Source: Thermoanaerobaculia bacterium (lineage in GTDB: Bacteria > Acidobacteriota > Thermoanaerobaculia > Multivoradales > UBA5704). Taken from it: a DNA stretch of 64,000 nucleotides. Location of the stretch: positions 7,709 through 71,708 of the forward strand of contig JBIOUG010000136.1 of the NCBI GenBank assembly GCA_044866775.1, in the 5' to 3' direction. The notes under the pieces were generated by a model. It had not been told where the DNA came from, searched no databases, and saw nothing but the letters and a program-made list of their open reading frames with translations. This document shows positions 1-64,000 of the stretch, piece by piece (positions within the stretch are counted from its first letter, which is position 1; each line of letters starts with the position of its first letter). The translations under genes were made by a program, and so were the position numbers.

Positions 1-224
1 AGGGCGATCTCGGGTGCGATTACAACACCGCCGACGAGGTGCTCTACCTGCTCTTCGACGTCGGGTTGATGCCGGAGGAGGTCGTGGCGCGCGGCTACGA
101 CGAGACGTGCGTGCGGCACCTCGTCAACCTCGAGCGCCAGAACCGCTACAAGCGGCGGCTGATGCTGATCGCGCGGCTGTCGGGGAGCGCGATCAACCTG
201 GATCAAGAGATTCCCAGAGACTGA
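1..224 (+). CDS. nadE: NAD+ synthetase, C-terminal fragment (5' end lies outside the window)
   Basis: Frame 3 is open from the window edge (GDLGCDYNTADEVLYLLFD...). The tail ...ERQNRYKRRL... resembles the NadE C-terminus. Track ORF 39..224 is its last 61 aa. Confidence 0.5.
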   Translation, partial: GDLGCDYNTADEVLYLLFDVGLMPEEVVARGYDETCVRHLVNLERQNRYKRRLMLIARLSGSAINLDQEIPRD

Positions 225-227
225 GCG

Positions 228-950
228 ATGGCCGGCACCCTGCTGGTCGTCGCCACGCCGATCGGCAACCTCGACGACCTCTCGCCGCGGGCGCGCGAGG
301 CCTTCGAGCGCGCCGACCTGGTGGCCTGCGAAGACACCCGCCACACCGGGCGCCTGCTCGCGCAGCTCGGGATCAAGAAGCCGCTCGTCTCGCTCCACGA
401 GCACAACGAGCGGCAGCGGCTGCCGCGGCTTCTCGGCGAGCTGGCCGCGGGGCGGACGATCGCGGTCGCGAGCGACGCCGGCACGCCGCTCCTCTCCGAT
501 CCCGGGTATCTGCTGGTGCGCGAGGCGGCGGCGCAGGGGGCGCGGGTCGAGGCGATTCCCGGCCCGTCGGCGGTGCTCGCGGCGCTCGTCGTCTCGGGTC
601 TGCCGCCCTACCCCTTCACCTTCGCCGGCTTCCCGCCGCCCAAGCCGGGACGGCGGCGCGCTTTCTACCGCCGGCTCGCCGCGCTCGGGCACACGGTCGT
701 GGTCTTCGAGTCGCCGCACCGCCTCCTCGCGAGCCTCGACGACGCGCTCGCCGAGCTGGGCGACCGCCCGGCGGCGGTCGGGCGCGAGCTGACGAAGCTG
801 CACGAGGAGGTGCTGCGGGGGCGGCTCGCGGACATCGCGGCCGCCCTACGCCGCCGACCGGCTCTCAGGGGGGAATACGTGGTGGTCGTCGGCGGCGAGG
901 GCGGCCGGGAAGAGGAACGTTCAGTCGTGGCGGAAGCGGTGGAGACGTAG
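228..950 (+). CDS. rsmI: 16S rRNA (cytidine1402-2'-O)-methyltransferase
   Basis: LLVVATPIGNLDDLSPRA...ACEDTRHTGRLL...ASDAGTPLLSDPGY...FESPHRL is the typical RsmI/tetrapyrrole-methylase fold signature. 240 aa. Confidence 0.9.
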   Translation: MAGTLLVVATPIGNLDDLSPRAREAFERADLVACEDTRHTGRLLAQLGIKKPLVSLHEHNERQRLPRLLGELAAGRTIAVASDAGTPLLSDPGYLLVREAAAQGARVEAIPGPSAVLAALVVSGLPPYPFTFAGFPPPKPGRRRAFYRRLAALGHTVVVFESPHRLLASLDDALAELGDRPAAVGRELTKLHEEVLRGRLADIAAALRRRPALRGEYVVVVGGEGGREEERSVVAEAVET

Positions 951-1151
951 CCAGGAGCGGGCGAAGACGACGAGCGGCGGTAGCGCGAGACAGGCGGCGA
1001 TGCCGCCGATCAGCGCGACCATGTACTGCCCCCAGTCGATCTGTCGCGGGCCGAAGGAGTAGAGGCTCACCGCGATGCCCCACACCACCGCGGCCGCGGC
1101 GCCGAGGGTCAGCGCGAAATCCTTCTGCTCGGGCGCGAGCTGCGCGATCAC
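921..1151 (-). CDS. small hydrophobic membrane protein, unknown function
   Basis: GTG start at 1151 is preceded by GGAAGGAGGAAG (a strong SD) about 7 nt upstream. It has two predicted TM stretches and G/C-rich third codon positions. It overlaps the rsmI 3' end by 30 nt in convergent orientation. Confidence 0.5.
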   Translation of the reverse strand: MIAQLAPEQKDFALTLGAAAAVVWGIAVSLYSFGPRQIDWGQYMVALIGGIAACLALPPLVVFARSWLRLHRFRHD

Positions 1152-1167
1152 CGGACTTCCTCCTTCC

Positions 1168-1191
1168 CGAAAAAGAGCAGGTCGACCTGCT
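1168..1191 (-). terminator. intrinsic-terminator-like hairpin downstream of the sulfatase-like gene
   Basis: The perfect 16-nt palindrome AGCAGGTCGACCTGCT (1176-1191) is followed on the minus strand by CTTTTTC. Confidence 0.45.
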
Positions 1192-1376
1192 ACAAAGGTG
1201 CGGGGGCTCGGAACCCCGCGCGTGATGAGAAGGGCAAGGCGCGTGCCAGACGGGTAAGAGGGGGTGATGAGCGGTGTGCCCTGGGAAGGGCGGGTGGCGG
1301 CGCGGGCGGAATGCGCCCGCGAGTGGTGCTTTAGTGCACGGCGCGATGTAAGACCGGCGTACCAAGCCGCCGTCAG

Positions 1377-3602
1377 CTAGCGCAGGTACCCGAGCGACCG
1401 CAGCTTGGTGATGTGGTTCCACTCGAGATAGGTGGCGCCGAGCGATTCGTCGCCGGCGAGAAAGCGGCGGCGGGCGGCGGCGCGGGCGGCGAGCTCGCGC
1501 TCGCCCCAGGCGCGCAGCGCGGCGGCGACCGCGGGCTCGGCGGCGGCGCGGTTGGCGGCCTCGCCCGGGTCGGCGGCGAGGCTGTAGAGCTCGAGCGGGA
1601 GCCCGGGCTGGCGCGGGACGATGAGCTTCCACGGCCCGCGGCGCACCGCCCAGCGCTCCGGACCGTGGAGGATGACGTCGGCCATGAGCGCCGGGCGCGG
1701 CAGCGGGCGGCCGGCGAGGCCGGCCGAGAGGTCGCTCCCCTGCGACGGCGGCGGCTCGACGCCGACGAGCTTGAGGAGGGTCGGGAAGAAGTCGGCGATC
1801 CGTACCGGCGCTTCGACCACGCCCGGCGGAAGCCCCGGCGCGCGCAAGATGCCGGGGACGTGCAGCAGCTCCTGGTAGTGCGTGTGGCCGTGGTCGGCAT
1901 TGGTCTCGTAGCCGCCCGCCTGTTCCTGCGGCAGGCGCGTCCAGAACTCCTCGCCGTGGTCGGAGAGGACAAGGAGCACGGTGTCCTCGGCCATGCCCAG
2001 CTCCTCGAGCCCGTCGAGGAAGCGCCCGACGGCGCGGTCGGTCGCCGCCACCTCGGCCCGGTAGAGCGCCTCGTGCCACCGCCGGTCGCGCGGCGGCGGG
2101 ATCGGGTTCTCCGGCCGGCGGTCGGCGGCGCAACCGAGCGGCCCCCGGTACGCGGGTAGCAGCCGGCGCGCGACGCGCGCGCAGTCCGCGGCCGGCGGCT
2201 CGTAAGGGTTGTGCGGATCGAAGAGGTGGAGGTAGAGGAAGAGCCGCCGCTCGTCGCCATAGCGCTCGAGCCGCGCCAGCGTCTCCTCGACCAGCACCCC
2301 CGCCCGCTCCTCGCGCGAGACGTACTCGTCGAACCCCTGCTGCAGCCCGAAGGCCGGGTTGACGTAGATGTTGTGGTAGACGCCGAGGTTGTAGAAGCCG
2401 GCGCCGCGCAGCGTCTCGGCGAGCGTCCGCGCGCCGCCGGACAGGCCGGTGGGAGCGAACTCGCCGAAGCGGCGACCCGCGCCGTGCGTCTGCGGCTCGA
2501 GGCCGGTCATCAGCGTCGCGACCGCGGGCAGAGTCCAGGGCGAGGGCGTCGACAGGTCGGCGAAGCGAATGCCTTCCCGGGCCAGCCGATCGAGGTTCGG
2601 CGTCAGCCCCGTGCGGTCCCCATAGGCGCCCACGACGTCGGCGCGCAACGTGTCGATCAGCAGCACGACCAGATGCGGCCCCGCCCGCCGCCCCGCCGCC
2701 ACGAGGACGGGATCGCCCCACAGCGCCACACCTTCGGGCAGCGGCCGCCCGCCCCGCCGCGCCTCCACCTCGAGCACCACCCGCCCGCCCGCCCGCGCCG
2801 CCGGCGGCAGCTCTTCGGCGACCCGCCGCCAGCCTGCCCGCTTCCCGCCGCCGCCGAGCCGCGTCTCGAACCACGGCCGCCGCGCGCCCCCGCTCTCGAC
2901 GAAGGCGCGGAAGGTCGCGGTCACCCCCGCCCGATCGAACTCCGGCACCAGCCCGAGCCGCGTCTCGAACCGCGCGCCGCGCGGCAGACCGCCGGGCAGG
3001 TCGATCGCAACCGAAGACAGCCCCGGCAGGGAGGGAAGACATTCCCCTTCGAGGCACATCAGCCGATAGGCGTCGGCGGCCGGCCACCCGCTCAATCCCA
3101 GGAGCTCCGCCTTCCCGCCCGTGACCGACAGCCGCAGCGCCGCCACCCTCCCGGTCCAGTACGGCTCGCGCCCCAGCTCGACGTCGTACGAGTGCTCCCG
3201 CCCATCCGCCAGCAGCGGAAACGAGAGCGTCCGATAGGGCAAGAATCCCCGATCCTGCGCCAGCCGCCAAGACAAGGTCGCCAGCCGCGCATCCCCCCGC
3301 GCCACCACCGTCACCCGCGCCACCCGCGCCGCCGACAGCTCCGCCGGAATCACCCGTGGCCGGCCATCGACCACCCCACCCGCCGGCAGCTCGACCACCC
3401 CCCCCGGCGGCGCTTTGATGAGATCGCCCATCCGGATCAGACACTGCGGTTCGCGCTGGCAGGCACTGAGGAAGAGGAGGCAGCTCAAGAAGAGAAGCCC
3501 CGGGACCGCCGCGCTCCGGGTGCGCTCCTCTCCGGGAACGGCGCGCGCTTCTGTTGCCTGCGGGATCTGAGGCGCGCGCCTCGGCTTCGCTCCGCGCGTC
3601 AT
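1377..3602 (-). CDS. sulfatase-like hydrolase/transferase (alkaline-phosphatase superfamily) lipoprotein with an N-terminal domain of unknown function
   Basis: I trimmed the start to the ATG at 3602 (MTRGAKP...). Lipobox-like LLFLSAC. VVLLIDTLRADVVGAYG...TPNLDRLAREGIRF...LVLSDHGEEF is a sulfatase-type core. The track ORF start at 3944 reads through REP repeats. Confidence 0.8.
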   Translation of the reverse strand: MTRGAKPRRAPQIPQATEARAVPGEERTRSAAVPGLLFLSCLLFLSACQREPQCLIRMGDLIKAPPGGVVELPAGGVVDGRPRVIPAELSAARVARVTVVARGDARLATLSWRLAQDRGFLPYRTLSFPLLADGREHSYDVELGREPYWTGRVAALRLSVTGGKAELLGLSGWPAADAYRLMCLEGECLPSLPGLSSVAIDLPGGLPRGARFETRLGLVPEFDRAGVTATFRAFVESGGARRPWFETRLGGGGKRAGWRRVAEELPPAARAGGRVVLEVEARRGGRPLPEGVALWGDPVLVAAGRRAGPHLVVLLIDTLRADVVGAYGDRTGLTPNLDRLAREGIRFADLSTPSPWTLPAVATLMTGLEPQTHGAGRRFGEFAPTGLSGGARTLAETLRGAGFYNLGVYHNIYVNPAFGLQQGFDEYVSREERAGVLVEETLARLERYGDERRLFLYLHLFDPHNPYEPPAADCARVARRLLPAYRGPLGCAADRRPENPIPPPRDRRWHEALYRAEVAATDRAVGRFLDGLEELGMAEDTVLLVLSDHGEEFWTRLPQEQAGGYETNADHGHTHYQELLHVPGILRAPGLPPGVVEAPVRIADFFPTLLKLVGVEPPPSQGSDLSAGLAGRPLPRPALMADVILHGPERWAVRRGPWKLIVPRQPGLPLELYSLAADPGEAANRAAAEPAVAAALRAWGERELAARAAARRRFLAGDESLGATYLEWNHITKLRSLGYLR

Positions 3603-3744
3603 CGTTCGTGGCCTTCGGCGTTCATTGCCAGGCGCTGCGCTCAGACGTCCCTCCGTGGAGCGCACCCGGAGCGCTACCGTCGTGGTACATCGCCCCCACC
3701 GGACTCGTTCTTCCCTCGGGGCCTGTGGAGGACTCAGGCTGGTC

Positions 3745-3778
3745 TCCGAAAACGCCCGGGACGTGGCCCGGGCGCTAC
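3745..3778 (+). repeat. REP-like 34-nt hairpin repeat (type 1, forward)
   Basis: TCCGAAAA-CGCCCGGG-ACGTGG-CCCGGGCG-CTAC; 8-bp stem, 6-nt loop. Confidence 0.9.
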
Positions 3779-3801
3779 AGGAACCCTGCGGTGGTTGTGA
3801 C

Positions 3802-3833
3802 GTAGCGCCCGGCCTACGTGCCGGGCGTTTTCG
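3802..3833 (-). repeat. REP-like hairpin repeat (type 2, inverted copy, paired with 3745..3778)
   Basis: GTAG-CGCCCGGC-CTACGT-GCCGGGCG-TTTTCG. The closing stem pair is swapped G:C to C:G relative to type 1. Confidence 0.9.
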
Positions 3834-4072
3834 CACAATGCTCAAGATGACATCGGCCCGTTTGTGTCCACAGACGGTAGCCCTCCGGCGTGCGCTCTCT
3901 GGAGGCACGTGTGAGCGAGCGCTGGCAAGCCCCCTCGCAGTCACGAGCGTGTTGGCGCGAAGCGAACCCGAGGCGGGCGCCTCAGATCAGAAGTCCTCAG
4001 AGCGCCCGCCGGTGCCGGAGGGGAGCGCACGTCGGAGGGCGGTGGTTGCTCGCACGCCGGGGATCACGGGAT

Positions 4073-5167
4073 CTACAACCGCCCGGTGATCCAGCATCCA
4101 CCCAACACGCGCGTACCCTGATAGAAGACGGCGGCCTGGCCAGGAGTCACGCCGCGCTGCGGATTCGCGAACTCGACCTCGGCAGAACCACCGACGCCAG
4201 ATCGGATGCGGGCAGCGACGCCCGGATGCCGCGAGCGGATCTTCACCGTCGCCTCGACCTCGCCACCCGGCGCCGGACCGATCCAGTGCAGCCGCTCGCC
4301 GACGAGCCCGGGCGCCATCAGCTCTTCCTCTTCGCCGACCACCACCCGGTTCGCCTCCGCCTCGATCCCGAGCACGTAGAGCGGCCGCCGCGCCGCCACC
4401 CCGAGCCCCCGCCGCTGCCCCACCGTGTAGCGATAGAACGGCTCCCCGCGCCCCAGCTCCTCGCCGCCGCTCGTCACCACCGCCGCCGGCTCCCCCAACG
4501 GAACCGCCATCGCATAGCGCTCCGGGTCCGCCGCCACCTGCCCCTCGACGAACTCCCGCACGCCGCCCGCGACGAAGCACACCTCCATGCTCTCGCCCTT
4601 CCCCGCCACCACCAGCCCCGCCGCGCGCGCGATCCCCCGCGCCTCCGTCTTGCTCATCCCGCCGAGCGGGAAGAGCGAGCGCGCGAGCTGCTCCCGGGTG
4701 AGCTCGAAGAGGTAGTAGCTCTGGTCCTTCTCGGCGACGGCCGCGGCGTGCAGCTCCGGCCCCTCCGGCCCCTCGACGATCCGCGCGTAGTGCCCCGTCG
4801 CCACCCGCTCGGCGCCGAGGAGGCGCGCCCGCTCGAGCAACAGGTCGAACTTGATCCAGGTGTTGCAGCGCACGCACGGGCTCGGCGTGCGGCCGGCGAG
4901 GTAGTCGGCGACGAACGGCTCGACCACCTGCCGCCGGAACTCGGCGTCGAGGCGCAGCGTGTAGTGCGGGATGCCGACCTGCTGCGCCACGCGCCGCGCG
5001 TCGCCCAAGTCGAGGGCGCCGCAGCAGCGGCCGTGCACCGCCTCCTCCGAGCGGTCCCAGAGGAGCATCGAGAGCCCGACGACCGGCGCGCCGCCGCGGG
5101 CCAGCAGGAGCGCGGCGACCGAGGAGTCGAGCCCGCCGCTCATCGCGACGGCGATGCGCCCGCTCAC
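4073..5167 (-). CDS. mnmA: tRNA 2-thiouridine(34) synthase
   Basis: I set the start at the GTG at 5167 ([17 protein letters not shown] is the PP-loop). [14 protein letters not shown]...[13 protein letters not shown]...ATGHYAR match MnmA. Confidence 0.9.
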
Positions 5168-5186
5168 CGCGCCGCCTCGGGGGTGT

Positions 5187-5220
5187 ACCGAAAACGCCCG
5201 GGACGTAGCCCGGGCGCTAC
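5187..5220 (+). repeat. REP-like hairpin repeat (type 1)
   Basis: ACCGAAAACGCCCGGGACGTAGCCCGGGCGCTAC, located between the desulfurase stop and the mnmA start. Confidence 0.9.
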
Positions 5221-5259
5221 GGGCCACCGGTGCATGCCGGCGGGCAGATCTGCCCGCGC

Positions 5260-6438
5260 TCACCGCACCGCCCCCGCGCCGGCCGCGGCCTCGGAGCGCC
5301 TCGTCATCGTCCTGACCGCCGCCACCTCGCGCTCCAGCGCTTCGAGGAACGCATCCACCTCCGCCTCGGTGTTGGCGATCCCGAAACTCACCCGCAGCGA
5401 CGAGAGCGCCGCCGCGCGCGGGAACCCCGCGGCGAGCAGGGTGTGCGACGGCTCGACCGCCCCCGAGGCGCAGGCCGAGCCGGTCGAGACGGCGAAGCCG
5501 GCGAGGTCGAGCCGGATCATCAGCGCCTCGCCGTCGGCGCCGGGCAGCTCGACGTGCGAGGTGTTGGGCAGGCGCGGCGAGCCGGCGCAGTGGACGGCCG
5601 CGCCCGGGATGCGCGCGAGGCCCGTCTCGAAGCGGTCGCGCAGCGCGGCGAGCTTCGCGGTGCGGCCGTCGCCCTCCTCGTAGGCCGCCGCCGCGGCCGC
5701 GCCCAGGCCGACCAGCGCCGGCACGTTCTCCGTCCCGGCGCGGCGCCGCCGCTCCTGGCCGCCGCCGACCAGGAGGCCCGCGAGCTCGACGCCCTTGCGC
5801 ACCCACAGCGCCGCCGCCCCGAGCGGACCGTAGAACTTGTGCGCGCCGATGGTGAGGAAATCGACCCCGAGCGCCGCGACGTCGACCGGCACCTTGCCGG
5901 CCGCCTGCACCGCATCGCAGAGGACCGGCAGGCCGCGCTCGCGGCAGACCCGCGCCACCTCGGCGACCGGCTGGAGGGTGCCGAGCTCGTTGTGGGCGAG
6001 CATCAGGCAGACGAGGCGCGTCTCGGCCGTCAGCGCCGCCGCGACCGCCGCGGCGGGGACGACGCCGTCGCCCCGAGGGGACACGGTGACGACGCGCATG
6101 CCGCGCCGGGCGAGGCGCGCCGCGCCCTCGCGGACCGAGGGGTGCTCGAGCGCCGAGACCACGATCTCGCCCTGGAAGCCGGCCCGCTCGGCGATGCCGA
6201 AGAGGACGGCGTTGTTGGCCTCGGTGCCGCTCGCCGTGAAGACGATCTCCGGCGGGCGGGCGCCGAGGAGGACCGCCACCTCCTCCCGGGCCACCTCGAC
6301 CGCGTTACGCGCCGCCTGGCCGAAGCGGTGGCGCGAGGAGGGGTTCCCCCACTGCCCGCCGAGCCAGGGGAGCATGGCGTGGCGCGCCCGCGGGTGGAGC
6401 GGCGTGGTGGCGTTGTGGTCGAGGTACACCGGTTGCAT
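5260..6438 (-). CDS. cysteine desulfurase (NifS/IscS class V aminotransferase)
   Basis: YLDHNATTP...[10 protein letters not shown]...[17 protein letters not shown]...STGSACASG covers the PLP lysine and the active-site Cys loop. It sits directly upstream of mnmA. Confidence 0.9.
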
Positions 6439-6534
6439 GGCGGCTGTATTCTAGTGAGGTCTGCGCCTTGTGGCTCGACCTCCCTTCGGTCACTATCTGG
6501 GAGGAACCGTCTCTCGTGTGCCGTCGGATGTCCT

Positions 6535-6568
6535 CCCGAAAACGCCCGGGACGTAGCCCGGGCGCTAC
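6535..6568 (+). repeat. REP-like hairpin repeat (type 1)
   Basis: CCCGAAAACGCCCGGGACGTAGCCCGGGCGCTAC, in the divergent intergenic region. Confidence 0.9.
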
Positions 6569-6589
6569 GAACTGCATGACGAACCGCTG

Positions 6590-9121
6590 ATGACCCCACG
6601 CTCGCGCCTCGTTACCGCACTCTCCGCCCTCGCCCTGCTGGCCCTCCTCGCCGCTCCGGCCCCGGCGGCCGCGGCCGACAAGCTCTCGCGCAAGGAACGC
6701 AAGGAGCTGGCCGCGACGGCGGCGAAGCTGCCGGAGAAGTACCGCGCCTGGTACGAAGAGGTGGATTACATCCTCACCGACGAGGAGCGGGCGGCCTTCC
6801 TCGCCCTCGAGAAGGACTACCAGCGCGACGCCTTCATCCAGCGCTTCTGGGCGGCGCGCGACCCCTTCCCGGACACGGCGCGCAACGAGTTCAAGGACCG
6901 CTGGAGCGAGCGCGTGGCCCTCGCGCGCTCGGAGTTCGGGGCGCTCGACGACGCGCGCGGCAAGATGCTGCTCACCAACGGGCCGCCGCTGGCGCGCATC
7001 GTCTCGACGTGCAACACCATCCTCTGGCCGGTCGAGGTCTGGTACTACCGCGGCAGCGAGACGGTGGGGTTCGAGTTCTTCCTCGTCTTCTACAAGCGCT
7101 GGGGAGCGGGGAAGTTCCGGCTCTGGGAGCCTTCCGAGGGGCTCGACGCCCTGTTCCAGGACGGCCAGCGAAGCGCGAACGTGCAGGCGATCTACGACGG
7201 CTGCATGGACGGCGACAAGCTCGCCGCCGGCATCGGCTGGGTGGCGCGGCAGGGCTTCCACTCCTACGCCGTCATCCTGTCGAAGGTCGAGACGCGGCCC
7301 GAGGCGCCGAAGGGCGAGTGGGTCTCGACCTTCAAGTCCTACTCGACCGACCTCGCCGAGGGCACGGCGACCTTCCCGGCCCGCGTCGCCCTCGAGTATC
7401 CCGGACGGCACCAGGCGCGCACGGTCGTGCAGGGGGTGGTCACCGTGCCGGTCTCCGAGGCGACGGCGGTCCAGCTCGGCGAGTTCCGCTCCTACAACTT
7501 CGTGCTCACCGGCGAGATGCTCCAGGGAGGGCAGCTCTTCGAGAGCTTCCGCTACAAGTTCGACTTCCCGGTCGAGGAGGTGACCGGCGAGTCGCTGGCG
7601 ATGATCTTCGAGCGCAGCCTGCGGCCCGGCGACTACACCCTGACGCTCAAGCTCGAGGACGTCAACGGCAAGCGCTTCTTCCGCGAGGAGAGGCAGCTCG
7701 CCGTGCCGCAGGTCGCGGGCGGGATGCCGCCGCTGCCGCCGGCCGACGCCGAGAGCGCGCGCCTCCTCGCCGAGGCCAACGCCGCGATCACGACCGGCGA
7801 CCGCACGATCCAGTTGATCGAGCCGCACGGCGACCTCCACACCGGCATGCTGCGCTTCGAGACCATGACGACCGGCACCGGCATCGAGAAGGTGACCTTC
7901 GAGCTCGACGGCAAGCCGCTCTTGACCAAGAAGAAGCCGCCCTACAGCGTCGAGCTCGACCTGGGGTCGCTGCCGCGCACCCACCTCCTCTCGGCGGTCG
8001 CCTTCGACGCCGCCGGCGCCGAGCTGGCGCGCGACGAGCTGACGTTGAACGCCGGCGGCCACCGCTTCGCGGTCGATCTCGTCGAGCCGCGGCGGGGCAA
8101 GCGCTACGAGAACAGCCTGCGCGCCGAGGCCGAGGTGCAGGTGCCGGAGGGGCAGGCGGTCGAGCGGGTCGAGTTCTACTTGAACGAGACGCTGATCGCG
8201 ACCCTCTACCAGGCGCCCTACGCGCAGCCCATCCTGCTGCCCAAGGATGCGGACCTCGCCTACGTGCGCGCCGTCGCCTACCTGGCCGACGGCAACTCGA
8301 CCGAGGACACGGTCTTCGTCAACGCGCCCGACTACCTCGACGAGCTGGCCATCGAGTTCGTCGAGCTCTACACGACGGTCGTGGACCGCCAGGGGCACCC
8401 GGTCGCGGGGCTCGGCAAGGGCGACTTCACGGTCGTCGAGGACGGGGTCAGGCAGGAGATCGCGCGCTTCGAGACGGTGAGCGACCGGCCCTACCACGCG
8501 GCGGTGCTGCTCGACGTTTCGGCGTCAATGGAGCCGGAGATGGAGCGCGCCCAGAACGCGGCGCTGCGCTTCTTCGAGCAGGCGGTGCGGCCCAAGGACC
8601 GGGCGGCGGTCATCACCTTCAACGACCGGCCGGCCCTCGGCGCCAAGTTCACCAGCGACCAGAAGTCGCTCGCCGCCGCCCTCGCCGGGCTCAAGGCCGA
8701 GCGCGGCACGTCGCTCTACGACAGCATCATCTTCAGCCTCTACTACTTCAACGGCGTCAAGGGGCAGAAGGCGGTGATCCTGCTCTCGGACGGCAAGGAC
8801 GAGTCGAGCCGCTTCACCTACGAGGACGCGCTCGAGTACGCGCGCCGGGCGGGGGTGACGGTCTACGCCATCGGCCTCGGCGAGGACGTGGACAAGAAGA
8901 AGCTCACCCGCCTCGCCGAGGAGACCGGCGGCCGCGGCTTCTTCCTGAAGGACGCCTCGCAGCTCGCCGCGATCTACACCACGATCCAGCAGGAGCTGCG
9001 CTCGCAGTACCTGGTGGCCTACCAGTCCACCAACACCACCGGCGACGACTTCCGCACCGTCGACGTCAAGCTCGCACGAGGCGGCCTCGAGGCCAAGACG
9101 ATGCGGGGGTATTACCCGTAG
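6590..9121 (+). CDS. secreted GWxTD-like N-terminal domain / C-terminal von Willebrand factor A (VWA) protein
   Basis: Signal peptide. N-terminal YILTDEERAAFLALEKDYQRDAFIQRFWAARDPFPDTARNE is GWxTD-family-like. The C-terminus has AAVLLDVSASM...TSLYDSI...ILLSDGKDESS...VTVYAIGLG (VWA MIDAS pattern). Confidence 0.8.
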   Translation: MTPRSRLVTALSALALLALLAAPAPAAAADKLSRKERKELAATAAKLPEKYRAWYEEVDYILTDEERAAFLALEKDYQRDAFIQRFWAARDPFPDTARNEFKDRWSERVALARSEFGALDDARGKMLLTNGPPLARIVSTCNTILWPVEVWYYRGSETVGFEFFLVFYKRWGAGKFRLWEPSEGLDALFQDGQRSANVQAIYDGCMDGDKLAAGIGWVARQGFHSYAVILSKVETRPEAPKGEWVSTFKSYSTDLAEGTATFPARVALEYPGRHQARTVVQGVVTVPVSEATAVQLGEFRSYNFVLTGEMLQGGQLFESFRYKFDFPVEEVTGESLAMIFERSLRPGDYTLTLKLEDVNGKRFFREERQLAVPQVAGGMPPLPPADAESARLLAEANAAITTGDRTIQLIEPHGDLHTGMLRFETMTTGTGIEKVTFELDGKPLLTKKKPPYSVELDLGSLPRTHLLSAVAFDAAGAELARDELTLNAGGHRFAVDLVEPRRGKRYENSLRAEAEVQVPEGQAVERVEFYLNETLIATLYQAPYAQPILLPKDADLAYVRAVAYLADGNSTEDTVFVNAPDYLDELAIEFVELYTTVVDRQGHPVAGLGKGDFTVVEDGVRQEIARFETVSDRPYHAAVLLDVSASMEPEMERAQNAALRFFEQAVRPKDRAAVITFNDRPALGAKFTSDQKSLAAALAGLKAERGTSLYDSIIFSLYYFNGVKGQKAVILLSDGKDESSRFTYEDALEYARRAGVTVYAIGLGEDVDKKKLTRLAEETGGRGFFLKDASQLAAIYTTIQQELRSQYLVAYQSTNTTGDDFRTVDVKLARGGLEAKTMRGYYP

Positions 9122-9159
9122 GCGCAGAGGCGGCCCGCGTCGAGGCATGCGGGGCGGCT

Positions 9160-9193
9160 TCCGAAAACGCCCGGGACGTGGCCCGGGCGCTAC
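9160..9193 (+). repeat. REP-like hairpin repeat (type 1, forward half of a pair)
   Basis: TCCGAAAACGCCCGGGACGTGGCCCGGGCGCTAC. Confidence 0.9.
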
Positions 9194-9201
9194 GGAACCA
9201 C

Positions 9202-9233
9202 GTAGCGCCCGGCCTACGTGCCGGGCGTTTTCG
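9202..9233 (-). repeat. REP-like hairpin repeat (type 2, inverted half of a pair)
   Basis: GTAGCGCCCGGCCTACGTGCCGGGCGTTTTCG. On the + strand this reads hairpin plus T4, i.e. terminator-like after the upstream VWA gene. Confidence 0.9.
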
Positions 9234-9298
9234 CACCATCGCCCGATTGTCGACCCAGGTGATGACGGGTGCCAGCCACCTTGCCCGGCTCACTGCTG

Positions 9299-11860
9299 AT
9301 GCGTAGGATCGGCGCGATGTCGGGGCCGTATCGCCGACTGCGCGCCGTTCTCTCCTACCTGTTCTTCTGCTCCGTCTGTGCGTTCGGGGCCGAGGCCACC
9401 GACCTCCCGCCGCGCTATCAGGCGTGGCTCGACGAGGTGGCGCCGCTCATCATGCCGGCCGAGCGCGAGGCATTCCTCGGGCTCTCCCAGGACTACCAGC
9501 GCGACGCCTTCATCCGCCGCTTCTGGCAGGTGCGCGACCCCTATCCCGAGACGGCGCGCAACGAGCTGGCCGAGCGCTGGGAGGAGCGGGTGCAGATGGT
9601 CCGCGAGCGCTTCCGCGACGCCGCCGACGAGCGCGCCAAGGTGATCCTCTTCCTCGGGCCGCCGGCGGACACCGTCGAGTCGCGCTGCCCCGAGGTCCTC
9701 ATGCCGCTCGAGATCTGGCGTTACGCCGAGGCCGCCGGCGTCAAGGGAAGCTTCAACCTGGTCTTCGCGCGCCCGGGCGGCAGCCGCTACCGGCTGTGGA
9801 TTCCGAGCGACGGCCTGCGGCCGCTCCTCGCCTTCGACTTCCGCGTCGACGTCACGGCCAGCGACCACGCGATCCTGCAGGCCATCGCCGGCCAGTGCAT
9901 GCGCGGCCAGGAGCTGGCGGGCCAGCTCCTCGGCGCCGCCGACTGGGGGCAGATCGAGTCGCACGTCCTGCCCAAGCCGAGCCAGGAGTGGCTGCGCACC
10001 TTCCTCGCCAAGTCGACCGACCTGCCGGCGGACGCCGCGCCGCTCGCCGCCCGCCTCGAGCTCGCCTTCCCCGCCCGCCGGCAGAGCCGCACGCTGGTCC
10101 AGGGAGTGCTCTCGGTGCCGCGCGCCGAGGCGCAGGCCGAGCGCCTCGGGACGGCCGGCATCTACACCTTCGTCCTCGACGGCGAGGTGCTGCGCAAGGG
10201 GGAGCTGTTCGAGAGCTTCCGCGTCAAGTTCACGCTGCCGGAGGCGGGCGCCGCCGGCGACAGCATCCCGCTCGTCTTCGAGCGCTCGCTCCGCCCCGGC
10301 GCCTACCGGCTGGTGGTGCGGCTCCACGACACCGCCTCGCAGCGCTACTTCCGCGAGGAGCGCGACCTCGAGGTGCCGGCGCTCGACCAGGTGGCGGCGG
10401 CGGCGCCCGGCGCGCCGAATCCAATGACCGCGCCGGCGCCCCTGATCAGCCCACCCCCCTCCCATCCACTGCTCGCCGAGGCCAACGCCGGGCTCGCCGG
10501 CGCCGACGCGCCGGCCGAGGGCGAGCAGTCGATCCGCATCCTGCCGCCGCCGTCGGGCCTCCTGACCGGACGGGCGCGGGTCGAGGCGATCGTCGCCGGC
10601 GACGGCGTGACGCGCGTGCGCTGGGACCTCGACGGCAAGCCGGTGATGAGCAAGAGGGGCGCGCCCTACAGCGTCGAGCTCGACCTCGGGCCCGACCCGC
10701 GTCTGCACCGCCTGGCGGCGGTGGCGCTCGGCGCCAAGGGCGAGGAGCTGGCGAGCGACGAGCTGCGCTTGAACGCCGGCCCCCACCGCTTCTCGCTGCG
10801 CCTGGTCGAGCCGCAGCCCGGGCGCACCTACCGCACGAGCCTCCGCGCCCAGGCCGAGGTCGAGGTGCCGGAGGGGGAGACGCTCGAGCGGGTCGAGATC
10901 TTCTTGAACGAGGACCGGATGGCGACCCTCTACCAGCCGCCGTTCGCGCAGCCGCTGGTGCTGCCGCAGGGGAACACGCTCTCCTACGTGCGCGCCGTCG
11001 CCTTCCTCGCCGACGGCAACTCGACCGAGGACGTGGTGCTGGTCAACGCCCCGGAGTACGGCACCGCGATCGACGTCCACATGGTGGAGCTCTACACCAC
11101 CGTCGTCGACCGCCGCGGCCGCCCGGTCGACGGCCTGGCGCGCGAGGAATTCACGGTGCTGGAGGACGGCGCCGAGCAGCGCCTTCACCGCTTCGAGCGG
11201 GTGACCGATCTGCCGATCTACGCCGGGGTGATGCTCGACACCTCGGCCTCCATGGCCGAGGAACTGCACGAGGCGGTGCGCGGCGCCCTGGCCTTCTTCG
11301 AGACCGTGATCCAGCCCAAGGACCGCGCCGCCGTCTTCACCTTCAGCGACCAGCCGCAGCTCGCCGTGCGCTTCACCAATGACGCCACCATCCTGGCCGG
11401 CGGCCTCGCCGGGCTCGCCGCCGAGGGCAACACCGCGCTCTACGACAGCCTGATCTTCGCCCTCCACTACTTCGGCGGCATCACCGGCAAGCGGGCGCTC
11501 GTGGTGCTCACCGACGGCGTCGACGAAGGGAGCCGCTACGACTTCCAGAACGCCCTCGAGTACGCCCGCCGCAGCGGCGTCGCCCTCTACACGGTCGGCA
11601 TCGACATCGGCACCAAGGAGGCCGACGCGCGGATGAAGATGGAGCGGCTGGCGAGCGAGACCGGCGGCCGCTACTTCTTCATCGACCAGGCGAGCGACCT
11701 GAAGCGCGTCTACGCCGAGATCGAGGGCGACCTGCGCACCCAGTACCTGCTCGCCTACCAGTCGGCGAGCGAGGCGGCGGCGGACAAGTACCGCACGGTC
11801 GAGGTGCGGGTGAAGCGGCCCGGGCTCGAGGCGCGCACGCTGCGGGGGTACTACCCGTGA
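9299..11860 (+). CDS. paralogous GWxTD-like / VWA domain protein
   Basis: It has the same architecture and colinear motifs as 6590..9121 (YQRDAFIRRFWQVRDPYPETARNE; AGVMLDTSASM; LVVLTDGVDEGS; ALYTVGIDIG). The start is uncertain: ATG at 9299 or 9317. The track start at 9269 is also possible. Confidence 0.8.
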   Translation: MRRIGAMSGPYRRLRAVLSYLFFCSVCAFGAEATDLPPRYQAWLDEVAPLIMPAEREAFLGLSQDYQRDAFIRRFWQVRDPYPETARNELAERWEERVQMVRERFRDAADERAKVILFLGPPADTVESRCPEVLMPLEIWRYAEAAGVKGSFNLVFARPGGSRYRLWIPSDGLRPLLAFDFRVDVTASDHAILQAIAGQCMRGQELAGQLLGAADWGQIESHVLPKPSQEWLRTFLAKSTDLPADAAPLAARLELAFPARRQSRTLVQGVLSVPRAEAQAERLGTAGIYTFVLDGEVLRKGELFESFRVKFTLPEAGAAGDSIPLVFERSLRPGAYRLVVRLHDTASQRYFREERDLEVPALDQVAAAAPGAPNPMTAPAPLISPPPSHPLLAEANAGLAGADAPAEGEQSIRILPPPSGLLTGRARVEAIVAGDGVTRVRWDLDGKPVMSKRGAPYSVELDLGPDPRLHRLAAVALGAKGEELASDELRLNAGPHRFSLRLVEPQPGRTYRTSLRAQAEVEVPEGETLERVEIFLNEDRMATLYQPPFAQPLVLPQGNTLSYVRAVAFLADGNSTEDVVLVNAPEYGTAIDVHMVELYTTVVDRRGRPVDGLAREEFTVLEDGAEQRLHRFERVTDLPIYAGVMLDTSASMAEELHEAVRGALAFFETVIQPKDRAAVFTFSDQPQLAVRFTNDATILAGGLAGLAAEGNTALYDSLIFALHYFGGITGKRALVVLTDGVDEGSRYDFQNALEYARRSGVALYTVGIDIGTKEADARMKMERLASETGGRYFFIDQASDLKRVYAEIEGDLRTQYLLAYQSASEAAADKYRTVEVRVKRPGLEARTLRGYYP

Positions 11861-11869
11861 GCCCACGGA

Positions 11870-11895
11870 CGTCCGGGATGTGGCCCGGGCGGCAC
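11870..11895 (+). repeat. degenerate REP-like copy
   Basis: CGTCCGGGATGTGGCCCGGGCGGCAC lies immediately 5' of an intact copy. Confidence 0.5.
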
Positions 11896-11897
11896 GA

Positions 11898-11931
11898 TCC
11901 GAAAACGCCCGGGACGTGGCCCGGGCGCTAC
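11898..11931 (+). repeat. REP-like hairpin repeat (type 1)
   Basis: TCCGAAAACGCCCGGGACGTGGCCCGGGCGCTAC. Confidence 0.9.
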
Positions 11932-11957
11932 GAGCACTGAGCCAGCTTCCGTCTCTC

Positions 11958-12554
11958 GTGCTCGCGTCGGGATCGCCGCGGCGGCGCGAGCTGCTGGCTG
12001 GGCTGGGGCTCGCGTTCACCGTCCGCCCGGTGGACCTCGACGAAACGCCGCTCCCGGGCGAGGAGCCGGGGGCGACCGTCCGCCGCCTCGCCGAAGCCAA
12101 GGCCGCGGCCGGCGCCCGGCCGGGCGAGCTGGCGCTGGGCGCCGACACGCTGGTGGTGCTCGACGAGGCGGTGCTCGGCAAGCCGCGCGACGCCGAGGAG
12201 GCGGTGGAGATGCTGCTGCGGATCGCCGGGCGCGAGCACACGGTGCTGACGGGGGTGGCGCTCTGCGAGCGGCTGGGCAAGGGGGATGGAGACGTGCGCC
12301 GCGCCGCGACGCTCGAGACCTCGCGGGTGACGATGGCTCCTCTCACCCGCGAGCAGGCAGCCTGGTACGTCGCCACCGGCGAGCCGCTCGACAAGGCCGG
12401 GTCCTACGCCATCCAGGGGCTCGGCGCCCTGTACGTGGAAGCGGTCTACGGCAACTACACCAACGTCGTCGGCCTGCCGCTGCCGGCGACAGCTCGCCTG
12501 TTCCGCGAGCTGGGCTACGACGTCATGGACTTCGCTGCGCCCAGGATGACTTAG
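11958..12554 (+). CDS. maf: Maf-like nucleoside-triphosphate pyrophosphatase
   Basis: I moved the start to the GTG at 11958 (VLASGSPRRRELL...). GADTLVVLD...LGKP...SYAIQG match Maf. The track start at 11880 lies inside the REP. Confidence 0.85.
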   Translation: MLASGSPRRRELLAGLGLAFTVRPVDLDETPLPGEEPGATVRRLAEAKAAAGARPGELALGADTLVVLDEAVLGKPRDAEEAVEMLLRIAGREHTVLTGVALCERLGKGDGDVRRAATLETSRVTMAPLTREQAAWYVATGEPLDKAGSYAIQGLGALYVEAVYGNYTNVVGLPLPATARLFRELGYDVMDFAAPRMT

Positions 12555-12781
12555 CTAGTCCTTCGACGTCGCCGACGCCCGTATGGACCGTGCAGCCGCG
12601 TGGGGTGCCGGACCGCAGGGCGCGGAACCGGCGCGCGCCCCCTCGCCTGGCAACACCGTTGTGATGCACTCCGCGTAGCGGAGTGCGAACCGAAGGCCAC
12701 CACGCCCTGCTATCAGCACCGCGAAGCGGCGTGCCTGTGGAGCGCCCTGCGGACCGGCACCCCACGCGGCGACTATCCGTC
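12551..12781. repeat. ~230-nt structured repeat, copy 1 (MITE-like element or structured RNA)
   Basis: Shares conserved blocks with 17150..17379. A 26-nt terminal stem (12585-12610 pairs with 12735-12760, 25/26) encloses the internal hairpin 12656-12676. Confidence 0.8.
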
Positions 12782-12798
12782 CCGCGCGGGGGGCCCCC

Positions 12799-13209
12799 TC
12801 ACCCGACCTTGATCGCGTCCCCCAGCGAGTCGAGCGAGAAGTTGGCCATGATCTGGTGGCCGTTGAAGTCGAGGACCCGCAGGTCCTCCTCCCCCTCGAG
12901 GTCGCGGGCGATGCTGTCATAGGAGTGGCTGTAGCGCTCGCGCACCACGCCGAGGTCCACCTCGTAGGCGATGAACTTGTCGATCCCCTTGTAGCGGAGC
13001 TTCTCGATCAGCCGGCCGTCGGTGATCTGGGGATAGGTCGAGAGGGCGAGGATGGGGCCGGTGCCGGTGAAGAGGAGATAGGCGCGGGTCGGTCCGTTCA
13101 CCGGCACGGACGCTACCCTCCGCTCTCGCGCAGTGTCAAGAAACGGACGGCTTCTCTCCTGGTACCGTTTTGCTACTTCGATCAAGCCCCCTGCCGCTTC
13201 GCGGCCCAC
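12799..13209 (-). CDS. hypothetical cytoplasmic protein
   Basis: The composition is protein-like, not Arg/Pro junk: YLLFTGTGPILALSTYPQITDGRLIEKLRYKGIDKFIAYEVDLG.... The start is uncertain: 13209 overlaps the upstream gene by 74 nt, and the alternative GTG at 13107 does not. Confidence 0.6.
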   Translation of the reverse strand: MGREAAGGLIEVAKRYQERSRPFLDTARERRVASVPVNGPTRAYLLFTGTGPILALSTYPQITDGRLIEKLRYKGIDKFIAYEVDLGVVRERYSHSYDSIARDLEGEEDLRVLDFNGHQIMANFSLDSLGDAIKVG

Positions 13210-16200
13210 CCTGACCGGCTTCGCCGGTCAGCGAGTCGGCGATGTGGAGGAAATCCGCGTCGACGGCGAGGAAGGCGTCCACCAGCTCGGGGTCGAAGTG
13301 GCGGCCGCGGTCGGCGGCGATCCGCCGCACCGCCTCGTCGTGCGCCAGCGGCGGCTTGTAGGGGCGCCGGCTGATGATCGCGTCGTAGGCGTCGACCAGG
13401 GCCACGATGCGGGCGGCGAGCGGGATCGCGGCGCCGGCGAGGCCGCGCGGGTAGCCCGAGCCGTCCCAGCGCTCGTGGTGGCTGTAGGCGATCTCCATCG
13501 CCAGGGCGAGGAAGCTCCGGCCGCCGTGGCGCTCGATGACCGAGCGCAGGACGTCGCCGCCGACCGTCGTGTGCTCGCGCATCAGCGCCTGCTCGCCGGG
13601 GTCGAGCCCGCCCGGCTTGCGCAGCACGGCGTCGGGGGTCGCGACCTTGCCGATGTCGTGCAGCGGGCTCGAGCGGCCGAGCTGCTCGATGAAGGCTCCG
13701 TCGACGCCGCGGTGGCCGCGGGCGCGCAGCTCCTCGGCCAGGCGCTGGCTGTAGGCGGCGATCCGCTCGAGGTGCTGGCCGGTCGTGCCGTCGCGCAGCT
13801 CGGCGAGCTTGGCGAGGGTGAAGACCGCGACGTCGCGGGCCTCGCGCAGCTCGCGCTGGCGCGCGCGCAGCACCCGCATGCGCAGCTTGTAGGCGCCGCC
13901 GCCCACCACCACCAGGGTCACCGCGCCGAGGCCCAGGAACCAGACGGTCTGATGGAACCGCGGCGGCAGGCGGAGCGCGACGCTCGCCCCCGCCGGGCTC
14001 CAGACGCCGTCCTCGTTGGCGGCGATCACCCGGAAGTCGTAGCGCCCCGGCGGCAGGTTCATGTAATAGGCCACGCGCCGCGCGCCGGCCTCCTGCCAGT
14101 CGCGGTCGAAGCCGTCGAGCCGGTAGCGGAAGCGCACCGCCCCGGGCACGGCGAGGCCGATGCCGGTGTAGGCGATCTCGACCTCGCCCGCGCCGACCGG
14201 CAGGCGCACCGGCGGACCGAGCGGCAGCGGCTCGCCGTCGGCCACGACCTGCTCGACGTGGACGAGAGGCGGCCGCGCGTTGGCGCGCAGCCGCGCGGGA
14301 TCGACGACCACCGCGCCCTGCACGGTGGGGAACCAGAGCCGGCCGTCGCGGCCCCGCCAGCCGGCCGGCTGGCCGCCGCCGTTGCACTCGGCGCTGCGCA
14401 TGCCGTCGCGCACCCCGAAGACGCGCAGCGACAGCGGCCGCCGCCCGGCCGCGGCGGCCGCGAGCTCGGCGCGCCGCACCCGCACGACGCCGCGGTTGGT
14501 GGTGAGCCAGAGGTAGCCGCGGCCGTCGTCGAGAATGCGTGAGACGACGCCGTTCGGCAGCCCCTCGCGGCTACCCCAGCGGGTGAAGACGCCGCGCTCC
14601 AGCCGCGCCAGGCCGCCGCCGTAGGTGCCGATCCAGAGCGCGCCGCCGGCGTCCTCGTGGAGGGCGCGCACGTGGTCGTGCGGCAGGCCGTCGGCGGCGG
14701 TGTAGCGCGTGAAGCGGCCGGCGCGGAAGCGGCCGAGGCCGCGGCGGGTGCCGATCCAGAGGCCGCCCGCGCGGGCGTCGGCGAGGGCCAGCACCTCGTC
14801 GTCCACCAAGCCGTCGGCCGTGGTGTAGAGGCGGAAGTGCTCGCCTTCGAGGCGCGCCAGCCCGGCGATCGTCCCCACCCAGAGGACGCCCGCGCGGTCG
14901 CGCAGGATGGCCCGGCTGACGACGTGCGGCAGCCCGCGCGCGATGCCGACCTCCTGCCAGCGACCGCCGGCGTGGCGCCAGAGCCCGTTGGCGCCGGCCC
15001 ATAGGCTGCCGTCGCGATCGGCGTAGAGCGCGGTGACGCAGCCGAGGGCGCGGCGATCGAGGGGCTCGCGCACGAAGCCGCCGGCGGCGAGACGGGCGAG
15101 GCCGCCGCACAGGGCGCCGGCCCAGACGGTGCCCGCGGCGTCCTCGGTGATGGGCACGACGGCCGCCTCCGGCAGCCCCTCGGCCGTGCCGTAGCTGACG
15201 AAGCTGCCGGCGCGCAGCCGCACCAGCCCGGCGCCGTCGGTGCCGACCCAGAGGTTCCCCTCGCGGTCCTCGTAGACGGACCGCAGACCCGTGCTCCCGA
15301 GCCCCGCATGGCGCTCGACCACGCCGCCGGCGCCGGCGCGGAGACGCTGGAGGCCGCCAGCGGTCCACCACAGGCTGCCGTCACGATCGGCGACGAGGGC
15401 GCCCGTGACCTCGTTGCGCGCGGCGAGCGTCCCGCCGGCGGCGCGGAAGCCCCGGCCCTCGCCCTCCCATCGCGCCAGGCCGCCGTGGGTGCTCGCCCAG
15501 AGCGCACCGGAACGATCGGTGGCGAAGGCGTAGACCCACGCGTGCGGCAGCCCGCTCTCGCGGCCGTAGGCCGTGAAGCGGCCACCGCGCAGGCGCGCCG
15601 CGCCGTTGCGCGTGCCGATCCAGAGCTCGCCGGGCGTGCGCCCGGCGGCGATCGCCAGGACGACGTCGTCGGGAAGACCGTCGGCGCGCGTGTAGACCCG
15701 CGGCCGGCCGGGCGGCGCGAACTGGACGAGCCCGGCGTTCGTGCCCACCCAGAGGCGGCCCGCCGTGTCCTCCCTGAGCGCGTAGACGCGGTCGTCCGGC
15801 AGCCCGTCGCGCGTGGTGAAGGTCGTGAAGGCGTCCCCGTCCTTGCGGATCAGCCCGCCGTCCTCGCTGCCGATCCACAGCCGGCCCGCGCGGTCCTCGT
15901 AGAGCGCCAGGAGCCGGCTGCTGGCGAAGCCGGGCGTCGAAGCGTCGTAGACGGTGAAGCGGACGCCGTCGAAGCGCGCCAGACCGCCGAACGTCGCGAG
16001 CCAGAGATAGCCGTCGCGGGTCTGCAGGATCGAGGTGACGGAGCTCTGCGGCAGACCGTCCTCGGTCGTCCAGGTGTCGCTGACGTATTGCGCCAGCGAG
16101 AGCGTCGGATCGAGCCCGGCCGCCGGCCGGGCGAGGAGCACCCCGGCGAGGGCGAGAACCAGGAGGGCGGCGCGCCGCCCGGCGGGCCGCTCCTCCTGCG

Positions 16201-16231
16201 AAAGGCGGCGAACGGCCGAGGCAGCGCTCAC
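13136..16231 (-). CDS. sensor protein: periplasmic beta-propeller repeats (Reg_prop) + Y_Y_Y domain + TM + HD-GYP phosphodiesterase domain
   Basis: N-terminal signal/TM, then many repeats of the type DG-LW-GT--GL. YRLDGFD--W (Y_Y_Y). A TM segment WFLGLGAVTLVVVGGGAY. The C-terminus has HDIGKV...HHERWDGSGYPRGL (HD-GYP). Confidence 0.85.
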   Translation of the reverse strand: MSAASAVRRLSQEERPAGRRAALLVLALAGVLLARPAAGLDPTLSLAQYVSDTWTTEDGLPQSSVTSILQTRDGYLWLATFGGLARFDGVRFTVYDASTPGFASSRLLALYEDRAGRLWIGSEDGGLIRKDGDAFTTFTTRDGLPDDRVYALREDTAGRLWVGTNAGLVQFAPPGRPRVYTRADGLPDDVVLAIAAGRTPGELWIGTRNGAARLRGGRFTAYGRESGLPHAWVYAFATDRSGALWASTHGGLARWEGEGRGFRAAGGTLAARNEVTGALVADRDGSLWWTAGGLQRLRAGAGGVVERHAGLGSTGLRSVYEDREGNLWVGTDGAGLVRLRAGSFVSYGTAEGLPEAAVVPITEDAAGTVWAGALCGGLARLAAGGFVREPLDRRALGCVTALYADRDGSLWAGANGLWRHAGGRWQEVGIARGLPHVVSRAILRDRAGVLWVGTIAGLARLEGEHFRLYTTADGLVDDEVLALADARAGGLWIGTRRGLGRFRAGRFTRYTAADGLPHDHVRALHEDAGGALWIGTYGGGLARLERGVFTRWGSREGLPNGVVSRILDDGRGYLWLTTNRGVVRVRRAELAAAAAGRRPLSLRVFGVRDGMRSAECNGGGQPAGWRGRDGRLWFPTVQGAVVVDPARLRANARPPLVHVEQVVADGEPLPLGPPVRLPVGAGEVEIAYTGIGLAVPGAVRFRYRLDGFDRDWQEAGARRVAYYMNLPPGRYDFRVIAANEDGVWSPAGASVALRLPPRFHQTVWFLGLGAVTLVVVGGGAYKLRMRVLRARQRELREARDVAVFTLAKLAELRDGTTGQHLERIAAYSQRLAEELRARGHRGVDGAFIEQLGRSSPLHDIGKVATPDAVLRKPGGLDPGEQALMREHTTVGGDVLRSVIERHGGRSFLALAMEIAYSHHERWDGSGYPRGLAGAAIPLAARIVALVDAYDAIISRRPYKPPLAHDEAVRRIAADRGRHFDPELVDAFLAVDADFLHIADSLTGEAGQGGPRSGRGLDRSSKTVPGEKPSVS

Positions 16232-16332
16232 ACAGCTCCAGGGACGACGACCTGGCAGAAAGAAGAGTGCGACCGATTGTAGCCTAGGCGACCGCCGGTG
16301 GAGCCGAGGCGCTTGCCGTAGAGTCCGCCCGC

Positions 16333-17067
16333 ATGGAACCGGCCTGGATGCCCCCCGCGGTCGTGCTGGTGCGCCCGCGCGAGGAGGGCAACGTCGGCGC
16401 CGCCGCCCGCGCCATGGCCAACATGGGCCTCGGCCGCCTGCTCCTCGTCGAGCCCGCCGCCCCCCTCGGCAACGTCGCCCGCGCCTTCGCCGTCGGCGCC
16501 CGCCACATCCTCGACGCCGCCGAGCGCCACCCCACCCTCCCCGCCGCCCTCGCCCCCTTCCGCCGCGTCGTGGCGACCACCTCCACCCGCGACCGCCACC
16601 TCTCGGTGCCCCTCCTCCTCCCCCGCGACCTCCCCGCCCTCCTGGCCCACGACCCGAACACCCCCACCGCCCTGGTCTTCGGCCCCGAAGTCGGCGGCCT
16701 CACCAACGACGACCTCTCCCTCGCCGGCGCCATAGTCCACATCCCCTGCGCCCCCGAGCAGCCCACCCTCAACCTGGCCCAGGCCGTCCTCCTCCTGGCC
16801 TACGAGCTCCACACGAGCCGCCTCGACCCAAGCGCTCCATCTCCCTCGGAGCCCCCCGCCACCGCCGGCGACCTGGACGGCCTCTTCACCCAGCTCACCG
16901 ACCTGCTCACCACCGCCGGCTTCGCCCGCGACGACACCTTCCCCGGCGTCCTCCGCGACCTCCGCCAGCTAGCCGCCCGCTCCCAAGCCACCGAGCGCGA
17001 AGTCACCATCCTCCGCGGCATCTGCCGGCGGGTGCACCACGCGCTGTCGCGAAAAACTTCTGGGTAG
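16333..17067 (+). CDS. SpoU/TrmH-family RNA 2'-O-methyltransferase (TrmJ-like)
   Basis: VVLVRPREEGNVGAAARAMANMG...LVFGPEVGGLTNDDL...HIPCAPEQPTLNLAQAVLLLAYEL. Confidence 0.8.
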   Translation: MEPAWMPPAVVLVRPREEGNVGAAARAMANMGLGRLLLVEPAAPLGNVARAFAVGARHILDAAERHPTLPAALAPFRRVVATTSTRDRHLSVPLLLPRDLPALLAHDPNTPTALVFGPEVGGLTNDDLSLAGAIVHIPCAPEQPTLNLAQAVLLLAYELHTSRLDPSAPSPSEPPATAGDLDGLFTQLTDLLTTAGFARDDTFPGVLRDLRQLAARSQATEREVTILRGICRRVHHALSRKTSG

Positions 17068-17095
17068 GAAGACGTGTGAAGGACTTCGGCCGCTC

Positions 17096-17129
17096 TCCGA
17101 AAACGCCCGGGACGTAGCCCGGGCGCTAC
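17096..17129 (+). repeat. REP-like hairpin repeat (type 1)
   Basis: TCCGAAAACGCCCGGGACGTAGCCCGGGCGCTAC. Confidence 0.9.
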
Positions 17130-17149
17130 GGTAAGGATGACAAGCGGTC

Positions 17150-17379
17150 TTTCGGACGTCGCCGGAGCTATCCGGACCGTGCAGCCGCGTGGGGTGCCGG
17201 TCCGCAGGGAGCGACCGGAGCGCGCCCCCCACAGCCACCACGACCGTCGTGATGCACGCCGCGCCAGCGGCGTGCGAACCGCAGTCCTCCACCCCCTCCT
17301 ACCAGCACCGCGAAGCGGCGCGACTTGGAGCGACCGGAGGACCGGCACCCCACGCGGCGACTGTCGGTGCCGCGCGGGC
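17150..17379. repeat. ~230-nt structured repeat, copy 2
   Basis: A perfect 19-bp terminal stem (17184-17202 pairs with 17340-17358). The internal hairpin 17254-17275 carries a compensatory change relative to copy 1. Confidence 0.8.
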
Positions 17380-17401
17380 TCTTCTTCCTCTTGTCTTTGT
17401 C

Positions 17402-17926
17402 TTAGTCGGGTTTGGTATACCCGCGGATGGCCATCTGGTACAGCAGCGCCGACATGCACCGCCGCGTGACCTTGCGCACGCTCGACGGGTGATACCCCAT
17501 CTCCCCCGCCACCTCGTCCGAGTCATACCCCAAGCTGTACCGCAGCCGCAGCAGCTTCTGGCACCGCACCGGCAACGCCTGGAGCAGCAGGTTCAAGTCC
17601 CATCGCAGCTCCGCCTTCTCCTGCGGCGCCGACTGCGGCTCCGACAACAACTCCAGGATGGTCGCGTCCACCGCGTTGTAGAGACTCGCCCGCCGCTTCC
17701 GCCAGTACACCACGCAGCGGTTGCGCAGCGTGATCAGCAGCCAGGCCTCGGGATCGTTGATCTGCTCCCACTTCTGGACCGTCGACATCAAGGCCTCCTG
17801 GATGAGGTCCTCGGCGTCGTGCGCCGGCACCCGATAGCGGGCGAGCACCTGCTTCAGCCGCGGGCGCACCCTGGGCAGCAGCTCCTCCAGCGGCTCCCGG
17901 GCCATCGGCTGTCCAGGAACGGCCAT
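17402..17926 (-). CDS. RNA polymerase ECF-type sigma-70 family factor
   Basis: DAEDLIQEALMSTVQKW (region 2) and LPVRCQKLLRLRYSLGYDSDEVAGEMGYHPSSVRKVTRRCMSAL (region 4 HTH). Confidence 0.85.
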   Translation of the reverse strand: MAVPGQPMAREPLEELLPRVRPRLKQVLARYRVPAHDAEDLIQEALMSTVQKWEQINDPEAWLLITLRNRCVVYWRKRRASLYNAVDATILELLSEPQSAPQEKAELRWDLNLLLQALPVRCQKLLRLRYSLGYDSDEVAGEMGYHPSSVRKVTRRCMSALLYQMAIRGYTKPD

Positions 17927-18043
17927 GGTCTCCCGTCCTCGGTCCCAACAACGAAGGGGCGGTGTCCAGGTGCCGATCTCGGCTCGCGAGCCGCCAACCG
18001 CCTTCCGGGTCCCGAAGAAGGGGATGATAAACTCCCCGGCCGC

Positions 18044-18703
18044 ATGGCGACAACTCTCGGCACCAGGACCGACGTCGCGAGGGGGCTGCGCCGGACACCG
18101 GTCGTCGGGGTCGTCCGCACCGGCTCCCCCGAGGAAGCCCTCCGGCAGGCCCGCGCCTTCGCCGCCGCCGGCCTCGAGCTGGTGGAGGTCACCTTCACCG
18201 TCCCCGGGGCGCCGCGGCTCATCCGCGACTTGATCGCCGCCCGCGGCGGCGACGGCCCCCCCTTCTACGGCGCCGGGACCGTGACCACCGCGGCGCGGGC
18301 GCGCGAGGCGGTCGCGGCCGGGGCCGAGTTCCTGGTCACCCCGAACGTGGCGCCGGAGGTGGCCGCCGAGGCCCGCCGGGCGGACCTCTTCCTCGTCTTG
18401 GGCGCCCTGACCCCGACCGAGATCGTCGCGGCCCAGGAGCTGGGCGCGGACGTGGTCAAGGTCTACCCCCTGCCGGCGGTCGGCGGCGCGGCCTACCTCG
18501 CAACCGTCCGGCAGCCCCTAGGCGACGTCCCCATGCTCGCCGCCGGCGGCTTCGGCGTCGAGGAGATCCCGGCCTACCGCGCCGCCGGCGCGGCGGCCTT
18601 CGGCATGGGGCCGCCGCTCGTCGGCGCCGATGCCGAGGAGACGCGCCGGCGGGTGACGCGGGCCATCGAGCTGGCGCGGGGCGGCGGGGACGGAGCGCGA
18701 TGA
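18044..18703 (+). CDS. eda: KDPG/KHG aldolase family protein
   Basis: I trimmed the start to the ATG at 18044 (MATTLGTR...). VVGVVRTGSPEEA...GLELVEVTFTVPGA...GAGTV...AGAEFLVTPN...GADVVKVYP match Eda. The upstream part of the track ORF reads through the 230-nt repeat. Confidence 0.8.
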   Translation: MATTLGTRTDVARGLRRTPVVGVVRTGSPEEALRQARAFAAAGLELVEVTFTVPGAPRLIRDLIAARGGDGPPFYGAGTVTTAARAREAVAAGAEFLVTPNVAPEVAAEARRADLFLVLGALTPTEIVAAQELGADVVKVYPLPAVGGAAYLATVRQPLGDVPMLAAGGFGVEEIPAYRAAGAAAFGMGPPLVGADAEETRRRVTRAIELARGGGDGAR

Positions 18704-19122
18704 GCACGAACACGCCGCCACCACGCCAGATCGTCTTCGACCCCACGCCCGAGATCTTCGCCACCGACACGGCGGGCAGCTTCTCGTTCCCGCTGATCGT
18801 CGCGGCGAAGGCCTATCTGCCGACCAGCGCCTACGACGAGGTGCGGTTCGTCTTCTCCGTCTGGCACCCTTCGGGGCAGCGGACGATCGACCTCGACCGC
18901 GCCTACGTCGAGCTGCGCGCCTCCTTCGACCCCGACGACGAGCACTGGACCAAGATCGCCGAGATCGAGCCCGTCGTGCCGCCCTACGCCGGCGGCGACA
19001 GCTTCGACGGCTGGATCGTCCTCCCCATCCTCGGCGCCGTCTCGGCCTTCAGCCTGGTGGGCAGCGGCTTCGAGTCGCGGGCGCGCCTCCAGGTGCGCGC
19101 CAGCGCCTATCTGGTGCCGTGA
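18700..19122 (+). CDS. hypothetical protein (140 aa), translationally coupled on both sides
   Basis: ATGA overlap with the eda stop (18700-18703) and GTGA overlap with the next start (19119-19122). Protein-like composition. Confidence 0.6.
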   Translation: MSTNTPPPRQIVFDPTPEIFATDTAGSFSFPLIVAAKAYLPTSAYDEVRFVFSVWHPSGQRTIDLDRAYVELRASFDPDDEHWTKIAEIEPVVPPYAGGDSFDGWIVLPILGAVSAFSLVGSGFESRARLQVRASAYLVP

Positions 19123-20342
19123 ACCAGATCGAGCTCCTCTCGCGCCTCGCCCAGCCCGCGGCGAGCCGGATCGTGCTGCTGGTGATCGACGGGCTGGGCG
19201 ACATCCGCACCGCCGCGCAGACCGCCACCGCGCTCGAACGCGCCAACCTGCCCAATCTCGACGCCCTGGCCGCGCGCTCGGCCCTGGGGCGGATCGTCCC
19301 GGTCGCCCAGGGGGTGACCCCCGGCAGCGGCCCCGGGCACCTGGCGCTCTTCGGCTACGACCCGATGCTGCCGGAGCACGACATCGGCCGCGGCGTCCTC
19401 GAGGCGATGGGGGCGGGGATCCGCCTCGGCCCGCACGACGTCGCGGCGCGCGGCAACTTCGCCACCGCCGACGCCGCCGGCAACCTGACCGACCGGCGGG
19501 CGGGGCGCATCTCGACCGAGGAGTGCCGCCGCCTCGTCGAGGTGATGCGCGCGGCGCTCGCCGCCGAGCCGGTGCCGGGGCTCGAGGTCGAGATCGTCGC
19601 CGGCGAGGGGCACCGCTTCGTGCTGATCTTGAAGGGCGACGACCTCTCGCCCGCGGTCTCGGACACCGATCCGCAGCGGCTGGGTGTGCCGCCGCTCTCC
19701 CCGGAGGCCGAAGAGTCGAGGGCGCGGCACACGGTCGAGCGGCTGCGACGGGCGATCGCGATCATGGAGCGGGCGATCGCCGGCGAGCCCAAGGCCAACC
19801 GGATCCTGCTGCGCGGCTTCTCCAGGCTCCCTCACCTGCCCGATATGGACGAGCTCTACGGCCTGCGCTGCGGCGCCTTCGCGGGCTACCCGCTCTACCG
19901 CGGCGTGGCGGCGGCCTGCGGCATGGAGGTCGTGCCCTGCGGCAAGAAGCCGGCCGAGACGCTCGACGCCGTGCTCGCGAGCTGGGAGCGCTTCGACCTC
20001 TTCTTCGTGCACGTCAAGCAGGCCGACGCCGCCGGCGAGGACGGCGACCTCGACGCCAAGGTGCGGGTGCTCGAGGACGTCGACCGGGAGCTGCCGCGCC
20101 TGCTCGAGCGGCGCCCCGACGTGGTGGCGGTCACCGGCGACCACTCGACGCCGGCGCCGATGAAGCTGCACAGTTGGCACCCGGTGCCGCTGCTCCTCCA
20201 CGGCCCCTATTGCTTCGTCGACGGCTCGACGGAGTTCACCGAGACGGCCGCCGCCCGCGGCCATCTCGGGACCGTGCCGTCGTACCACCTGATGGGGCTG
20301 CTGCTCGCCAACGCCGGGCGGCTGGCGAAGTTCGGGGCCTAG
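19119..20342 (+). CDS. cofactor-independent phosphoglycerate mutase, archaeal-type (ApgM) / related proposed homoserine kinase family
   Basis: LLVIDGLGD...TPGSGPGHLALFGYDP...GNFAT...VHVKQADAAGEDGD...VTGDHSTP. The ApgM and alternative-ThrB subfamilies cannot be told apart by eye. Confidence 0.75.
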   Translation: MNQIELLSRLAQPAASRIVLLVIDGLGDIRTAAQTATALERANLPNLDALAARSALGRIVPVAQGVTPGSGPGHLALFGYDPMLPEHDIGRGVLEAMGAGIRLGPHDVAARGNFATADAAGNLTDRRAGRISTEECRRLVEVMRAALAAEPVPGLEVEIVAGEGHRFVLILKGDDLSPAVSDTDPQRLGVPPLSPEAEESRARHTVERLRRAIAIMERAIAGEPKANRILLRGFSRLPHLPDMDELYGLRCGAFAGYPLYRGVAAACGMEVVPCGKKPAETLDAVLASWERFDLFFVHVKQADAAGEDGDLDAKVRVLEDVDRELPRLLERRPDVVAVTGDHSTPAPMKLHSWHPVPLLLHGPYCFVDGSTEFTETAAARGHLGTVPSYHLMGLLLANAGRLAKFGA

Positions 20343-20366
20343 CGCCCGGCCTACGTGCCGGGCGCT
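20339..20366 (-). repeat. partial REP-like copy (type 2, lacks the T-run flank)
   Basis: CTAGCGCCCGGCCTACGTGCCGGGCGCT overlaps the stop codon of the preceding gene. Confidence 0.7.
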
Positions 20367-20374
20367 CCAGCCTG

Positions 20375-20821
20375 TTACCGCTCCTTCGGGATCACCGAGA
20401 TCCCGCCGTTGCGCTCGAGCACGGCGTACTTGATCTGATCCAGCCGCTCCAGCCCCTGGAGCTGGCGGGCGGCGTGGAGCACGTCGTCCTCGTCGATCAT
20501 CGAGCGGTCGAGGTGCTCGCGGATGGGCTTGCCGTCCTCGACGACGACGAGCGGCAGCCCCTCGGTCACCCGCTTGACGGTCTCGGAGCGCTCCTTGAGC
20601 CAGGCGAGGGCCTGGTCGAGCACGAACAGCGTCAGGATCAGCAGGCCCGCGCCCGTGACCGAGAAGTCCTCGCCGAGCAGGGCCTGCTGCGTCGTCTCGC
20701 TGATGATCAGCAGCAGGACGAAGTCGAAGGTCGTCACCTGCGACAGCGACCGCTGGCCGGTCACCCGGAAGACGAGGAGCAGGAAGAGGTAGACGGCGGC
20801 GCCGCGGAGCACGGAGTCCAT
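20375..20821 (-). CDS. DUF421 (YetF-like) membrane protein
   Basis: LLLVFRVTGQRSLSQVTTFDFVLLLIISE... followed by a C-terminal soluble half, typical of DUF421. Confidence 0.7.
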   Translation of the reverse strand: MDSVLRGAAVYLFLLLVFRVTGQRSLSQVTTFDFVLLLIISETTQQALLGEDFSVTGAGLLILTLFVLDQALAWLKERSETVKRVTEGLPLVVVEDGKPIREHLDRSMIDEDDVLHAARQLQGLERLDQIKYAVLERNGGISVIPKER

Positions 20822-20836
20822 GGCCGGCCTCCTTGG

Positions 20837-21358
20837 TCAGGGGTAGACGAACTGTGAGAGCGCGAGCGACGGGCCGCCGGCCACGCCCAGCGTGGCGCGC
20901 GCCGGCCCGATCCGCTCCGGCTTGAAGTCGACGACGACGTCGAATGAGGTGCCGGGCCGCGCCACAGGGAAGACCAGCCACAGCCGGTCGGGCGTCGGGA
21001 CCATTGTCTCCGGCTCGGGGACCGTCTGCTCGTAGTGCATGCGCTCGACGTAGCGCGGATGCACCCAGAGCCGGACCTCGCGCCCGGCGGCGGCGCGCGG
21101 GCCGATCCGCAGGGTCAGCCGGTTCTTTCCCTCGAGACGCAGGAAGCGGTCGTACTCGACCGTCAGGCTCGCCGGCTCACCGGCGGTCGTCCTGCTCAGG
21201 AGCCCTCGACCGAAGAGCCCGGCCAGGGCGGCGAGCACCACGAGGATCATGACCACGCGCGCGACTGCCTGCACCCGCCACTCGCGGCGCTGGAAGTCCA
21301 TGTCCTGATTGATCTCGAGGCTGGGATCCCGCTCCCGCGGCTCCTCCGGCTGGGCCAT
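20837..21358 (-). CDS. hypothetical single-pass membrane protein
   Basis: I chose the start MAQPEEPR at 21358; the track start is 21394. One TM segment (VARVVMILVVLAALAGLF) and protein-like composition. Confidence 0.55.
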   Translation of the reverse strand: MAQPEEPRERDPSLEINQDMDFQRREWRVQAVARVVMILVVLAALAGLFGRGLLSRTTAGEPASLTVEYDRFLRLEGKNRLTLRIGPRAAAGREVRLWVHPRYVERMHYEQTVPEPETMVPTPDRLWLVFPVARPGTSFDVVVDFKPERIGPARATLGVAGGPSLALSQFVYP

Positions 21359-21411
21359 CGCGCACCCTCCGCCCTGCGCGCGGGGGTGCAGCAAGCTTCA
21401 GGCCACGGCCG

Positions 21412-23148
21412 TCAGGGAAGCGGGGACACCACGCCGGCGCCGGCGTGCGGCGCGGTGCCGCGCGGATCGGTGGCGGCCTCGAAGCCGCCGGCGGCGAGAC
21501 GCCGTACGGCGGTGAGCTTGGGCCGGTCGCGCTCCTTGGTCAGCACGATCGCGTGGCCGCGGCGCTCGAGCTCGGCGCGGGTCTCGGGGGCGAGGGCGTC
21601 GGCCTCGACTTCCAAACGGTCGGGGAGCCACTGGTGGTGGATGCGCGGGCGGGAGAGGGCGTCGGTGAGGGTGTCGCCGTCGACGAGGAGGGCGAGGAGG
21701 GCCTGCGCGACCGAGGTCGGGATGCGCGGGCCGCCGCGGCCGCCGAGGGCCAGCGCCTCGCCCTTGCGCCAGGCGACCACCGGGGTCATCGAGGAGAGCA
21801 TCCGCTTGCCGGGGGCGATCGTGTTGGCGTCGCCCATGACCAGGCCGTTCAGGTTCGGGCGACCGGGCGCGGTGACGAAGTCGTCCATCTCGTCGTTCAG
21901 GAAGAATCCGGCGCCGGGGACGTAGAGGCCGCAGCCGAAGAGGTCGTTGACGGTCGTGGTGAGGGCCACCAGGTTGCCGGCGCCGTCGACGACCGAGAGG
22001 TGGGTGGTGTCGGTCGACTCCGGCGAAGTGGCGGTGGTCGCGGCCCAGCCGCCCCAGGGCGCCACCTCGGCCGAGGGCGCGGCCCTGCCGCGCTCGACCC
22101 CGGCGGCCAGGGCGTCGAGCCGGCGGGCCGCCAGCAGCTCGGCGGTCGTGGCGCGGCTGGTCGCCGGGTCGCCGAGCAGGGCGCGGTCGGCGAAGGAGCG
22201 GCGGAAGCTCTCGGCGAGGAGGTGCCAGCGGTCGCTGCCGCGGCGCGGGAAGCTCCCCCAGCCGAGGCGCTCGAGGGCGCCCAGGGTCTCGCCGAGGACG
22301 ACGCCGCCCGAGGACGGGAGCCCCATGGCCGCCAGCTCCCAGCCGAAGGCGCTGAAGCGCACCGGCTCGCGCCAGACCGGGCGGTAGGCGGCGAGGTCGG
22401 CGGCGCGGAGGACGCCATGGTGCGCGCGCGAGGCCGCCTCGATCGCCGCGGCGACCCGGCCCTCGGTGATGCCGGCGGGGCCGCGCTCGGCGTAGAGCGT
22501 CAGGGTGGCGGCGAGGTCCGGGAGGCGCAGGGTGCTGCCGGCGACGAGGGGCTCGCCGTCCGGGAACCAGAGCTGCGCCGTCTCCGGGAAGCGCGTCAGG
22601 AGCTTGCGCTCGCGCTCGAGGACGTCGTGGAGCTGGGTGCTGACGCGGAAGCCGTCGGCTGCCAGACGTATCGCGGGCGCCACGACGCGCGCCCAGGGCA
22701 GGCGGCCGTGGCGGCGGTGGAGCTCGTGGAGACCGGCGGGCGAGCCGGGGACGCCGGCGGCGAGGGGGCCGGCGGTGGAGGCGTCGGGCACGCGCTCGCC
22801 CTGGGCGTCGACGAACATGGTGCGATGGGCGGCGGCGGGGGCGGTCTCGCGGAAGTCGAGGGTGGTGACCTCCTTGCCGACCTTGACGACGGCGAAGCCG
22901 CCGCCGCCGAGGTTGCCGGCCTCCGGGAAGACGACGGCGAGGGCGAGGGCGGTGGCGACGGCGGCGTCGACGGCGTTGCCGCCGGCGCGGAGGATGTCGA
23001 GGCCGGCCTGGGTCGCGAGCGGCTGCTCGGAGGCTACGGCGCCGCCGGCGCCGCGGGCGGGAGGCGGGACGGCGGCGGGGAGGGGCGGCGAGGAGAGGGC
23101 GGCGAGGAGGAGCGCAGTGGCGAGGGCCAGCGACGACGTGAGGCGCAT
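21412..23148 (-). CDS. ggt: gamma-glutamyltranspeptidase
   Basis: Signal peptide MRLTSSLALATALLLA. GGNAVDAAVA...PEAGNLGGGGF...DTTHLSVVDGAGN (autocleavage Thr)...GGPRIPTSV. Confidence 0.9.
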   Translation of the reverse strand: MRLTSSLALATALLLAALSSPPLPAAVPPPARGAGGAVASEQPLATQAGLDILRAGGNAVDAAVATALALAVVFPEAGNLGGGGFAVVKVGKEVTTLDFRETAPAAAHRTMFVDAQGERVPDASTAGPLAAGVPGSPAGLHELHRRHGRLPWARVVAPAIRLAADGFRVSTQLHDVLERERKLLTRFPETAQLWFPDGEPLVAGSTLRLPDLAATLTLYAERGPAGITEGRVAAAIEAASRAHHGVLRAADLAAYRPVWREPVRFSAFGWELAAMGLPSSGGVVLGETLGALERLGWGSFPRRGSDRWHLLAESFRRSFADRALLGDPATSRATTAELLAARRLDALAAGVERGRAAPSAEVAPWGGWAATTATSPESTDTTHLSVVDGAGNLVALTTTVNDLFGCGLYVPGAGFFLNDEMDDFVTAPGRPNLNGLVMGDANTIAPGKRMLSSMTPVVAWRKGEALALGGRGGPRIPTSVAQALLALLVDGDTLTDALSRPRIHHQWLPDRLEVEADALAPETRAELERRGHAIVLTKERDRPKLTAVRRLAAGGFEAATDPRGTAPHAGAGVVSPLP

Positions 23149-23225
23149 CCTCAGAGTCTCGCACACAGACTCCTCGCTGCGGGCTCAGGAGCACTGAGCC
23201 GAATCACGCACCGTGTCGAGCGAAC

Positions 23226-25529
23226 TTACCCACCGGGCCCGGGACGACACTTCGCCTCTACGACCGTGGCCTTGACCGTGGCTCGTCCTTCGAAACCGCG
23301 ATCATCACGCACGAGCAACTGGATCGTGTGCTCGCCGATCGGCAGACTGACGGCAGGCCGCACCCCCGTGACCGTGCCGAAGGGCCCAGACCACTCGAAG
23401 GTGAGTGGATGAGCGGGGTCGTTGGTGGACCGAAGTCCGTTCAGAGTGACCATTGCTTTGCCGCTCCTGTCGGCCACGGCGGTGCGATTCTTGCCGGCAT
23501 GGGCGACTGGCACCGCGGCGGTGGTGGCATTGCCGAGCTCGTCGGTCAAGCTCACACTGAGCGAGACGGGAGTCGAGGAGTCAGGGGTGCCCACTTGGCC
23601 GGTGTAGCTGGTGTCGCTCAGAAAATCGCCGCTGACGTAGCGCAGCAGCAGCGGCATACGGTCGAAGAACGCGACGAACGGGAAGGCCAGCACCTCCTGC
23701 AGGCCAGGTGCAGCATCGCGGGCGGTCACTTCGAGGGTCACGCCGTTCGGCGTGCGGAGGGTGCTGCTGCCGGCAAGCACCGGCGGGTCGCTGTCCTTGG
23801 CGAAGTGGAGCACGCTCGAGACCAGCACCTCCTCGGTATCGGCCCTGTAGACGAGCAGCGTGGCCCGTCCCATGAAGCCCGTGGGCAGATCATCGGGAAA
23901 GTTCAGCCGCACTCGCGCCGGGTTATCACGGCCGCCGAGCAGAGTGAACAGCTCGCGCACGCGGATCTCCGGCTGCGCAGTACCCCCTGGGGCGGATTCC
24001 AAGATGATCGGCCCGATATGGCCGAACAGGTGCTCCTCGAGGTTGTCGTCCCAGATCACGTCCAGGAACACGCGGGTATCCTTCCCGCCCGGCCCCATGA
24101 CCTCGGCATTCGACAGCTCCGTCACCACCTCCACCGGCGAGGCGACCTTTGCGGTGGTGAGGTTGTTCCACGTCCATACCACCTTGCCTACATCGGGCGC
24201 CACGCTCGGACCGGAGAAACCCTCGCCGAAGGTCACGTTGAAGCCGCTGGGACAAAGGAACGGCCGGTAACCGATGTCGTAGAAGATGTCGGTGTAGAGC
24301 TGCGTGTGGTGACCTCCCAGCTCGGCGAGTCGCTTGCGGATCTCTTCGCTGGTCAAGCCGCCGAGTCGGTCTTCGGCTAATAGGCGCGCGTCGAGATCCG
24401 CGATCCTCACCGAGCGCACGTACTCCGCCCTCCCTGCGCCCTCCGTCCCTGCCGCGGGAACCATGAGCACATCGTCCGGCACTCCTGCCGGCGGCGCCGG
24501 CACGCTCGGGCAGGACGGCTCTCCGGTCTGTAGGAGGTTGGAGAACCGGATTGCGCCATGTGGATGAGATGCGCCGCCAAGGGGATCGCAGTCGGCCAGT
24601 CCGTCTCCGGACTCGAAGATGTAATGCGTCAAGGCGTAGCGGGTGCAGCGGGAAGGCTTAGAGCAGTCGCGTGGGCCAAGGGCTGCGAAGTTCTCGGGGA
24701 CGTTGAGCATCGTACAGATGGCGAGCTCGTGGGGAGCGGAACCGAAGTTGAGAGCTACGACTGTGAGGATCAGCTTCCGATCAGGCGTGCCGGGCGGGTC
24801 GATGGTGAGCTTCGAGAGGTAGCTGACATCCTGGCCGGGGCACTTATCCTCATCAGGACGCTCTGAGCGGTCCTCAAAGCTCCGACATGGCGTCGGTGCG
24901 GCATTGAGCGGGAACCCGGAGGGGACTTGCCTGACGACGTACACCAGATCGTTGAAGTCCAGGTCGGAGATCGGCCTGGCCGCGTCTTCCCACTCGAACA
25001 GCCAGGTCCCGGGAAAGATCTTGCTGGTCCGCAGGTGATCGAGCATCCCGTCGCTGTTCTTCGCCTCGTCGGAGGACCACACCTGATCGACCGTCCCGTT
25101 GCGGTCCGTGTCCGAGTGAAGGTTCGTCGCCAAGGCGTCGCCGGCGTCCATCGTGCCGAGATCCGTCTCCTTCAGCTCGATGCAGCGACAATTGAACTCT
25201 TCCTTGTCCCCCTGCGGGCACCCTGAGCAAGTTTGGGTGTCGAAGAAACACCCTGGGATCTCCGTGCTGCCCACCTTGCACCTGAGCCCAGCGATGGTGG
25301 GGTTGGTCGGAGAGGCGATCTGGATCGCGTTGCGGAAGAACGCCTTGCTGAAGAGGATCTGGGCGGCGACCGGCCCGGTCGTTTCCAACGACACCGAGCC
25401 GTCGGGGTTCTCGTCCGGTTGACTCGCCGCAACCGGGCTGGCCGAGATGCATGCCAAGGCGCATGCCACAACCGCCGTGAACCTGGCGGTTCCGCGCTGG
25501 AGAGGCTGGCTAGGCCCGACGCCGTTCAT
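23226..25529 (-). CDS. large secreted protein: DUF4114-like N-terminal region, unknown core, PKD/Ig-like C-terminal domain
   Basis: Signal peptide. WLFEWEDAARPISDLDFNDLVYVV is DUF4114-like. The C-terminal LTFEWSGPFGTVTGVRPAVSLPIGEHTIQLLVRDDRGFEGRATV is PKD-like. The gene is AT-richer than its flanks (58% in a hand-counted line). Confidence 0.7.
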   Translation of the reverse strand: MNGVGPSQPLQRGTARFTAVVACALACISASPVAASQPDENPDGSVSLETTGPVAAQILFSKAFFRNAIQIASPTNPTIAGLRCKVGSTEIPGCFFDTQTCSGCPQGDKEEFNCRCIELKETDLGTMDAGDALATNLHSDTDRNGTVDQVWSSDEAKNSDGMLDHLRTSKIFPGTWLFEWEDAARPISDLDFNDLVYVVRQVPSGFPLNAAPTPCRSFEDRSERPDEDKCPGQDVSYLSKLTIDPPGTPDRKLILTVVALNFGSAPHELAICTMLNVPENFAALGPRDCSKPSRCTRYALTHYIFESGDGLADCDPLGGASHPHGAIRFSNLLQTGEPSCPSVPAPPAGVPDDVLMVPAAGTEGAGRAEYVRSVRIADLDARLLAEDRLGGLTSEEIRKRLAELGGHHTQLYTDIFYDIGYRPFLCPSGFNVTFGEGFSGPSVAPDVGKVVWTWNNLTTAKVASPVEVVTELSNAEVMGPGGKDTRVFLDVIWDDNLEEHLFGHIGPIILESAPGGTAQPEIRVRELFTLLGGRDNPARVRLNFPDDLPTGFMGRATLLVYRADTEEVLVSSVLHFAKDSDPPVLAGSSTLRTPNGVTLEVTARDAAPGLQEVLAFPFVAFFDRMPLLLRYVSGDFLSDTSYTGQVGTPDSSTPVSLSVSLTDELGNATTAAVPVAHAGKNRTAVADRSGKAMVTLNGLRSTNDPAHPLTFEWSGPFGTVTGVRPAVSLPIGEHTIQLLVRDDRGFEGRATVKATVVEAKCRPGPGG

Positions 25530-25853
25530 AGCCTTGCCTTTCTGTTCTTTGAGTACGAAAATATCTTACCACAAACAGTGCGGCGTGTCACCCGCCCGGG
25601 AGTGCTGGTCCTCAATGATCCGGCGACATCGCGGAGGATGGCGAGGTCACCCGGCGCGCGGGGGGCGCGCTCGCGCATGCCGTCGACCAATCGAGATAGG
25701 GGGCAGCGGGCTTAGCTCCGCTGCTCCCCTCCCACACCACCGGCGAGGGCCAGCGCCGCGAGGACGGCGAGACGGCGGGCGCGGCGCATGCCGGCAGTCT
25801 CGCATAGGCGGCGCCCTCGGCGCCGCCGCCGGATCACTGGCGCCGGCCCGAGG

Positions 25854-26054
25854 TCATCCCGCCCTCTCGACGCGCACGTCCGCATCGCCCCAGCGGTCGC
25901 GGACGACCGTCACCTGCCAGGGGTTGCAGCAGATCTCGCAGTCCTGGACGAAGGACCCCCAGACGTCGGGCTCGAGCGTCATCTCGACGCGCTCGCCGCA
26001 CCAGGGGCACTGTACCTCGATCCGGTCGGCCCAGTAGCCGTCGCGCTCACGCAT
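25854..26054 (-). CDS. CPXCG-motif cysteine-rich small protein (66 aa)
   Basis: The ATG at 26054 gives MRERDGYWADRIEVQCPWCGERVEMTLEPDVWGSFVQDCEICCNPWQVTVV.... The rest of track ORF 25854..26768 is out-of-frame junk over the next gene. Confidence 0.7.
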   Translation of the reverse strand: MRERDGYWADRIEVQCPWCGERVEMTLEPDVWGSFVQDCEICCNPWQVTVVRDRWGDADVRVERAG

Positions 26055-26128
26055 GGCTGGAAGACGGCGCACAAGCGCGAGGACCCGGCCGCGGCCGGGT
26101 CCTCGGTCACTCCGCGGAAGCGTGCCGT

Positions 26129-26749
26129 CTACAGGTCGGCGGCCTTGATGCTGGCGACGAGCTGCTGGATGACCGGCTTCATGACCTTGTCGAACATCCG
26201 GTCGTCGTCGACACCGCCGCCGAAGCCGCCGACGTTGACCTTGACGCTGCTCTCCTCGCCGCGCGCCTCGTCGGCCCACAGGATCTCGCCGGTCGAGGTG
26301 TCGATCAAGCGGGCGTTCATCGCCGCGACGAAGTTGCGCTTGCCGGCCGAGAAGCCGGGCAGGCGCCTGATGCCCGGCGCGTGGGCGCCGACGTCGGTCA
26401 CCCCGTACTCGGTGACGGCGCCGGTCAGCAGGTAGTTGACGCCGAGGAGCTTGCCGATCCGCACCGCGGTCGAGGGGTCGAGGTCGCCCGAGAGGGTGAG
26501 GTTCTTCTCCTGCATCAGCGCCGCGAGCTGCTCGCGCTCGACGACCCGGAACTTGCCGCTCTTGACCAGCTCGGTGACGAAGACGTCCTGGGCGGCCGCG
26601 GAGCCGTTGTGGTACCACCACTGGTTCTCGGCCTTGCTCTTGAACTCGAGCACCGCGATGCGGGGCTTGCTGGTGTCGGCGGCGAACGCCGGCAGCGTCG
26701 CCACCGCCAGCAGGGCGGCGATGAGCAGGAAACTCGGGACACGCTTCAT
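26129..26749 (-). CDS. CsgG/HfaB-family periplasmic/outer-membrane component-like protein
   Basis: Signal peptide. RIAVLEFKSK...FRVVEREQLAALMQEKNLTLSGDLDPSTAVRIGKLLGVNYLLTGAVTEY. Confidence 0.7.
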   Translation of the reverse strand: MKRVPSFLLIAALLAVATLPAFAADTSKPRIAVLEFKSKAENQWWYHNGSAAAQDVFVTELVKSGKFRVVEREQLAALMQEKNLTLSGDLDPSTAVRIGKLLGVNYLLTGAVTEYGVTDVGAHAPGIRRLPGFSAGKRNFVAAMNARLIDTSTGEILWADEARGEESSVKVNVGGFGGGVDDDRMFDKVMKPVIQQLVASIKAADL

Positions 26750-26893
26750 GACTCTGTTCTCCTGACAACTTGGAGCCGGTCCGCCGGCTCCGGGGGTTTC
26801 GGATCCACGTTCGGGAGGCGGGATTGTACCGCGTTTTGGCCGCCGGCGCGCGGCCGGGTCGCGGTTTGACCCTCCGCCGGGGGCGGACTAACC

Positions 26894-27694
26894 TTGCCCG
26901 GCGACTCGCGAGGAGACCTCTTGCCCCTGACCTACGGCGACTATCTCAAGCTCGACGACCTCCTGGAGCTGCAGGTCCCGCAGTCCCCGGGGCCCGAGCA
27001 CGACGAGATGCTGTTCATCGTCATCCACCAGGTCTACGAGCTGTGGTTCAAGCTGGTGCTGCACGAGGTGATCCACCTGCAGCGCGCGCTCGAGGCCGGC
27101 GAGGGGGCGCTGGCGATGGCCGCCTTCAAGCGCATCCTGACGATCTTCAAGACGCTGGTGGCGCAGGTCGACATCCTGGAGACCATGACGCCGGTCTCGT
27201 TCCTCAGCTTCCGCGACCGCCTCGACACGGCGAGCGGCTTCCAGTCGGTGCAGTTCCGGCGCCTCGAGCTGGTGCTCGGCGTGCGCCGGCCCGGGATGCT
27301 CGAGCACTACCCCGAGGCGAGGCCGGTCCTCGAAGAGCACGGGCGCGCCAACAGCCTCTGGGACTCCTTCCTCCTCTACCTCGCCCGCGCTGGGTACGAA
27401 GTGTCGGAATCGGCGCTCGCCCGCGACCGCACGCAACCCCTCGAGGAGGATCCGGAGGTGCAGGAGCTGCTGGTCCGCATCTACCACCAGGACCCCTCGA
27501 CGCGCGAGGTCTGCGAGCGCATGGTGGACCTCGACGAGGGGCTCCAGGAGTGGCGCTACCGCCACGTCAAGATGGTCGAGCGGACGATCGGCACCCGCCG
27601 CGGCACCGGCGGCTCGGCGGGGGCGGAGTACCTGCGGACGACGCTCTTCAAGCCGCTCTTTCCCGACCTCTGGGCGATCCGGCCACGGCTGTGA
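26894..27694 (+). CDS. kynA: tryptophan 2,3-dioxygenase
   Basis: LTYGDYLKLDDLLELQ...HDEMLFIVIHQVYELWFKL...SGFQSVQFR...WRYRHVKMVERTIG. Confidence 0.9.
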   Translation: MPGDSRGDLLPLTYGDYLKLDDLLELQVPQSPGPEHDEMLFIVIHQVYELWFKLVLHEVIHLQRALEAGEGALAMAAFKRILTIFKTLVAQVDILETMTPVSFLSFRDRLDTASGFQSVQFRRLELVLGVRRPGMLEHYPEARPVLEEHGRANSLWDSFLLYLARAGYEVSESALARDRTQPLEEDPEVQELLVRIYHQDPSTREVCERMVDLDEGLQEWRYRHVKMVERTIGTRRGTGGSAGAEYLRTTLFKPLFPDLWAIRPRL

Positions 27695-27718
27695 ATCCCC
27701 CGCAAGGTCATCCTAAGC

Positions 27719-27752
27719 GTAGCGCCCGGGCTACGTCCCGGGCGTTTTCGGA
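27719..27752 (-). repeat. REP-like hairpin repeat (type 1, inverted)
   Basis: GTAGCGCCCGGGCTACGTCCCGGGCGTTTTCGGA is terminator-like (hairpin plus T4) after kynA. Confidence 0.9.
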
Positions 27753-27786
27753 AGACCGCGGCAAAAGATCTGGGTGGCGGGGTTGA

Positions 27787-29028
27787 GTGGCTGCCGTGCG
27801 CCCAGAGACCCTTTACGCCGCTCCCAACGCCCTGGCGGCGCACTATGCGCATTTCCGCGTCGCCGAGCGCCTGCTGCTGACCGGCCACTCCCACCAGGCC
27901 TGGCCCAACCGGGCGCTGGCGGGGCAGCTCCGGGCGTTCGAGGACGCCGCTGAGCTGGTCGATGGGAAGTGGGAACGGGCGTTCGCGATGGCGGCGCGCG
28001 TGCGGCGAGGATTTGCTGGGCTGCTGGGCGAGCCGGAGCGCGAAGGCGCCTACGCGCTCGCGGCAAGCACCCACGATCTCGTCGTGCGCTTCCTCTCGGC
28101 GCTGCCGCTCGGCGAGCGGCCGCGGCTGGTGACGACGGACGGCGAGTTCCACACCTTGAGGCGGCAGCTCGACCGGCTGGCCGAGGAAGGGATCGAGGTC
28201 GTCAAGGTCCAGGTAGGCGAGCACCCCGACGAGCTGGCGCCGCGGCTCGCGCGCGCAGTCGATGAGCGCACCACCGCGGTCTTCGTCTCGGCGGTGCTTT
28301 TCCAGACCGGCTGGATCGTTGAGGGGCTGGCGGAGGTGGCGGCTGCCTGCGCGAGAGTCGGAGCGGAGATCGTGGTCGACGCGTATCACGCCCTGAACGC
28401 CATCCCCTACCCGATCAAATGCCTCGGCCTCGACGGCGCCTACGTCGTGGGCGGCGGCTACAAGTACTGCCAGCTCGGCGAGGGCAACTGCTTCCTGCGC
28501 CTGCCGGAAGGCTGCGCGCTGCGGCCGGTCGTGACCGGCTGGTTCGCGGAGTTCGAGGCGCTGGCGGAGAAGGCCGACGGGCGCGTGGCCTACGCGGAGG
28601 GCGGCGCGCGCTTCGCCGGCGCCACCTACGACCCGACCAGCCACTATCGAGCCGCCGAGGTCTTCGACTTCTTCGCCGAGCACGGGCTCACCCCGGAGCT
28701 GCTGCGCGAGGTGTCGCAGCACCAGGTCGGGCTCCTCGCGCGCCGCTTCGACGCCCTCGACCTTCCGCCGGCGCTGGTGGATCGTGACCGCGAGGTGCCG
28801 CTCGAGCGAATCGGCGGCTTCCTTTCGCTGCGCTCACCGCGAGCCGGAGAGCTGAGCCGCGCCCTCGCCGCGCGCGGCGTCGCCACCGACTTCCGCGACG
28901 ATCGCCTGCGCCTGGGCCCGGCGCCCTACCTATCGGACAGTCAGCTCGAAGCGGCGATGGACCTGCTCGGTCAAGTGGTGCACGAGCTGCACCTCCCCCA
29001 CCCAGATCCTTCGCTTCGCTCAGGATGA
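27787..29028 (+). CDS. kynureninase-like PLP-dependent enzyme (class V aminotransferase fold)
   Basis: LLTGHSHQAWP...AVFVSAVLFQTGWI...VVDAYHALNAIP...GGGYKYCQLGEGNCFL is colinear with KynU motifs but divergent. It is adjacent to kynA. Confidence 0.6.
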   Translation: MAAVRPETLYAAPNALAAHYAHFRVAERLLLTGHSHQAWPNRALAGQLRAFEDAAELVDGKWERAFAMAARVRRGFAGLLGEPEREGAYALAASTHDLVVRFLSALPLGERPRLVTTDGEFHTLRRQLDRLAEEGIEVVKVQVGEHPDELAPRLARAVDERTTAVFVSAVLFQTGWIVEGLAEVAAACARVGAEIVVDAYHALNAIPYPIKCLGLDGAYVVGGGYKYCQLGEGNCFLRLPEGCALRPVVTGWFAEFEALAEKADGRVAYAEGGARFAGATYDPTSHYRAAEVFDFFAEHGLTPELLREVSQHQVGLLARRFDALDLPPALVDRDREVPLERIGGFLSLRSPRAGELSRALAARGVATDFRDDRLRLGPAPYLSDSQLEAAMDLLGQVVHELHLPHPDPSLRSG

Positions 29029-29056
29029 CAGCGAAGAGTTTGGCTCCTACGGCCCG

Positions 29057-30229
29057 CTAGCTCGGATACGGCTTCTTGAGGTAGCCCTTCGCCCGGCTGC
29101 GGACGTCGTCGTCGCCGTCGTACCCGCGCTGCATGGCCAGCACGTCGCGGTAGCAGCGCACCGCGTCCTGGCGCCGGCCGAGGGCGTCGAGCGCCATGCC
29201 GCGGCGCAGGCGGCCGAGCGCCTTGTACTCGCTGAGGATCGGCCGCGCGGCCGTGAGCCGCTCGAGCTGGTCGATGAGCGCCAGCCCCTCGGCGTTGCGC
29301 CGCTGCCGCATCTCCACCCGCGCCAGCAGGTAGAGCGCGCGCTCGGCGATGGCGTCGGTGTAGCCGCTCTGCCCCGTGGCGTGGCGGACCCGCACTTCCT
29401 CCAGGATCCGCCTCGCCTCCGGCAGGCGCCCCAGCCGCTCGTAGATGCGGCCCTCGTAGAGATGGAAGATGGAGTTGCCCGGGTAGCGCGCGCGCAGCCA
29501 GCGGGCGTAGCGCAGGCTCGCCGGGTAGTCCTGCTCGAAGACGTAGTGGAGCTGGAGCAGCGAGTAGGCGGCCTCGGTCGAGACGAACTGCCCCTTCTGC
29601 ATGGCGCGCTCGAGCTCGGCGATGCCGCGCTGCTTGTCGCCGTCCGGGAAGAGCCGCGCGAACGGACGCAGGATGCGGTGCTGCTGCGGCACCACCTCCA
29701 CCAGGTAGTCGAAGAGGCCGAGCCCGAAGTAGAGGTCGTCGTTGTCCGGGTGGCGCTCGACGACCTCCTGGAGGAGCCGCAGGGCCTGCTGGCCGTCGCG
29801 CGCCGCCCGGAGATAGCGCCGGCGGTCGGCGTGGAGCCGCCCGCGGAGGGCGTGCGCGCCGGACTTGAAGAACATCGCGTCGAGGTCTCCGGGATCGCGC
29901 CGGAGCCGGCGCTCGCACATCTCGATCACCCGCTCCATGGCGTCGAGGACCAGCGGGTCCTGCGCCGGGTCGTCCGGCTCGAGCTGCACGCCCCACCAGG
30001 GGAGCAGGGCCTGGAGATACGGGCCGACCGGATGGTCGGGATAGCGCGCCGCGAGCTCGCCGAAGACGTCGGCGGCGGCGCCGAGGTCCATGCCGTACAT
30101 GTACTCGAGCCCGAGCCGCGCCTGGTCACGGAAGAGCGGGTCCTCGAGGATGGACGGGGTCTCGGCCGCGGCCGCGGCAGGCGCGAGCAGGACGAGCAGG
30201 AGCCCGGCGAGAGTCGAGAGGCGGCTCAT
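29057..30229 (-). CDS. secreted TPR-repeat protein
   Basis: I trimmed the start to the ATG at 30229 (MSRLSTLAGLLLVLLAPAAAAA). Helical-repeat composition. The remainder of track ORF 29057..32233 is antisense junk over the CoA ligase. Confidence 0.7.
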   Translation of the reverse strand: MSRLSTLAGLLLVLLAPAAAAAETPSILEDPLFRDQARLGLEYMYGMDLGAAADVFGELAARYPDHPVGPYLQALLPWWGVQLEPDDPAQDPLVLDAMERVIEMCERRLRRDPGDLDAMFFKSGAHALRGRLHADRRRYLRAARDGQQALRLLQEVVERHPDNDDLYFGLGLFDYLVEVVPQQHRILRPFARLFPDGDKQRGIAELERAMQKGQFVSTEAAYSLLQLHYVFEQDYPASLRYARWLRARYPGNSIFHLYEGRIYERLGRLPEARRILEEVRVRHATGQSGYTDAIAERALYLLARVEMRQRRNAEGLALIDQLERLTAARPILSEYKALGRLRRGMALDALGRRQDAVRCYRDVLAMQRGYDGDDDVRSRAKGYLKKPYPS

Positions 30230-30313
30230 AGCCGGAGAAACACTACCTGAGCCCGGGAGGCTTCCCGCTGCCGCCGTTGACCCGCGCGCGCCGCGCCGGA
30301 TAGCTTCTCCGGC

Positions 30314-31852
30314 GTGACCTTCGACCCTCCCGAGCAGCTCAACCTCGCCGACTGGCTGCTCGACGCGCGAGTGCGCGAGGGGCGGGGGGAGCGGGTGGCG
30401 CTGCGGCTGGACGACCGCACGCTCACCTACCGCGAGGTGCAGGCGCTCGCCAACCGCTTCGGGCGCGTGCTCGAGCGGCTCGGGGTGCTGCCCGAGCAGC
30501 GGGTCTTGATCGCGCTGCCGGACGGGCCCGAGTTCGTGGCGGCGCTCTTCGGGACGCTCAAGCTCGGGGCGGTGGTGGTGATGGTCAACTCGCAGCTCCC
30601 GGCGGCCGACCTGGTGCGCCTCGTCGACTACACGCGGGCGCGGCTGGCGGTGGTGGGCGCCGAGGCGCTCCCGGGGTTCCTCGAGGCCGCGGGCTCGCTC
30701 GAGCGGCCGCCGGCGCTCCTCACGGTGGGTGCGGCCGCCTCCGGCGCCGCCGCCTGGGAGGACGAGCGCGAGCGGGCCGGCGACGACCTGCCCGCCTTCC
30801 CCACGCACCGCGACGACGCCGCGATCTGGCTCTTCTCCGGCGGCACGACCGGCCGCCCGAAGGCGGTCGTCCAGACCCATCTCTCGTTCGCCAACACCAC
30901 CGCCTGCTACGCCCGGGCCTGCCTCGGCTACGGCGAGGACGACGTCACCCTCTCGGTCCCCAAGCTCTTCTTCGGCTACGCCACCGGCTCGAACCTCTTC
31001 TTCCCCTTCTCGGCCGGCGCGAGCGCGGTGCTCTTCCCCGAGCGGGTGACCGCCGAGGTGCTGTTCGAGAAGATCCACCGCCACCGGCCGACGATCCTGA
31101 TCAACGTGCCGACGATGGTCCACCACATGGTGGCCCACCCCGGGGCGGCGCGGCAGGACCTCTCGAGCCTGCGCTTCGCCACCTCGGCCGGCGAGGCGCT
31201 GCCGGCCTCGCTCTACGAGCGCTGGCGGGAGACGTTCGGCGTCGAGCTGCTGGACGGCCTGGGCACGGCCGAGATGTGGCACATCTTCCTCTCGAACCGC
31301 CCGGGCGACGTGCGGCCGGGGACGCTCGGCAAGCCGGTGCCCGGGTTCGAGGTGCGCGTCTGCGACGAGGAGGGCCGGGAGCTCCCCGCGGGCGAGGTGG
31401 GCCGCCTCTGGGTGCGCGGCCGCTCGCGGGCGATCGGCTACTGGCAGGAGAGCGAGAAGACCGCCGCCACCTTCCGCGGCGAGTGGGTGGTGACCGGCGA
31501 CCTCCTGTCGCGCGACGCCGACGGTTACTTCACCTACCGCGGCCGCTCCGATGACGCGCTCAAGGTCGCCGGCCGCTGGTTCAACCCCGGCGAGGTCGAG
31601 AGCTGCCTCGTTCGCCACCCCGCGGTCGCCGAGTGCGCGGTCGTCGGCGTGGTCAACGCCGACGGCCTCACCAAGCCCCGCGCCTACGTGGTGGCCAAGG
31701 AAGCGGCGAGCGACGGCCTCGCCGAGGCGCTCAAGGCGCTCTGCCTGCAAGAGCTCGAGCCCTACAAGCACCCGCGCGAGATCGTCTTCGTCGACGCCCT
31801 GCCGCGGACGCACCTGGGGAAGGTCGACCGCGGCAAGCTGCGGGCCGGCTAG
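30314..31852 (+). CDS. aryl-CoA ligase (benzoate-CoA ligase / 2-aminobenzoate-CoA ligase family, AMP-forming)
   Basis: GTG start. LFSGGTTGRPKAV (AMP-binding P-loop), FFGYATGSNLFFPF, WVVTGDL, YKHPREIVFVDALPRTHLGKVDR. Confidence 0.85.
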   Translation: MTFDPPEQLNLADWLLDARVREGRGERVALRLDDRTLTYREVQALANRFGRVLERLGVLPEQRVLIALPDGPEFVAALFGTLKLGAVVVMVNSQLPAADLVRLVDYTRARLAVVGAEALPGFLEAAGSLERPPALLTVGAAASGAAAWEDERERAGDDLPAFPTHRDDAAIWLFSGGTTGRPKAVVQTHLSFANTTACYARACLGYGEDDVTLSVPKLFFGYATGSNLFFPFSAGASAVLFPERVTAEVLFEKIHRHRPTILINVPTMVHHMVAHPGAARQDLSSLRFATSAGEALPASLYERWRETFGVELLDGLGTAEMWHIFLSNRPGDVRPGTLGKPVPGFEVRVCDEEGRELPAGEVGRLWVRGRSRAIGYWQESEKTAATFRGEWVVTGDLLSRDADGYFTYRGRSDDALKVAGRWFNPGEVESCLVRHPAVAECAVVGVVNADGLTKPRAYVVAKEAASDGLAEALKALCLQELEPYKHPREIVFVDALPRTHLGKVDRGKLRAG

Positions 31853-31948
31853 AAGGGGACAACTCAGCGATTCGGCTGCGCTATCCTTCCGCGGACCCAG
31901 AGCGGGCATCGAGGGACGCTGTTCTCGCTCGGGACCGTTGGAGGAGGA

Positions 31949-32344
31949 ATGGCCGGCAACCGGGTGGTCGCACACTACCGTGATGGGCAGCTCCTCAAGG
32001 GAACGACCGTCGACTTCCTGACGGCGCGCGAGGTCTTCCACATCGCGCCGGAAGGCGGAGGGCCGCCGGTCGCCGTGCGCCACGGCGAGCTCAAGGCCCT
32101 CTTCTTCGTTCGCGACCTGACCGGCAACCCCGCCCTCCGCGACCGCAACGACTTCGAGCCCGACAAGCCGGTGATCGGCCGCAAGATCCGCGTCGTCTTC
32201 GAGGACGGCGAGGTGATGATCGGCACCACGCACGGCTACCAGGCGGAGCGCCCGGGGTTCTTCGTGGTTCCCGCCAACTCGCAGTCCAACAACCAGCGCT
32301 GCTTCGTCATCGCCGCCTCGACCCGCGCCGTCGAGCTGCTCTGA
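31949..32344 (+). CDS. hypothetical protein with an internal duplicated DG-x4-GTT module
   Basis: RVVAHYRDGQLLKGTTVDF...FHIAP is repeated as RVVFEDGEVMIGTTHGY...FFVVP. Protein-like composition. Confidence 0.6.
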   Translation: MAGNRVVAHYRDGQLLKGTTVDFLTAREVFHIAPEGGGPPVAVRHGELKALFFVRDLTGNPALRDRNDFEPDKPVIGRKIRVVFEDGEVMIGTTHGYQAERPGFFVVPANSQSNNQRCFVIAASTRAVELL

Positions 32345-32447
32345 CTGCCGCGTGCTATCCTCGCCGCGGTAACACTCCCGTCACCCGACAGCACAGCCCC
32401 GGGGAGCGCCACGACACCTCCCCGGACCGACCGAGAGGAGGCTCGCC

Positions 32448-35207
32448 ATGCGTCCCAGGTTCCTCATCCCCTCCCTCATCGCCCTGCTCCTCGCCGGCGC
32501 GCCGGCGCTGGCGCAGGAGACCGGCTCCATTTCCGGCACGGTCAAGGCCGACGACGGCTCGGCGCTGCCGGGGGCGACCGTCTCCGTGCGCGGCGACCTG
32601 CTGCCCGCCGGACGCACCAGCGCCACCGACGACGGCGGCGCCTTCAGCTTCCAGCGCCTGATCCCCGGGGTCTATCAGGTCTCGGCCGAGCTCTCCGGCC
32701 TCGGCTCGGTGAGCCGCGAGGTCGTGGTCGCCCTCGACAGGGACACGCAGGTCGAGCTGACGCTCAACCCGGCGATCACCGAGGAGATCTCGGTGACCGC
32801 GGCGGTGCCGGTCGTCGACGTCAAATCGACCGAGGTGCAGTCCAACTTCCGCCATGAGCAGATCGAGGACCTGCCGATCCCGCGCACCTACAAGGGCCTC
32901 TTCCAACTCGCGCCGGGGGTCACCGAGAACAATCGCCTGTCGCCGACCGCCGGCGGCTCGCGCATGGACAACACCTACCTGCTCGACGGCATCAACATCA
33001 CCAATCCGCACTACGGCGACATCCTGCCCAACGTCACCGAGCTCGACATCGACGAGGTCAGCATCACGCGCGGCGGCGTCACCGCCGAGTTCGGGCGCAC
33101 CGGCGGCATGGTGGTCAACGCCATCACCAAGTCGGGCACCAACCAGCTCAAGGGCGAAGCGCGGGTCGAGGTCCAGCCGGCCGACTGGGTGTCCGACAGC
33201 GAGCTCGCAAACCTGCAGAACACGACCGACCGCGAGGCCTTCGGCATCGGCCTGGGCGGACCCTTCCTGCGCGACCGCCTCTGGTGGTACGGCTCCTACA
33301 GCCAGCCCACCCTGACCGAGACCGACCGCTTCAACCGCCTGGGCTCCGTCCCCGACCGCGAGCTGACGACTGATGAGCTCTTCGGCAAGGTGAGCGCCAG
33401 CCCGGCGCAGAACCACACCGTCGTCGCCTCCTACCGCGCCCGCGACACGACGAACGAGAACGCCGGCATCGGCCAGACCAGCCACCCCTCCGCCGGCAGC
33501 AACGATTCGACCGACTACGTGCTGGCCACCGCCGGCTGGACCTGGCTCACCACCCCGGACAGCTTCCTCGAGGTGAAGCTCAACCACAACAAGGAGGAGA
33601 ACTCGACCGACCCGCTGACCAACCTGGGCTATCGGCCGACGTTCAACGCTGCGCGTCCGGACCTCGTGGGCCGCTTCACCACCACCGCCGACCGCATCAT
33701 CGGCGGCGCCACCGCGGCCGGTCAGATCGTCGGCGGCGCCGACCTGGCGATCAACAACCAGGACTTCACGCGCGACGAGGTCAAGGCCAGCTTCCAGACC
33801 TTCCAGGAGTGGTTCGGCCGCTCGCACGACCTGCGCTTCGGCGTCACCTACAGCGAGGACGAAGAGCGCCTCGAGCGGCGCGGCAACGGCTGGGGGACGA
33901 TCACCTGGAGCCCCAGCAACCGGCGCTTCACCGCCACCTACGTCTCCACGCAGCCGCCGCACACCGGGCGGGGCGAGGGGTACGGCGTCTTCCTCCAGGA
34001 CCAGATGACGATCGGCGACCGCACGACGCTGACCGCGGGGCTCCTGGTCAGCCACGACGACTACTTCGGCGAGGCGAACGGAGCGACCGCCGGCACCAAG
34101 GTGAAGAAGAAGATCCTCAGCTTCGACTGGGACCAGCAGATCCAGCCGCGGCTGGGGGTCGCCTACGTGCCGCGGCCGCAGGTCGGGGACAAGGTCTTCT
34201 TCAACGTCGGCCGCTACTACAACACCGACAACAAGTCGCTGGTGCGCGCCGCCTCGCCGACCCGCATCTTCACCACCCGCGCCACCTTCGACGACGCCGG
34301 CAACCTCCTCAGCGAGGTTCCCGCCGCCAACACCCAGACCAAGACAGTGGACCCCGGTCTCGACCCGCAGTACACCGACGAGCTGGTGCTCGGCTACGCC
34401 ACGCCGTTCGGCGCAGCGTGGTCGCTGGAGCTGTGGGGGATGTACCGCGAGGTCGGCGACATCATGGAGGACATCTCGCGCGACGGCCTGGGCAACGGAC
34501 CCTTCCGCGTCGCCCAGCTCGACGACGCCTACCGCGAGTACCAGGCGGTCACCGTGCAGCTCAGCAACGCGCCGCGCGAGCGCTGGATGGGCCTGGCGCT
34601 CAACGCCAGCTACACCTGGAGCGAGCTCAAGGGCAACTGGGACATCGACTTCAGCCCCAACGACTCGCCGTTCTACAACTCGTCCTTCATCCACGACGGC
34701 CCGGGCGTGCTGATCACCGACAACCGCGACGGCCTGCTGCGCGGCGACCGCACGCACGTCGCGAAGATCTTCGCCACCATCCGTCCGGCGCCGGCGCTGC
34801 CCGACCTCAAGATCGGCAGCTACGTGCGCTACCAGAGCGGCGGCGCCTGGGAGGCGCGCGGTGTCCCGGACGCGAACGTCTCCTCGAGCTCGCACTTCCG
34901 CTACCTCGAGCCGGCCGGCTCGCGGCGGATGGAGGACTGGCTGAACGTGAACCTGCTGACCTCCTACGCCTTCGACCTCGGGCCGGTGGAGCTGGAGATC
35001 GAGGGGGCGGTGACCAACGTCTTCGACGAGCAGGTCGAGCTGGCAGTGGACGACCGGCTGATCCTCGGGCGGGCCATCGACAATTTCGACCCTCCCTTCC
35101 CCTCGGTCCCTCCGCCCGTCGCCGCCGGCGGCAACCCCGACTTCGGCAAGCCGACCGACCTTTCGCAGCCGCGGGCGATCGTCCTGACCGCGATCGCGCG
35201 CTACTAG
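32448..35207 (+). CDS. TonB-dependent receptor with N-terminal carboxypeptidase-regulatory-like domain
   Basis: SD GAGAGGAGG. Signal peptide. GSISGTVKADDGSALPGATVSV (CarboxypepD_reg), a plug region, and a beta-barrel ending ...LTAIARY (aromatic terminus). Confidence 0.85.
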   Translation: MRPRFLIPSLIALLLAGAPALAQETGSISGTVKADDGSALPGATVSVRGDLLPAGRTSATDDGGAFSFQRLIPGVYQVSAELSGLGSVSREVVVALDRDTQVELTLNPAITEEISVTAAVPVVDVKSTEVQSNFRHEQIEDLPIPRTYKGLFQLAPGVTENNRLSPTAGGSRMDNTYLLDGINITNPHYGDILPNVTELDIDEVSITRGGVTAEFGRTGGMVVNAITKSGTNQLKGEARVEVQPADWVSDSELANLQNTTDREAFGIGLGGPFLRDRLWWYGSYSQPTLTETDRFNRLGSVPDRELTTDELFGKVSASPAQNHTVVASYRARDTTNENAGIGQTSHPSAGSNDSTDYVLATAGWTWLTTPDSFLEVKLNHNKEENSTDPLTNLGYRPTFNAARPDLVGRFTTTADRIIGGATAAGQIVGGADLAINNQDFTRDEVKASFQTFQEWFGRSHDLRFGVTYSEDEERLERRGNGWGTITWSPSNRRFTATYVSTQPPHTGRGEGYGVFLQDQMTIGDRTTLTAGLLVSHDDYFGEANGATAGTKVKKKILSFDWDQQIQPRLGVAYVPRPQVGDKVFFNVGRYYNTDNKSLVRAASPTRIFTTRATFDDAGNLLSEVPAANTQTKTVDPGLDPQYTDELVLGYATPFGAAWSLELWGMYREVGDIMEDISRDGLGNGPFRVAQLDDAYREYQAVTVQLSNAPRERWMGLALNASYTWSELKGNWDIDFSPNDSPFYNSSFIHDGPGVLITDNRDGLLRGDRTHVAKIFATIRPAPALPDLKIGSYVRYQSGGAWEARGVPDANVSSSSHFRYLEPAGSRRMEDWLNVNLLTSYAFDLGPVELEIEGAVTNVFDEQVELAVDDRLILGRAIDNFDPPFPSVPPPVAAGGNPDFGKPTDLSQPRAIVLTAIARY

Positions 35208-35223
35208 CGGCACCGGCGCGGAG

Positions 35224-36882
35224 GTGCGGGCGGCCCTCCTCGCACTTCTCCTCGCGCTCCTCGCCGCGTGCGCCACGGCGCCGCGGCGGGGGGCGCCGCC
35301 GCTCGATCTGAAGATCGCCGGCGGCCGCGTGGTGGACGGCACCGGCGCCCCCTGGTTCCGTGCCGACGTCGGGGTGCGCGGCGACACGATCGTCGCCGTC
35401 GGCGACCTCTCGGCCATGGCAGCCGCGGTCACTCTCGACGCCGGCGACCGCATCGTCGCCCCCGGCTTCATCGACCTCCTCGGCTGGTCGCACGGCGCGG
35501 CGCTCGTCGACCCGCACCTCGAGGGGAAGGTCCGCCAGGGCGTGACGACGGAGGCGACGGGCGAGGGCTTCTCGCCCGGGCCGATCTCGGACGCGGCGGC
35601 CGCCGAGCAGGCGGCGTCGAGCCCCGAAGGGCTCACCTGGCGCACGCTCGGCGACTTCATGCGCCTCTTGGAGCGCCGCGGCACGGCGCTCAACTTCGCC
35701 TTCTTCGTCGGCGCTTCGAACCCGCGCGCCATGGTGCTCGGCCTCGACGACCGCGACCCGACCCCCGAGCAGATGGCGCAGATGGAGGCAATCGTCGAGC
35801 AGGCGATGCGCGACGGCGCGATCGGCCTCTCGACCTCGCTCATCTACGTGCCGGCGGTGTTCTCGAAGACCGAGGAGATCGTGCGGCTGGCGCGAGTCGC
35901 GGCCCGCCACGGCGGCGTCTACTTCACCCACCTGCGCGACGAGGCCGACCGCATCGGCGAGGCGCTCGACGAGGCCTTCCGCATCGGGCGCGAGGCGGCG
36001 ATCCCGGTCAACGTCTGGCACCTCAAGGTGAGCGGGCGGCAGAACTGGGGGCGGATGCCCGAGGTCGTGGCGAAGATCGAGGCGGCGCGCGCCGCCGGCG
36101 TCGACGTGGCGGCGAACGTCTACCCCTACACCGCCTCCTCGACGAGCCTCTCGGCCCTGGTCCCGACGTGGGCCCTCGAAGGCGGCTACAAGGTCTTCCG
36201 CGAGCGGCTGCGCGATCCGGAGCAGCGGGCGCGCATCGCCGCCGAGGTCGCCGCCTCCGGCTTCTACACCCGGGTCGGCGGCCCCGAGGGCGTCATGGTG
36301 ACGCGCATCCCGGCGCCCGAGCTGGCGGCGCACCAGGGTCAGCGCCTGGACGCGATCGCCGCCGCCATGGGCCTCGAGCCGGTCGAGGCGCTGCTGCGCC
36401 TCTACGAGGCGAGCCCGGTCTCGCCCGGCGCCATCTACTTCTCGATGCACGAGGACGACCTGCGGACGGCGCTGCGACAGCCCTGGGTGTCGCTGGGAGC
36501 CGACTCGAGCGCCATCGTCGGCCAGGCCCGCAACGAGCCCGCGCACCCCCGCGCCTACGGCACCTTCCCGCGCCTCCTCGGCCGCTACGCGCGCGGGGAG
36601 CGGCTCTTCCCGCTCGAGGAAGCGGTGCGCCGCGTCACCTCGCAGGCGGCGTCCAGGATCAGGCTGTGGGACCGCGGCGTCGTCCGCGCCGGCATGAAGG
36701 CCGACCTCGTGGTCTTCGATCCGGCGGCGATCCGCGACGTCGCGACCTACGAGGACCCGCACCGGTTCTCGGAGGGGGTCGTTCACGTCGTGGTCAACGG
36801 CGTGCCGGTGCTGCGGGACGGGGCGATGACCGACGCGCTGCCGGGGCGGGTGCTGCGGCGGCAGCGGGCATGGACGCGGTAG
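35224..36882 (+). CDS. N-acyl-D-amino-acid deacylase (D-aminoacylase) family amidohydrolase, lipoprotein
   Basis: LLAAC lipobox. IAGGRVVDGTGAPWFRADVGVRGDTIVAVGDL...APGFIDLLGWSH.... Confidence 0.8.
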   Translation: MRAALLALLLALLAACATAPRRGAPPLDLKIAGGRVVDGTGAPWFRADVGVRGDTIVAVGDLSAMAAAVTLDAGDRIVAPGFIDLLGWSHGAALVDPHLEGKVRQGVTTEATGEGFSPGPISDAAAAEQAASSPEGLTWRTLGDFMRLLERRGTALNFAFFVGASNPRAMVLGLDDRDPTPEQMAQMEAIVEQAMRDGAIGLSTSLIYVPAVFSKTEEIVRLARVAARHGGVYFTHLRDEADRIGEALDEAFRIGREAAIPVNVWHLKVSGRQNWGRMPEVVAKIEAARAAGVDVAANVYPYTASSTSLSALVPTWALEGGYKVFRERLRDPEQRARIAAEVAASGFYTRVGGPEGVMVTRIPAPELAAHQGQRLDAIAAAMGLEPVEALLRLYEASPVSPGAIYFSMHEDDLRTALRQPWVSLGADSSAIVGQARNEPAHPRAYGTFPRLLGRYARGERLFPLEEAVRRVTSQAASRIRLWDRGVVRAGMKADLVVFDPAAIRDVATYEDPHRFSEGVVHVVVNGVPVLRDGAMTDALPGRVLRRQRAWTR

Positions 36883-36892
36883 CTGGAGAGAC

Positions 36893-37528
36893 CTAGCCGG
36901 GCGGTAGCTCTCCAAATGTAACCGCTACCTCTTGGTACGTCGAACGGAGCTTGGTTCTAATCGCGATGCGATAGATGTCCGATCCAGAAATGGGTTGCTT
37001 GATCTCTCCCGAGAAGTAACCGTAGCCGTTCACGAGGACAAGCTGGCAGTCGCCGGACACCCAATTGCCCACCAGCTTTTCGGTTCGTTTCCACGTGTAC
37101 CATCTGTCGTTTTGCAATCTGACATAGATCTTCTTCGCCACAATCCAACGGTTGCAGTCCTCCTGTACTGTAGGCTTCATTCCACCGAACGATACCGAGC
37201 TCGGTAGATCATACGGACCAGCATCCACACTGAACGGTTCCGCTTTCCATTCGTCACCTATCTTGAAGGAATGAGAATAAGGCATCACTTGCAGGTCCAC
37301 CATGTAATAGGGACAGGGTCTCTCCCCATAGGCGTACCACCCGCTGCCGCTCGGAATGATTAGCGCGGTGCTAAAGACCAGAGGTACCGTCATGAACAGA
37401 TCGGCAAGCTCGGTCGCGCAGGGGTCTGGCCCCGGCTCGAGCTCGCCTCCGATCGCGGCGTCAACAAAGAGAGGGCCGGCAATGATGACCGCGACGATGA
37501 GCCGCATCGTGGACCGTAGATATTTCAT
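36893..37528 (-). CDS. hypothetical secreted protein in an AT-rich island
   Basis: MKYLRSTMRLIVAVIIAGPL is a signal-like start (the track start is 37558). About 52% GC in a hand-counted line against about 80% in the neighbouring gene. I recognise no family. Confidence 0.55.
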   Translation of the reverse strand: MKYLRSTMRLIVAVIIAGPLFVDAAIGGELEPGPDPCATELADLFMTVPLVFSTALIIPSGSGWYAYGERPCPYYMVDLQVMPYSHSFKIGDEWKAEPFSVDAGPYDLPSSVSFGGMKPTVQEDCNRWIVAKKIYVRLQNDRWYTWKRTEKLVGNWVSGDCQLVLVNGYGYFSGEIKQPISGSDIYRIAIRTKLRSTYQEVAVTFGELPPG

Positions 37529-37805
37529 GTGCGTTCTCCCCGCGCTGGATGGCTCCACTCACGCGCGCTCGACGATAGATCAGGCAATCGCCATCAAGCT
37601 AATCGTCTATTAGGTTCGCCGTCTAGCCTAAACTACCACAGCGAGTAGCCTGGCGCGCCTCTCGGAGGCCTGCTCCCTCCACCCGTCCCTCTTCCTTCCT
37701 ACGCTGGTCCGACATCGATCCTGCCTCCTGGTCAAGGGGATTTTCCCCCAACAGGAGTGTCAACCTCGGAAGGGGGAACAGGGTACGTGCTAGCATTCGC
37801 CAGGC

Positions 37806-38699
37806 GTGGGCGCACGGCAGCACACACTTTCCCGCCTTTCCTCCCCAGGCCTCCTCTTCGCGATCGGCGGCGCCGAGGACAAGACGCGCGAGCGCGCCAT
37901 CCTGCACGCGTTCATCGAGGCTTCGGGCGGGCACGACGCCAACGTCGTGGTGCTGGCGACCGCGTCGGAGGTGGCCGAGACGGGGGAGCGCTACAGCGAC
38001 CTCTTCCGTAAGCTCGGCGTGCGGGACGTCGCGGTGCTCCAGGTCCTCACCCGCGAGGACGCGCTGACGACGACCTCGGCGGCGCTGGATGCGCTCGAGC
38101 CGGCCACCGGCCTCTTCATCACCGGCGGCAACCAGATCCGCCTCTCCTCGGCCCTCGGCGGCACGCCGCTCGCGGCCGCCGTCCACCGCCGCCATGCCGC
38201 CGGCCTGGTGGTGGCGGGGACGAGCGCCGGCGCGTCGCTGCTGTCGCTGCACATGATCGCGCTCGGCGAGAGCGGCGGCACGCCGCGCCGCCGCCTGGTG
38301 CACCTGGCGCCCGGCCTCGGGCTCGCGCCCGAGCTCATCATCGATCAGCACTTCCGCCGCCGCGATCGGCTGGGGCGGCTGCTGACGGCGCTTTCCTACA
38401 ACCCGGCGCCGCTCGGCGTCGGTATCGACGAGGACACCGCCGCCGTCATCGAGCCGGACGGCAAGCTCCGGGTCATCGGCTCGGGAGCGGTCACCGTGGT
38501 CGACGCCTCGCGCCTCCACTTCACCGACAGCCACGCGGTCAAGCGCGGCCAGCCGGTGGCGATGCTGGGCCTGCGCCTCGACATGCTGACCGCCGGCTGC
38601 CGGTACGACATTCAGCGCCGCGCCGCCGAGCCGCCGCCGGTCGTCCCGGTGCGCGAGACGGAGACGCCGGCGGAACCGTTTCTCACGGAAGATCGCTAG
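37806..38699 (+). CDS. cphE: cyanophycinase (peptidase S51)
   Basis: LLFAIGGAEDK...VVVLATAS...FITGGNQ...VVAGTSAGAS (nucleophile Ser)...IIDQHF. Confidence 0.85.
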   Translation: MGARQHTLSRLSSPGLLFAIGGAEDKTRERAILHAFIEASGGHDANVVVLATASEVAETGERYSDLFRKLGVRDVAVLQVLTREDALTTTSAALDALEPATGLFITGGNQIRLSSALGGTPLAAAVHRRHAAGLVVAGTSAGASLLSLHMIALGESGGTPRRRLVHLAPGLGLAPELIIDQHFRRRDRLGRLLTALSYNPAPLGVGIDEDTAAVIEPDGKLRVIGSGAVTVVDASRLHFTDSHAVKRGQPVAMLGLRLDMLTAGCRYDIQRRAAEPPPVVPVRETETPAEPFLTEDR

Positions 38700-38711
38700 C
38701 CAGCCAGGGCT

Positions 38712-38785
38712 GATCTCCCTGACTCCGAGCCCACGCAGACGTTCCCCTCTCCCATGTGGGAGAGGGGCCAGGGGTGAGGGAGATC
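38712..38785. repeat. nested palindromic intergenic element
   Basis: The inner hairpin CCCCTCTCCC-ATGT-GGGAGAGGGG (38744-38767) is flanked by the outer inverted repeat GATCTCCCT (38712-38720) / AGGGAGATC (38777-38785). Confidence 0.6.
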
Positions 38786-38900
38786 GGATCAATGCAGGAA
38801 AGCTGGAAGCAGCTGCGACTCTCGCGCCTCCCGAACGGTCGCCCGAATGAAGACGGGCCGACTCTCTTCTGTGGCATGCGGCGTGCTTTTCCGCCCTCGC

Positions 38901-41561
38901 ATGCAGATCCTCGAGACGCGCACGTACCGCGGCCCGAACCTCTACGCGCTCTGGCCGGTCATCCGGCTGCGGCTCGACCTGGGCGAGCTCGAGGAGTATC
39001 CGACCGGCCGGCTGCCGGGCTTCGCCGACCGCCTCGTCGCGCTGATCCCCTCGCTCGGCGAGCACACCTGCTCCTACGAGGGGCCGGGCGGGTTCGTGCG
39101 CCGCCTGCGCGAGGAGGAAGGCACCTGGCTCGGGCACGTCCTCGAGCACGTGGCGCTCGAGCTCCAGTGCCTCGCCGGCACGCGCGTCAGCTTCGGCAAG
39201 ACGCGCGGCGAGGGGCTGCCGCGCGGCCAGTATCACGTCGTCTACAGCTACCGGCAGGAGGAGCTGGGGCACGGCGCGGGCGAGCTCGCGCTGCGCCTGC
39301 TCCGCCACCTGCTGCCGCCCGAGCGCGCCGCACACCTGCCGGGGCCGTTCGACTTCGCCGCCGAGCTCGCAGACCTCCGCCGCCGCGGCGAGGAGAGCGC
39401 CTTCGGCCCCACGACGGCGGCGCTGGTGCGGGCGGCCGAGGAGCGCGACATCCCCTGGCGGCGCATCAACGACGGCGCCCTCGTGCAGCTCGGCCAGGGC
39501 CGATACCAGCAGCGGATCGAGGCCTCGGTCACCGCCCGCACCAGCCTGCTGGCGGTCGAGATCGCCGCCGACAAGCGGCTCACCAACCAGCTCCTCGGCG
39601 ACCGCGGGCTGCCGGTGCCGCGGCAGGAGGTGGTGGGCTCGGCCGAGGAGGCGGTGGCGGCGGCCGAGGAACTGGGCTGGCCGGTGGTGGTCAAGCCGGT
39701 CGACGGCCATCACGGCAACGCCGTGGCGACCGGTCTCGCGACCGCCGAGCAGGTGCGAACGGCCTACGCGCGGGCGCGCGAGGAGTCGGCGGGAGTCGTC
39801 GTCGAGCGCCACCAGCGGGGCCACGACTACCGCATCCTGGTCGTCGACGGGCGAGTGGTGGCGGTGGCGCAGCGCGTCCCCGGGCACGTGGTGGGGGACG
39901 GCCGCCACACCGTGGCCGAGCTCGTCGAGCGGCTCAACGCCGATCCGCGCCGCGGCGCCGGGCACGAGAAGGCGCTGACCCGCATCGAGCTCGACGAGCA
40001 GGCCGAGCGGCTGCTCGCCACTGCCGGCCTGACCGCCGTGTCCGTCCCGCCCGCCGGCCGCGTGCTCTACCTCCGCTCGACCGGCAACCTGTCGACCGGC
40101 GGCACGGCAATCGATCGCACCGACGAGATCCACCCCGACAACGTGGCGATGGCCGAGCGGGCGGTGCGCGCGGTCGGCCTCGACGTCGGCGGCGTCGACT
40201 TCATCACGCCGGACATCGGCCGGAGCTGGCGCGAGGCGGGCGGCGCGATCATCGAGGTCAACGCCGGCCCGGGCTTCCGCATGCACGTGGCGCCGAGCCA
40301 AGGGACGCCGCGCGACGTCGCCGGCCCGGTCGTCGACATGCTCTTCCCGCGCGGCACGAGCGCGCGCATCCCGATCGCCGCCATCACCGGCACCAACGGC
40401 AAGACGACCACGACGCGCCTGGTCGGGCACATCCTGCAGCTCGCCGGCTACACCGTCGGGATGGCGACGACCGACGGCGTCCACGTCGGCGGCGCGCTCA
40501 CCGTGCCCGGCGACATGACCGGCCCGGAGGCGGCACGCCTGGTGCTCACCGATCCGCAGGTCGGCGCGGCGGTGCTCGAGACGGCCCGCGGCGGGCTGCT
40601 GCGCGCCGGGCTCGGCTTCCGCGAGTGCAACGTCGGCGCGGTGCTCAACGTCGCCGCCGACCATCTCGGGCTCGACGGCGTCGAGACGCTCGACGACCTC
40701 GCCGGCGTCAAGCGGATCGTCGTCGAGGTGGCGCGCGATGCCTGCGTCCTCGACGGCGACGATCCGCGGGTGGCGGCCATGGCCGAGCACAGCCCGGGGG
40801 CGCCGATCTTCGTCGCGCTCGACGCCAAGCGACCGCTGGTGCGCCACCACGTCCGGCAGCGCGGCAAGGCGGTGACGCTCGACGAAGGGACGATCGTGCT
40901 CCACGAGGGCGAGGCGCCGCTGCCGCTGCTCGAGGCGCGGTCGATCCCGGCGACGCTCGGCGGGCGCGCCCGCTACAACGTCAAGAACGCCATGTTCGCC
41001 GCCGCCATCGCGCACGCGCTGGGGGTCGGGCTCGACACCATCCGGCTCGGGCTCCGTACCTTCGACCTCTCGTTCGATGCCATCCCCGGACGCCTCAACC
41101 TCTACGACGGGCTGCCCTTCCGGGTGCTCCTCGACTACGCCCACAACGCCCACGCGCTGGCGGCGCTCGGCGAGCTGCTGCGGGCGATGCCGGTCGAGGG
41201 GCGGCGGATCGGCGTCCTCGCCTCCCCGGGGGACCGGCGGGACGAGGACGTGCGCGCGGTCGGCCGCGCCGCGGCGGCGGCCTTCGACCTCGTGCTGCTG
41301 CGCGAGGACGACGACCGGCGCGGCCGCGCTCCCGGCGAGACCGCGGCGCTGCTGCGGCAGGGGCTCCTCGCGGCCGGCTTCCCGGCGGCGCGGATCGTTC
41401 CCGGGGTGCTGGGCGAGGAGGCGTCGGTCGAGCGGGCGCTGGTGCTGGCCGAGGCGGGCGACTTGGTGATCGTGCTGGCCGACAAGGTGTCCCGAGCTTG
41501 GCGCCAGATCACGAGGTTTGAGCTGGTGCCGGTGCCGGCGCTAGTTGGTATGGCGCCGTGA
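38901..41561 (+). CDS. cphA: cyanophycin synthetase
   Basis: I set the start at the ATG at 38901 (MQILETRTYRGPNLY...). It has an ATP-grasp core and a C-terminal Mur-ligase-like part (ITGTNGKTTT). Confidence 0.9.
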   Translation: MQILETRTYRGPNLYALWPVIRLRLDLGELEEYPTGRLPGFADRLVALIPSLGEHTCSYEGPGGFVRRLREEEGTWLGHVLEHVALELQCLAGTRVSFGKTRGEGLPRGQYHVVYSYRQEELGHGAGELALRLLRHLLPPERAAHLPGPFDFAAELADLRRRGEESAFGPTTAALVRAAEERDIPWRRINDGALVQLGQGRYQQRIEASVTARTSLLAVEIAADKRLTNQLLGDRGLPVPRQEVVGSAEEAVAAAEELGWPVVVKPVDGHHGNAVATGLATAEQVRTAYARAREESAGVVVERHQRGHDYRILVVDGRVVAVAQRVPGHVVGDGRHTVAELVERLNADPRRGAGHEKALTRIELDEQAERLLATAGLTAVSVPPAGRVLYLRSTGNLSTGGTAIDRTDEIHPDNVAMAERAVRAVGLDVGGVDFITPDIGRSWREAGGAIIEVNAGPGFRMHVAPSQGTPRDVAGPVVDMLFPRGTSARIPIAAITGTNGKTTTTRLVGHILQLAGYTVGMATTDGVHVGGALTVPGDMTGPEAARLVLTDPQVGAAVLETARGGLLRAGLGFRECNVGAVLNVAADHLGLDGVETLDDLAGVKRIVVEVARDACVLDGDDPRVAAMAEHSPGAPIFVALDAKRPLVRHHVRQRGKAVTLDEGTIVLHEGEAPLPLLEARSIPATLGGRARYNVKNAMFAAAIAHALGVGLDTIRLGLRTFDLSFDAIPGRLNLYDGLPFRVLLDYAHNAHALAALGELLRAMPVEGRRIGVLASPGDRRDEDVRAVGRAAAAAFDLVLLREDDDRRGRAPGETAALLRQGLLAAGFPAARIVPGVLGEEASVERALVLAEAGDLVIVLADKVSRAWRQITRFELVPVPALVGMAP

Positions 41562-42779
41562 TGGCTGCGGCGGCCGTTTGAAGCTGGAAAGACGTAAGAG
41601 CGCATCCGAGCCCGGCGCAAGGCTGGCTTCGTAGGCGGCGACGAAGTCGGGGTCGCGGCGGCGCAGGTTCTCGTGGTCCACCTTCTCGCTGCGGGTCATC
41701 GCGCGGTAGGCGAAGGGGAGCGGGTCGAGGTGGAGGTCGCGGGCGGCGGTCTCGAACCACTCGGCGCTCGCCTCGGCCGCCGCCTGATAGCGCTCGACGA
41801 TCGGTCGGCGTGCCGCCTCGAAGGCTTCGAGAGCGGGCGCCAGCGCCGCGTGCTCGCCGATCGCGCGAGCGAGGGCTATGGCGTCCTCGAGCGCCAGCTT
41901 GGTCCCGGAGCCGATCGAGAAGTGCGCGGTGTGCAGGGCGTCGCCCAGGAGCACCGTGCAGCCTAGGCGCGAAGGCTTTCGCGCCGTGCTCCAATCGTGG
42001 CTCCAGCGGCGGTTGCGCAGGGTCAGGAAGTTGATCCAACGCGAGGCGTTCGAGAGCAGCGGCTCGCCGCGCAAGTCGTCCGCGAACACCTGCTCGAGAT
42101 AGCGCAGCCCGTCCTCCTCCGACCGTGCGTCGAGGCCGGCGCGCTCCCAGACCTCCGGGGCGCACTCGACGATGAAGGTGCTGCGGTCGGCGCCGTACTT
42201 GTACGAGTGGGCGATGAAGAGGCCGGCGGCGCTCTCGCGGAAGGTCAAGGTGAGGCCGTGGAAGAGGCGCGGCGTGCCGAGCCAGATGTACTTGTTGGGG
42301 CGGGCGTCGAAGCGCGGCTCGAAGGCGTCGCCGAAGCGCTCGCGCACGACGCTCCGCACGCCGTCGGCGCCGACCAGGAGGTCGGCGGCGGGGAGATCGT
42401 CGACGTCGCCCGCCTCACCCACCGGCTGCGCGAAGCGCAGGTCCACTCCCAGCTCCTCGCAGCGCCGCTGCAGCACCTCGAGCAGCGCCAGGCGCGCGAT
42501 CCCCGAGAAGCGGTTGCCGCGGATCGTGACCTTCTGCCCGCGGTGGACGATGTCGACGTTGTCCCAGCGCGCCAGCAGGCCGTCGAGGACGCGGAAGGTC
42601 GGCGGGTCCGGCTCGGCGAGGTAGGAGAGGGTCTGCTCGGAGAAGACGACGCCCCAGCCGAAGGTGGTGTGGCGCGGGTTGCGCTCGAGGATCGTCACCT
42701 CGTGGCGCGGGTCCGCGCGCTTCATCAGCAGCCCGAAGTAGAGGCCGGCCGGGCCGCCGCCGACGATGACGATTCGCAT
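41541..42779 (-). CDS. FAD-dependent aromatic-ring monooxygenase (matches the N-terminal half of bifunctional salicylyl-/2-aminobenzoyl-CoA monooxygenase-reductases)
   Basis: The ATG at 42779 gives MRIVIVGGGPAGLYFG (GxGxxG)...GADGVRS...LLGDALHTAHFSIGSGTKLALEDA. ATGA overlap with the DUF72 stop. Confidence 0.8.
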   Translation of the reverse strand: MRIVIVGGGPAGLYFGLLMKRADPRHEVTILERNPRHTTFGWGVVFSEQTLSYLAEPDPPTFRVLDGLLARWDNVDIVHRGQKVTIRGNRFSGIARLALLEVLQRRCEELGVDLRFAQPVGEAGDVDDLPAADLLVGADGVRSVVRERFGDAFEPRFDARPNKYIWLGTPRLFHGLTLTFRESAAGLFIAHSYKYGADRSTFIVECAPEVWERAGLDARSEEDGLRYLEQVFADDLRGEPLLSNASRWINFLTLRNRRWSHDWSTARKPSRLGCTVLLGDALHTAHFSIGSGTKLALEDAIALARAIGEHAALAPALEAFEAARRPIVERYQAAAEASAEWFETAARDLHLDPLPFAYRAMTRSEKVDHENLRRRDPDFVAAYEASLAPGSDALLRLSSFKRPPQPSRRHTN

Positions 42780-43498
42780 CAGGCCGCGCTCTCCGCCGCG
42801 AGCTCGAGCAGGCGCCGCGCGGCGAGCGGGCCGCGCTCGTCCTCGTGCTTGAAGAAGAGGTAGGCCTCGCGCCACTCCTGGGCCCGGACCGCGGCGAGCC
42901 AGCGGCGCAGCTCGTCGTCCGGATAGCTCTCGCGGCGCAGCCGCAGGTAGCCGATCGGCGCGGTCGCGATCAGCTCGCCGAGCGGCGCCTCGTCGGTGTC
43001 GGCCTGACAGAGGATGCGCCCGTGCTCGCGCAGCGCCCCGAGGACCTCGTCGTCGTGCCACGACGGATGGCGGAACTCGAAGGCGACCGGGGCGCTCACG
43101 TCCTCCTCGACGAGCAGCGCCAGGAACTCCTGGAGGCGCGGCAGATCCTTCTTGAGGTTCGGCGGCAGGCCGACCAGGACGGGTCCCAGCCGCGCGCCGA
43201 GCGCGGCCACGGTGCGGAAGAGGTAGGAGGTCTCCTCGGCGGCGCCGCGGAGGCGCTTGATGTGGGTGATCCTCTGCGCCGCCTTGAGCGCGAAGCGGAA
43301 GTCCTCCGGCACCTCCGCGGCCCAGGCCTCGATCACCGCCCGCTTGGGCAGGCGGTAGAAGGTGTTGTTGATCTCGACCGCCGGCAGGCGCTCGCCGTAG
43401 AAGCCGAGCATCGACGCGGCGGGCAGCTTCTCGGGATAGAAGCTGCCGCACCACTCCTTGAAGGCGTAGCCGCTGGTGCCCACCCAAAGTCGCGTCAT
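42779..43498 (-). CDS. DUF72 (YecE-like) protein
   Basis: MTRLWVGTSGYAFKEWCGSFYP...VEINNTFYRLP...FEFRHPSW. ATGA overlaps at both ends. Confidence 0.8.
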   Translation of the reverse strand: MTRLWVGTSGYAFKEWCGSFYPEKLPAASMLGFYGERLPAVEINNTFYRLPKRAVIEAWAAEVPEDFRFALKAAQRITHIKRLRGAAEETSYLFRTVAALGARLGPVLVGLPPNLKKDLPRLQEFLALLVEEDVSAPVAFEFRHPSWHDDEVLGALREHGRILCQADTDEAPLGELIATAPIGYLRLRRESYPDDELRRWLAAVRAQEWREAYLFFKHEDERGPLAARRLLELAAESAA

Positions 43499-44967
43499 GC
43501 GCCGGTCTCTTCCGGCGGCTCCCACGCCGGAGGCACGAGGCGCCGCAAGCCGTCGCGCGAGAGGGCAATGCCCGGCGCCTCGAGATCGAGGCGGTCCCAG
43601 AGCTGACAGGTCACCTGCTTGTGCTTCTGATCGAGCCCCTCGCAGACGTTCGAGTAGATGCAGCGCCGCACCTCGGCGCCCAGCCCGAGGCGGACCTTGC
43701 GGTACCAGTCGGGGTCGGCGAGGCTCTGGCGCGCCGCGGCGACGATATCGGCCTCGCCGCGGCGCAGGATGCCCTCGGCCTGCGAGAAGCTGGAGATGCC
43801 GCCCGCGACGACGACCGGCGTCGAGAAGCCGGCGGCGCGCACGGCGGCGCGGATGGCGGCGGTCGGCTCGACGTTGCGCCCGAACGGGCCGCGAGCGTCG
43901 GAGATCGCGGTCGGCATGCACTCGTAGCCGGAGGGGCCGGTGTAGGGATAGGCGGCCCAGCCGATCTTCGGCTGCTTGGCGTCCTCGAACTTGCCGCCGC
44001 GCGAGAGCGACAGGAAGTCCATGCCGGCGCGCGCCAGCTCGACGCCGAAGTAGACGGCGTCCTCCGCGGTGCTGCCGCCGGCGATGCAGTCCTCGGTCAG
44101 GTAGCGGCAGCCGACGGTGTAGTCGGCGCCGGCCCGCTCGCGCACTCGGCGGAAGACCTCGAGCGGCAGGCGCACGCGGTTCTCGCGCGGGCCGCCGTAG
44201 CCGTCCGGCCGGGTGTTCAGGGCGGAGAGGAACGAGGCCATGGTGTAGGCGTGGGCGTAGTGGAGCTCGACGCCGTCGAAGCCCGCCTCGCGGGCGCGGC
44301 AGGCGGCGTCGGCGAAGATGTCGGGGAGGACCTGCGGCAGGTCACGGACGTGCGGGCGGTCCAAGTCGGTGACGCGCTCGCGGAAGCCGAAGCGGAGGGC
44401 CTCGAGCTCGCGCGCGGTGAGGACGCGGTCGAGCGCGGGCTCGGAGAGCGCGAGGAGGCGCTCGCGGACGTCGGCTTCGGGGAGGTCGGCCGGGGCGCCG
44501 AGCGCCGCGCGGTGGCGGTCGGTCACCTGGAGGTAGCGGCGGAAGTAGGTCTCGGGCTCGGGACGGCGCTTGATCGCCAGGAAGTCGATGATCTGGATGA
44601 AGAGGCGGGTGCGGCCGCGGCTCGCGCGGCGCACGGTGTCGACGAGGTCGCGGAGGCCGGGGAGGAAGCGGTCGTGGCCGATGCGCAGGAGCGGGCCGCT
44701 CGGGATGTCGCGGACGCCGGTGGCCTCGACGACCAGGGCGCCGGGCTGGCCCTGGGCGAAGCGCTCGTACCAGGCGAGGACGTCGGGGGTGACGAAGCCG
44801 TCTTCGGTGGCGCGCCAGGGGACCATGGCCGGGACCCAGGTGCGCTCTTCGAGGCGGACGGAGCCGACCTGGATAGGCGAGAACCAGAGCGAGAGGGCAG
44901 CCTCCTCGCGCGTCGGCCAGTCGCCGGGGGGCGGCTCGTGCTTGATGCGCTCGGGAGGCTTCCACAT
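43495..44967 (-). CDS. Old-Yellow-Enzyme-like NADH:flavin oxidoreductase (matches the C-terminal reductase half of the bifunctional CoA-thioester monooxygenase-reductases)
   Basis: I chose the start ATG at 44967 (MWKPPERI...). FDGVELHYAHAYTMASFLS...NTRPDGYGG...VVAGGI...ADIVAAARQSLADPDW. Confidence 0.75.
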   Translation of the reverse strand: MWKPPERIKHEPPPGDWPTREEAALSLWFSPIQVGSVRLEERTWVPAMVPWRATEDGFVTPDVLAWYERFAQGQPGALVVEATGVRDIPSGPLLRIGHDRFLPGLRDLVDTVRRASRGRTRLFIQIIDFLAIKRRPEPETYFRRYLQVTDRHRAALGAPADLPEADVRERLLALSEPALDRVLTARELEALRFGFRERVTDLDRPHVRDLPQVLPDIFADAACRAREAGFDGVELHYAHAYTMASFLSALNTRPDGYGGPRENRVRLPLEVFRRVRERAGADYTVGCRYLTEDCIAGGSTAEDAVYFGVELARAGMDFLSLSRGGKFEDAKQPKIGWAAYPYTGPSGYECMPTAISDARGPFGRNVEPTAAIRAAVRAAGFSTPVVVAGGISSFSQAEGILRRGEADIVAAARQSLADPDWYRKVRLGLGAEVRRCIYSNVCEGLDQKHKQVTCQLWDRLDLEAPGIALSRDGLRRLVPPAWEPPEETGA

Positions 44968-45084
44968 GCCGCCGGCCAGTATAGCGGCGGCGTCCGAGGC
45001 GCATGTTTGCGCCCGAACCGCGGAGCGCAACCAGCGGCCAACCTGCACGTTCGGGGACCGTTTTTCCGTCTTCTCTCGTGGGGC

Positions 45085-45122
45085 TTGACAGAGGGCGTGA
45101 TTGTGGTCACAATGACCACATG
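45085..45122 (+). promoter_or_regulatory. sigma70-like promoter plus palindromic operator of the Phd/VapC module; possibly a leaderless transcript
   Basis: TTGACA (45085-45090), N17, CACAAT (45108-45113). The inverted repeat TGTGGTCA-caa-TGACCACA (45102-45120) spans the -10 and ends at the A of the ATG (45120). No SD is visible. Confidence 0.45.
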
Positions 45123-45404
45123 CGGCGCGCTGTGGGATCGCGAGAGCTGAAGACGCGGTTGGGGACCTACCTGCGCGAGGTGCAAGGGGGAGCGACCATC
45201 GTGGTCACGGAGCGCGGGCGACCGGTGGCCGAGCTACGGCCGGTTCAGCCGGCCGATAGCCTCGAGGGACGCCTGAATCAGATGGCGGCCAAGGGCTTGC
45301 TCAGCCGCGGGACGGGAAGACCGCTGCGCCCCTTCGAACCGATCAAGATCAGCGGTCCGCCCATTTCACAGACGATCATCGAGGACCGCGAGGACCGATT
45401 CTGA
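45120..45404 (+). CDS. type II antitoxin, Phd/YefM family
   Basis: MRRAVGSRELKTRLGTYLREVQGGATIVVTERGRPVAELRPV. Confidence 0.8.
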   Translation: MRRAVGSRELKTRLGTYLREVQGGATIVVTERGRPVAELRPVQPADSLEGRLNQMAAKGLLSRGTGRPLRPFEPIKISGPPISQTIIEDREDRF

Positions 45405-45829
45405 TCGACTTTCTCGACGCGAGCGCCCTGGTCAAGAACTACGTCGACGAGCCGGGGAGAGAGGACGTGCGGCGCGTCCTCGAGCGGGGCGGCGCGGCCG
45501 TGAGCCGTCTGTCGGAGGTCGAGGTGGCCTCGGCGCTGATGCGTCGCGTGCGCCTCGGCTCACTGCCGGCGGAGGAGTACGCGCGCGCCGCGCAAGCTCT
45601 GCGAGCGGACCTCGCTGATCTCGAGGTAGTGGAACTGGAAACGAGAGTCGTGACGTTCGCCACCACCCTCTTGGAGCGTCATCCCCTACGCGCCAGCGAC
45701 GCGATTCAACTCGCGTCCTGCCTGCTCTTGCGCGACAGCCTCCCGGAGCAGGTCGCCTTCCTGGCCTACGACCGGCGCCTCAACGAGGCCGCAGCGCGAG
45801 AGGGGCTGCAGCCGGCGACCGCCGACTGA
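45401..45829 (+). CDS. vapC: type II toxin VapC (PIN domain ribonuclease)
   Basis: LIDFLDASALVKNYVDE...SEVEVASAL...ASDAIQLA...AYDRRL carries the PIN acidic residues. It overlaps the antitoxin stop. The start codon is non-canonical or uncertain (CTG at 45401 or ATT at 45398); the track only reports from the GTG at 45467. Confidence 0.75.
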   Translation: MIDFLDASALVKNYVDEPGREDVRRVLERGGAAVSRLSEVEVASALMRRVRLGSLPAEEYARAAQALRADLADLEVVELETRVVTFATTLLERHPLRASDAIQLASCLLLRDSLPEQVAFLAYDRRLNEAAAREGLQPATAD

Positions 45830-46109
45830 CATCGCGCCCACGCCGCCGCACTACGCGGGGAGCTTGGGTGCCTCCACCTCCTCTCTGGCTACCTGCCCGT
45901 CGTCCTCGGGGAATTGCAAGACAGAGCCGAAACGATGACAATCAACGGTGGACCGCGAGGGAATAAGCACGCGGCAGCGCCGAAGCCATAGAATCCGCGC
46001 CGGCACACCTGTAGCAGACACAGCATGGGGTATCAAACGTGGCGACCAAGTGCGGGGTTGGTGACCCGTCCTCAGTACCCCTAAATTCACCCAGGAGCGA
46101 GCTCTGACA

Positions 46110-46691
46110 ATGCTGCCAATGCAGAACTCGTTTTGTTCGCGATTCGTGCCCGTAAGTCCTTTGGAATCAGAGGTCGATTTTCACCCAGAGGGCTTTTGCC
46201 ACGGGCTGCTGGGGGTACAGGTCGCCTTGGATCTCGACTCTCTACTCGTCGAACTGCTCTCGACCTATGATCTTCTGTGTGCCTTCGTCACGCGATTCTG
46301 CAAAGAGATTCTAGCAGAGCCAAAGAGATGGACCGTTGAAGGCGTTCTGGCGGACATGGACGAACCAGCAATGTGGCTTGAAGAGCTGCGGGAAGCGCGG
46401 AATCATTTCAACCATGGGGCGGGCCTATGGCCTGCCGTGAAGGTGCTCTCGCTCGACCCGCTTTCAATCGAGTTCGTTGCCCTCCGAGAGCATGGGTTGG
46501 CAAACCGCCCGGGAGGCTATGTTGCGTTCGCGACTATTGAACAAGTGTGGTATCAGGTTGACCAGTCCCTTCTCGGTATCCATTCCTGGTTGGTGAACAA
46601 GATCGTTCAAGTCGAGTCGGTGGAGGCGGACACTGTCGTGGAGGCGGACACCTCGAACCGTTCTAGCGCCGCAGCAGCTCGCGGGCGATGA
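46110..46691 (+). CDS. hypothetical protein in an AT-rich island
   Basis: About 50% GC in a hand-counted line and protein-like composition. I recognise no family. The 3' end overlaps the convergent acyl-CoA dehydrogenase by 29 nt. Confidence 0.5.
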   Translation: MLPMQNSFCSRFVPVSPLESEVDFHPEGFCHGLLGVQVALDLDSLLVELLSTYDLLCAFVTRFCKEILAEPKRWTVEGVLADMDEPAMWLEELREARNHFNHGAGLWPAVKVLSLDPLSIEFVALREHGLANRPGGYVAFATIEQVWYQVDQSLLGIHSWLVNKIVQVESVEADTVVEADTSNRSSAAAARGR

Positions 46692-47826
46692 CGAGGAGCT
46701 GGATCTCGGTCGTGCCCTCGTAGATGCGCAGCGCGCGGACGGAGCGGTAGAGGCGCTCGACCGGATGGTCGGCGAGGACACCCTGGCCGCCGAGGATCTG
46801 GAGGGCGTCGTCGACGATGCGCTGCGCGGCCTCGGTGGCGAAGGCCTTGGCGATGGCCGCCGGCAGGGTCAGGCGCTCGGCGCCGCCGTCGCCTTCCCAG
46901 GCGGCACGGTAGACCAGCAGGCGCGCGGCGGCGAGGTCCACCGCCGAGCGCGCGAGCTTCTCCTGCACGAGCTGGAACTCGGCCAGGGTCTTGCCGAACT
47001 GGCGCCGCTGCTTGGCGTGGGCGACCGCCTCGGCGAGCGCCCGCTCGGCCATACCGCAGGCCGCGGCGGCGACCGTCGGCCGCAGCCGGTCGAGAGTGCG
47101 CATGCCGAGCTTGAACCCCTCGCCCTCGGAGCCCAGGCGGGCCGCTTCCGGCACGCGGCAGCCGTCGAAGGCGATCTCGCCCAGCGGGTGCGGCGAGGAG
47201 AGCACCTGCGGCCGCACGAAGCGGAGCCCCGGCGTGCCGGCTTCGACCAGGAAGCAGGAGATGCCGCGCGCGCCCGCCGCCGGGTCGGTGGCGGCGAAGA
47301 CGCAGTAGAAGTCCGCCAGGCCGGCGTTCGAGATGAGCACCTTGCGGCCCTCGAGGACGTAACCGTCGCCCTCGCGGCAGGCGGTGGTGGCCAGGGCGGC
47401 CACGTCCGAGCCGGCCTCGGGCTCAGTCATGGCGAAGGCGGCCATGGCGCGGCCGGCGGCCACCTCGGGCAGCCAGCGGCGGCGCTGCTCGTCGCTGCCG
47501 GCGAGCGCGACCGGCAGCGACCCCAGGCACTGCAGGGCGAAGACGGCGTCGGCGAGCGGCGAGGCGGCGGCGAGGGTCTCGCGCAGCAGGCAGCAGGCGC
47601 GGAGGTCGAGGGCGCCGGCGCCCGCGTCCTCCGCCGGAACCGCGTAGCGCAGCCACCCGGCGTCGCCGAGGAGCGCCAGCAGCTCGCGCGCCTGGCGCCG
47701 CGCCGCCTCGTCGCCGGCCGGCGCCGGCAGCGGTCTGATCGCGCGCGCGGCGAAGGCGGCCGCCGCCTCGGCGAGCGCCAGGTGGCGGTCGTCGAGGAAG
47801 GCGCGAACGGCCGCGACGTCGCTCAC
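46663..47826 (-). CDS. acyl-CoA dehydrogenase
   Basis: [12 protein letters not shown]...[10 protein letters not shown]...[17 protein letters not shown]...IYEGTTEIQ. Confidence 0.9.
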
Positions 47827-48623
47827 TTGAATCGCGGCTCGCGCTTCGCCTTGAAGGCCTCGTACGCCTCGCGGAAGTCCGGGTGCAGCATGCAGGCGGC
47901 CTGGATCTCGGTCTCGGCGGCCAGCGCCGATTCGACGTCCATCGCCGCCTCGCGCAGCAGCAGGCGCTTGGTCACCTCGAGGCCGAAGGCGGGGCCGCGG
48001 GCGAGGCGCTCGGCGAGCGCGGTCGCCTCGGCGAGCACGCGGTCGGCGGGCACCACGCGGTGATAGAGCCCGATGCGCTCCGCTTGGCGCGCCGCGACGA
48101 AGTCGCCGAGCATCAGCAGCTCCGTGGCCCGCCCGAGCCCCACCAGCCGCGGCAGCAGCCAGGAGGCGCCCATGTCGGCGCCGGAGAGGCCCACCTTGGT
48201 GAAGAGGAAGGCGATCTTCGCCTCCTCGGCGGCGACGCGGAAGTCGCAGGCCGAGGCGACGACCGCGCCCGCCCCGGCCACCAGCCCGTTGAGCGCCGCC
48301 ACCACCGGCCGGCGGCAGTGCAGGATGGCGAGCACCAGCGCGCCGGTGACGCGCGTGAAGTCGAGCAGCCCCTGATAGTCGCGCGCGAAGAGGGCGCCGA
48401 TGATGTCGTCGACGTCGCCGCCCGAGCAGAAGGCGCGGCCGCTGCCGGTGAGCACGACCGCGCGCACGCCCGGCTCGGCGTCGAGGGCGCCGAAGACGGC
48501 GGTCAGCTCCTCGTAGACCTCGAAGGTGAGAGCGTTCAGGCGCTCCGGGCGGTCGAGCGTCACGGTGGCGACGCCGCTCGCCGCGTCGAGCGCGTAGCGG
48601 AAGCTGCGGGGGTCGATCGGCAT
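47823..48623 (-). CDS. enoyl-CoA hydratase/isomerase family protein
   Basis: I trimmed the start to the ATG at 48623 (MPIDPRSF...). VTLDRPERLNAL...VVLTGSGRAFCSGGDV. GTGA overlap with the dehydrogenase start. Confidence 0.85.
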   Translation of the reverse strand: MPIDPRSFRYALDAASGVATVTLDRPERLNALTFEVYEELTAVFGALDAEPGVRAVVLTGSGRAFCSGGDVDDIIGALFARDYQGLLDFTRVTGALVLAILHCRRPVVAALNGLVAGAGAVVASACDFRVAAEEAKIAFLFTKVGLSGADMGASWLLPRLVGLGRATELLMLGDFVAARQAERIGLYHRVVPADRVLAEATALAERLARGPAFGLEVTKRLLLREAAMDVESALAAETEIQAACMLHPDFREAYEAFKAKREPRFK

Positions 48624-48627
48624 GGCG

Positions 48628-49062
48628 TCAGGCGCCGGGGAGCACCGCCGTGCCCTCGATCTCCACCATGGCTCCCGGGACGAGGAGCGCCTGCACCTCG
48701 ACGAGGGCCATCGCCGGGTAGTGGCCGCCCATGACCGCGCGGTAGGCGGCACCGACGGCGGCGAGCTGGGCCAGGTAGTCCCGCCGGTCGGTGACGTAGA
48801 TGGTCAGACGCGCCAGGTGCTCGGGCGCGCCGCCCGCCGCGCGCACGACGGCGACGACGTTCTCGAGCGCCTTGCCGAACTGGCCGGCGAAGCCCTCCCC
48901 CACCAGCCGCTGCGCGGCGTCCCACGCGACCTGGCCGGCGACGAAGAGCAGCCTCCCGTCCGCCGGCGCGACGACGCCGTGCGCGTAGCCGCGCGGCGCG
49001 GGGAACCCGGGCGGTTGGACGGCGGTGAGGAACGGCGGACTCACGGGGCCGGATCGACTCAC
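48628..49062 (-). CDS. RidA-family (YjgF/Endoribonuclease L-PSP) enamine/imine deaminase-like protein
   Basis: FVAGQVA...LTIYVTD...PAMALVEVQALLVPGAMVEIEGTAV. Confidence 0.8.
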   Translation of the reverse strand: MSRSGPVSPPFLTAVQPPGFPAPRGYAHGVVAPADGRLLFVAGQVAWDAAQRLVGEGFAGQFGKALENVVAVVRAAGGAPEHLARLTIYVTDRRDYLAQLAAVGAAYRAVMGGHYPAMALVEVQALLVPGAMVEIEGTAVLPGA

Positions 49063-49871
49063 GCCAGCAGCGCGCCCCCGTCTACAACGACGGCCTGGCC
49101 GTTGACGCCGCGCGCCCGGTGGTCGCAGAGCATGACCACCAGGAACGCCACCTCCTCGGGCTCGATCAGGCGGTGCTGCGGCGTCGTGCCGAGGATCCGC
49201 GCGCGCGCCTCCTCGGGCGGCATGCCGGTCTTGCCGGCGATGCGGGCCACCGACTCGTCGGTCATGCGGGTGTCGACGTAGCCCGGGCAGACGGCGTTGA
49301 CGGTGACGCCGCTCGCCGCCACCTCGGCCGCCACGGCGCGCGTGAAGCCGACGACCGCGTGCTTCGAGGCGGCGTAGGCGGCGATGTAGGGAGCGGCGGT
49401 GCGGCCGGCGATCGAGGCGACGTTGACGACGCGGCCCCAGCCGCGCTCGACCATGCCGGGCAGCAGGGCCTGCGTGCAGAGGAAGGTGCCGGTCGCGTTG
49501 ACCGCGAAAACGCGGTTCCAGGTCTCGAGGGTGATCGCCTTGAGCGGCGCCGAGGTGGCGATGCCGGCGTTGTTGACCAGCACGTCGACGCGCCCCATGC
49601 GCTCCTGGGCGGCGGCGGCGAGGGCCCGCACCTGGTCGGGATCGGTGACGTCGCAGGCCACGCCCCAGGCCGCGTGGCCGGCGGCGCGGAGCTCCTCGGC
49701 GACGCCCTCCACCTCGGCGACGGTGCGGGCGGCGAGGAGGACCGCGGCGCCTTCGGCGGCGAGCGCTCGACCGACGGCGGCGCCGATGCCGCGCCCGCCT
49801 CCCGTCACCACCGCCGTGCGGCCTTCGAGGATCACGGCGCGGACGTTAGAGCCGAGGTGGGGGGCTGTCAA
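49059..49871 (-). CDS. SDR-family oxidoreductase
   Basis: AVVTGGGRGIGAA...NNAGI...YAASKHAV (YxxxK)...AVCPGYVDT. GTGA overlap with the RidA start. Confidence 0.85.
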   Translation of the reverse strand: MTAPHLGSNVRAVILEGRTAVVTGGGRGIGAAVGRALAAEGAAVLLAARTVAEVEGVAEELRAAGHAAWGVACDVTDPDQVRALAAAAQERMGRVDVLVNNAGIATSAPLKAITLETWNRVFAVNATGTFLCTQALLPGMVERGWGRVVNVASIAGRTAAPYIAAYAASKHAVVGFTRAVAAEVAASGVTVNAVCPGYVDTRMTDESVARIAGKTGMPPEEARARILGTTPQHRLIEPEEVAFLVVMLCDHRARGVNGQAVVVDGGALLA

Positions 49872-49964
49872 GAAAAGCTTTCAGGTAAAGAGCGGCCGGC
49901 TGGTGTGCGAGGCGAGCTGCCAGGGACCATGGGGCCGCGGACGGCGAGGCGATAACATCACTCG

Positions 49965-50764
<800 letters not shown>

Positions 50765-50768
<4 letters not shown>

Positions 50769-51496
50769 TCGTCGTTCCCGAGGAGACTTCCTACCTCTTC
50801 GTCACCCAGTCCGACCACGCGCGCTTCGCCGGCGAGCTGCTGGCGCTCTGGCGCGCCGACGGGCTGCCCTACCATCCGCGGCGCGACGACCTGCTCTTCG
50901 CCGCGCGCGAGCACGACAACGGCTGGCGCGAGGCGGACGCGGCGCCGCGCTGGGACGCGGCGCGCGGCCGGCCGCACGACTTCACCAGCCTGCCGGTGCG
51001 CGACCGCCGGGAGGTCTGGGAGCGCGGCACGGCGCGCTATGCGGCGGGACGCCCGTATGCGGCGCTCCTCATCACCCGCCACGCGCGGCAGCTCTTCGCC
51101 GAGCGGCGCGGCGATCCGGAGTGGGAGCGGCTGCTCGCCGTCCTCGACGACCTCGAGGCCGAGCTGCTGGCGGCGACCGGCGCCGCCGCCGAGGAGCTTG
51201 CCGGCGACTACCGCTGGGTGGACCTGACCGACCTCGCCTCGCTCGCCGCCTGCAACCGCTGGCGCGACCCCTTCCGCCGGCACGGCGTGGCCGGCCGCGT
51301 TGCCGACGGCGCGCTGGCGCTCGATCCCTTCCCGCTCGCCGGCGCCACCACCTTCACGGTGCCGTGCCGGCGCATCCCGCGCCGCGCTTATGCGGGGGAC
51401 GCCGATCTCGGCGGCGAGCTGGCCGCCGCGCGCTGGGACTCGTTGACGATCCGGGTCGTGCCGCCAGGCGCAAAAGCGTTCGCGCCGGGCGTCTAG
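50765..51496 (+). CDS. DUF3891-like protein
   Basis: GTG start at 50765 overlaps the creatininase stop (GTGA). FVTQSDHARFAGELL...HDNGWRE.... The family call is from memory. Confidence 0.55.
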
Positions 51497-51960
51497 TCGT
51501 TCGCCGGCTCGGGGGCGCCGCCGCTCTTGGCGAGCCCCGCCGAGAGGCGCTGTTCGCAGACCAGCCGGTAGACCCCCAGCAGGTCCTCGTAGACCCTGGA
51601 GAAGGCCTTGTCCATCTCGCGCGGCAGCAGCGGGCTGCCGGGGAGGAGCGAGCGCATGAGCACCTCCCGGTCGCGGACCTCGGCGGGCATCTTGCTTTGG
51701 CCGCCGGTCGGGTAGGCATCGCTGGACGCGAGGTCCGCCTCGCGGCGATCGAGCATGTACATCGTGTAGAAGAACTCGTAGGGGCCGAGGCGCAGCACCT
51801 TCAGCACCTTGGCGAGCGACTCGAGCTTCGGCAGCTCCTTGCCGTTCTCGTACTTCGAGAGCTGGCTCTTGCCGATCCCAGCCTGCCGGGCGACCTCGCC
51901 TTGGCTCTCGTCGCGCAGCTCGCGCAGCAGCCGTAGGGTACGTCCGAGGTTCGCGAACAT
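51493..51960 (-). CDS. XRE-family HTH transcriptional regulator with a C-terminal extension
   Basis: Start ATG at 51960 (MFANLGRTLRLLRELRDESQGEVARQAGIGKSQLSKYENGK). Confidence 0.75.
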   Translation of the reverse strand: MFANLGRTLRLLRELRDESQGEVARQAGIGKSQLSKYENGKELPKLESLAKVLKVLRLGPYEFFYTMYMLDRREADLASSDAYPTGGQSKMPAEVRDREVLMRSLLPGSPLLPREMDKAFSRVYEDLLGVYRLVCEQRLSAGLAKSGGAPEPAND

Positions 51961-52126
51961 GCGGGGAATGTAGCCGAACGGCACCCCGCGCACAACTGTA
52001 AGTCTCTTGCTGCGAAGGACTTAGCGCGAAGTCGTGATGCCGATACGAGCAACGAAAGGCTGGGTGTAGGGCGTAAAAGGATGGTGAGTCGTCTGTCTTG
52101 GCTTCTGAAGGCCAATGTCATCAACC

Positions 52127-52618
52127 TCAGCCGCGCGTTGGGTCGCGCCTCGTCTCATCGCGCCGGGCGCCGGGACCGGCCTCTCGTGGCAGCACGCGAA
52201 ACACCACGACGACGTCGCCGATCTCGACCGTCCCCTGGGCGAGCGGCTCGCCCTGGCGCAGGCTCGACTCGACGAACGCCTCGATGCGCCCGAGAGCGTC
52301 GCGCAGCTCGCTCGGCCAGCCCCTGCCGGCCGGCACCGGGTAGGTCGGCTCGGCCGTCGTGGCCTCGCGCGTGCGGCGAGCGCGGCGCAGCGCGGAGGCC
52401 TCGGCCTCGACCAGGTCGTAGCGGCGAAAGAACTCCTGGCGCGAGATGCCGTGCGCCGCGAGCACCCGCTCGAGGGTGCCGAAGGTCGCCTCCTGCTTGC
52501 TGTTCTCGATGCGCGAGAGCTGCCCCTTGCCGACCTGGGCCTCCGCGCCGAGCTGGGCCAAGGTCTTGCCGCTCTCCTTGCGCAAGCGGCGCAGGGTTTC
52601 TCCGATGAGCTCGAACAC
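52127..52618 (-). CDS. XRE-family HTH transcriptional regulator, paralogue of 51493..51960
   Basis: IGETLRRLRKESGKTLAQLGAEAQVGKGQLSRIENSK. Confidence 0.75.
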   Translation of the reverse strand: MFELIGETLRRLRKESGKTLAQLGAEAQVGKGQLSRIENSKQEATFGTLERVLAAHGISRQEFFRRYDLVEAEASALRRARRTREATTAEPTYPVPAGRGWPSELRDALGRIEAFVESSLRQGEPLAQGTVEIGDVVVVFRVLPREAGPGARRDETRRDPTRG

Positions 52619-52810
52619 GATGCCGCAATCTACTGCGGAGCGTCCGGCTTTGCAAGTGTAAGTGCTTTCGGATGAGTGACTTACGATAAGAACCAGGTTA
52701 CTGGTGCAAGGAATTTACACCGCGTTCCGTCAAACTTTGTGCCGCTCAGCCGAAGAAGTTACGTCGAACCGGCCGAGAAATCAGGTTGGAAAGACCCGCC
52801 TGAACCACGA

Positions 52811-52838
52811 CGGCCGGCCCGGTTTCCCGAGCCGGCCG
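52811..52838 (-). terminator. terminator-like hairpin after groEL
   Basis: CGGCCGGCCCGG-TTTC-CCGAGCCGGCCG (11/12-bp stem, GAAA loop on the minus strand), 33 nt downstream of the groEL stop. The U-tract is weak. Confidence 0.4.
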
Positions 52839-52870
52839 CGATGTGAAGACTGAAGACGTCGGGTTGGCGT

Positions 52871-54520
<1,650 letters not shown>

Positions 54521-54574
54521 CTAGGTATGCGATCTCGGGATCGGGATTGATCGGGTGCGTGGCGAGCGGCGCGC

Positions 54575-54862
54575 TCAGGCGACGACGGCGAGGATCTCGT
54601 CCTCGCGCAGGATGACGTAGTCCTCGTCCTCGACCTTGATCTCGCTGCCCGAGTACTTGCCGATCAGCACCCGGTCTCCCGCCTTGACGTCCATCGGCAG
54701 GCGCTTGCCGTCGTCGTCGATCTTGCCGGGGCCCACGGCGACGACCTTGGCCTCCTGCGGCTTCTCTTTGGCGGTGTCGGGGATGATGATGCCGCCGCGC
54801 ACCTGCTCCTCCTGCTCGACACGCTGCACCAGCACTCGATCGTGTAACGGACGGATGTTCAC
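54575..54862 (-). CDS. groS: co-chaperonin GroES (10 kDa)
   Basis: [44 protein letters not shown]. Confidence 0.97.
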
Positions 54863-54929
54863 TCTCGACCTCCTTTGCTATCAGGATCCGTAAACTCAAC
54901 GGGTTAGAGGAAGTGCGCCGCCGAGGCGT

Positions 54930-54956
54930 TTAGCACTCAGCGGCGGAGACTGCTAA
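54930..54956. promoter_or_regulatory. CIRCE operator (HrcA binding site) upstream of groES
   Basis: TTAGCACTC-N9-GACTGCTAA against the consensus TTAGCACTC-N9-GAGTGCTAA (one mismatch), 68 nt upstream of the groES start. Confidence 0.8.
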
Positions 54957-55005
54957 CAGTCTAGGGGTCTGCCGGGAGGCTGTCAAGAGCCGGCCGGCGG
55001 CGGCC

Positions 55006-57300
55006 TTACACCGGCAGCGCCGCCAGCGCCTCGGCGACCGCCGGGGCGGACGGGTAGCGCTGGTCGGGGGTCTTGGCGAGGAGGCGCGCGAGGAAGGCAG
55101 CCCACGGCGCGGGGACGTCCTCGCGGCAGCCGCGCGGGTCGGGGGCCGGCGTGTGGAGGTGCTCGACGGCGAGGGTCACCGGGCTCGTGCCGGCGAAGGG
55201 CTCGCGGCCGGTGAGCATGCGGAAGGCGATGACGCCGAGCGAGTAGAGGTCGGAGCGGCCGTCGACCTCCCGGCCCTGGAGCTGCTCGGGCGACATGTAG
55301 TGCGGCGACCCCACCGTGAACCCGGTCTGGGTCAGGCGCGCGTCGAAGCCCGCCATGCGCGCGATGCCGAAGTCGAGGATCTTGAGCCGGCCCGGAGTCA
55401 CCATGACGTTGCCCGGCTTCAAGTCGCGGTGGACGACCTGCAGCGCATGCGCCTCGGCGAGGCCGGCGACGATCTCGCCGAGCAATGCCCGGGCGCGCCC
55501 GAGCGGCAGCGCGCCCTCGCGGCGCAGCACCGTGTCCAGGGGCTCTCCCGTCACCAGCTCCATGGTGATGAAGATGCCGCCGGCGAAGCGCCCGAGGTCG
55601 AAGACCCGCACCACGTTGGGATGGGTGATGCGGCGGCAGATCTGGACCTCGCGCAGCAGGCGCTCCTCCTCCTGCACGTCGTCGCCGGCGCCGCCGAGGA
55701 GGGTCTTGATCGCCACCTCCTCGCGCACCTCGCGATCGAACGCCTTGTACACCCGGCCCATGCCGCCGTGACCCAGCTCGGCCACGATGCGATAGCGGCC
55801 GGCGAGGACCGTCCCCGGCGGCAGGACCGCCCCCGGCGCGAAGGCGTCGGCCGCGATCGGCGGCGGCCCCTCCGGCCGGGTGGGCGTCGCCACCGTCGCG
55901 TCCGCCGCCGAGTCCAGCCGGCGCAGCCGCTCGACGTTGTCGCGGTGCGCGCCGTCGATCGCCGCCACCTTGCGGTAGACGCTGGCCGCCTCCTGGGCGC
56001 GGCCCAGGGCTTCCTGCACCCGCCCGCTCCAGTAGAGCCGCTCGAGGACCACCCGGCCCGCCTTCTCCGGCTCCGCGGGCAGCGGCGACAGCCGGTCCAG
56101 GCGCTCGCGCGCCTCCTCCGCCCGGCCCTCCTCGAGCAGCAGCGAGACCAGCAGGAGCGCCGCGCGCTCACCCTCCGGCGCCAGCGGCGACACCGCGCGC
56201 AGCGTGTCCAGCGCCCGCCCCCGTTCGCGTCCCTCGAGCAGCTTGAGCGCCGCTTCCACCGGCCGGCCGCCGCGGGCGTAGGCCTCGCCGGCGCGGACCG
56301 TGTATCCCGCCTTGACGAAGCACTCCGCGGCGAGGAGCGCATTGTCGCCGGCGAGGAAACACTGCCCGGCGTCGGCGAAGCGCTGGGCGCGCAGGAACGC
56401 CTCCCCGGCGCGCTGCAGGTCCCTGAGCGCCTCCCACTGCGCGGCGGCCTTGGCCCACTCCTTGGCCGCCTCGAACGCCTCGGCCGCCTCGCGCGTCAAG
56501 CCGCTCGCCGCGAAGATGGCGCCGGCGAACGCCGGGTTGCCCGAGCGCAGGTGGACCTGCGCCGCCAGACGCGGCTCGAGGCCCTGGATCTTGGGCAGCA
56601 GGCGGAGCGCCTCCTGCGGCTGGCCGATGGTGAGCCAGACCTCCAGCGCCTCGCGATGGCGCCCACCCTGCTCGAGCAGGCGCGCCGCGGTCGGCGTCTC
56701 GGCCGCGGTGGCGTCGAGCGACGCCGCGGCCTCGGCGCGCTTGCCTTGCTTGGCGAGCAGCTCGGCGCGCTCCACCTCCACATGGCGCAGGCTCCCCTCG
56801 AGCGCCGGCCGCACCCGCACCTCCTGGCGCAGCCGCTTGACCTCGTGCTCCAGCACCCGCAGGGCGTCGTCGTCGCGGTTGGCGCGCCGGTAGTAGATCG
56901 CCGCCTCCGACCAGGCGCGGGCGCGCTCGTAATGCCGCGCCGCCCGCGCCAACTGCTGCAGCTTGAGACAGCAGTCCGCGGCCCGCCGCCACGCCTGGCC
57001 CATCTCGAGCAAGGGGATCGCTTCCTTGTGGTGGCCGCCGGTCGCCAGCAGCTCGCCGGCCTCGACCGCCGTCGCCTCGCCGTACCCCTCCGGCACCTCG
57101 CCGAAGACCGCGCGCAGCGTCATCTCGACCGCCCGCCGCTCGTCTCCCAGCTCGACGGCCACCCGCACCGCCTCGGCGAGGTTCCCCGCCTTGGCGTAGA
57201 GGTCGAGGGCGCGCTTCCGGTCGCCCTCCTTGTATGCGAGCTCCGCCAGCCGCTGGTGGTCGCGGCCGAGCAGCGCGAACAGCCTCGACTTGCCCTCCAT
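55006..57300 (-). CDS. Ser/Thr protein kinase with a long N-terminal TPR-like helical-repeat region
   Basis: C-terminal Hanks kinase: YRIVAELGHGGMGRVYKA...AIK...HRDLKPGNVMV...DFGIAR...SPHYMSPEQ. Confidence 0.85.
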   Translation of the reverse strand: MEGKSRLFALLGRDHQRLAELAYKEGDRKRALDLYAKAGNLAEAVRVAVELGDERRAVEMTLRAVFGEVPEGYGEATAVEAGELLATGGHHKEAIPLLEMGQAWRRAADCCLKLQQLARAARHYERARAWSEAAIYYRRANRDDDALRVLEHEVKRLRQEVRVRPALEGSLRHVEVERAELLAKQGKRAEAAASLDATAAETPTAARLLEQGGRHREALEVWLTIGQPQEALRLLPKIQGLEPRLAAQVHLRSGNPAFAGAIFAASGLTREAAEAFEAAKEWAKAAAQWEALRDLQRAGEAFLRAQRFADAGQCFLAGDNALLAAECFVKAGYTVRAGEAYARGGRPVEAALKLLEGRERGRALDTLRAVSPLAPEGERAALLLVSLLLEEGRAEEARERLDRLSPLPAEPEKAGRVVLERLYWSGRVQEALGRAQEAASVYRKVAAIDGAHRDNVERLRRLDSAADATVATPTRPEGPPPIAADAFAPGAVLPPGTVLAGRYRIVAELGHGGMGRVYKAFDREVREEVAIKTLLGGAGDDVQEEERLLREVQICRRITHPNVVRVFDLGRFAGGIFITMELVTGEPLDTVLRREGALPLGRARALLGEIVAGLAEAHALQVVHRDLKPGNVMVTPGRLKILDFGIARMAGFDARLTQTGFTVGSPHYMSPEQLQGREVDGRSDLYSLGVIAFRMLTGREPFAGTSPVTLAVEHLHTPAPDPRGCREDVPAPWAAFLARLLAKTPDQRYPSAPAVAEALAALPV

Positions 57301-57423
57301 AGGGGTGTGTGGTTCCTAGTCTACACGCTCGTCTCCCTGACCTGCCCACGCCACCGCCCGCGCGTCGCTCAGCGTTGGCCGATGTCGCTGCTGAGGATCG
57401 GTTTGACGTTGCGGGCATCGAGG

Positions 57424-57942
57424 TCAATCCCGTCGCGGCTCGAACAGCTCGACGGGGTTGCCGGAGGGATCATCGAGCAGGATCTGCTGGCCGCCAAAGC
57501 CGGTGACGATGTCGTTGCGGAAGCGCGCGCCCGCGCGGCGCAGGGTCGCGACCTCGCGGGCGAGGTCCGGAACCTCGAGCCGGATGCGATTCCAGCCGCC
57601 CGGCTCGGGCTTGCGCCCGTCGGGCATGGGCTGGGCCGCTCCACCGGGGCCCGCAGGCGCGCTCAGTAGGAGGCGGAGGCCGCCGCGCGAGAGAACGGCG
57701 AAGGCGGGGGCCGGTTGGCTCTCGACGCCGAAGCCGAGATGACGAGTGTAGAAGGCGACCGCGGCCTCGACGTCGTTGACGATGTAGCGCACGCTGACAG
57801 GTGCCATCGTGGATTCTCCTGGGCGGTGATCCATGTCGGCCCGGGCGGAGCCTGCCGACGCCTTCAGCCAGGACCCAGTGAGGCCGCCGATGAACAGGGC
57901 GGCGACCGCGGGGACGAGAAACCTGCGGGACTCCAGCATCAC
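57424..57942 (-). CDS. VOC (glyoxalase/bleomycin-resistance) family protein
   Basis: VRYIVNDVEAAVAFYTRHLGF...ILLDDPSGNPVELFE. The start is uncertain: the long form has a signal-like N-terminus, and the alternative is the ATG at 57807. Confidence 0.7.
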   Translation of the reverse strand: MMLESRRFLVPAVAALFIGGLTGSWLKASAGSARADMDHRPGESTMAPVSVRYIVNDVEAAVAFYTRHLGFGVESQPAPAFAVLSRGGLRLLLSAPAGPGGAAQPMPDGRKPEPGGWNRIRLEVPDLAREVATLRRAGARFRNDIVTGFGGQQILLDDPSGNPVELFEPRRD

Positions 57943-58002
57943 GACCTCCTCTACCTCATTCTGGGGCGGGGAGGAGGACTCGTATAGGAAAAACTTGACC
58001 TC

Positions 58003-58824
58003 CTACCCGGTCACTGGCACGTGATGGTCCTTGACCTGGTCGCTCCGCTGGCGAAGGTAGTCCGTGGGGCTGACGCCGGAGAATTCCCGGAAGTCGTGGA
58101 TGAGGTGCGACTGGTCGAAATACCCGCATTCCACGGCCAGTTGCGCCCAGTCCGGGGCCAACGTCTTTGGCACCCGCGCCAGGGCCCTGCGAAACCGCTG
58201 CACTCGGCCGAACCGCTTCGGCGTCAGGCCGACCTCGGCCGTGAACACCTGGATGAATCGCCGCTGGCTCAGTCCAACCTGCCGGGCGGTTTCGCGAACC
58301 GACGCGCCGGTCCCCGGCCCGAATCCATCGAGGACGGTCTGTACGGCGGCGTGGTGCTCCAGAGGGCGGAACGCGTGGTTGGCCAGGGCCTCCTCCATGA
58401 GGCGAAACCGCTCGGCCGGTGCGGTCGCCCCGCACAGCCGGGCGCGGAGCGCCACGGCCGTACGGCCCCAGAGCGTCTGCAGATCGACGTGGAGGTCGGC
58501 CAGCTCGCCCAGCGGGGCGCCGAGGAAGGGAAAGGCACCGCCCGGCTTGAAGTGCACGCCCATGATCGAAGCGTGCTGCCGCGCATCGATGACGAAGGAC
58601 CCGCGGTAGGTCCCGGATACGACCGCCCCGGAGTACCGCTGGTAGCGCTCCGGGTTGAGGGCATCGTAGATCCGGATCTCGTCGTCGCGGAGGTTGACCA
58701 CTAGCTCGGCGGTTCCGCTGGGCAAGACGCGCTCCTTCGGGTGTGGCGGGGCGTCGCTGAGCAGCCAGACGTAGTCGACGAAGTCCCCGAGCGGCGGCGC
58801 GGGATGCCGGGAAACGTACTGCAC
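58003..58824 (-). CDS. AraC-family transcriptional regulator
   Basis: The C-terminus has two HTH motifs (SVRETARQVGLSQRRFIQVFTAEVGLTPKRF...AVECGYFDQSHLIHDFREFSGVSP). Confidence 0.85.
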   Translation of the reverse strand: MQYVSRHPAPPLGDFVDYVWLLSDAPPHPKERVLPSGTAELVVNLRDDEIRIYDALNPERYQRYSGAVVSGTYRGSFVIDARQHASIMGVHFKPGGAFPFLGAPLGELADLHVDLQTLWGRTAVALRARLCGATAPAERFRLMEEALANHAFRPLEHHAAVQTVLDGFGPGTGASVRETARQVGLSQRRFIQVFTAEVGLTPKRFGRVQRFRRALARVPKTLAPDWAQLAVECGYFDQSHLIHDFREFSGVSPTDYLRQRSDQVKDHHVPVTG

Positions 58825-59060
58825 GGCCCAAGGATAAGGCCGGAGGCGACCGTTGAGGCGTTCCCGACGCTAGGGCGCGGCCTCCGACGACCACCGTCAT
58901 TCTGCCTCTACATGCGCGACCCCCGGCGTCTCCGAGGACCCCGTCGGGCGGCTGCGGGCGATGGGCGTGCCACGGCTCCAAGCCCCGCTGCCACAGGGAG
59001 TTCGATCTTCCAACGTCACACAGTCTTAAAAGGTCGAAGCGCGCTCTATAAGTCAGCCTC

Positions 59061-59090
59061 TTGACAAAATGAGAATCACAAGTCTACCCT
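59061..59090 (+). promoter_or_regulatory. sigma70-like promoter candidate pointing into the 21-nt repeat arrays
   Basis: TTGACA (59061-59066), N18, TACCCT (59085-59090), in a short AT-rich patch. Confidence 0.3.
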
Positions 59091-59237
59091 TACACCCATC
59101 AAACAAGCCCATTAGGGCCATGGACAGAAAGGAGCAGCGTGTCCTCGATCTCGCGTCGCACCCACACGAGCATCCTCTCGGCACCGGCCGACGGCTGGTG
59201 CGTGAGGACGTTCGTGCGGGCGAACGCGGGGAATCTC

Positions 59238-59489
59238 GGGGCCGAGGCCGGAGCCGCGTGGGTCGGCCCGTCGGAGCCGGGGGCGAGCGCCGCGATGAGG
59301 CAAGCGACCGCTCCGGCGATCGGGGCGACCGCCTCGCGGCACGGGGACGGCGCCTCGAAGGTTGGGGACACCGCCTCGGAGCTGCGCGGCGGCGCCTCGC
59401 AGCTCGGGGACGGCGCCTCGGAGCTCGGTGCAGGCGCCTCGGATGCCGGGGACCGCCGCTCGCAACCGCGGGCCGGCGCCTCGGAAGCT
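59238..59489 (+). repeat. tandem array of 21-nt units (left arm), consensus GGGGAC-GGCGCC-TCG-GAGCTC
   Basis: GGGGAC occurs at 59343, 59364, 59406 and 59448. In-phase degenerate units sit at 59322, 59385, 59427 and 59469, with weaker ones back to 59238. Confidence 0.85.
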
Positions 59490-59508
59490 GTTCCCCGCCG
59501 GACGGAGC

Positions 59509-59718
59509 TCCGGGGCCGCCCCTGTCCCCAGGTTCCGAGCCCCTGTCCCCAGGTTCGGAGCGCCTGTCCCCGAGCTGCGAGCGCGTTGCAACGAGGTTCG
59601 CTCCCGCGTCCCCACGCCTCGAGGCGTGCGCCCCAGGCGCCGACCTGTCGTCCCCAAGCTCCGAGCCGCTGTCCCCGATCTTCGAGAAGCCGTAATGCAG
59701 ATCCGACGGGCTGTCCCC
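59509..59718 (-). repeat. tandem array of the same 21-nt unit in reverse-complement orientation (right arm)
   Basis: GTCCCC ends at 59529, 59550, 59571, 59613, 59655, 59676 and 59718, all multiples of 21 apart. Confidence 0.85.
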
Positions 59719-59912
59719 TGTTGTCGTCGGCCGCGACCTCGGTTGCGAGCCACCGCCATGCGGTTGCTTGCCGTCCGCGCGGCCGCGCCGGCTCTCCGCT
59801 CCTCCTTCCCGGCGCACGAGCGCCTCCCCTCGCCGGCCAGTTAGCCGTCGAGCCGCCGAGGGCGCGCGTCCCGCGGCGGTGCCCGTCAACGCATTCGAGA
59901 AGGAGACATGTG

Positions 59913-60332
59913 ATGGCCAGAAAGAGGATTTCCACCCTCGTGGCGGATGTCGACGCGATCGCCACGCACCTGAAGACCCGGCTCGGCGAGGTCACGCACC
60001 TCACGGGCCTGCAGACCGAGCTCGAGGGCTGGCTCGCCGAGGCCCGTGACCTCGAGAGTCAGCGCGAAGTCCACACGGGCCGGCTGCGTCAGATCGATGC
60101 GGTGCGCCGTTCGACCGAAGCTCGTGGCGTCGAGCTGCGCGCCCGTGCAGTCGACAACCTGCGCGGTCACTTCGGTGGCCGGGCCAAGGTGTTGCTCGAG
60201 TTCGGCATCCGCCCGCGGAGCAGCGGCGGCGGCCGCCGTAAGCCGGCGACTCCCGAGCAGACGACGACGCCGGTCACCCTGGCGCCGGAGTCCTCGCCGG
60301 CGCCCCCGGGCGAGGCCGGCTCGTCGGGCTAG
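59913..60332 (+). CDS. hypothetical protein (139 aa): helical/coiled-coil-like N-terminal part, Pro/Ser-rich tail
   Basis: The ATG at 59913 is preceded by GAAGGAGA 8 nt upstream. MARKRISTLVADVDAIATHLKTRLGEVTHLTGLQTELEGWLAEARDLESQ.... The track merges it into a 397-aa ORF reading through the repeats. Confidence 0.6.
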   Translation: MARKRISTLVADVDAIATHLKTRLGEVTHLTGLQTELEGWLAEARDLESQREVHTGRLRQIDAVRRSTEARGVELRARAVDNLRGHFGGRAKVLLEFGIRPRSSGGGRRKPATPEQTTTPVTLAPESSPAPPGEAGSSG

Positions 60333-60375
60333 GCCGGGTCCAGCAGTACGCAGTAGGTAGTCGGTCCAGAAGCAC

Positions 60376-60411
60376 TGCTGCGGAGGGCGGTTGCACCCGC
60401 CCTCCGCAGCA
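60376..60411 (+). terminator. intrinsic-terminator-like hairpin after the 139-aa gene
   Basis: TGCTGCGGAGGGCGG-TTGCAC-CCGCCCTCCGCAGCA is a 15-bp perfect stem, followed by CTCTCTT. Confidence 0.55.
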
Positions 60412-60785
60412 CTCTCTTCCCGTCCGCGAGCTCGTGACCCCGCGGTAGACCTGTTTCTAGCGCGCTGCGACCGCCGCAAGCGCCTCCGTGGCCCGCCTGG
60501 GGCTCACCCGATCAGCCAAGTCCTCCTCGGGCTGAGTCACCAAGGCGGGCTGGGATGTCTTCCACGAACAGCCCCCACAGCTCCCGGAGGGGAGCGGGTC
60601 TTCGGGACCGCTTGGAAATGCCCTCGCCCGAGGTGAACAGAGGTGGGTAGACGCTAAGCCCCCCACCTCGCGGCGCAACGGGCCTGCGCGCACGGGTGAG
60701 GCCGCTGACATGACGCTTCACCATGCGGACGGCGCTGCCGCCGCCGGTGGAAACGAGGGTTGGGCGCTGAAAACTGCACGAGGTC

Positions 60786-61554
60786 CTATTGCACTCCCCG
60801 GAGGGAATACGAAACCTTCGAGTAAGTAGGATTGTCTCCGAGGAGCCAGTTTACAGCTACATGCCGTTCCGCGACCGTGCTGATTACGTACCTTACGATC
60901 TCTTGGGGTGCCGCCCGCCAAACGGACACCGCCAATTGCAAGATCATCGTCCACGAGTCTCAGCTTGGCGGGGTCTACCTTTAGCTCTCTGGCCAATTCG
61001 GTAACATTATTTGAAGCTGATCCTTGGTCGTCGTAAGCTTGCCGCAGTCTCCTGTGAATTAAGTAGAGTTCCCTAGCCAGTTCTTCTCTCTCAGATTTGG
61101 AGCGCAGCATGGGAGACTTCACCACCTCAAGCCCCTCGGGCTCCATAAAACCTAGTGCCTCCGCGACAGCGGGTGCGTCGGTCGGGACATCGAAGGGGTC
61201 GAGTTCCCAGCGATTAAGAGCCCAAGCCAAAACCCCTAGTCCTTCAGCCCGCCAGCCTAGATTTCTTTCTTGTTGCTCGGTAAGGGTGCCAAGCGGAGCT
61301 TCCAAGATTTCAAGCTCCTCGGGTTCCAAAGTGGAGGCGACGCCTGTGGTGTCCAACCACCGAAGCACCTCGACTCGGAAGGCTTCAGCCTCTGAATCAC
61401 CCGCGTTCTCCTCAATACCACTCCGACAGACCATGGCGGCCAAGGCGAGAGCCCGTCGCGCGACCTGTTCTGCACTCGGCATAGGTTCCTGCACCGGCAT
61501 TGCCCCTCCGATCGTAGTAGAAGCACCGCAAATTAGCAGCACGACCATCATCAT
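60786..61554 (-). pseudogene. DUF4272-like gene with an apparent +1 frameshift
   Basis: The track frame (60718..61554) loses family-like sequence after ...LAIGGVRLAGGTP. The adjacent frame continues QEIVRYVISTVAERHVAVNWLLGDNPTYSKV... to a TAG at 60786-60788. The switch is at the G4/C4 run 60905-60908. The DUF4272 call is from memory of the WR-E-LGVL-WAL and ERH-A-NWL motifs. Confidence 0.55.
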
Positions 61555-61677
61555 CTATAGCAGCCCCGTGCGGCCGCCGCTCAGGGGCAGCGGCAGGGTG
61601 GGCAGCCGCTGTCGAGGGCGATGCGCCACTTGCCGTCGGGGTCGCGGCGCCAGGTGGAGCACCGCTCGGTGCCGGGA

Positions 61678-62220
61678 TCACCCGACGGGCATACCCGTCA
61701 TGTACTGCTGGAGATGCTCCTCCGTCACCTGGCGGAACGAGAAGCGGTAGCCCTCGTAGACGGCGATGCCGTAGAAGAGAAGGTCCATCGGGCTGAAGAA
61801 GGCCGTCATCATCTCCGTCGCGATCTCGAGATTGAGGTGGGAGACGACGAACCAGAAGGGTATGGACTGCTCCTTGGCGACCATGGCGCAGACGGCGAGG
61901 AGGTTGCCGGCGCCGCAGCCGAGAAGCGCCCACACGGCGCCGACGACGCCGAAGCTCTTGTCCATCCCCTTGCCGAAGTACCTGACCGCCAGGCCGACGA
62001 GGAAGCCGACGCCGACCGCCATCCAGCCGATCTGAAAGCTGGTCACGACGGTGATCGCCGCCCACACCGCCGCCCCCGCCAAGGCCGCCACGCCACCGGC
62101 GGCGACGGCGGGGCCGAGCCTCTGCTCGGACTTCATGCGCTCCACGGCCATCTGGAGCAGCACCGGGTCGATCTGCTGCTGGCCTCCGCTCTCGGCCGCT
62201 ACCTGTTCCTGTGCCTCCAT
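61678..62220 (-). CDS. hypothetical multi-pass membrane protein
   Basis: About four hydrophobic helices (AAGGVAALAGAAVWAAITVV; IGWMAVGVGFLVGLAV; VVGAVWALLGCGAGNLLAVCA...). Confidence 0.6.
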   Translation of the reverse strand: MEAQEQVAAESGGQQQIDPVLLQMAVERMKSEQRLGPAVAAGGVAALAGAAVWAAITVVTSFQIGWMAVGVGFLVGLAVRYFGKGMDKSFGVVGAVWALLGCGAGNLLAVCAMVAKEQSIPFWFVVSHLNLEIATEMMTAFFSPMDLLFYGIAVYEGYRFSFRQVTEEHLQQYMTGMPVG

Positions 62221-62338
62221 GGTTCCCTCCCTCCTCGTGGTCGTCCGGGATGACCGCCACTTGCCGCCGGCAAACTGAATGACGAAGAATGCACGGCAAT
62301 TCTCTCACAGGCCGAACGGGTCGGGCATGAGACGCGCT

Positions 62339-62971
62339 TCAGACCTGCGGCGTCGCCGTGAGGCCGAAGTGGGCGTCGGCCCAGCCCTCGCCGCGGCGGA
62401 CGAAAGGCACGCCGAGGAGGCGGGCGGGGCCGAACTCGAGGGTGTAGCGGAGGTCCTTCAGGGTGTCGGGTTTCGCCGCTTCGGAGGCGACGAGGACGAA
62501 GTGGGCGAGCTTCTCGGCGTCCTCGACCGCGAGGCGGCCGCCGGTCAGGCGCTCGCCGAGCCGCTCGCCGAGGTGGGGGAGCGCCTGCGTGTAGCGGGTG
62601 GCGAGGGCGGTCAGCTCGGCGAGCGGGGCGGCGAAGGCGGGAATGGCGAAGGTGCCCTCGCCGGGCTCCGCCGGCGCTTCCTTGCGCTCGGCGAAGAGCG
62701 AGAAGAGACCGCCGAGAAAGGTGCTCGAGCCGACCCGCTCCTGCAAGACGATGCGCGCCGGGATGGCCCAGAACGGGAGCCAGCGCTCGACGGCGACGGC
62801 CGGCGCGGTGACGAAGGCGACATCGACGGGAGCGAGCCTCTGCGGCGATTCGGCGTTCAGCCGATATCCCGACCGGCACGAGACGCAGTAATAGACGGCG
62901 TCCTCCCCCTCGGCCGCGATCTGCGATCCGCACTGCGGGCACTGCAGGCGGAGCAGCTCGAAGGCGCTCAT
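62339..62971 (-). CDS. zinc-ribbon protein, unknown function (210 aa)
   Basis: The ATG at 62971 gives MSAFELLRLQCPQCGSQIAAEGEDAVYYCVSCRSGY.... ATGA overlap with the upstream gene. The rest of track ORF 62339..63601 is out of frame. Confidence 0.65.
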   Translation of the reverse strand: MSAFELLRLQCPQCGSQIAAEGEDAVYYCVSCRSGYRLNAESPQRLAPVDVAFVTAPAVAVERWLPFWAIPARIVLQERVGSSTFLGGLFSLFAERKEAPAEPGEGTFAIPAFAAPLAELTALATRYTQALPHLGERLGERLTGGRLAVEDAEKLAHFVLVASEAAKPDTLKDLRYTLEFGPARLLGVPFVRRGEGWADAHFGLTATPQV

Positions 62972-64000
62972 CCGCTCTGCCTCGCCCGCGGCAGCAGGCT
63001 GCGCGCCGCCGCCAGAGCGCCGCCCGGGCCCGCCTCCGCCACCACGCCGGTCCCCTCGACGACCTCCCCTCCCCACCTGAATCTCTTCCATCCCCAGCCC
63101 AGGATCACCACCGCCACGACGAGCGCGCCGATCACGGCGCCGCAGCCGTCGTCGCTCGACCAGCCGTGCTGGACGACGCTCGTGCCGATGAAGCAGGCCG
63201 CCGCCTCCGAGCCGACCAGCATGAGCGCGCGGTAGAGGTCGTTGCCCGGCGCCTTGCCGTAGGCGATGCCGCCGTCCTCGGCGTCCACCACGACCTGGTA
63301 GGAGCGGCCGCGGAAGCGGTAGCGCACCACCCAGAGCGGGTAGTAGATGACGCTCATCCGCTCGCGCAGCATCGCCTGGTAGCGGAAGCGGACGCGCTTC
63401 AGGCCCTTGCCCGGGTCGGTCTCCTGGCGGAACTGCGCGAGCGCGCCCTCCCGCGCCTCGTTCTCGGAGCGCGTCGGCGGGAAGACCATGCCGGCGCGCT
63501 CGAGGGCGCCGGCGTCGAAGGGGAGGAGGCGGTCGCCGGCGAGGTTGACGCGCTGCACCCCCCACTCGGCCACCTGGACGGCGGCGAAGGTCGAGTCGCA
63601 CGGCCGCTCGACGACGCGCTCGACGTCCACCTCGTAGGTCTGGGTGCGGCGGTTCTTGCCCGAGCCGACGGTGCGTTGGCGCTCCTCGGTGCCGAGGGCG
63701 ATCCCCACGGCGTCGGCCTCGACGCGGAAGAAGGGCAGGAAGCAGAGGAAGGACTCGGCGAGCTCGGCCTCCTTGGGCAGGCGGCGGTCCTTGTTCCAGC
63801 CGCTGCCGAGCCAGCGCAGCGCCGCCTCGCGCGCCGCGGCGGCGTCGAGCTTGGGCTCGACGGCGAAGCGCCGCACGCCGGTCTCGCCGCCGACCAGGAG
63901 GTGGGTGCCGCAGTACGGGCAGGCGAGGACGCGCAGGCCGGTCTCGACCTCGAGGACGCCGGCGCAGGCGGGGCAGGAGAGGCCGGTGACGCGGGCCGGC
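62968..64000 (-). CDS. zinc-ribbon protein with a C-terminal TM segment, unknown function (5' end outside the window)
   Basis: The frame stays open upstream of the track start to the window edge: ...LSCPACAGVLEVETGLRVLACPYCGTHLLVGGETGVRRFAVEPK.... Later comes IYYPLWVVRYRFRGRSYQVVVDAEDG and a C-terminal hydrophobic stretch AVIGALVVAVVILGWGW. Confidence 0.65.
   Translation of the reverse strand, partial: PARVTGLSCPACAGVLEVETGLRVLACPYCGTHLLVGGETGVRRFAVEPKLDAAAAREAALRWLGSGWNKDRRLPKEAELAESFLCFLPFFRVEADAVGIALGTEERQRTVGSGKNRRTQTYEVDVERVVERPCDSTFAAVQVAEWGVQRVNLAGDRLLPFDAGALERAGMVFPPTRSENEAREGALAQFRQETDPGKGLKRVRFRYQAMLRERMSVIYYPLWVVRYRFRGRSYQVVVDAEDGGIAYGKAPGNDLYRALMLVGSEAAACFIGTSVVQHGWSSDDGCGAVIGALVVAVVILGWGWKRFRWGGEVVEGTGVVAEAGPGGALAAARSLLPRARQSG

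Follow-up and report, generated by a model that had tools for sequence, protein, structure and literature searches.

A Two-Copy Imperfect Palindrome Inserted at Convergent Gene Ends in a Thermoanaerobaculia Genome

The window analyzed here, a stretch of 64 kb of DNA from a Thermoanaerobaculia bacterium, contains two copies of a repeat that, on balance, is probably a lineage-specific insertion of the non-autonomous MITE, ERIC or "small mobile sequence" kind, that is, a non-coding, imperfect palindrome of ~245 bp. The first-pass annotation had left the choice between a MITE and a structured RNA open. The evidence presented below leans to an insertion of mobile origin, although it stops short of a strict MITE diagnosis, and the designation as a MITE proper is not established. 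Judged from the two copies, only two points appear unusual for such an element, namely the octamer AGGATGAC at the left flank without a target duplication, and the block-wise conservation of the sequence.

Results and Discussion

The two copies and their genomic context

The repeat copies and their neighbors are the following (window coordinates, strand in parentheses):

11880-12554 (+), maf (Pfam Maf), upstream flank of copy 1; its C-terminus is AAPRMT-stop, compared to RA-stop, RKR-stop and LG-stop in the relatives
12543-12790 (+), repeat copy 1, ~248 nt, located between the stops of maf and of the small minus-strand ORF; delimited by alignment, blastn and covariance model R1
12799-13209 (-), small conserved ORF with no Pfam match, the stop of which is the downstream flank of copy 1; TCACCCGACCTTGATCG is identical in the relative L139
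16333-17067 (+), SpoU-family RNA methylase gene, upstream flank of copy 2
17098-17141 (+), GTAG-type REP with core 17098-17130 and tail GTAAGGATGAC; copy 2 starts at or within the tail
17134-17378 (+), repeat copy 2, ~245 nt, between the REP 3' of the SpoU methylase gene and the ECF sigma stop
17402-17926 (-), ECF sigma-70 family gene, downstream flank of copy 2

The copies are in direct orientation, and their homology opens with the common AGGATGAC and closes with the common CCGCGCGGG. They are 81-82% identical over 238-253 nt according to blastn (E ~1e-58), and the identity of the columns in the MAFFT alignment is 86%. The two-copy repeat claimed by the first-pass annotation is thus real and far above chance, and every one of the conserved blocks listed there is present in the copies. 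The ends proposed for it (12551-12781 and 17150-17379) have to be revised, as the homology is longer, with the limits given above. Conservation peaks in the stem arms and falls inside; the longest identical runs are 23, 20, and 18 nt, and the clustering of identity is mild (P ~0.03). The GC content is ~75%. Only these two copies are found within the window by blastn and by covariance model R1, which scores them at 199.7 bits (copy 1) and 187.7 bits (copy 2). No copy was found elsewhere in the public collections searched, so the mobility of the repeat rests on two insertions in one genome.

The gene context described previously is reproduced, with copy 1 placed between maf and the small ORF, and copy 2, together with the REP, between the SpoU methylase and ECF sigma genes. 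Both copies sit at convergent gene ends and have the same orientation relative to the flanking genes. The last codons of maf and its stop come from the first bases of copy 1. The repeat itself is non-coding, because the reading frames of its ORFs differ between copy 1 and copy 2; the repeat-derived ORFs are absent from a collection of 15 billion proteins. With ~245 nt and neither a transposase nor a conserved ORF, the repeat has the size and the coding status of a MITE.

Empty sites in related genomes

The comparison set consists of five related Thermoanaerobaculia contigs (L139, L140, L142, L143, and L144; ~95 kb), so that species or genera are compared with each other and not strains. The order maf, small ORF, SpoU methylase, ECF sigma is kept in all five. 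An HD-GYP regulator gene is inserted between the small ORF and the SpoU methylase gene in the window as compared to the relatives.

The site of copy 1 is empty in L139, L140, L142, and L144, where the convergent stops of maf and the small ORF are separated by 0-13 nt. In L139, the interval from GGACTTC to TCACCCGACC is 21 nt long, compared to 264 nt in the window. At the site of copy 2, the SpoU methylase and sigma genes overlap or are 8 nt apart in L142 and L144, while the junction in L139 is a 221-nt spacer unrelated to the repeat. Searches of the ~95 kb with blastn and covariance model R1 did not find the repeat in any of the five relatives, L143 included. Since no relative contains the repeat, this sequence comparison shows that both copies have been inserted in a lineage-specific manner into the gene order that the relatives conserve. 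Missing from their junctions, the repeat has the appearance of an ordinary small insertion element and not of a conserved RNA gene.

The long stem and the relation to known small mobile elements

Each copy contains a GC-rich long stem, the arms of which are located as follows:

12595-12623 (+), copy 1, 5' arm, pairing with 12742-12770 in 28/29 positions, with an A-A mismatch at 12612/12753
12742-12770 (+), copy 1, 3' arm, partner of 12595-12623
17184-17203 (+), copy 2, 5' arm, pairing with 17339-17358 in 20/20 positions
17339-17358 (+), copy 2, 3' arm, partner of 17184-17203

The first-pass annotation had correctly recognized a long stem with a single A-A mismatch in copy 1 and a perfect one in copy 2, and also that the mismatched position corresponds to a T-A pair in the latter. 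Its coordinates for copy 1 (12585-12610 with 12735-12760, 25/26 paired) are shifted by ~10 nt, and the stem of copy 2 is one pair longer than the 19 nt assigned to it (17184-17202 with 17340-17358). Across the 29-nt span of the copy 1 stem, copy 2 has only 25/29 pairs, and the inner 9 bp of the copy 1 stem are gone in copy 2 through uncompensated changes.

The inverted repeats (20-29 bp) are subterminal, as the common sequence continues for ~52 nt beyond the left arm and for 20 nt beyond the right one. The parts outside the arms pair imperfectly and differently in the two copies. The stem arm sequence does not occur again in the window. Among the ~45 ORFs of the window, there is no parent IS with matching ends and no transposase domain. 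Target-site duplications, which the first-pass annotation had proposed to look for, were searched at both copies with no consistent outcome, there being no direct repeat of at least 4 nt at equivalent boundaries of the two. The strongest candidate pair, GTCCTT/GACCTT, had to be discarded, since TCACCCGACCTT belongs to the ancestral sequence.

In prokaryotes, MITEs are described as small non-coding sequences of intergenic regions, the transcripts of which fold stably and the direct repeats of which decay as the element ages (PMC10969869). The repeat resembles the MITEs described there, such as the Correia/NEMIS elements of Neisseria and QMITE2 of Coxiella, in being small, non-coding, and intergenic, in its inverted repeats of 20-29 bp, in the predicted transcript with one long stable stem-loop, and in being an insertion relative to relatives. 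It differs from them in lacking a target-site duplication, in the subterminal position of its inverted repeats, and in a sequence that is GC-rich (~75%) where theirs is AT-rich; the window has no parent IS, and two copies are seen in 64 kb. ERIC, RU-1, and RU-2 are imperfect palindromes of 100-250 bp in transcribed intergenic regions, which diverge internally while the hairpin is kept and which are presumed to affect mRNA 3' ends. The repeat is likewise an intergenic imperfect palindrome with internal divergence and a retained hairpin, but it has no sequence similarity to ERIC or to RU-1 and RU-2 (YPAL) and belongs to the phylum Acidobacteriota, not to the enterobacteria. These enterobacterial elements are known as "small mobile sequences" (PMC2229807, PMC2759123).

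If the repeat is a non-autonomous mobile element, its copies would derive from a master element through the action in trans of an enzyme encoded outside the window. Both copies follow the octamer AGGATGAC and lack a target-site duplication, which hints at an insertion that would be sequence-targeted and duplication-free, unlike the classical DDE cut-and-paste. The convergent 3' ends may be neutral landing sites, which would allow the repeat to persist there. Read-through transcripts from either flank would contain the long stem, which could fold on either strand, and the folded stem may act as a 3' stabilizer or a read-through barrier, like REP, ERIC, and Correia elements.

Internal hairpins and the structured-RNA alternative

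We have also considered that the repeat is a lineage-specific family of structured non-coding RNA, either sRNA paralogues or a 3'-UTR element, in which the arms and two internal hairpins, B and C, would be functional. The hairpins are the following:

12666-12686 (+), copy 1, internal hairpin B, GCACTCCGC-GTA-GCGGAGTGC, 9 bp
17254-17275 (+), copy 2, internal hairpin B, GCACGCCGC-GCCA-GCGGCGTGC, 9 bp; its T-A to G-C change is the single clean compensatory one
12714-12731 (+), copy 1, hairpin C, invariant block CAGCACCGCGAAGCGGCG, CCGC-GAA-GCGG
17303-17320 (+), copy 2, hairpin C, invariant block CAGCACCGCGAAGCGGCG, same as in copy 1

This alternative draws on the predicted folding, which beats dinucleotide shuffles for both copies and both strands (z -3.3 to -5.2), on the compensatory change in hairpin B and the T-A pair that replaces the A-A mismatch of the long stem, on the mildly clustered identity, and on the common orientation of the two copies relative to the flanking genes. 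The sequences of hairpin B and its T-A to G-C double change are as first described. What had been called textbook covariation, however, amounts to a single pair. Copy 2 breaks 19/66 pairs of the predicted fold of copy 1, and it has lost the inner part of the long stem. With the copy 1 fold as reference, substitutions affect 24/132 paired columns and 10/51 unpaired ones, so that the paired columns are not depleted in substitutions. Conservation of the structure between the copies is weak. In a quasi-palindrome, moreover, a single compensatory pair can come from a template-switch mutation. Parts of the sequence may be under some constraint, since identity is clustered into blocks and one hairpin carries a compensatory change.

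The comparison with Rfam, Acidobacteria motifs included, which had also been proposed in the first-pass annotation, gave no matching covariance model. In Rfam 15, nothing reaches a gathering score, and searches with the copies alone at E<=10 return only sub-threshold noise, the top hit being MIR1437, the hairpin of a plant miRNA precursor, with 27.5 bits where the gathering score is 168. The repeat is similar to Rfam structured RNAs in having a GC-rich multi-hairpin fold of ~180 nt with a long closing stem, and differs in matching no model. A simple motif scan found neither a sigma-70-like promoter nor an intrinsic terminator in the repeat, with the reservation that acidobacterial promoters may differ. 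Considering also that the repeat is missing from the orthologous junctions and from the ~95 kb of relatives' DNA, we regard a structured RNA as an unlikely explanation.

The octamer AGGATGAC and the REP system

The region of the window contains nine GTAG-type REPs, 33-nt repeats that fit a 20-40 bp palindrome with a GTAG head; GTAG-tagged REP superfamilies have been described (PMC3733652). Like the repeat, these REPs are missing in the relatives. The same region contains a hairpin of ~440 nt that is built around a REP doublet.

The repeat could in principle be a part of this REP system, either as a BIME-like mosaic or as a single-stranded DNA hairpin moved by a REP-associated or IS200/IS605-type HUH (Y1) transposase, landing 3' of AGGATGAC with no duplication. 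The octamer immediately precedes both repeat copies (n=2) and forms the tail of the REPs at 17098 (+) and 27718 (-); no repeat follows the tail of the latter, which could be an unoccupied target. The octamer occurs 7 times in the window, where 1.2 occurrences are expected, although several of them lie in coding sequence and other causes may apply. As a target motif, it is represented by two insertion sites only. Copy 2 adjoins a REP, and the absence of a target-site duplication fits as well.

Compared to REPs and BIMEs with a GTAG head and a RAYT (PMC3733652), the repeat is likewise palindromic, located at gene ends, devoid of a duplication, and abutting a GTAG-type REP. It is, however, ~6 times longer than a REP, its complex core of ~118 nt is not palindromic, a GTAG or CGTC head is missing, and the window has no RAYT/Y1 transposase gene. 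Another possible relative is provided by the palindrome-associated transposable elements (PATEs) derived from IS200/IS605, which insert 3' of a short motif with no target-site duplication. The repeat shares with PATEs the lack of a duplication and the location of both copies 3' of the same short motif (n=2). Its arms, however, pair with each other instead of forming a separate subterminal hairpin at each end, and no TnpA or TnpB gene is found nearby. Membership in the REP system is therefore considered doubtful.

A similarly tentative and rather improbable view is that the repeat is a domesticated mobile hairpin with selected blocks (the arms, GTGATGCAC...GTGCGAACC around hairpin B, and CAGCACCGCGAAGCGGCG). 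It would then serve either as a lineage-specific structured RNA at convergent gene ends, acting as a barrier to read-through in both directions or as a 3'-derived sRNA, or as the structure recognized by a new transposition system, one directed to AGGATGAC, free of duplication and tied to the GTAG REPs.

Least probable of all is a single non-transpositional duplication, in which recombination or template switching carried a pre-existing intergenic sequence from one site to the other, at a distance of 4.6 kb, after which the copies diverged with no mobility of their own: the two known copies are close and directly oriented, the 8-nt microhomology AGGATGAC is common to their left edges, and the inserted HD-GYP regulator gene is another rearrangement in the same interval, but one de novo arrival or more must still be assumed, since neither site holds the repeat in any of the five relatives, and a local copy would account less well than a propagating family for a divergence of 18% in which the arms are perfectly conserved.

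Conclusions

The reading of the repeat as a small mobile element opens no long-standing question. It matters for annotation, as the insertion alters the last codons of maf and repeats of this sort break assemblies. Scans for structured RNAs may return false positives from such repeats, because strongly folding repeats mimic RNA genes. A possible practical use of the repeat is strain typing. If the reading is correct, the two copies would represent an unclassified family of small palindromic repeats in the Thermoanaerobaculia, a class of acidobacteria that is uncultured and little studied and from which hardly any mobile repeats have been described so far.

Two Copies of the Repeat

The two copies claimed in the first-pass annotation are present as described, within window 12300-13000 and 16900-17600. 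The limits given there were too narrow, as the homology extends from a shared AGGATGAC (12543 in copy 1, 17134 in copy 2) to a shared CCGCGCGGG (12790 and 17378, respectively). The copies show 86% column identity over ~250 columns in the MAFFT alignment and 81-82% identity across 238-253 nt by blastn (E ~1e-58), with three 1-nt indels between them. No further copy in the 64-kb window is found by pattern, blastn, or covariance-model searches.

Order of features around the two copies (genes by Pfam)
11880-12554 (+): maf
12543-12790: copy 1
12799-13209 (-): small ORF without Pfam match
13136-16231 (-): Reg_prop/Y_Y_Y/HD-GYP regulator
SpoU-family methylase (+)
17134-17378: copy 2
ECF sigma factor (-)

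Long stems of the two copies
12595-12623 with 12742-12770: copy 1, 28/29 pairs, one A-A mismatch
17184-17203 with 17339-17358: copy 2, 20/20 pairs, perfect

When taken over the 29-nt span of copy 1, the copy 2 stem has 25/29 pairs. The copy 1 stem with its single A-A mismatch had been recognized before, at coordinates ~10 nt off. The folding of both copies, on both strands, beats that of dinucleotide shuffles (z -3.3 to -5.2).

The longest form of the maf ORF has 224 aa, the Maf proteins of relatives having 195-221 aa, and a REP at 11900-11932 falls inside its 5' extension; this form is probably over-extended at the 5' end.

Empty Sites in Relatives

Where named, the Maf homologues belong to MAGs of Thermoanaerobaculia or Acidobacteriota, and the closest non-identical one has 83% identity. 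Five loci, ~95 kb in total, were chosen by Maf homologues at 73-83% identity (L139, L140, L142, L143, and L144). The order VWA genes, maf(+), ~100-aa ORF(-) is kept in 5/5 of them, SpoU(+) comes next in L139, L140, L142, and L144, and the ECF sigma gene(-) is found in L139, L142, L143, and L144. From the maf stop to the small-ORF stop there are 0-13 nt in L139, L140, L142, and L144. At the copy 1 site, L139 reads GGACTTC-21 nt-TCACCCGACCTTGATCG, compared to GGACTTC-264 nt-TCACCCGACCTTGATCG in the window, and the inserted copy 1 supplies the last six maf codons (AAPRMT* vs RA*, RKR*, and LG* in relatives). At the copy 2 junction, L142 has SpoU overlapping sigma, and L144 leaves 8 nt between the two genes; L139 has 221 nt of unrelated sequence there, including a 42-aa ORF. 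L143 carries another insertion after maf, a 180-aa ORF with no similarity to the element. Neither blastn nor CM R1, the covariance model of the element, finds a copy in the ~95 kb of the five loci. With the gene order kept and the element missing, both copies thus represent insertions specific to the source lineage. A composite transposon bounded by direct copies is rejected, since the small ORF and SpoU between the copies are ancestral and syntenic in relatives.

The small ORF encodes a ~100-aa protein, and the Thermoanaerobaculia relatives keep it in its place between maf and SpoU.

Orthologues of the small ORF
L139: 7407-7709
L140: 10602-10913
L142: 10599-10907
L144: 10656-10964

The HD-GYP regulator, of c-di-GMP phosphodiesterase type, separates the small ORF from SpoU and is missing there in 5/5 relatives; its closest homologue, at 57% identity, has a different gene context. 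It is a second lineage-specific insertion within the same 5-kb interval as the element. Upstream, tandem paralogous VWA/Big_7 genes at 6590-9121 and 9269-11860, a pair also seen in relatives, account for repeats D1, D3, D4, and D12 (2724 nt apart, 68-75% DNA identity).

Conservation of the Fold

RNAalifold, run on the two copies only, gives one robust compensatory pair, located in the small internal hairpin B (copy 1 12666-12686; copy 2 17254-17275), where the T-A to G-C double change reported earlier is indeed seen. The remaining pairs with both sides changed are in weak, strand-specific helices. The MFE fold of each copy was also scored for the effect of the other copy, which avoids the circularity of a consensus fold. 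The copy 1 (+) fold has 66 pairs, 44 of which are unchanged in copy 2, 1 compensated, 2 half-compensated, and 19 broken. The "textbook covariation" of the first-pass annotation amounts to the one hairpin B pair, as against 19/66 broken ones. Four changes, of which three affect the right arm, abolish the inner 9 bp of the copy 1 long stem in copy 2. Differing columns amount to 24/132 among paired and 10/51 among unpaired positions (18% vs 20%), and therefore substitutions are not depleted in stems. The identity is mildly clustered, with the longest three identical runs being 23, 20, and 18 nt (P ~0.03 for 34 differing columns placed randomly).

Common to both copies are a 20-bp core stem and hairpins B and C, nearly all as identical sequence. 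That these shared parts might represent an RNA structure under selection is not demonstrated by the two sequences; they are equally expected as ends or motifs retained by a propagating element. A lineage-specific structured RNA, for which the stable folding and the hairpin B pair could speak and which would have to accommodate the broken pairs, is considered unlikely.

Rfam 15 yields zero matches at gathering score in the whole window, and at E<=10 the element region or the copies alone return noise only, the top match being a plant miRNA-precursor hairpin (27.5 bits vs a threshold of 168). The Rfam comparison suggested earlier hence places the element in no family, and 6S RNA is rejected along with the other Rfam families. 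ARAGORN finds neither a tRNA nor a tmRNA, and both are rejected. A simple scan of 12300-17700 detects no sigma-70-like promoter or intrinsic terminator, and a sigma-54-like motif read by eye in copy 1 (TGGCAA-N5-TTGT) was discarded, as it is not kept in copy 2.

A protein-coding gene is rejected on the grounds that the reading frames differ between the copies, which is due to the three indels. None of the 16 candidate element ORFs is present in a collection of 15 billion proteins by exact look-up. A DGR template/variable repeat pair is also rejected, the differences not being adenine-specific and the repeats lying outside any coding target.

Boundaries and REPs

No direct repeat of at least 4 nt, as expected for a target-site duplication (TSD), is found at equivalent boundaries of both copies. 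The candidate pair GTCCTT (left) and GACCTT (right) of copy 1 was rejected, because TCACCCGACCTT is ancestral and identical in L139. The octamer AGGATGAC precedes both copies, and before copy 2 it forms the tail of a REP of the GTAG type. The REP at 27718(-) likewise carries it as a tail, with no element behind it. In all, the window has 7 occurrences of the octamer (1.2 expected), several of them in coding sequence.

Sites of AGGATGAC (three at REP or element boundaries)
12543, 17134, 27707(-), 29022, 1669, 7271(-), 54609

Sites of the GTAG-type REP
3747, 3801, 5189, 6537, 9162, 9201, 11900, 17098, 27718

This pattern, based on two sites, is compatible with a sequence-targeted, duplication-free insertion, or with AGGATGAC being the element's own left end. 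A targeted element linked to REP/RAYT or HUH functions would fit the first option and the REP tail before copy 2, and the tailed REP without an element could be an unoccupied target, but we regard it as improbable: no transposase, integrase, or RAYT is found by Pfam among the ~45 window ORFs scanned, which are housekeeping, regulatory, or unannotated (window GC 71.6%). A third, degenerate copy beside the REP at 27707 was rejected, the alignment covering coding sequence only. The occurrence at 29022 lies where a kynureninase-like gene ends, and there forms part of a small hairpin, cttcgct-CAGGATGAC-agcgaag.

The GTAG-type REPs share a 33-nt core, CGAAAACGCCCGGGACGTAGCCCGGGCGCTACG, and two pairs are inverted (BIME-like). 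The family is absent from L139-L142 and is therefore, like the element, specific to the source lineage. Two of its members form an inverted doublet (3747-3779 / 3801-3833) at the centre of a ~440-nt intergenic, near-perfect giant hairpin at 3555-3995, whose outer arms, 3564-3610 and 3942-3988, measure 47 nt each (MFE -283 kcal/mol, z = -13.2 vs shuffles). This palindrome is far stronger than that of the element, and the two have no sequence similarity. Another inverted repeat, at 59396-59581, has 58-nt arms, 71% complementary and 70 nt apart, in which short units resembling GGCGCCTCGGAGCTCGG and CCTGTCCCCAGGTTC recur; no ORF of this region has a Pfam annotation.

Search for Copies Elsewhere

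A three-block internal pattern gives 9 chance matches in unrelated taxa of a genome-contig collection, none homologous; the source genome itself is also missed, which probably reflects an overly strict pattern or a collection lacking the species. Among the matches listed for a 17-nt arm in metagenome contigs (at least 120 stretches), all are single-arm chance matches by blastn and CM, a result uninformative on absence. Viral contigs (pattern scans) and phages and plasmids (blastn) give chance matches or none. Zero matches were scored for the six-frame translation of both copies against 5.8 billion proteins, a query so long and so low in complexity that it may have swamped the candidates. The 57% identity of the closest HD-GYP homologue implies that the source genome has no close relatives in the databases, and the lack of copies in public data is therefore as much a matter of sampling as of rarity.

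Two short, independent Logan contigs of SRR30692710 (L010 and L145), the only such contigs found, match the sigma and SpoU genes of the window exactly. Their ends fall in the right arm of copy 2 (window 17348) and at the REP (window 17131), respectively, a weak hint that these sequences occur more than once in the sample; breaks in coverage could produce such ends as well. A one-off local duplication, with which the count of two in the window would agree, appears to us less probable still than the structured RNA or the REP-linked element.

Nature of the Element

The best-supported reading is that of a lineage-specific palindromic interspersed repeat, i.e., a small non-autonomous insertion element, similar in its mode of working to MITEs, ERIC, and Correia elements. 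Prokaryotic MITEs are small, non-coding, and mostly intergenic, with terminal inverted repeats (TIRs) and direct repeats that fade with age (PMC10969869). In the present element, the inverted repeats are subterminal, both copies lack a TSD, no parent IS was found in the window, and two copies are seen there; formal MITE membership is for these reasons not established. Relative to the choice left by the first-pass annotation, a MITE or a structured RNA, the interpretation shifts towards a mobile or palindromic repeat of an ordinary kind.

MITE transcripts fold into stable stem-loops that can serve as terminators or sRNA sources (PMC10969869). In the inserted repeat, the 20-29 bp GC stem would form in transcripts that run on from either of the convergent genes, and it may then act as a 3' stabiliser or as a barrier to read-through.

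Follow-up and report, generated by a model that had tools for sequence, protein, structure and literature searches.

It is fairly probable that the window (the whole stretch of 64,000 nucleotides analysed here) carries a tryptophan/anthranilate cluster with a two-protein aryl-CoA hydroxylase/reductase, in which a DUF72 gene is a passenger. With this Acidobacteriota (Thermoanaerobaculia-like) gene set, tryptophan would be converted through kynurenine and anthranilate to anthraniloyl-CoA, and the ring would be attacked by two separate proteins, in contrast to the single fused AbmA/PRK08255 protein of other phyla, whose chemistry and product have been summarised (PMC3534580). A stand-alone FAD monooxygenase is predicted by homology to hydroxylate the aryl-CoA at C5, and a separate reductase of the Old Yellow Enzyme (OYE) family, of a 485-aa class, may reduce the non-aromatic product, as the complementary gene content suggests. 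For the split-type enzymes, we infer both substrate and partnership from the genes.

The genes for the OYE (43495-44967), the DUF72 protein (42779-43498) and the monooxygenase (41541-42779) follow one another in tandem on the minus strand, and each open reading frame matches its own family, as expected from the initial annotation, which had described three separate genes in this order. It had also reported two ATGA overlaps. The 4-nt ATGA is found at the OYE/DUF72 junction (43498-43495), but the DUF72/monooxygenase junction is a 1-nt overlap, TGATG, with the stop TGA at 42781-42779 and the ATG at 42779-42777. The tight coupling proposed for the trio is upheld by stop/start overlaps at both junctions, and a consensus scan of its own strand detected no promoter- or terminator-like sites within it. 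The same trio is present in four further independent assemblies (JGI, Logan, NCBI and ENA), which rules out an assembly artefact. The order recurs in the window and in contigs L007, L009, L109 and L110, and so is not unique to one genome. In close relatives of the window, the OYE and monooxygenase genes, which appear to be ancestrally coupled, are joined by TTGA or GTGA overlaps.

The monooxygenase (412 aa) resembles the anthraniloyl-CoA 5-hydroxylase-type half of the fused enzymes, AbmA/ACMR of Azoarcus evansii (EC 1.14.13.40) and the PRK08255 family ('bifunctional salicylyl-CoA 5-hydroxylase/oxidoreductase'). It aligns across the N-half of the NCBIfam PRK08255 profile (461 bits, positions 1-388) and matches FAD_binding_3, and the kinship to the N-half of these CoA-thioester monooxygenase-reductases suggested earlier is therefore well founded. 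Its closest solved structure is VioD (E 1e-58; 3c4a, 8gqr), a violacein biosynthesis hydroxylase which is likewise a stand-alone group-A flavin hydroxylase of comparable length. However, against the VioD profile the monooxygenase scores 248 bits, far short of the 620-bit cutoff and much less than for its PRK08255 match, and its gene lies in a context of catabolic CoA-thioester metabolism rather than violacein synthesis. In the monooxygenase tree, a single branch with a support of 100 divides the split clade from every one of the 54 sampled fused proteins. With 1404 and 1102 bits, the fused proteins used for comparison pass the 1078-bit cutoff of PRK08255 and are genuine members of that family. 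By its sequence, the monooxygenase belongs to an old stand-alone clade apart from the fused proteins. Its C-terminus extends by about 25 aa that relatives lack, and this extension overlaps the convergent cphA gene by 21 nt.

We found a split-type OYE within 8 kb of 20 of the 27 split monooxygenases and of only one of the 54 fused ones (Fisher p = 4e-12), with the OYE gene upstream of, or convergent with, the split monooxygenase; this order also differs from that of the fused proteins. There is no second OYE gene in the window's genome. In the word-limited homologue searches with the two proteins, the best 120 of at least 8000 candidates for each were all of stand-alone length (about 375-410 aa for the monooxygenase, 482-545 aa for the OYE). 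On these sequence comparisons, the split layout is no oddity of this locus but the standard, ancient arrangement in Acidobacteriota. Taken with the conserved cluster and the tryptophan and ligase genes in the window, the OYE co-occurrence suggests that the cluster encodes a two-protein anthraniloyl-CoA hydroxylase/reductase system.

The probable reductase partner is a 490-aa flavin reductase of the OYE family (PF00724, 132 bits) whose Cys motif resembles that of FadH. An N-terminal MW.P, invariant in 30 homologues, speaks for its start at ATG 44967. FadH (1ps9), BaiCD and 2-naphthoyl-CoA reductase (6qkg) are OYE-domain Fe-S flavoenzymes acting on CoA thioesters, in which, as in the window OYE, an N-terminal OYE barrel is followed by a Cys motif at the same place. 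Among the first 50 Foldseek matches of the OYE, the query-normalised TM-score is highest for 2-naphthoyl-CoA reductase (0.57-0.59; FadH, 0.55). Unlike this group, the window OYE lacks the C-terminal FAD/NAD(P)H module and has an extra five-helix insert, and the second Cys of their CxxCxxxC is Ser or Thr in split-type OYEs. It also keeps the classical H-x-x-H-x-Y motif (LHYAHAY), which FadH does not have. The Cys-rich C-terminal tail noted in the initial annotation is indeed present; its C436-x2-S-x2-C442-x11-C454 aligns to C335/C338/C342/C354 of FadH with the second Cys lost, and at the sequence level the FadH-type 4Fe-4S motif can still be recognised in it as a relic. Together with C350, these three residues are invariant across 30 homologues, so that the OYE would carry the helical insert, a three-Cys Fe-S relic and a fourth invariant Cys. 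It is precisely at the Cys regions that the AF2 model is of poor quality (pLDDT < 50). The insert that had been put at ~70 aa does exist, but it measures ~58 aa (P136-F193) against the nearest short relatives and ~37 aa net against crystallised OYEs. There is another insert, some 30-35 aa long, around residues 329-365.

Upstream, the minus-strand cluster contains an acyl-CoA dehydrogenase (46663-47826; Acyl-CoA_dh N, M and C domains), whose synteny holds for split as well as fused clusters, a PRK08258-type enoyl-CoA hydratase (47823-48752; NF006107, 366.5 bits, cutoff 330; ECH_1), whose true start is probably near 48620, since homologues align from residue ~43, a RidA/L-PSP enamine/imine deaminase (48628-49062; PF01042, 71.9 bits; TIGR00004, 51.6 bits) and a short-chain dehydrogenase/reductase (SDR), the first gene of the ancestral operon (49059-49871; adh_short, 221 bits), with conserved synteny. 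RidA adjoins the SDR gene in relatives as well, and all four genes flank split and fused types alike. The ancestral operon is interrupted between the dehydrogenase and the OYE by a plus-strand Phd/YefM antitoxin and PIN toxin pair (45003-45829; PF02604, PF01850), which is also found in L007 and L109, with a Phd homologue in G001. In L003 and L104, the OYE follows the dehydrogenase with no Phd/PIN match between them.

Further genes on the plus strand of the window encode a tryptophan 2,3-dioxygenase (TDO; 26870-27694; TIGR03036, 264 bits, E 1e-78, under the family cutoff of 390.7 bits; PF03301, 203 bits), a divergent kynureninase-like PLP enzyme (27787-29028; KYNU_C, 30.3 bits, cutoff 27) with a full-length match to Pseudomonas fluorescens kynureninase (1qz9, E 2e-13) and an aryl-CoA ligase of the benzoate-CoA ligase family, a candidate anthranilate-CoA ligase (30281-31852; TIGR02262, 501 bits, cutoff 375). 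Ligase homologues occur beside split and fused clusters alike. TDO lies near split clusters in nine loci of Pyrinomonadaceae, Blastocatellia and other Acidobacteriota, and together with the ligase beside eight split loci of these same groups. In L109, the operon is followed by the ligase, the kynureninase-like gene (86-87% identical to that of the window) and TDO. The accessory ligase, SDR, RidA, hydratase and dehydrogenase genes, as well as the tie to tryptophan/anthranilate genes, are shared with the AbmA/PRK08255 systems.

The DUF72 gene encodes a YecE-family TIM-barrel protein (239 aa; PF01904, 190.8 bits, profile 1-216 of 217), related to TM1631 (1vpq, E 2e-16) and to the structures 1vpy and 1ztv. 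It is a lineage-specific insertion: DUF72 lies between OYE and monooxygenase in five contigs only (the window, L007, L009, L109 and L110; 80-88% identical). Two genomes of the same genus (G001, G004) and two close relatives (L003, L008) lack it at this position, and it is also absent from the operon in all 80 wider loci (contig loci of other genomes). Conversely, no OYE or monooxygenase gene was found within 1.5 kb of the DUF72 copies in G001-G004. In same-genus genomes, the DUF72 orthologue adjoins nfeD, that of G001 in a DUF72-NfeD-Band7 locus 1.3 Mb away, and the window's genome has the same NfeD-Band7 locus without DUF72. The embedded copies form a clade whose sister group is the stand-alone copies of the same genus (support 87, 67% identity). 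One shallow sub-lineage of the genus may have moved its sole YecE-like gene from beside nfeD to the gap between OYE and monooxygenase, where it would have landed exactly and formed overlapping stop/start junctions anew, and where it would now be co-transcribed and held by purifying selection. DUF72 is probably a recent arrival in one small lineage and a relocated passenger. Because the relocation is shallow and the gene is missing from the operon in same-genus genomes, DUF72 would not be a general part of aryl-CoA chemistry.

That the OYE and the monooxygenase simply correspond to both halves of the fused enzyme, taken apart and put in another order, with the OYE orthologous to the C-terminal domain of AbmA, we regard as improbable. 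The OYE does match the PRK08255 C-half, and both trees contain one clean split-versus-fused division (in the OYE tree, separate clades with supports of 99-100), as one fission or fusion event long ago could have produced. The OYE scores, however, rank BaiCD (153) and mycofactocin OYE2 (134) above the PRK08255 C-half (122) and NamA (101), whereas fused C-halves are NamA/YqjM-like (NamA, 286-303; BaiCD, 186-207). The insert at ~329-365 and the Cys motif are common to the non-fused Fe-S-motif OYEs of ~375 aa, and fused C-halves have neither. Identity to fused C-halves (about 27-43%) is similar to the 32% to E. coli FadH, and in L061 (Thermoanaerobaculia) a 485-aa OYE adjoins a complete fused enzyme. 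The scores, the Cys motif and the shared insert argue against the OYE being a detached C-half. As part of the favoured explanation, it would instead have been recruited from, or long been part of, the FadH/BaiCD-like branch of the family. The initial annotation was right that this is not a fusion interrupted by a stop codon. The OYE tree is a polytomy with long branches in which the closest pairing among split-type OYE, fused C-half and FadH was not recovered, so the data could also fit a fission in the distant past after which the proteins diverged strongly. It is equally doubtful that the pair acts on another aryl-CoA (salicylyl-CoA as in SdgC, or a substituted benzoyl-CoA), with the tryptophan genes coincidental. 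The fused family is named a salicylyl-CoA 5-hydroxylase, the ligase is assigned only to a broad family, and unrelated genes occupy the 10-14 kb that separate the operon of the window from its ligase and kynureninase-like genes. Against this stand the recurrence of TDO and ligase at split clusters of distant Acidobacteriota, the L109 gene order and the conserved RidA deaminase, which fits an amino-substituted intermediate.

A further alternative, which we consider unlikely, is that DUF72 was recruited as a working third component, handling a labile hydroxylated intermediate or bridging both enzymes. This would agree with the tight junctions: in all five contigs, although the proteins diverge by 12-20%, DUF72 is flanked on either side by a stop/start overlap or a very short spacer. 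It would agree also with a dN/dS of 0.23-0.35, similar to neighbouring genes and without decay, with a dN on the relocation branch that is about twice as high for DUF72 as for OYE or monooxygenase, and with the nfeD locus left without a copy. In addition, the conserved FQ pair at 109-110 has given way to VG in six of the seven embedded copies and to AG in the other; the changed residue is conserved in 97% of stand-alone copies, and Q110 corresponds to Gln114 of TM1631, which is predicted to contact a ligand. The dN rise, the fixed FQ change, the purifying selection and the tight junctions are compatible also with recruitment to a new role. On the other side, the relocation is single and shallow, none of the 80 wider loci and none of the four same-genus or close-relative operons carries DUF72 there, and the published functional leads for the family, computational DNA-damage endonuclease predictions only, point to DNA-damage processing (PMC3828134, PMC11791011). 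The OYE-monooxygenase and dehydrogenase-OYE junctions of relatives also tolerate unrelated cargo, namely toxin-antitoxin pairs and a kinase. The embedded DUF72 is most likely a passenger, possibly related to DNA damage and outside the aryl-CoA chemistry. The embedded copies have a 2-aa insertion relative to stand-alone ones, and 66 of the 73 columns with at least 95% conservation are unchanged in all seven.

Three open reading frames on the minus strand make up the trio, as the initial annotation had it, and Pfam bears out their families: an Old-Yellow-Enzyme-family reductase of 490 aa (OYE, 43495-44967; Oxidored_FMN, PF00724, 132 bits against a cutoff of 27), a DUF72 protein of 239 aa (42779-43498; PF01904, 190.8 bits against a gathering threshold of 25.3, covering profile positions 1-216 of 217) and a FAD monooxygenase of 412 aa (MO, 41541-42779; FAD_binding_3). 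Both junctions had been read as ATGA overlaps, which is correct for OYE/DUF72, whereas DUF72 and MO overlap by 1 nt in the sequence TGATG. A consensus scan of the trio's own strand, which is weak evidence only, found neither promoter-like nor terminator-like sites inside it. The window, with a G+C content of 72%, belongs to contig C136 in a 5.8 Mb MAG (92% complete), and the same trio occurs in four other independent assemblies, L007 (JGI), L009 (Logan), L109 (an NCBI MAG) and L110 (ENA), which rules out misassembly as its source. The original observation thus holds with small corrections, and its interpretation, that OYE and MO are the two halves of a fused aryl-CoA monooxygenase-reductase, is supported in part. 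The locus represents a variant form of an already known system, and its chief interest lies in a non-orthologous OYE partner with an Fe-S motif and in a clean relocation of a gene into the operon.

The proposed kinship of the MO with the fused enzymes was confirmed, since its residues 1-391 match the whole N-half of the PRK08255 profile (NCBIfam 'bifunctional salicylyl-CoA 5-hydroxylase/oxidoreductase'; positions 1-388, 461 bits), a full-length homology to the group-A FAD monooxygenase domain of that family. The PRK08255 equivalog cutoff of 1078 bits is missed by both window proteins (MO 461, OYE 122 bits) and passed by the two fused proteins that were checked (1404 and 1102 bits). VioD is the second-best NCBIfam match of the MO (NF053547, 247.9 bits, below the equivalog cutoff of 620) and also its nearest solved structure. 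In a word-limited search, the best 120 of at least 8000 MO matches were stand-alone proteins of ~375-410 aa; most come from Acidobacteriota, and many carry the automatic name 'anthraniloyl-CoA monooxygenase'.

For comparison, ORFs were extracted from 80 loci of species-representative genomes. These include 54 fused proteins of 700-820 aa, hosted by Pseudomonadota, Actinomycetota, Chloroflexota, Myxococcota and a few other phyla, and ~27 stand-alone MOs, mostly from Acidobacteriota, a dominant soil phylum, the remainder coming from a few Ignavibacteriota, Bacteroidota and Binatota and from two Burkholderiales. In the maximum-likelihood tree of the MO domains, all fused and all split sequences are parted by one branch with a support of 100, the split clade lying directly across it from the fused clade. 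Hence, the split MO represents an old lineage. It did not arise through the recent break-up of a fusion, and the initial annotation had likewise argued against a fusion broken by a stop codon; the tree is unrooted (the window's genome has no MO paralogue for rooting) and does not set the direction, fusion or fission. The split system bears on the origin of the fused enzyme. In the flanks fetched for four split-clade MOs (L022, L025, L035 and L088, from Kapaibacteria, Ignavibacteria and two Burkholderiales), there was no 485-aa OYE, and in L022 and L025 an SDR gene directly follows the MO. The window MO ends in a tail of ~25 aa (…GSDALLRLSSFKRPPQPSRRHTN, window 41541-41625) that its relatives of 375-386 aa lack, and the final 21 nt of its gene are shared with the 3′ end of the convergent cphA gene (38847-41561).

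The OYE, by contrast, appears not to be the detached C-half of a fused enzyme, the role first assigned to it, which is contradicted by its NCBIfam ranking, its phylogeny and a Cys motif. It scores highest with BaiCD (153 bits), followed by mycofactocin OYE2 (134), the PRK08255 C-half (122) and NamA (101), while the fused C-halves rank NamA (286-303 bits) above BaiCD (186-207 bits). PRK08255/AbmA combines the monooxygenase with a NamA/YqjM-like OYE lacking the Cys motif in one polypeptide of ~750-800 aa, whereas the window encodes two proteins and its OYE scores higher with BaiCD than with NamA and carries the motif. The OYE tree was referenced with E. coli FadH and NemA, as the trio OYE is the single one in the window's MAG, with no paralogues to serve; a full-library HMMER search with the OYE returned mostly fragments, and only a few relatives of ~375 aa and ~860-890 aa were usable. 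One clade (support 100) comprises the fused C-halves, a second (support 99) unites the window OYE with these ~375-aa and ~860-890-aa OYE-like proteins, and FadH is a third, unresolved branch beside the two.

The C-terminal motif of the OYE, C436-I-Y-S-N-V-C442-x11-C454, corresponds in the alignment to the cluster ligands of FadH (C335/C338/C342/C354), the second Cys being replaced by Ser or Thr, so that three of the four canonical Cys (C436, C442 and C454) are kept. All four are kept in the ~375-aa relatives and none in the fused C-halves or NemA. Together with C350, the three are invariant in 30 OYE homologues (68-89% identity). Enzymes of the FadH/BaiCD type ligate a 4Fe-4S cluster through four Cys (CxxCxx(x)C...C) and, at ~640-670 aa, include a FAD/NAD(P)H module; the window OYE has three of these Cys plus C350, and lacks the C-terminal module, ending ~35 residues past the motif. 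Its best-scoring stretch corresponds to positions 142-344 of the 642 in the BaiCD profile. The classical H-x-x-H-x-Y motif, with its His pair for substrate binding and its Tyr as proton donor, is intact (LHYAHAY, aligned with LHSAHGY of NemA). The alignment also revealed an N-terminal extension of ~25 aa, an insert of ~58 aa (P136-F193), which contains five confident helices in the AF2 model, and a second insert (~329-365) common to the ~375-aa relatives. The barrel is modelled with confidence (pTM 0.84); C350, which might act as a fourth ligand, sits inside an insert, and both Cys regions have a pLDDT < 50, so that the model is unreliable there. Generic OYE structures head the Foldseek list, the top query-normalised TM-scores among the best 50 matches listed being those of 2-naphthoyl-CoA reductase (0.57-0.59), with FadH at 0.55. 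The Q-L-x-H-x-G strand of the fused C-halves, NemA and FadH reads Q-I-I-D-F-L in the window OYE, where its Asp (D128) is invariant in the 30 homologues. In a Blastocatellia MAG (L015:9156-10621), the split-type OYE was recovered by tblastn in two pieces (query residues 1-157 and 214-482), which may reflect a frameshift, a deletion or a pseudogene.

The distribution of the OYE ties it to the split MO. Contigs of close and distant homologues carry a conserved cluster encoding an SDR, RidA, an enoyl-CoA hydratase, an acyl-CoA dehydrogenase (ACAD), OYE and MO. The OYE gene lies directly upstream of MO in Thermoanaerobaculia and in one Vicinamibacterales MAG, overlapping it by TTGA or GTGA in all four close relatives whose junction was read, and lies convergent and downstream of MO in Pyrinomonadaceae, Blastocatellia and related Acidobacteriota. 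A 485-aa OYE is present within 8 kb of 20 of the 27 split MOs versus 1 of the 54 fused proteins (Fisher p = 4e-12), so the separate OYE occurs where a fused C-half is lacking. The accessory genes adjoin both types alike, and the PRK08255/AbmA cluster context (aryl-CoA ligase, beta-oxidation-like genes, RidA) is found in the window too. In Acidobacteriota, the reductase function is thus probably provided by another OYE lineage, one that has an Fe-S-type motif, and this reductase supply is a non-orthologous replacement.

The window also encodes tryptophan 2,3-dioxygenase (TDO, 26870-27694), a divergent kynureninase-like enzyme (27787-29028) that matches 1qz9 over its full length, and a protein of the benzoate-CoA-ligase family (30281-31852; TIGR02262, 501 bits). 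In L109, ligase, kynureninase-like and TDO genes follow the operon with only an outer-membrane-protein gene and a TPR gene intervening, and many split clusters of Pyrinomonadaceae are flanked by TDO and ligase genes. Because of these neighbours, the OYE distribution and what is known of the fused enzyme's chemistry (PMC3534580), the best reading of the system is a two-protein anthraniloyl-CoA 5-hydroxylase/reductase in a route from tryptophan via anthranilate to CoA thioesters, whose biochemical steps we infer. A search of the paper library found no study of a two-protein hydroxylase/reductase form, and GapMind leaves out the breakdown of tryptophan through anthraniloyl-CoA because too little is known about it. 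The gene order beside the operon is rearranged: an amidohydrolase gene, an AT-rich orphan gene and the genes for cyanophycinase and cyanophycin synthetase (35188-41561) separate MO from the outer-membrane-protein/ligase/kynureninase block, which directly follows MO in L109, and the cph genes are common to the related locus L003 and the same-genus genome G004. In another Thermoanaerobaculia MAG (JALXFE010000096.1, L061:4091-7900), a split-type 485-aa OYE, 71% identical to that of the window, immediately precedes an intact fused PRK08255 protein (746 aa, 1102 bits) whose MO half clusters with sequences from Myxococcota. Apparently, a transferred fused enzyme displaced the stand-alone MO there while the separate OYE was retained.

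The DUF72 gene has a different history. The copies embedded in L007, L009, L109 and L110 are 83-88% identical to that of the window, and two further short contigs carry copies with 80-83% identity; the next matches fall to 67% and stand alone in genomes of the same genus, flanked by NfeD/Band7 on one side and by a CorA gene plus a small RHH gene on the other. G001, a complete genome of this genus, has its DUF72 gene 1.3 Mb away from the operon, and in G001, G004, L003 and L008 MO comes directly after the OYE with no DUF72 between. The NfeD-Band7 locus of the window's own genome, on contig C195, is without DUF72, and none of the 80 wider loci has a DUF72 gene within 8 kb. In the DUF72 tree, the embedded copies group together with a support of 99, and the stand-alone copies of the same genus are their sister group (support 87). 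The embedded DUF72 is the product of one recent relocation.

Operon junctions take other cargo in relatives: a toxin-antitoxin, DUF3368 PIN-like pair at the OYE-MO junction in L004 (4991-5874) and, between ACAD and OYE, a Phd/PIN pair in the window (44968-46662), L007 and L109 and an integrase fragment with a Ser/Thr kinase gene in L008 (3489-6467). We therefore consider it likely that DUF72 is a co-transcribed passenger, a cautionary case in which tight translational coupling alone is no proof of functional membership; its recruitment to a new role is a real but minor possibility. A gene decaying like a pseudogene was ruled out, as the frame is intact in all copies and dN/dS is 0.23-0.35, similar to OYE (0.23-0.35) and MO (0.24-0.40) of the same lineage, values for which dS is compressed at a GC3 near 0.95. 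Among 112 stand-alone proteins, 73 columns reach at least 95% conservation, and 66 of these are unaltered in every one of the seven embedded copies. The window copy deviates at four conserved columns (A12, F13, V109 and G110), and across the split between embedded and stand-alone copies DUF72 has a dN of 0.22-0.25, roughly double the value for OYE or MO. The F109-Q110 pair (window 43169-43174), conserved in ~97% of stand-alone proteins, has become V-G in six of the seven embedded copies and A-G in the seventh. Q110 aligns to Gln114 of TM1631 (numbered after subtracting a 12-residue tag), a predicted DNA contact (PMC3828134). DUF72 has no proven function; published computational work and the association of its genes with polB2 in genomes suggest a part in processing DNA damage (PMC3828134, PMC11791011).

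The altered pocket and the faster protein evolution on the relocation branch might also mean that DUF72 took on a new job and joined the anthraniloyl-CoA hydroxylase/reductase as its third protein, where it could process an unstable hydroxylated intermediate, for example, or pass it from MO to a 'half-FadH' OYE that receives electrons from a partner through its Cys cluster. We regard this as improbable; if true, it would be the first biochemical role for the DUF72 family, and one outside DNA repair. Passenger or not, the relocated gene with its pocket change offers a natural variant for tests of DUF72 function. The embedded copies also share a two-residue insertion, D133-V134.

Follow-up and report, generated by a model that had tools for sequence, protein, structure and literature searches.

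Phased inverted repeat arrays recur beside genes of an unannotated family of predicted coiled-coil proteins

Introduction

Iterons, the Rep-binding repeats of 17–22 bp, lie inside gene O in the case of the lambda origin and form clusters of opposite orientation, incA and incC, in P1. Facing oriented sites are also the logic of replication-fork traps; RTP of Bacillus subtilis is a winged-helix protein of ~120 aa, and the IRI/IRII terminator sites located upstream of rtp also autoregulate this gene. In the type III toxin–antitoxin system ToxIN, ToxI is made up of ~5.5 direct repeats of 36 nt, a terminator precedes toxN, and ToxN is an alpha/beta endoribonuclease. The centromere of the F plasmid, sopC, consists of 12 repeats of 43 bp, each with the inverted repeat TGGGACC-RY-GGTCCCA, which are bound by SopB (PMC3177203).

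Here, we analyse a 64,000-nt stretch of DNA from a Thermoanaerobaculia bacterium (contig JBIOUG010000136.1; the whole stretch is referred to as the window), in which two arrays of a 21-nt repeat face each other upstream of a gene for a 139-aa protein. A previous sequence-only reading of the window maintained that no element with this layout had been described, which is in line with the outcome of database and literature searches.

Two facing arrays in strict phase

The arrays proposed in the sequence-only reading were recovered in full, with GGGGAC units at 59238–59489 and GTCCCC units at 59509–59718, each in strict 21-nt phase. All GGGGAC starts (59343, 59364, 59406 and 59448) share one phase, and degenerate in-phase units reach back to ~59238–59259; the GTCCCC hexamers, which start at 59524, 59545, 59566, 59608, 59650, 59671 and 59713 and accordingly end at 59529 through 59718, fall into a single other phase. 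TRF identified a period-21 array on the left (59330–59483, 7.3 copies, score 127; as period 63, score 151) and another on the right (59518–59676, 7.6 copies). The exact pattern GGGGAC-N15-GGGGAC has four matches in the 64-kb window, all of them inside the arrays, and five when one mismatch is allowed, compared to 1.0 expected from whole-window shuffles. The features of the locus are the following:

59061..59090, + strand: promoter-like site TTGACA-N18-TACCCT, in a low-GC patch
59127..59141, + strand: SD GAAAGGAG and GTG start of the leader ORF X, as read from the sequence
59139..59912, + strand: leader ORF X, 258 codons with no stop, continuing in frame into the 139-aa gene
59238..59489, + strand: left arm, ~8–11 units of 21 nt, consensus GGGGAC-GGCGCC-TCG-GAGCTC
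59490..59508, no strand: junction where the orientation flips, overlapping the short palindrome CGGAGCTCCG (59503–59512)
59509..59718, – strand: right arm, ~10 units of 21 nt, the reverse complement of the left-arm unit (GTCCCC on the + strand)
59852..59880, + strand: GC-rich hairpin/palindrome GCCGCCGAGGGCGCGCGTCCCGCGGCGGT, ~30 nt 5' of the SD of the gene
59900..60332, + strand: SD AAGGAG (59900–59905) and 139-aa gene of the unannotated coiled-coil family (ATG 59913, stop 60330–60332)
60376..60411, + strand: 14-bp perfect GC hairpin GCTGCGGAGGGCGG ttgcac CCGCCCTCCGCAGC after the 139-aa gene

The best units pair across the centre at 18/21, as had been noted. The complementarity of the inverted arms is ~70%, mean unit identity amounts to 11.2/21 between left and right units, 12.6 among left and 11.0 among right units, and a search for mirror-register complementarity between the left and right units of the window found none. 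The reverse (R) lattice is offset from the forward (F) lattice by 12 nt (mod 21), and 12 nt is also the distance between the two half-sites within the 42-bp palindromic units that distant relatives carry, described below. A GC-poorer patch (59000–59130) lies near the phased repeats, and the GC-skew profile of the window, inspected for a terminus, has no switch.

The assertion that all six frames are open here is nearly correct, the exceptions being stops at 59296 (+ frame 1) and 59693 (+ frame 2). The description of the region as a gene-free gap is doubtful, given that a plus-strand ORF with a good SD (AGGAG, 59130–59134) and a GTG start at 59139, here denoted ORF X, crosses both arms. The idea of two convergent genes was rejected, because the minus-strand ORF lacks an SD and is interrupted by stops in the related loci L082 and L083.

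The leader of the 139-aa gene

The leader comprises, in order, the promoter-like site, an SD, GTG 59139, the arrays, a conserved GC hairpin, the second SD and the gene. The promoter-like site, which the sequence-only reading had pointed out, is present at the position given above; in an alignment of the window with L083, L085 and L086, TTGACA is identical in all four and is followed by a TAnnnT hexamer 17–18 nt 3' of it; a strict sigma-70 scan did not flag the site. An equivalent SD and start of ORF X occur in L083 (3113), L082 (7190) and L085/L086, and in L088, a GTGA overlap couples the start to the preceding gene. The window ORF X has GC3 of 0.93–0.97 over 59139–59400 but just 0.57–0.80 beyond, where its second half (R 19%, P 17%, C 6%, D+E 2%) has a composition typical of off-frame reading. 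Thus, the left arm is located inside an ORF that is probably translated. The strong coding signature of this arm, together with the proper SD and start, counts against regarding the array as a set of binding sites.

The GC hairpin in front of the SD of the gene is present in seven of the seven close loci, with CCGCGGCGG nearly invariant and 2 of the 12 predicted pairs covarying (GC/GU/AU and GC/AU). No terminator-like site was found on the + strand between the array and the 139-aa gene. Between L085 and L086, the protein-coding gene diverges by 13%, most of the leader by 0–7% and the array remnant, the fastest-evolving part of the leader, by 37%. The L085/L086 leader is kept at all three codon positions, and the synonymous-versus-nonsynonymous signal in its short ORF comes from five differences and is below significance. 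Judging from these comparisons, the leader is under nucleotide-level constraint. The proposal of a long inverted-repeat 5' leader is borne out as to location, the promoter being conserved in four loci and the arrays lying between promoter and gene, but not as to selection for a long hairpin, considering the unequal arms, the two nearly arrayless relatives and the lack of register-specific complementarity.

An unannotated protein family

The 139-aa protein, the gene of which has GC3 above 0.9, belongs to a family of ~125–140-aa proteins comprising 1418 clusters at 50% identity and characterized by the conserved motif F-G-I-(Q/R)-P-x-R. The AF2 model (pLDDT >95 for residues 1–100) consists of helices 6–22, 28–87 and 92–97, the longest spanning 60 residues, and a disordered basic tail. 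Searches of the family against Pfam, NCBIfam, PHROGs, PADLOC and PDB sequences, and of the model against PDB and BFVD with Foldseek, yielded no significant match; the protein is without a recognizable DNA-binding fold or family. Several paralogues are encoded per genome. The family loci are chromosomal (one contig is 5.9 Mb long), and no match was found among PLSDB plasmids and viral contigs. A 114-aa ORF at the same position in the low-GC locus L104 proved unrelated to the family (hhalign probability 0.1). Synteny was also followed via the AraC gene; the AraC–glyoxalase pair is widely conserved, yet the array and the 139-aa gene do not adjoin it elsewhere. The hairpin at 60376–60411 is likely a terminator shared with the convergent DUF4272 gene; it lacks a T run and was not flagged by a terminator scan, and a similar hairpin follows the homologous gene in L086.

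Gene and array as a recurring pair

Ten family genes were selected by protein identity and usable flanks, and eight of these (the window, L082, L083, L087, L088, L002, L090 and L091) have a period-21 or period-42 array within ~1.3 kb; as background, 804,566 nt of related-taxa loci contain one comparable array region. L085 and L086, although close relatives, have almost no array, and hence a large array is dispensable. When the search was reversed and began with the arrays, 16 of them were found with a family gene, and in 16 of 16 the gene end lies right beside the array, at a distance of 5–170 nt for the 14 tabulated as clear of the array. The linkage between the small-protein gene and the array is thus recurrent, and the two form a pair that has not been previously described. 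Nevertheless, the family gene adjoins just 6 of the 32 fully flanked metagenome arrays with the palindromic pattern, arrays of this kind being far commoner than the gene. Similar arrays without a family gene occur in many unrelated contexts with varied GC contents, and a search for another protein family recurring beside these 'orphan' arrays found none. The gene–array link may be one-directional, the protein may act in trans, or some of the arrays may be unrelated.

In close relatives, facing arrays lie upstream of the gene, with arms of unequal size (11 versus 3 units in L082; 5 versus 12 in L083); in distant relatives, ~10 units of 41/42 nt are located just downstream of the gene. Copy number varies among relatives between ~3 units and over 20. 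Because transcription covers the arrays in either layout, the target may also be RNA, which counts against DNA-binding sites.

The unit of distant relatives is the palindrome GAGGGA(A/C)-N-(G/T)TCCCTC, and the half-site GGGA(C/A) is common to close and distant loci. In arrays that TRF found independently, the half-sites are GGGGAC in the window, AGGGAC in L083, L088 and L090, GGGAAC in L082, and AGGGAAA in L002 and L091, whereas the remainder of the unit differs between loci. Units repeat every 21 or 42 nt and often every 41 nt (41, 42 ×8 and 41 in L091; L090 includes 41 and 83), which corresponds to whole helical turns. With units of 41 nt, the 41/42-nt arrays cannot be a reading frame; within the close group, no ±1 shift interrupts the 21-nt phase, which is what a reading frame would demand and counts against binding sites. 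Half-site and helical period persist among members with 20–30% protein identity that differ in array position. For 181 unique palindromic units from family loci, complementarity at variable stem positions was 117, 103 and 94, compared to 120.8, 102.8 and 94.9 expected if the palindrome halves vary independently. No compensatory changes were detected in 181 + 351 palindromic units, and mismatches at the centre, for example GGGAC with TTCCC, occur often.

Proposed phased binding sites and the alternatives

Among the explanations offered in the sequence-only reading, iteron-like arrays presenting sites on one DNA face are the best supported, owing to the same half-site at 21- or 41/42-bp spacing in eight of ten family loci and to palindromic units without compensatory evolution. 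Given the recurrence of this half-site beside family genes, the 139-aa protein is a candidate binder of the array, in line with the suggestion of that reading to test it against the repeats. Our preferred interpretation from these sequence comparisons, tentative and with a chance somewhat short of even, is that the arrays are phased DNA-binding sites for the adjacent 139-aa protein, with a likely autoregulatory or architectural role; the protein as binder, DNA rather than RNA as target and the regulatory outcome are what we infer. The locus would be a conserved two-part module in which a small alpha-helical coiled coil with a basic tail is paired with an array of GGGA(C/A) half-sites that it probably binds, in both orientations and set at whole helical turns (21 bp in the window, 41/42 bp in distant relatives). 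Protein oligomers could align on one face of the DNA over ~20 phased sites, and the resulting nucleoprotein block on the transcription unit of the protein itself might operate as an autoregulatory roadblock or an architectural complex. Slippage, together with exchange between the inverted arms, would rapidly shift the number of units, and the exchange would also keep both arms alike.

A function of the arrays in the transcript, as a long imperfect hairpin or tandem stem-loops that govern stability or translation for the 139-aa gene, or as RNA sites bound by the 139-aa protein, appears unlikely. Type III toxin–antitoxin repeat RNAs and CsrB-like sponges are the analogies. The arrays do lie within the transcription unit in both layouts (5' leader here, 3' UTR in distant relatives), and the window RNA at 59259–59740 folds to –306.5 kcal/mol (z = –7.8 versus shuffles), although strong folding comes with any inverted array and this z-score is therefore unspecific. 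The separate short GC hairpin before the SD, conserved with its two covarying pairs in seven loci, also speaks for a role of RNA, and the helical hairpin and basic tail of the protein would suit an RNA binder as well. However, the palindromic units show no compensatory changes and frequent central mismatches, the arms are very unequal in size and without mirror register, the exact 21- and 41/42-nt periodicity is not explained by an RNA function, and no Rfam family matches: the best covariance-model scores, 16–21 bits against gathering scores of 45–59, are noise. Quite improbable, in our view, is that ORF X is a real heptad-repeat gene, probably encoding a disordered protein, with the arrays as plain codons of this gene and the inverted layout a historical accident kept by gene conversion. 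Consistent with this possibility, the good SD and start are kept in several loci, the N-terminal peptides are alike (MSSISRRTH, MSSASQRLH, MSRTRTWSTH), in every locus with an array, this + frame stays open from the ORF X start at least as far as the next gene, the close group maintains strict 21-nt phase, and GC3, high in the first half in the window, is 0.77–0.97 nearly throughout X in L083 and L088, dropping just at the 3' end. The left arm also matches TIGR03057, a model of xxxLxxG heptads, with 15.6 bits (E = 0.014; residues 79–102 of ORF X alone), below the curated cut-off of 18.6. Yet the repeat peptide varies (GDGASEL, RDCAAES, GRDxxVI), and WEQQSSD in L082 is the same DNA motif in another frame; the second half of X is R/P/S/C/W-rich and nearly devoid of D/E, as in an off-frame reading; the length of X lies anywhere between ~57 and 350 aa, and every locus differs in how its frame relates to that of the next gene; the related 41/42-nt arrays cannot code; and the constraint on the L085/L086 leader extends to all three codon positions. 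No homologue of ORF X was found among 5.8 billion proteins, a search perhaps swamped by low complexity, given that with the whole 397-aa ORF all 8000 candidates matched by low-complexity words alone. A protein-pattern scan of JGI metagenomes gave no matches, and ORFs called over the array had no recorded counterpart in an exact-sequence look-up, a result probably due to the translation of GTG starts as V. Comparison of the leaders by tblastx gave scores in several frames and on both strands due to GC-rich low complexity and is uninformative. A decayed inverted duplication of a heptad-repeat gene, also suggested previously, is rejected as far as decay is concerned, since four diverged loci have retained the facing layout.

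The least probable of the explanations weighed here is a neutral or selfish minisatellite, in which a slippage-prone palindromic seed near the family gene, at a shared hotspot, expands and contracts without function. The swings in unit count between relatives, the rapid evolution of the array remnant within the leader and the gene-less arrays in unrelated contexts are compatible with it, but the persistence of half-site and helical period at 20–30% protein identity despite a differing array position and the gene–array association far above background count against it, and the 12-nt half-site spacing across subfamilies would not be expected under neutral expansion. A bolder version of the binding-site interpretation, conceivable but doubtful, is that the ~130-aa coiled-coil family (>1400 clusters) polymerizes on GGGA(C/A) arrays phased at two or four turns, with facing arrays forming a symmetric block (a roadblock or insulator, or a two-sided replication-fork barrier) and orphan arrays serving as trans targets, making up a new chromosomal system of soil Acidobacteriota.

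If binding is confirmed, the locus would provide an entry point to a large unannotated protein family of an uncultured soil lineage, offering a defined half-site as the likely ligand, a geometry of two or four helical turns and an autoregulatory circuit that can be tested, and would add a new protein architecture to the few, such as Rep–iteron and ParB/SopB–centromere, that build complexes on phased repeats. For annotators, the locus calls for caution with gene calls over stop-free repeat arrays of this type: gene callers place 243–350-aa 'genes' on either strand over the arrays, most likely artefacts of stop-free repeats.

Comparison with known systems

CRISPR arrays are ruled out, because the whole 21- and 42-nt units repeat and the segments between palindromes are conserved as well. 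The left arm, read in the GTG 59139 frame as ASELGDG-type heptads, resembles the xxxLxxG proteins (TIGR03057), but the score is below the cut-off and the heptad is not kept in related loci. As in type III toxin–antitoxin loci, a tandem repeat array is transcribed just upstream of a small-protein gene; here, however, the repeats are inverted, there is no terminator-like site between array and gene, and no PADLOC or Pfam match to the ToxN family (ToxIN/CptIN/TenpIN) was obtained at the locus. The small-protein gene preceded by (putative) inverted sites recalls RTP, which, by contrast, is a winged-helix protein with two sites rather than ~20 phased units; furthermore, the window is without a GC-skew switch, the palindromes of the distant relatives are non-polar, and each genome has several paralogues.

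Iterons are similar in that short repeats spaced by about two helical turns, in some cases in clusters of opposite orientation and in others within coding sequence, adjoin the gene of the binding protein (a candidate here) and have an AT-richer patch nearby (59000–59130). The present arrays differ in having no plasmid or phage context, in their several copies per genome and in the 139-aa coiled coil, and no Rep-like domain indicative of an initiator was found in any neighbour.

By our comparison, the closest precedent is sopC of the F plasmid. Unlike in a plasmid partition system, the family loci are chromosomal, no ParA, ParM or TubZ NTPase gene is found nearby in the gene tables of the 10 loci, and the 139-aa protein is not ParB/HTH-like or of the RHH type, being modelled as a helical hairpin with a long helix; in the window, moreover, the half-sites are divided between two arrays of 21-bp period that face each other upstream of the gene and inside an ORF. 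The two systems nonetheless have in common arrays of 10–12 inverted-repeat units at about four helical turns (43 bp versus 41/42 bp) and GGGAC within the half-site. As an inverted-repeat array beside a candidate binder gene would be in a partition locus, the arrays of L002, L090, L091 and the metagenome loci with a family gene lie next to such a gene, and in L002, L090 and L091 they immediately adjoin the small gene proposed to encode the binder.

Facing arrays in the leader of the 139-aa gene

At 59330-59483, TRF delineates an array of period 21 (7.3 copies; score 151 as period 63), and at 59518-59676 a second one, the unit of which is the reverse complement of that of the first. In the 21-nt register, the left-arm unit reads GGGGAC-GGCGCC-TCG-GAGCTC, with degenerate units extending back to ~59238-59259, and the same unit is repeated on the minus strand of the right arm, from 59529 to 59718. 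A single phase is common to all four GGGGAC and a different single phase to all seven GTCCCC. The exact pattern GGGGAC-N15-GGGGAC occurs four times in the 64-kb window, each time within the arrays; with at most one mismatch, there are five occurrences, where shuffling the whole window gives an expectation of 1.0. The two arms are ~70% complementary, and unit identity is similar within (12.6 and 11.0 of 21) and between (11.2) them. A short 21-nt repeat at 22712-22764 (2.5 copies) also contains GGGGAC; its surroundings look protein-coding on reading, and we take it to be coincidental.

The arrays lie in the leader, the stretch between a promoter-like site and the 139-aa gene, with the following features:

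59061-59090, plus strand: promoter-like TTGACA-N18-TACCCT, within a lower-GC patch
59139, plus strand: GTG, preceded by GAAAGGAG, which opens frame X
From 59139, plus strand: ORF X, spanning both arms and running in frame into the 139-aa gene
59852-59880: GC-rich palindrome/hairpin, ~30 nt before the SD of the 139-aa gene
59913-60332, plus strand: 139-aa gene (ATG 59913) with its own SD, AAGGAG
60376-60411: 14-bp GC hairpin 3' of the 139-aa gene

Direct reading, TRF and the phase of GGGGAC and GTCCCC all bear out the facing arrays in strict 21-nt phase described in the sequence-only reading, and the promoter-like site that it pointed out is present, with hexamers kept in four loci. Its description of a gene-free gap holds except that the plausible ORF X occupies the gap, and four rather than all six frames are open, stops at 59296 and 59693 closing the other two.

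The hairpin before the SD is found in all seven close loci (the window, L082, L083 and L085-L088; L-numbers denote other DNA loci compared with the window), with CCGCGGCGG nearly invariant and two covarying pairs. Between L085 and L086, the family genes are 87% identical (16, 10 and 25 differences at codon positions 1, 2 and 3), whereas the leaders are 93-100% identical over most of their length and the array remnant only 63%. The array flanks are thus constrained more than synonymous sites, and array turnover is fast. On these sequence comparisons, the leader is functional at the nucleotide level. In L085, the stop of the family gene is directly followed by a run of 25 T (3928-3952), perhaps through an artefact of assembly or as a terminator tail of an unusual kind.

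The protein family and its neighbours

The 139-aa protein belongs to an unannotated family of ~125-140 aa, with close homologues at 62-69% identity. A profile, word-indexed search recovered 63 relatives, and an exhaustive search 1418 clusters at 50% identity with E <= 1e-3 (838 at E <= 1e-10). No Pfam domain or name was found for any member, and family proteins had no significant match in NCBIfam, PHROGs, PADLOC or a PDB sequence search, nor did the 139-aa protein in Foldseek searches of PDB and BFVD. The family was not detected among the viral contigs and PLSDB plasmids searched, and one member sits on a 5.9-Mb contig. Conserved features are an N-terminal M-(A/P)-R and the motif H-(F/Y)-G...L..F-G-I-(Q/R)-P-x-R. 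The AF2 model is confident over residues 1-100, with a helix at 6-22, a single 60-residue helix at 28-87 and a short helix at 92-97; the C-terminal tail beyond it is disordered, basic and rich in Pro. Assembly GCA_975093345.1 encodes at least three paralogues, the leaders of which carry a GGGAAC array (L082), almost no array (L086) and an AGGGAC array (L088).

Upstream, an AraC-family regulator (DUF6597 + HTH_18) and a downstream gene of the glyoxalase/bleomycin-resistance fold form a two-gene unit (57424-58824, minus strand). This pair is widely kept in Acidobacteriota, Planctomycetota and other MAGs (best identity 68%), never with an array elsewhere, and is unrelated to the array. A DUF4272 gene (60718-61554, minus strand) converges on the 139-aa gene, the hairpin at 60376-60411 being common to both. 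The ORFs that follow, up to ~64000, are listed without Pfam matches in the gene table of L001, an identical contig.

Linkage between gene and array

DNA around family members was fetched by exact protein identity, so that the locus sample is unbiased as to repeats. Arrays recur in the comparison of related loci that the sequence-only reading had put forward, being present at 8 of the 10 family loci with usable flanks; in 804,566 nt of background loci of related taxa, a single array region is comparable in period, length and score, and it is unrelated in sequence. Overall, the window arrays are a real, non-random feature, recurrent in evolution. The lone background array (L006, 10386-10662) comprises ~12 copies of CTACGCGTCTCGGATATCGA with a 20-nt period.

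Among the close loci, L082 carries 11 forward units (GGGAACAGCAGTCC...), a flip at GGGAACtcGTTCCC and ~3 reverse units; L083 has ~5 forward AGGGAC units and then 12 reverse ones; and L088, to which L089 from a second assembly is identical, has AGGGAC units forward and then reverse. In L085 and L086, the leader is short and retains just 2-3 remnant units. L087 has a GGGAC array in one orientation and, further upstream, a second facing pair. The latter (1904-2193), 1.3 kb upstream of the family gene, consists of 21-nt GGGAAATG units followed by CATTTCCC units, broken by AT-rich 'tcctcataaaga..aaagggtcgcggcgc' segments recurring at 126 nt.

In the distant relatives L002, L091/L092 and L090 (20-30% identity), the array is in every case immediately downstream of the gene and contains 9-11 palindromes spaced by 41 or 42 nt, with the unit GAGGGAAAG-N3-CTTTCCCTC or, in L090, GAGGGAC-N7-GTCCCTC. 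An M50 peptidase, the array and a small convergent gene follow one another in three family loci (L002, 8276-9932; L091, 3193-4792; L154) and also on the 37%-GC contig L104 (3186-5054), the 114-aa ORF of which hhalign shows to be unrelated to the family.

Common to all arrays compared are the half-site GGGA(C/A), a period of whole helical turns and the presence of both orientations. The remainder of the unit, the unit number (~3 to >20), the ratio between the arms, the side of the gene on which the array lies and the encoded heptad all vary. The reverse lattice is displaced from the forward one by 12 nt (mod 21) in the window, L083 and L088, and by 7 in L082; 12 nt also separates the two half-sites within the 42-bp palindromes.

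Palindromic arrays beyond the family

A scan of JGI metagenome DNA for GGGAM-N7-KTCCC units, three in succession at 41/42-nt spacing, yielded at least 120 stretches, of which 80 were examined (L093-L172; GC 31% to 72%). Just 16 of these have a family gene, its end adjoining the array in all 16 (for the 14 tabulated genes that lie clear of the array, the distance is 5-170 nt); where at least 650 nt flank the array on each side, the fraction is 6/32. Such palindrome arrays, at 41, 42 or 21-nt spacing, are widespread in JGI contigs, ~80% of those examined being without the family gene, and no other protein recurs next to the remaining ones. These gene-less arrays weaken, and count against, a strict one-gene-one-array model. 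Some members of the set may be tandem repeats that are unrelated and fit the pattern by chance, and the high-GC arrays, which have extended consensus sequences in common with gene-linked ones, may be further targets in trans. On two metagenome contigs (L100, 2311-2697, and L128), an HspR-like MerR-family gene directly adjoins a 42-nt palindromic array.

Nature of the arrays

The best-supported explanation, which we put forward tentatively, is that the arrays serve the adjacent coiled-coil protein as phased binding sites on DNA. The product of the 139-aa gene would bind the phased sites, and because the arrays sit between promoter and gene, the protein-loaded array would make up a nucleoprotein block with an autoregulatory or architectural role. 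Slippage and exchange between the inverted arms would lead to concerted evolution and shifting arm sizes. Neutral expansion of the arrays appears the least probable of the readings considered. A role at the RNA level is unlikely. The window RNA is predicted to fold at -306.5 kcal/mol (z = -7.8), but a long fold is what any inverted array gives, and register-specific matching does not back it. For each array, Watson-Crick complementarity at variable stem positions was compared with that expected of independent halves. For 181 unique family-locus units, observed and expected values were 117/120.8, 103/102.8, 94/94.9 and 88/89.7, with a small excess at two stem positions (163 versus 154.7 and 95 versus 84); 351 units from other loci gave the same outcome. 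The palindrome halves thus vary independently, and dyad symmetry holds at the consensus level only, which looks like the site of a dimeric protein rather than a selected RNA stem. Of the substitution patterns that the sequence-only reading had proposed to compare, stem covariation is lacking in the palindromic units, two pairs covary in the pre-SD hairpin, and the arrays turn over rapidly.

That X is a genuine repeat protein is more doubtful than an RNA role. Its SD and start are conserved and its N-terminal peptide is similar among loci. Translation probably starts there; past the first codons, the predicted product looks unconstrained. Up to ~59400, the X frame has a GC3 of 0.93-0.97, which drops to 0.57-0.80 in the right arm and beyond, and the composition of its second half (Arg 19%, Pro 17%, Cys 6%, Asp+Glu 2%) is the signature of off-frame reading. 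The encoded heptad differs among loci (GDGASEL in the window, RDCAAES in L083, GRDxxVI in L088 and, with the DNA motif read in another frame, WEQQSSD in L082), and the three distant arrays, each of which includes 41-nt units, cannot be reading frames. Gene callers are inconsistent on these regions, with ORFs of 254, 243 and 248 aa on the minus strand in the window, L082 and L087, and of 350 and 261 aa on the plus strand in L083 and L088. The binding-site explanation and its rivals exclude one another only in part: X could well be translated, with the DNA motif as the feature under selection.

Comparison with known systems

The sequence-only reading held that the layout matches no described element, and literature searches indeed found no description of the array layout or the family. 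The defining features of type III toxin-antitoxin systems, CRISPR, TIGR03057 and all Rfam families are lacking. Iterons are short phased repeats, at times in opposed clusters or inside genes, but the window and family loci have no Rep. In Bacillus subtilis, inverted sites lie upstream of the gene for RTP itself; unlike RTP, the family protein has no winged helix. Protein and partner genes rule out membership in these systems and in sopC/SopB, there being no ParB or HTH protein and no ParA. The closest architecture to the family arrays is that of F sopC/SopB, sopC being made up of a 43-bp repeat that carries TGGGACC-RY-GGTCCCA and occurs 12 times (PMC3177203). The family is entirely uncharacterised, and linked binding-site arrays phased beside the gene of their binder are of a kind already known.
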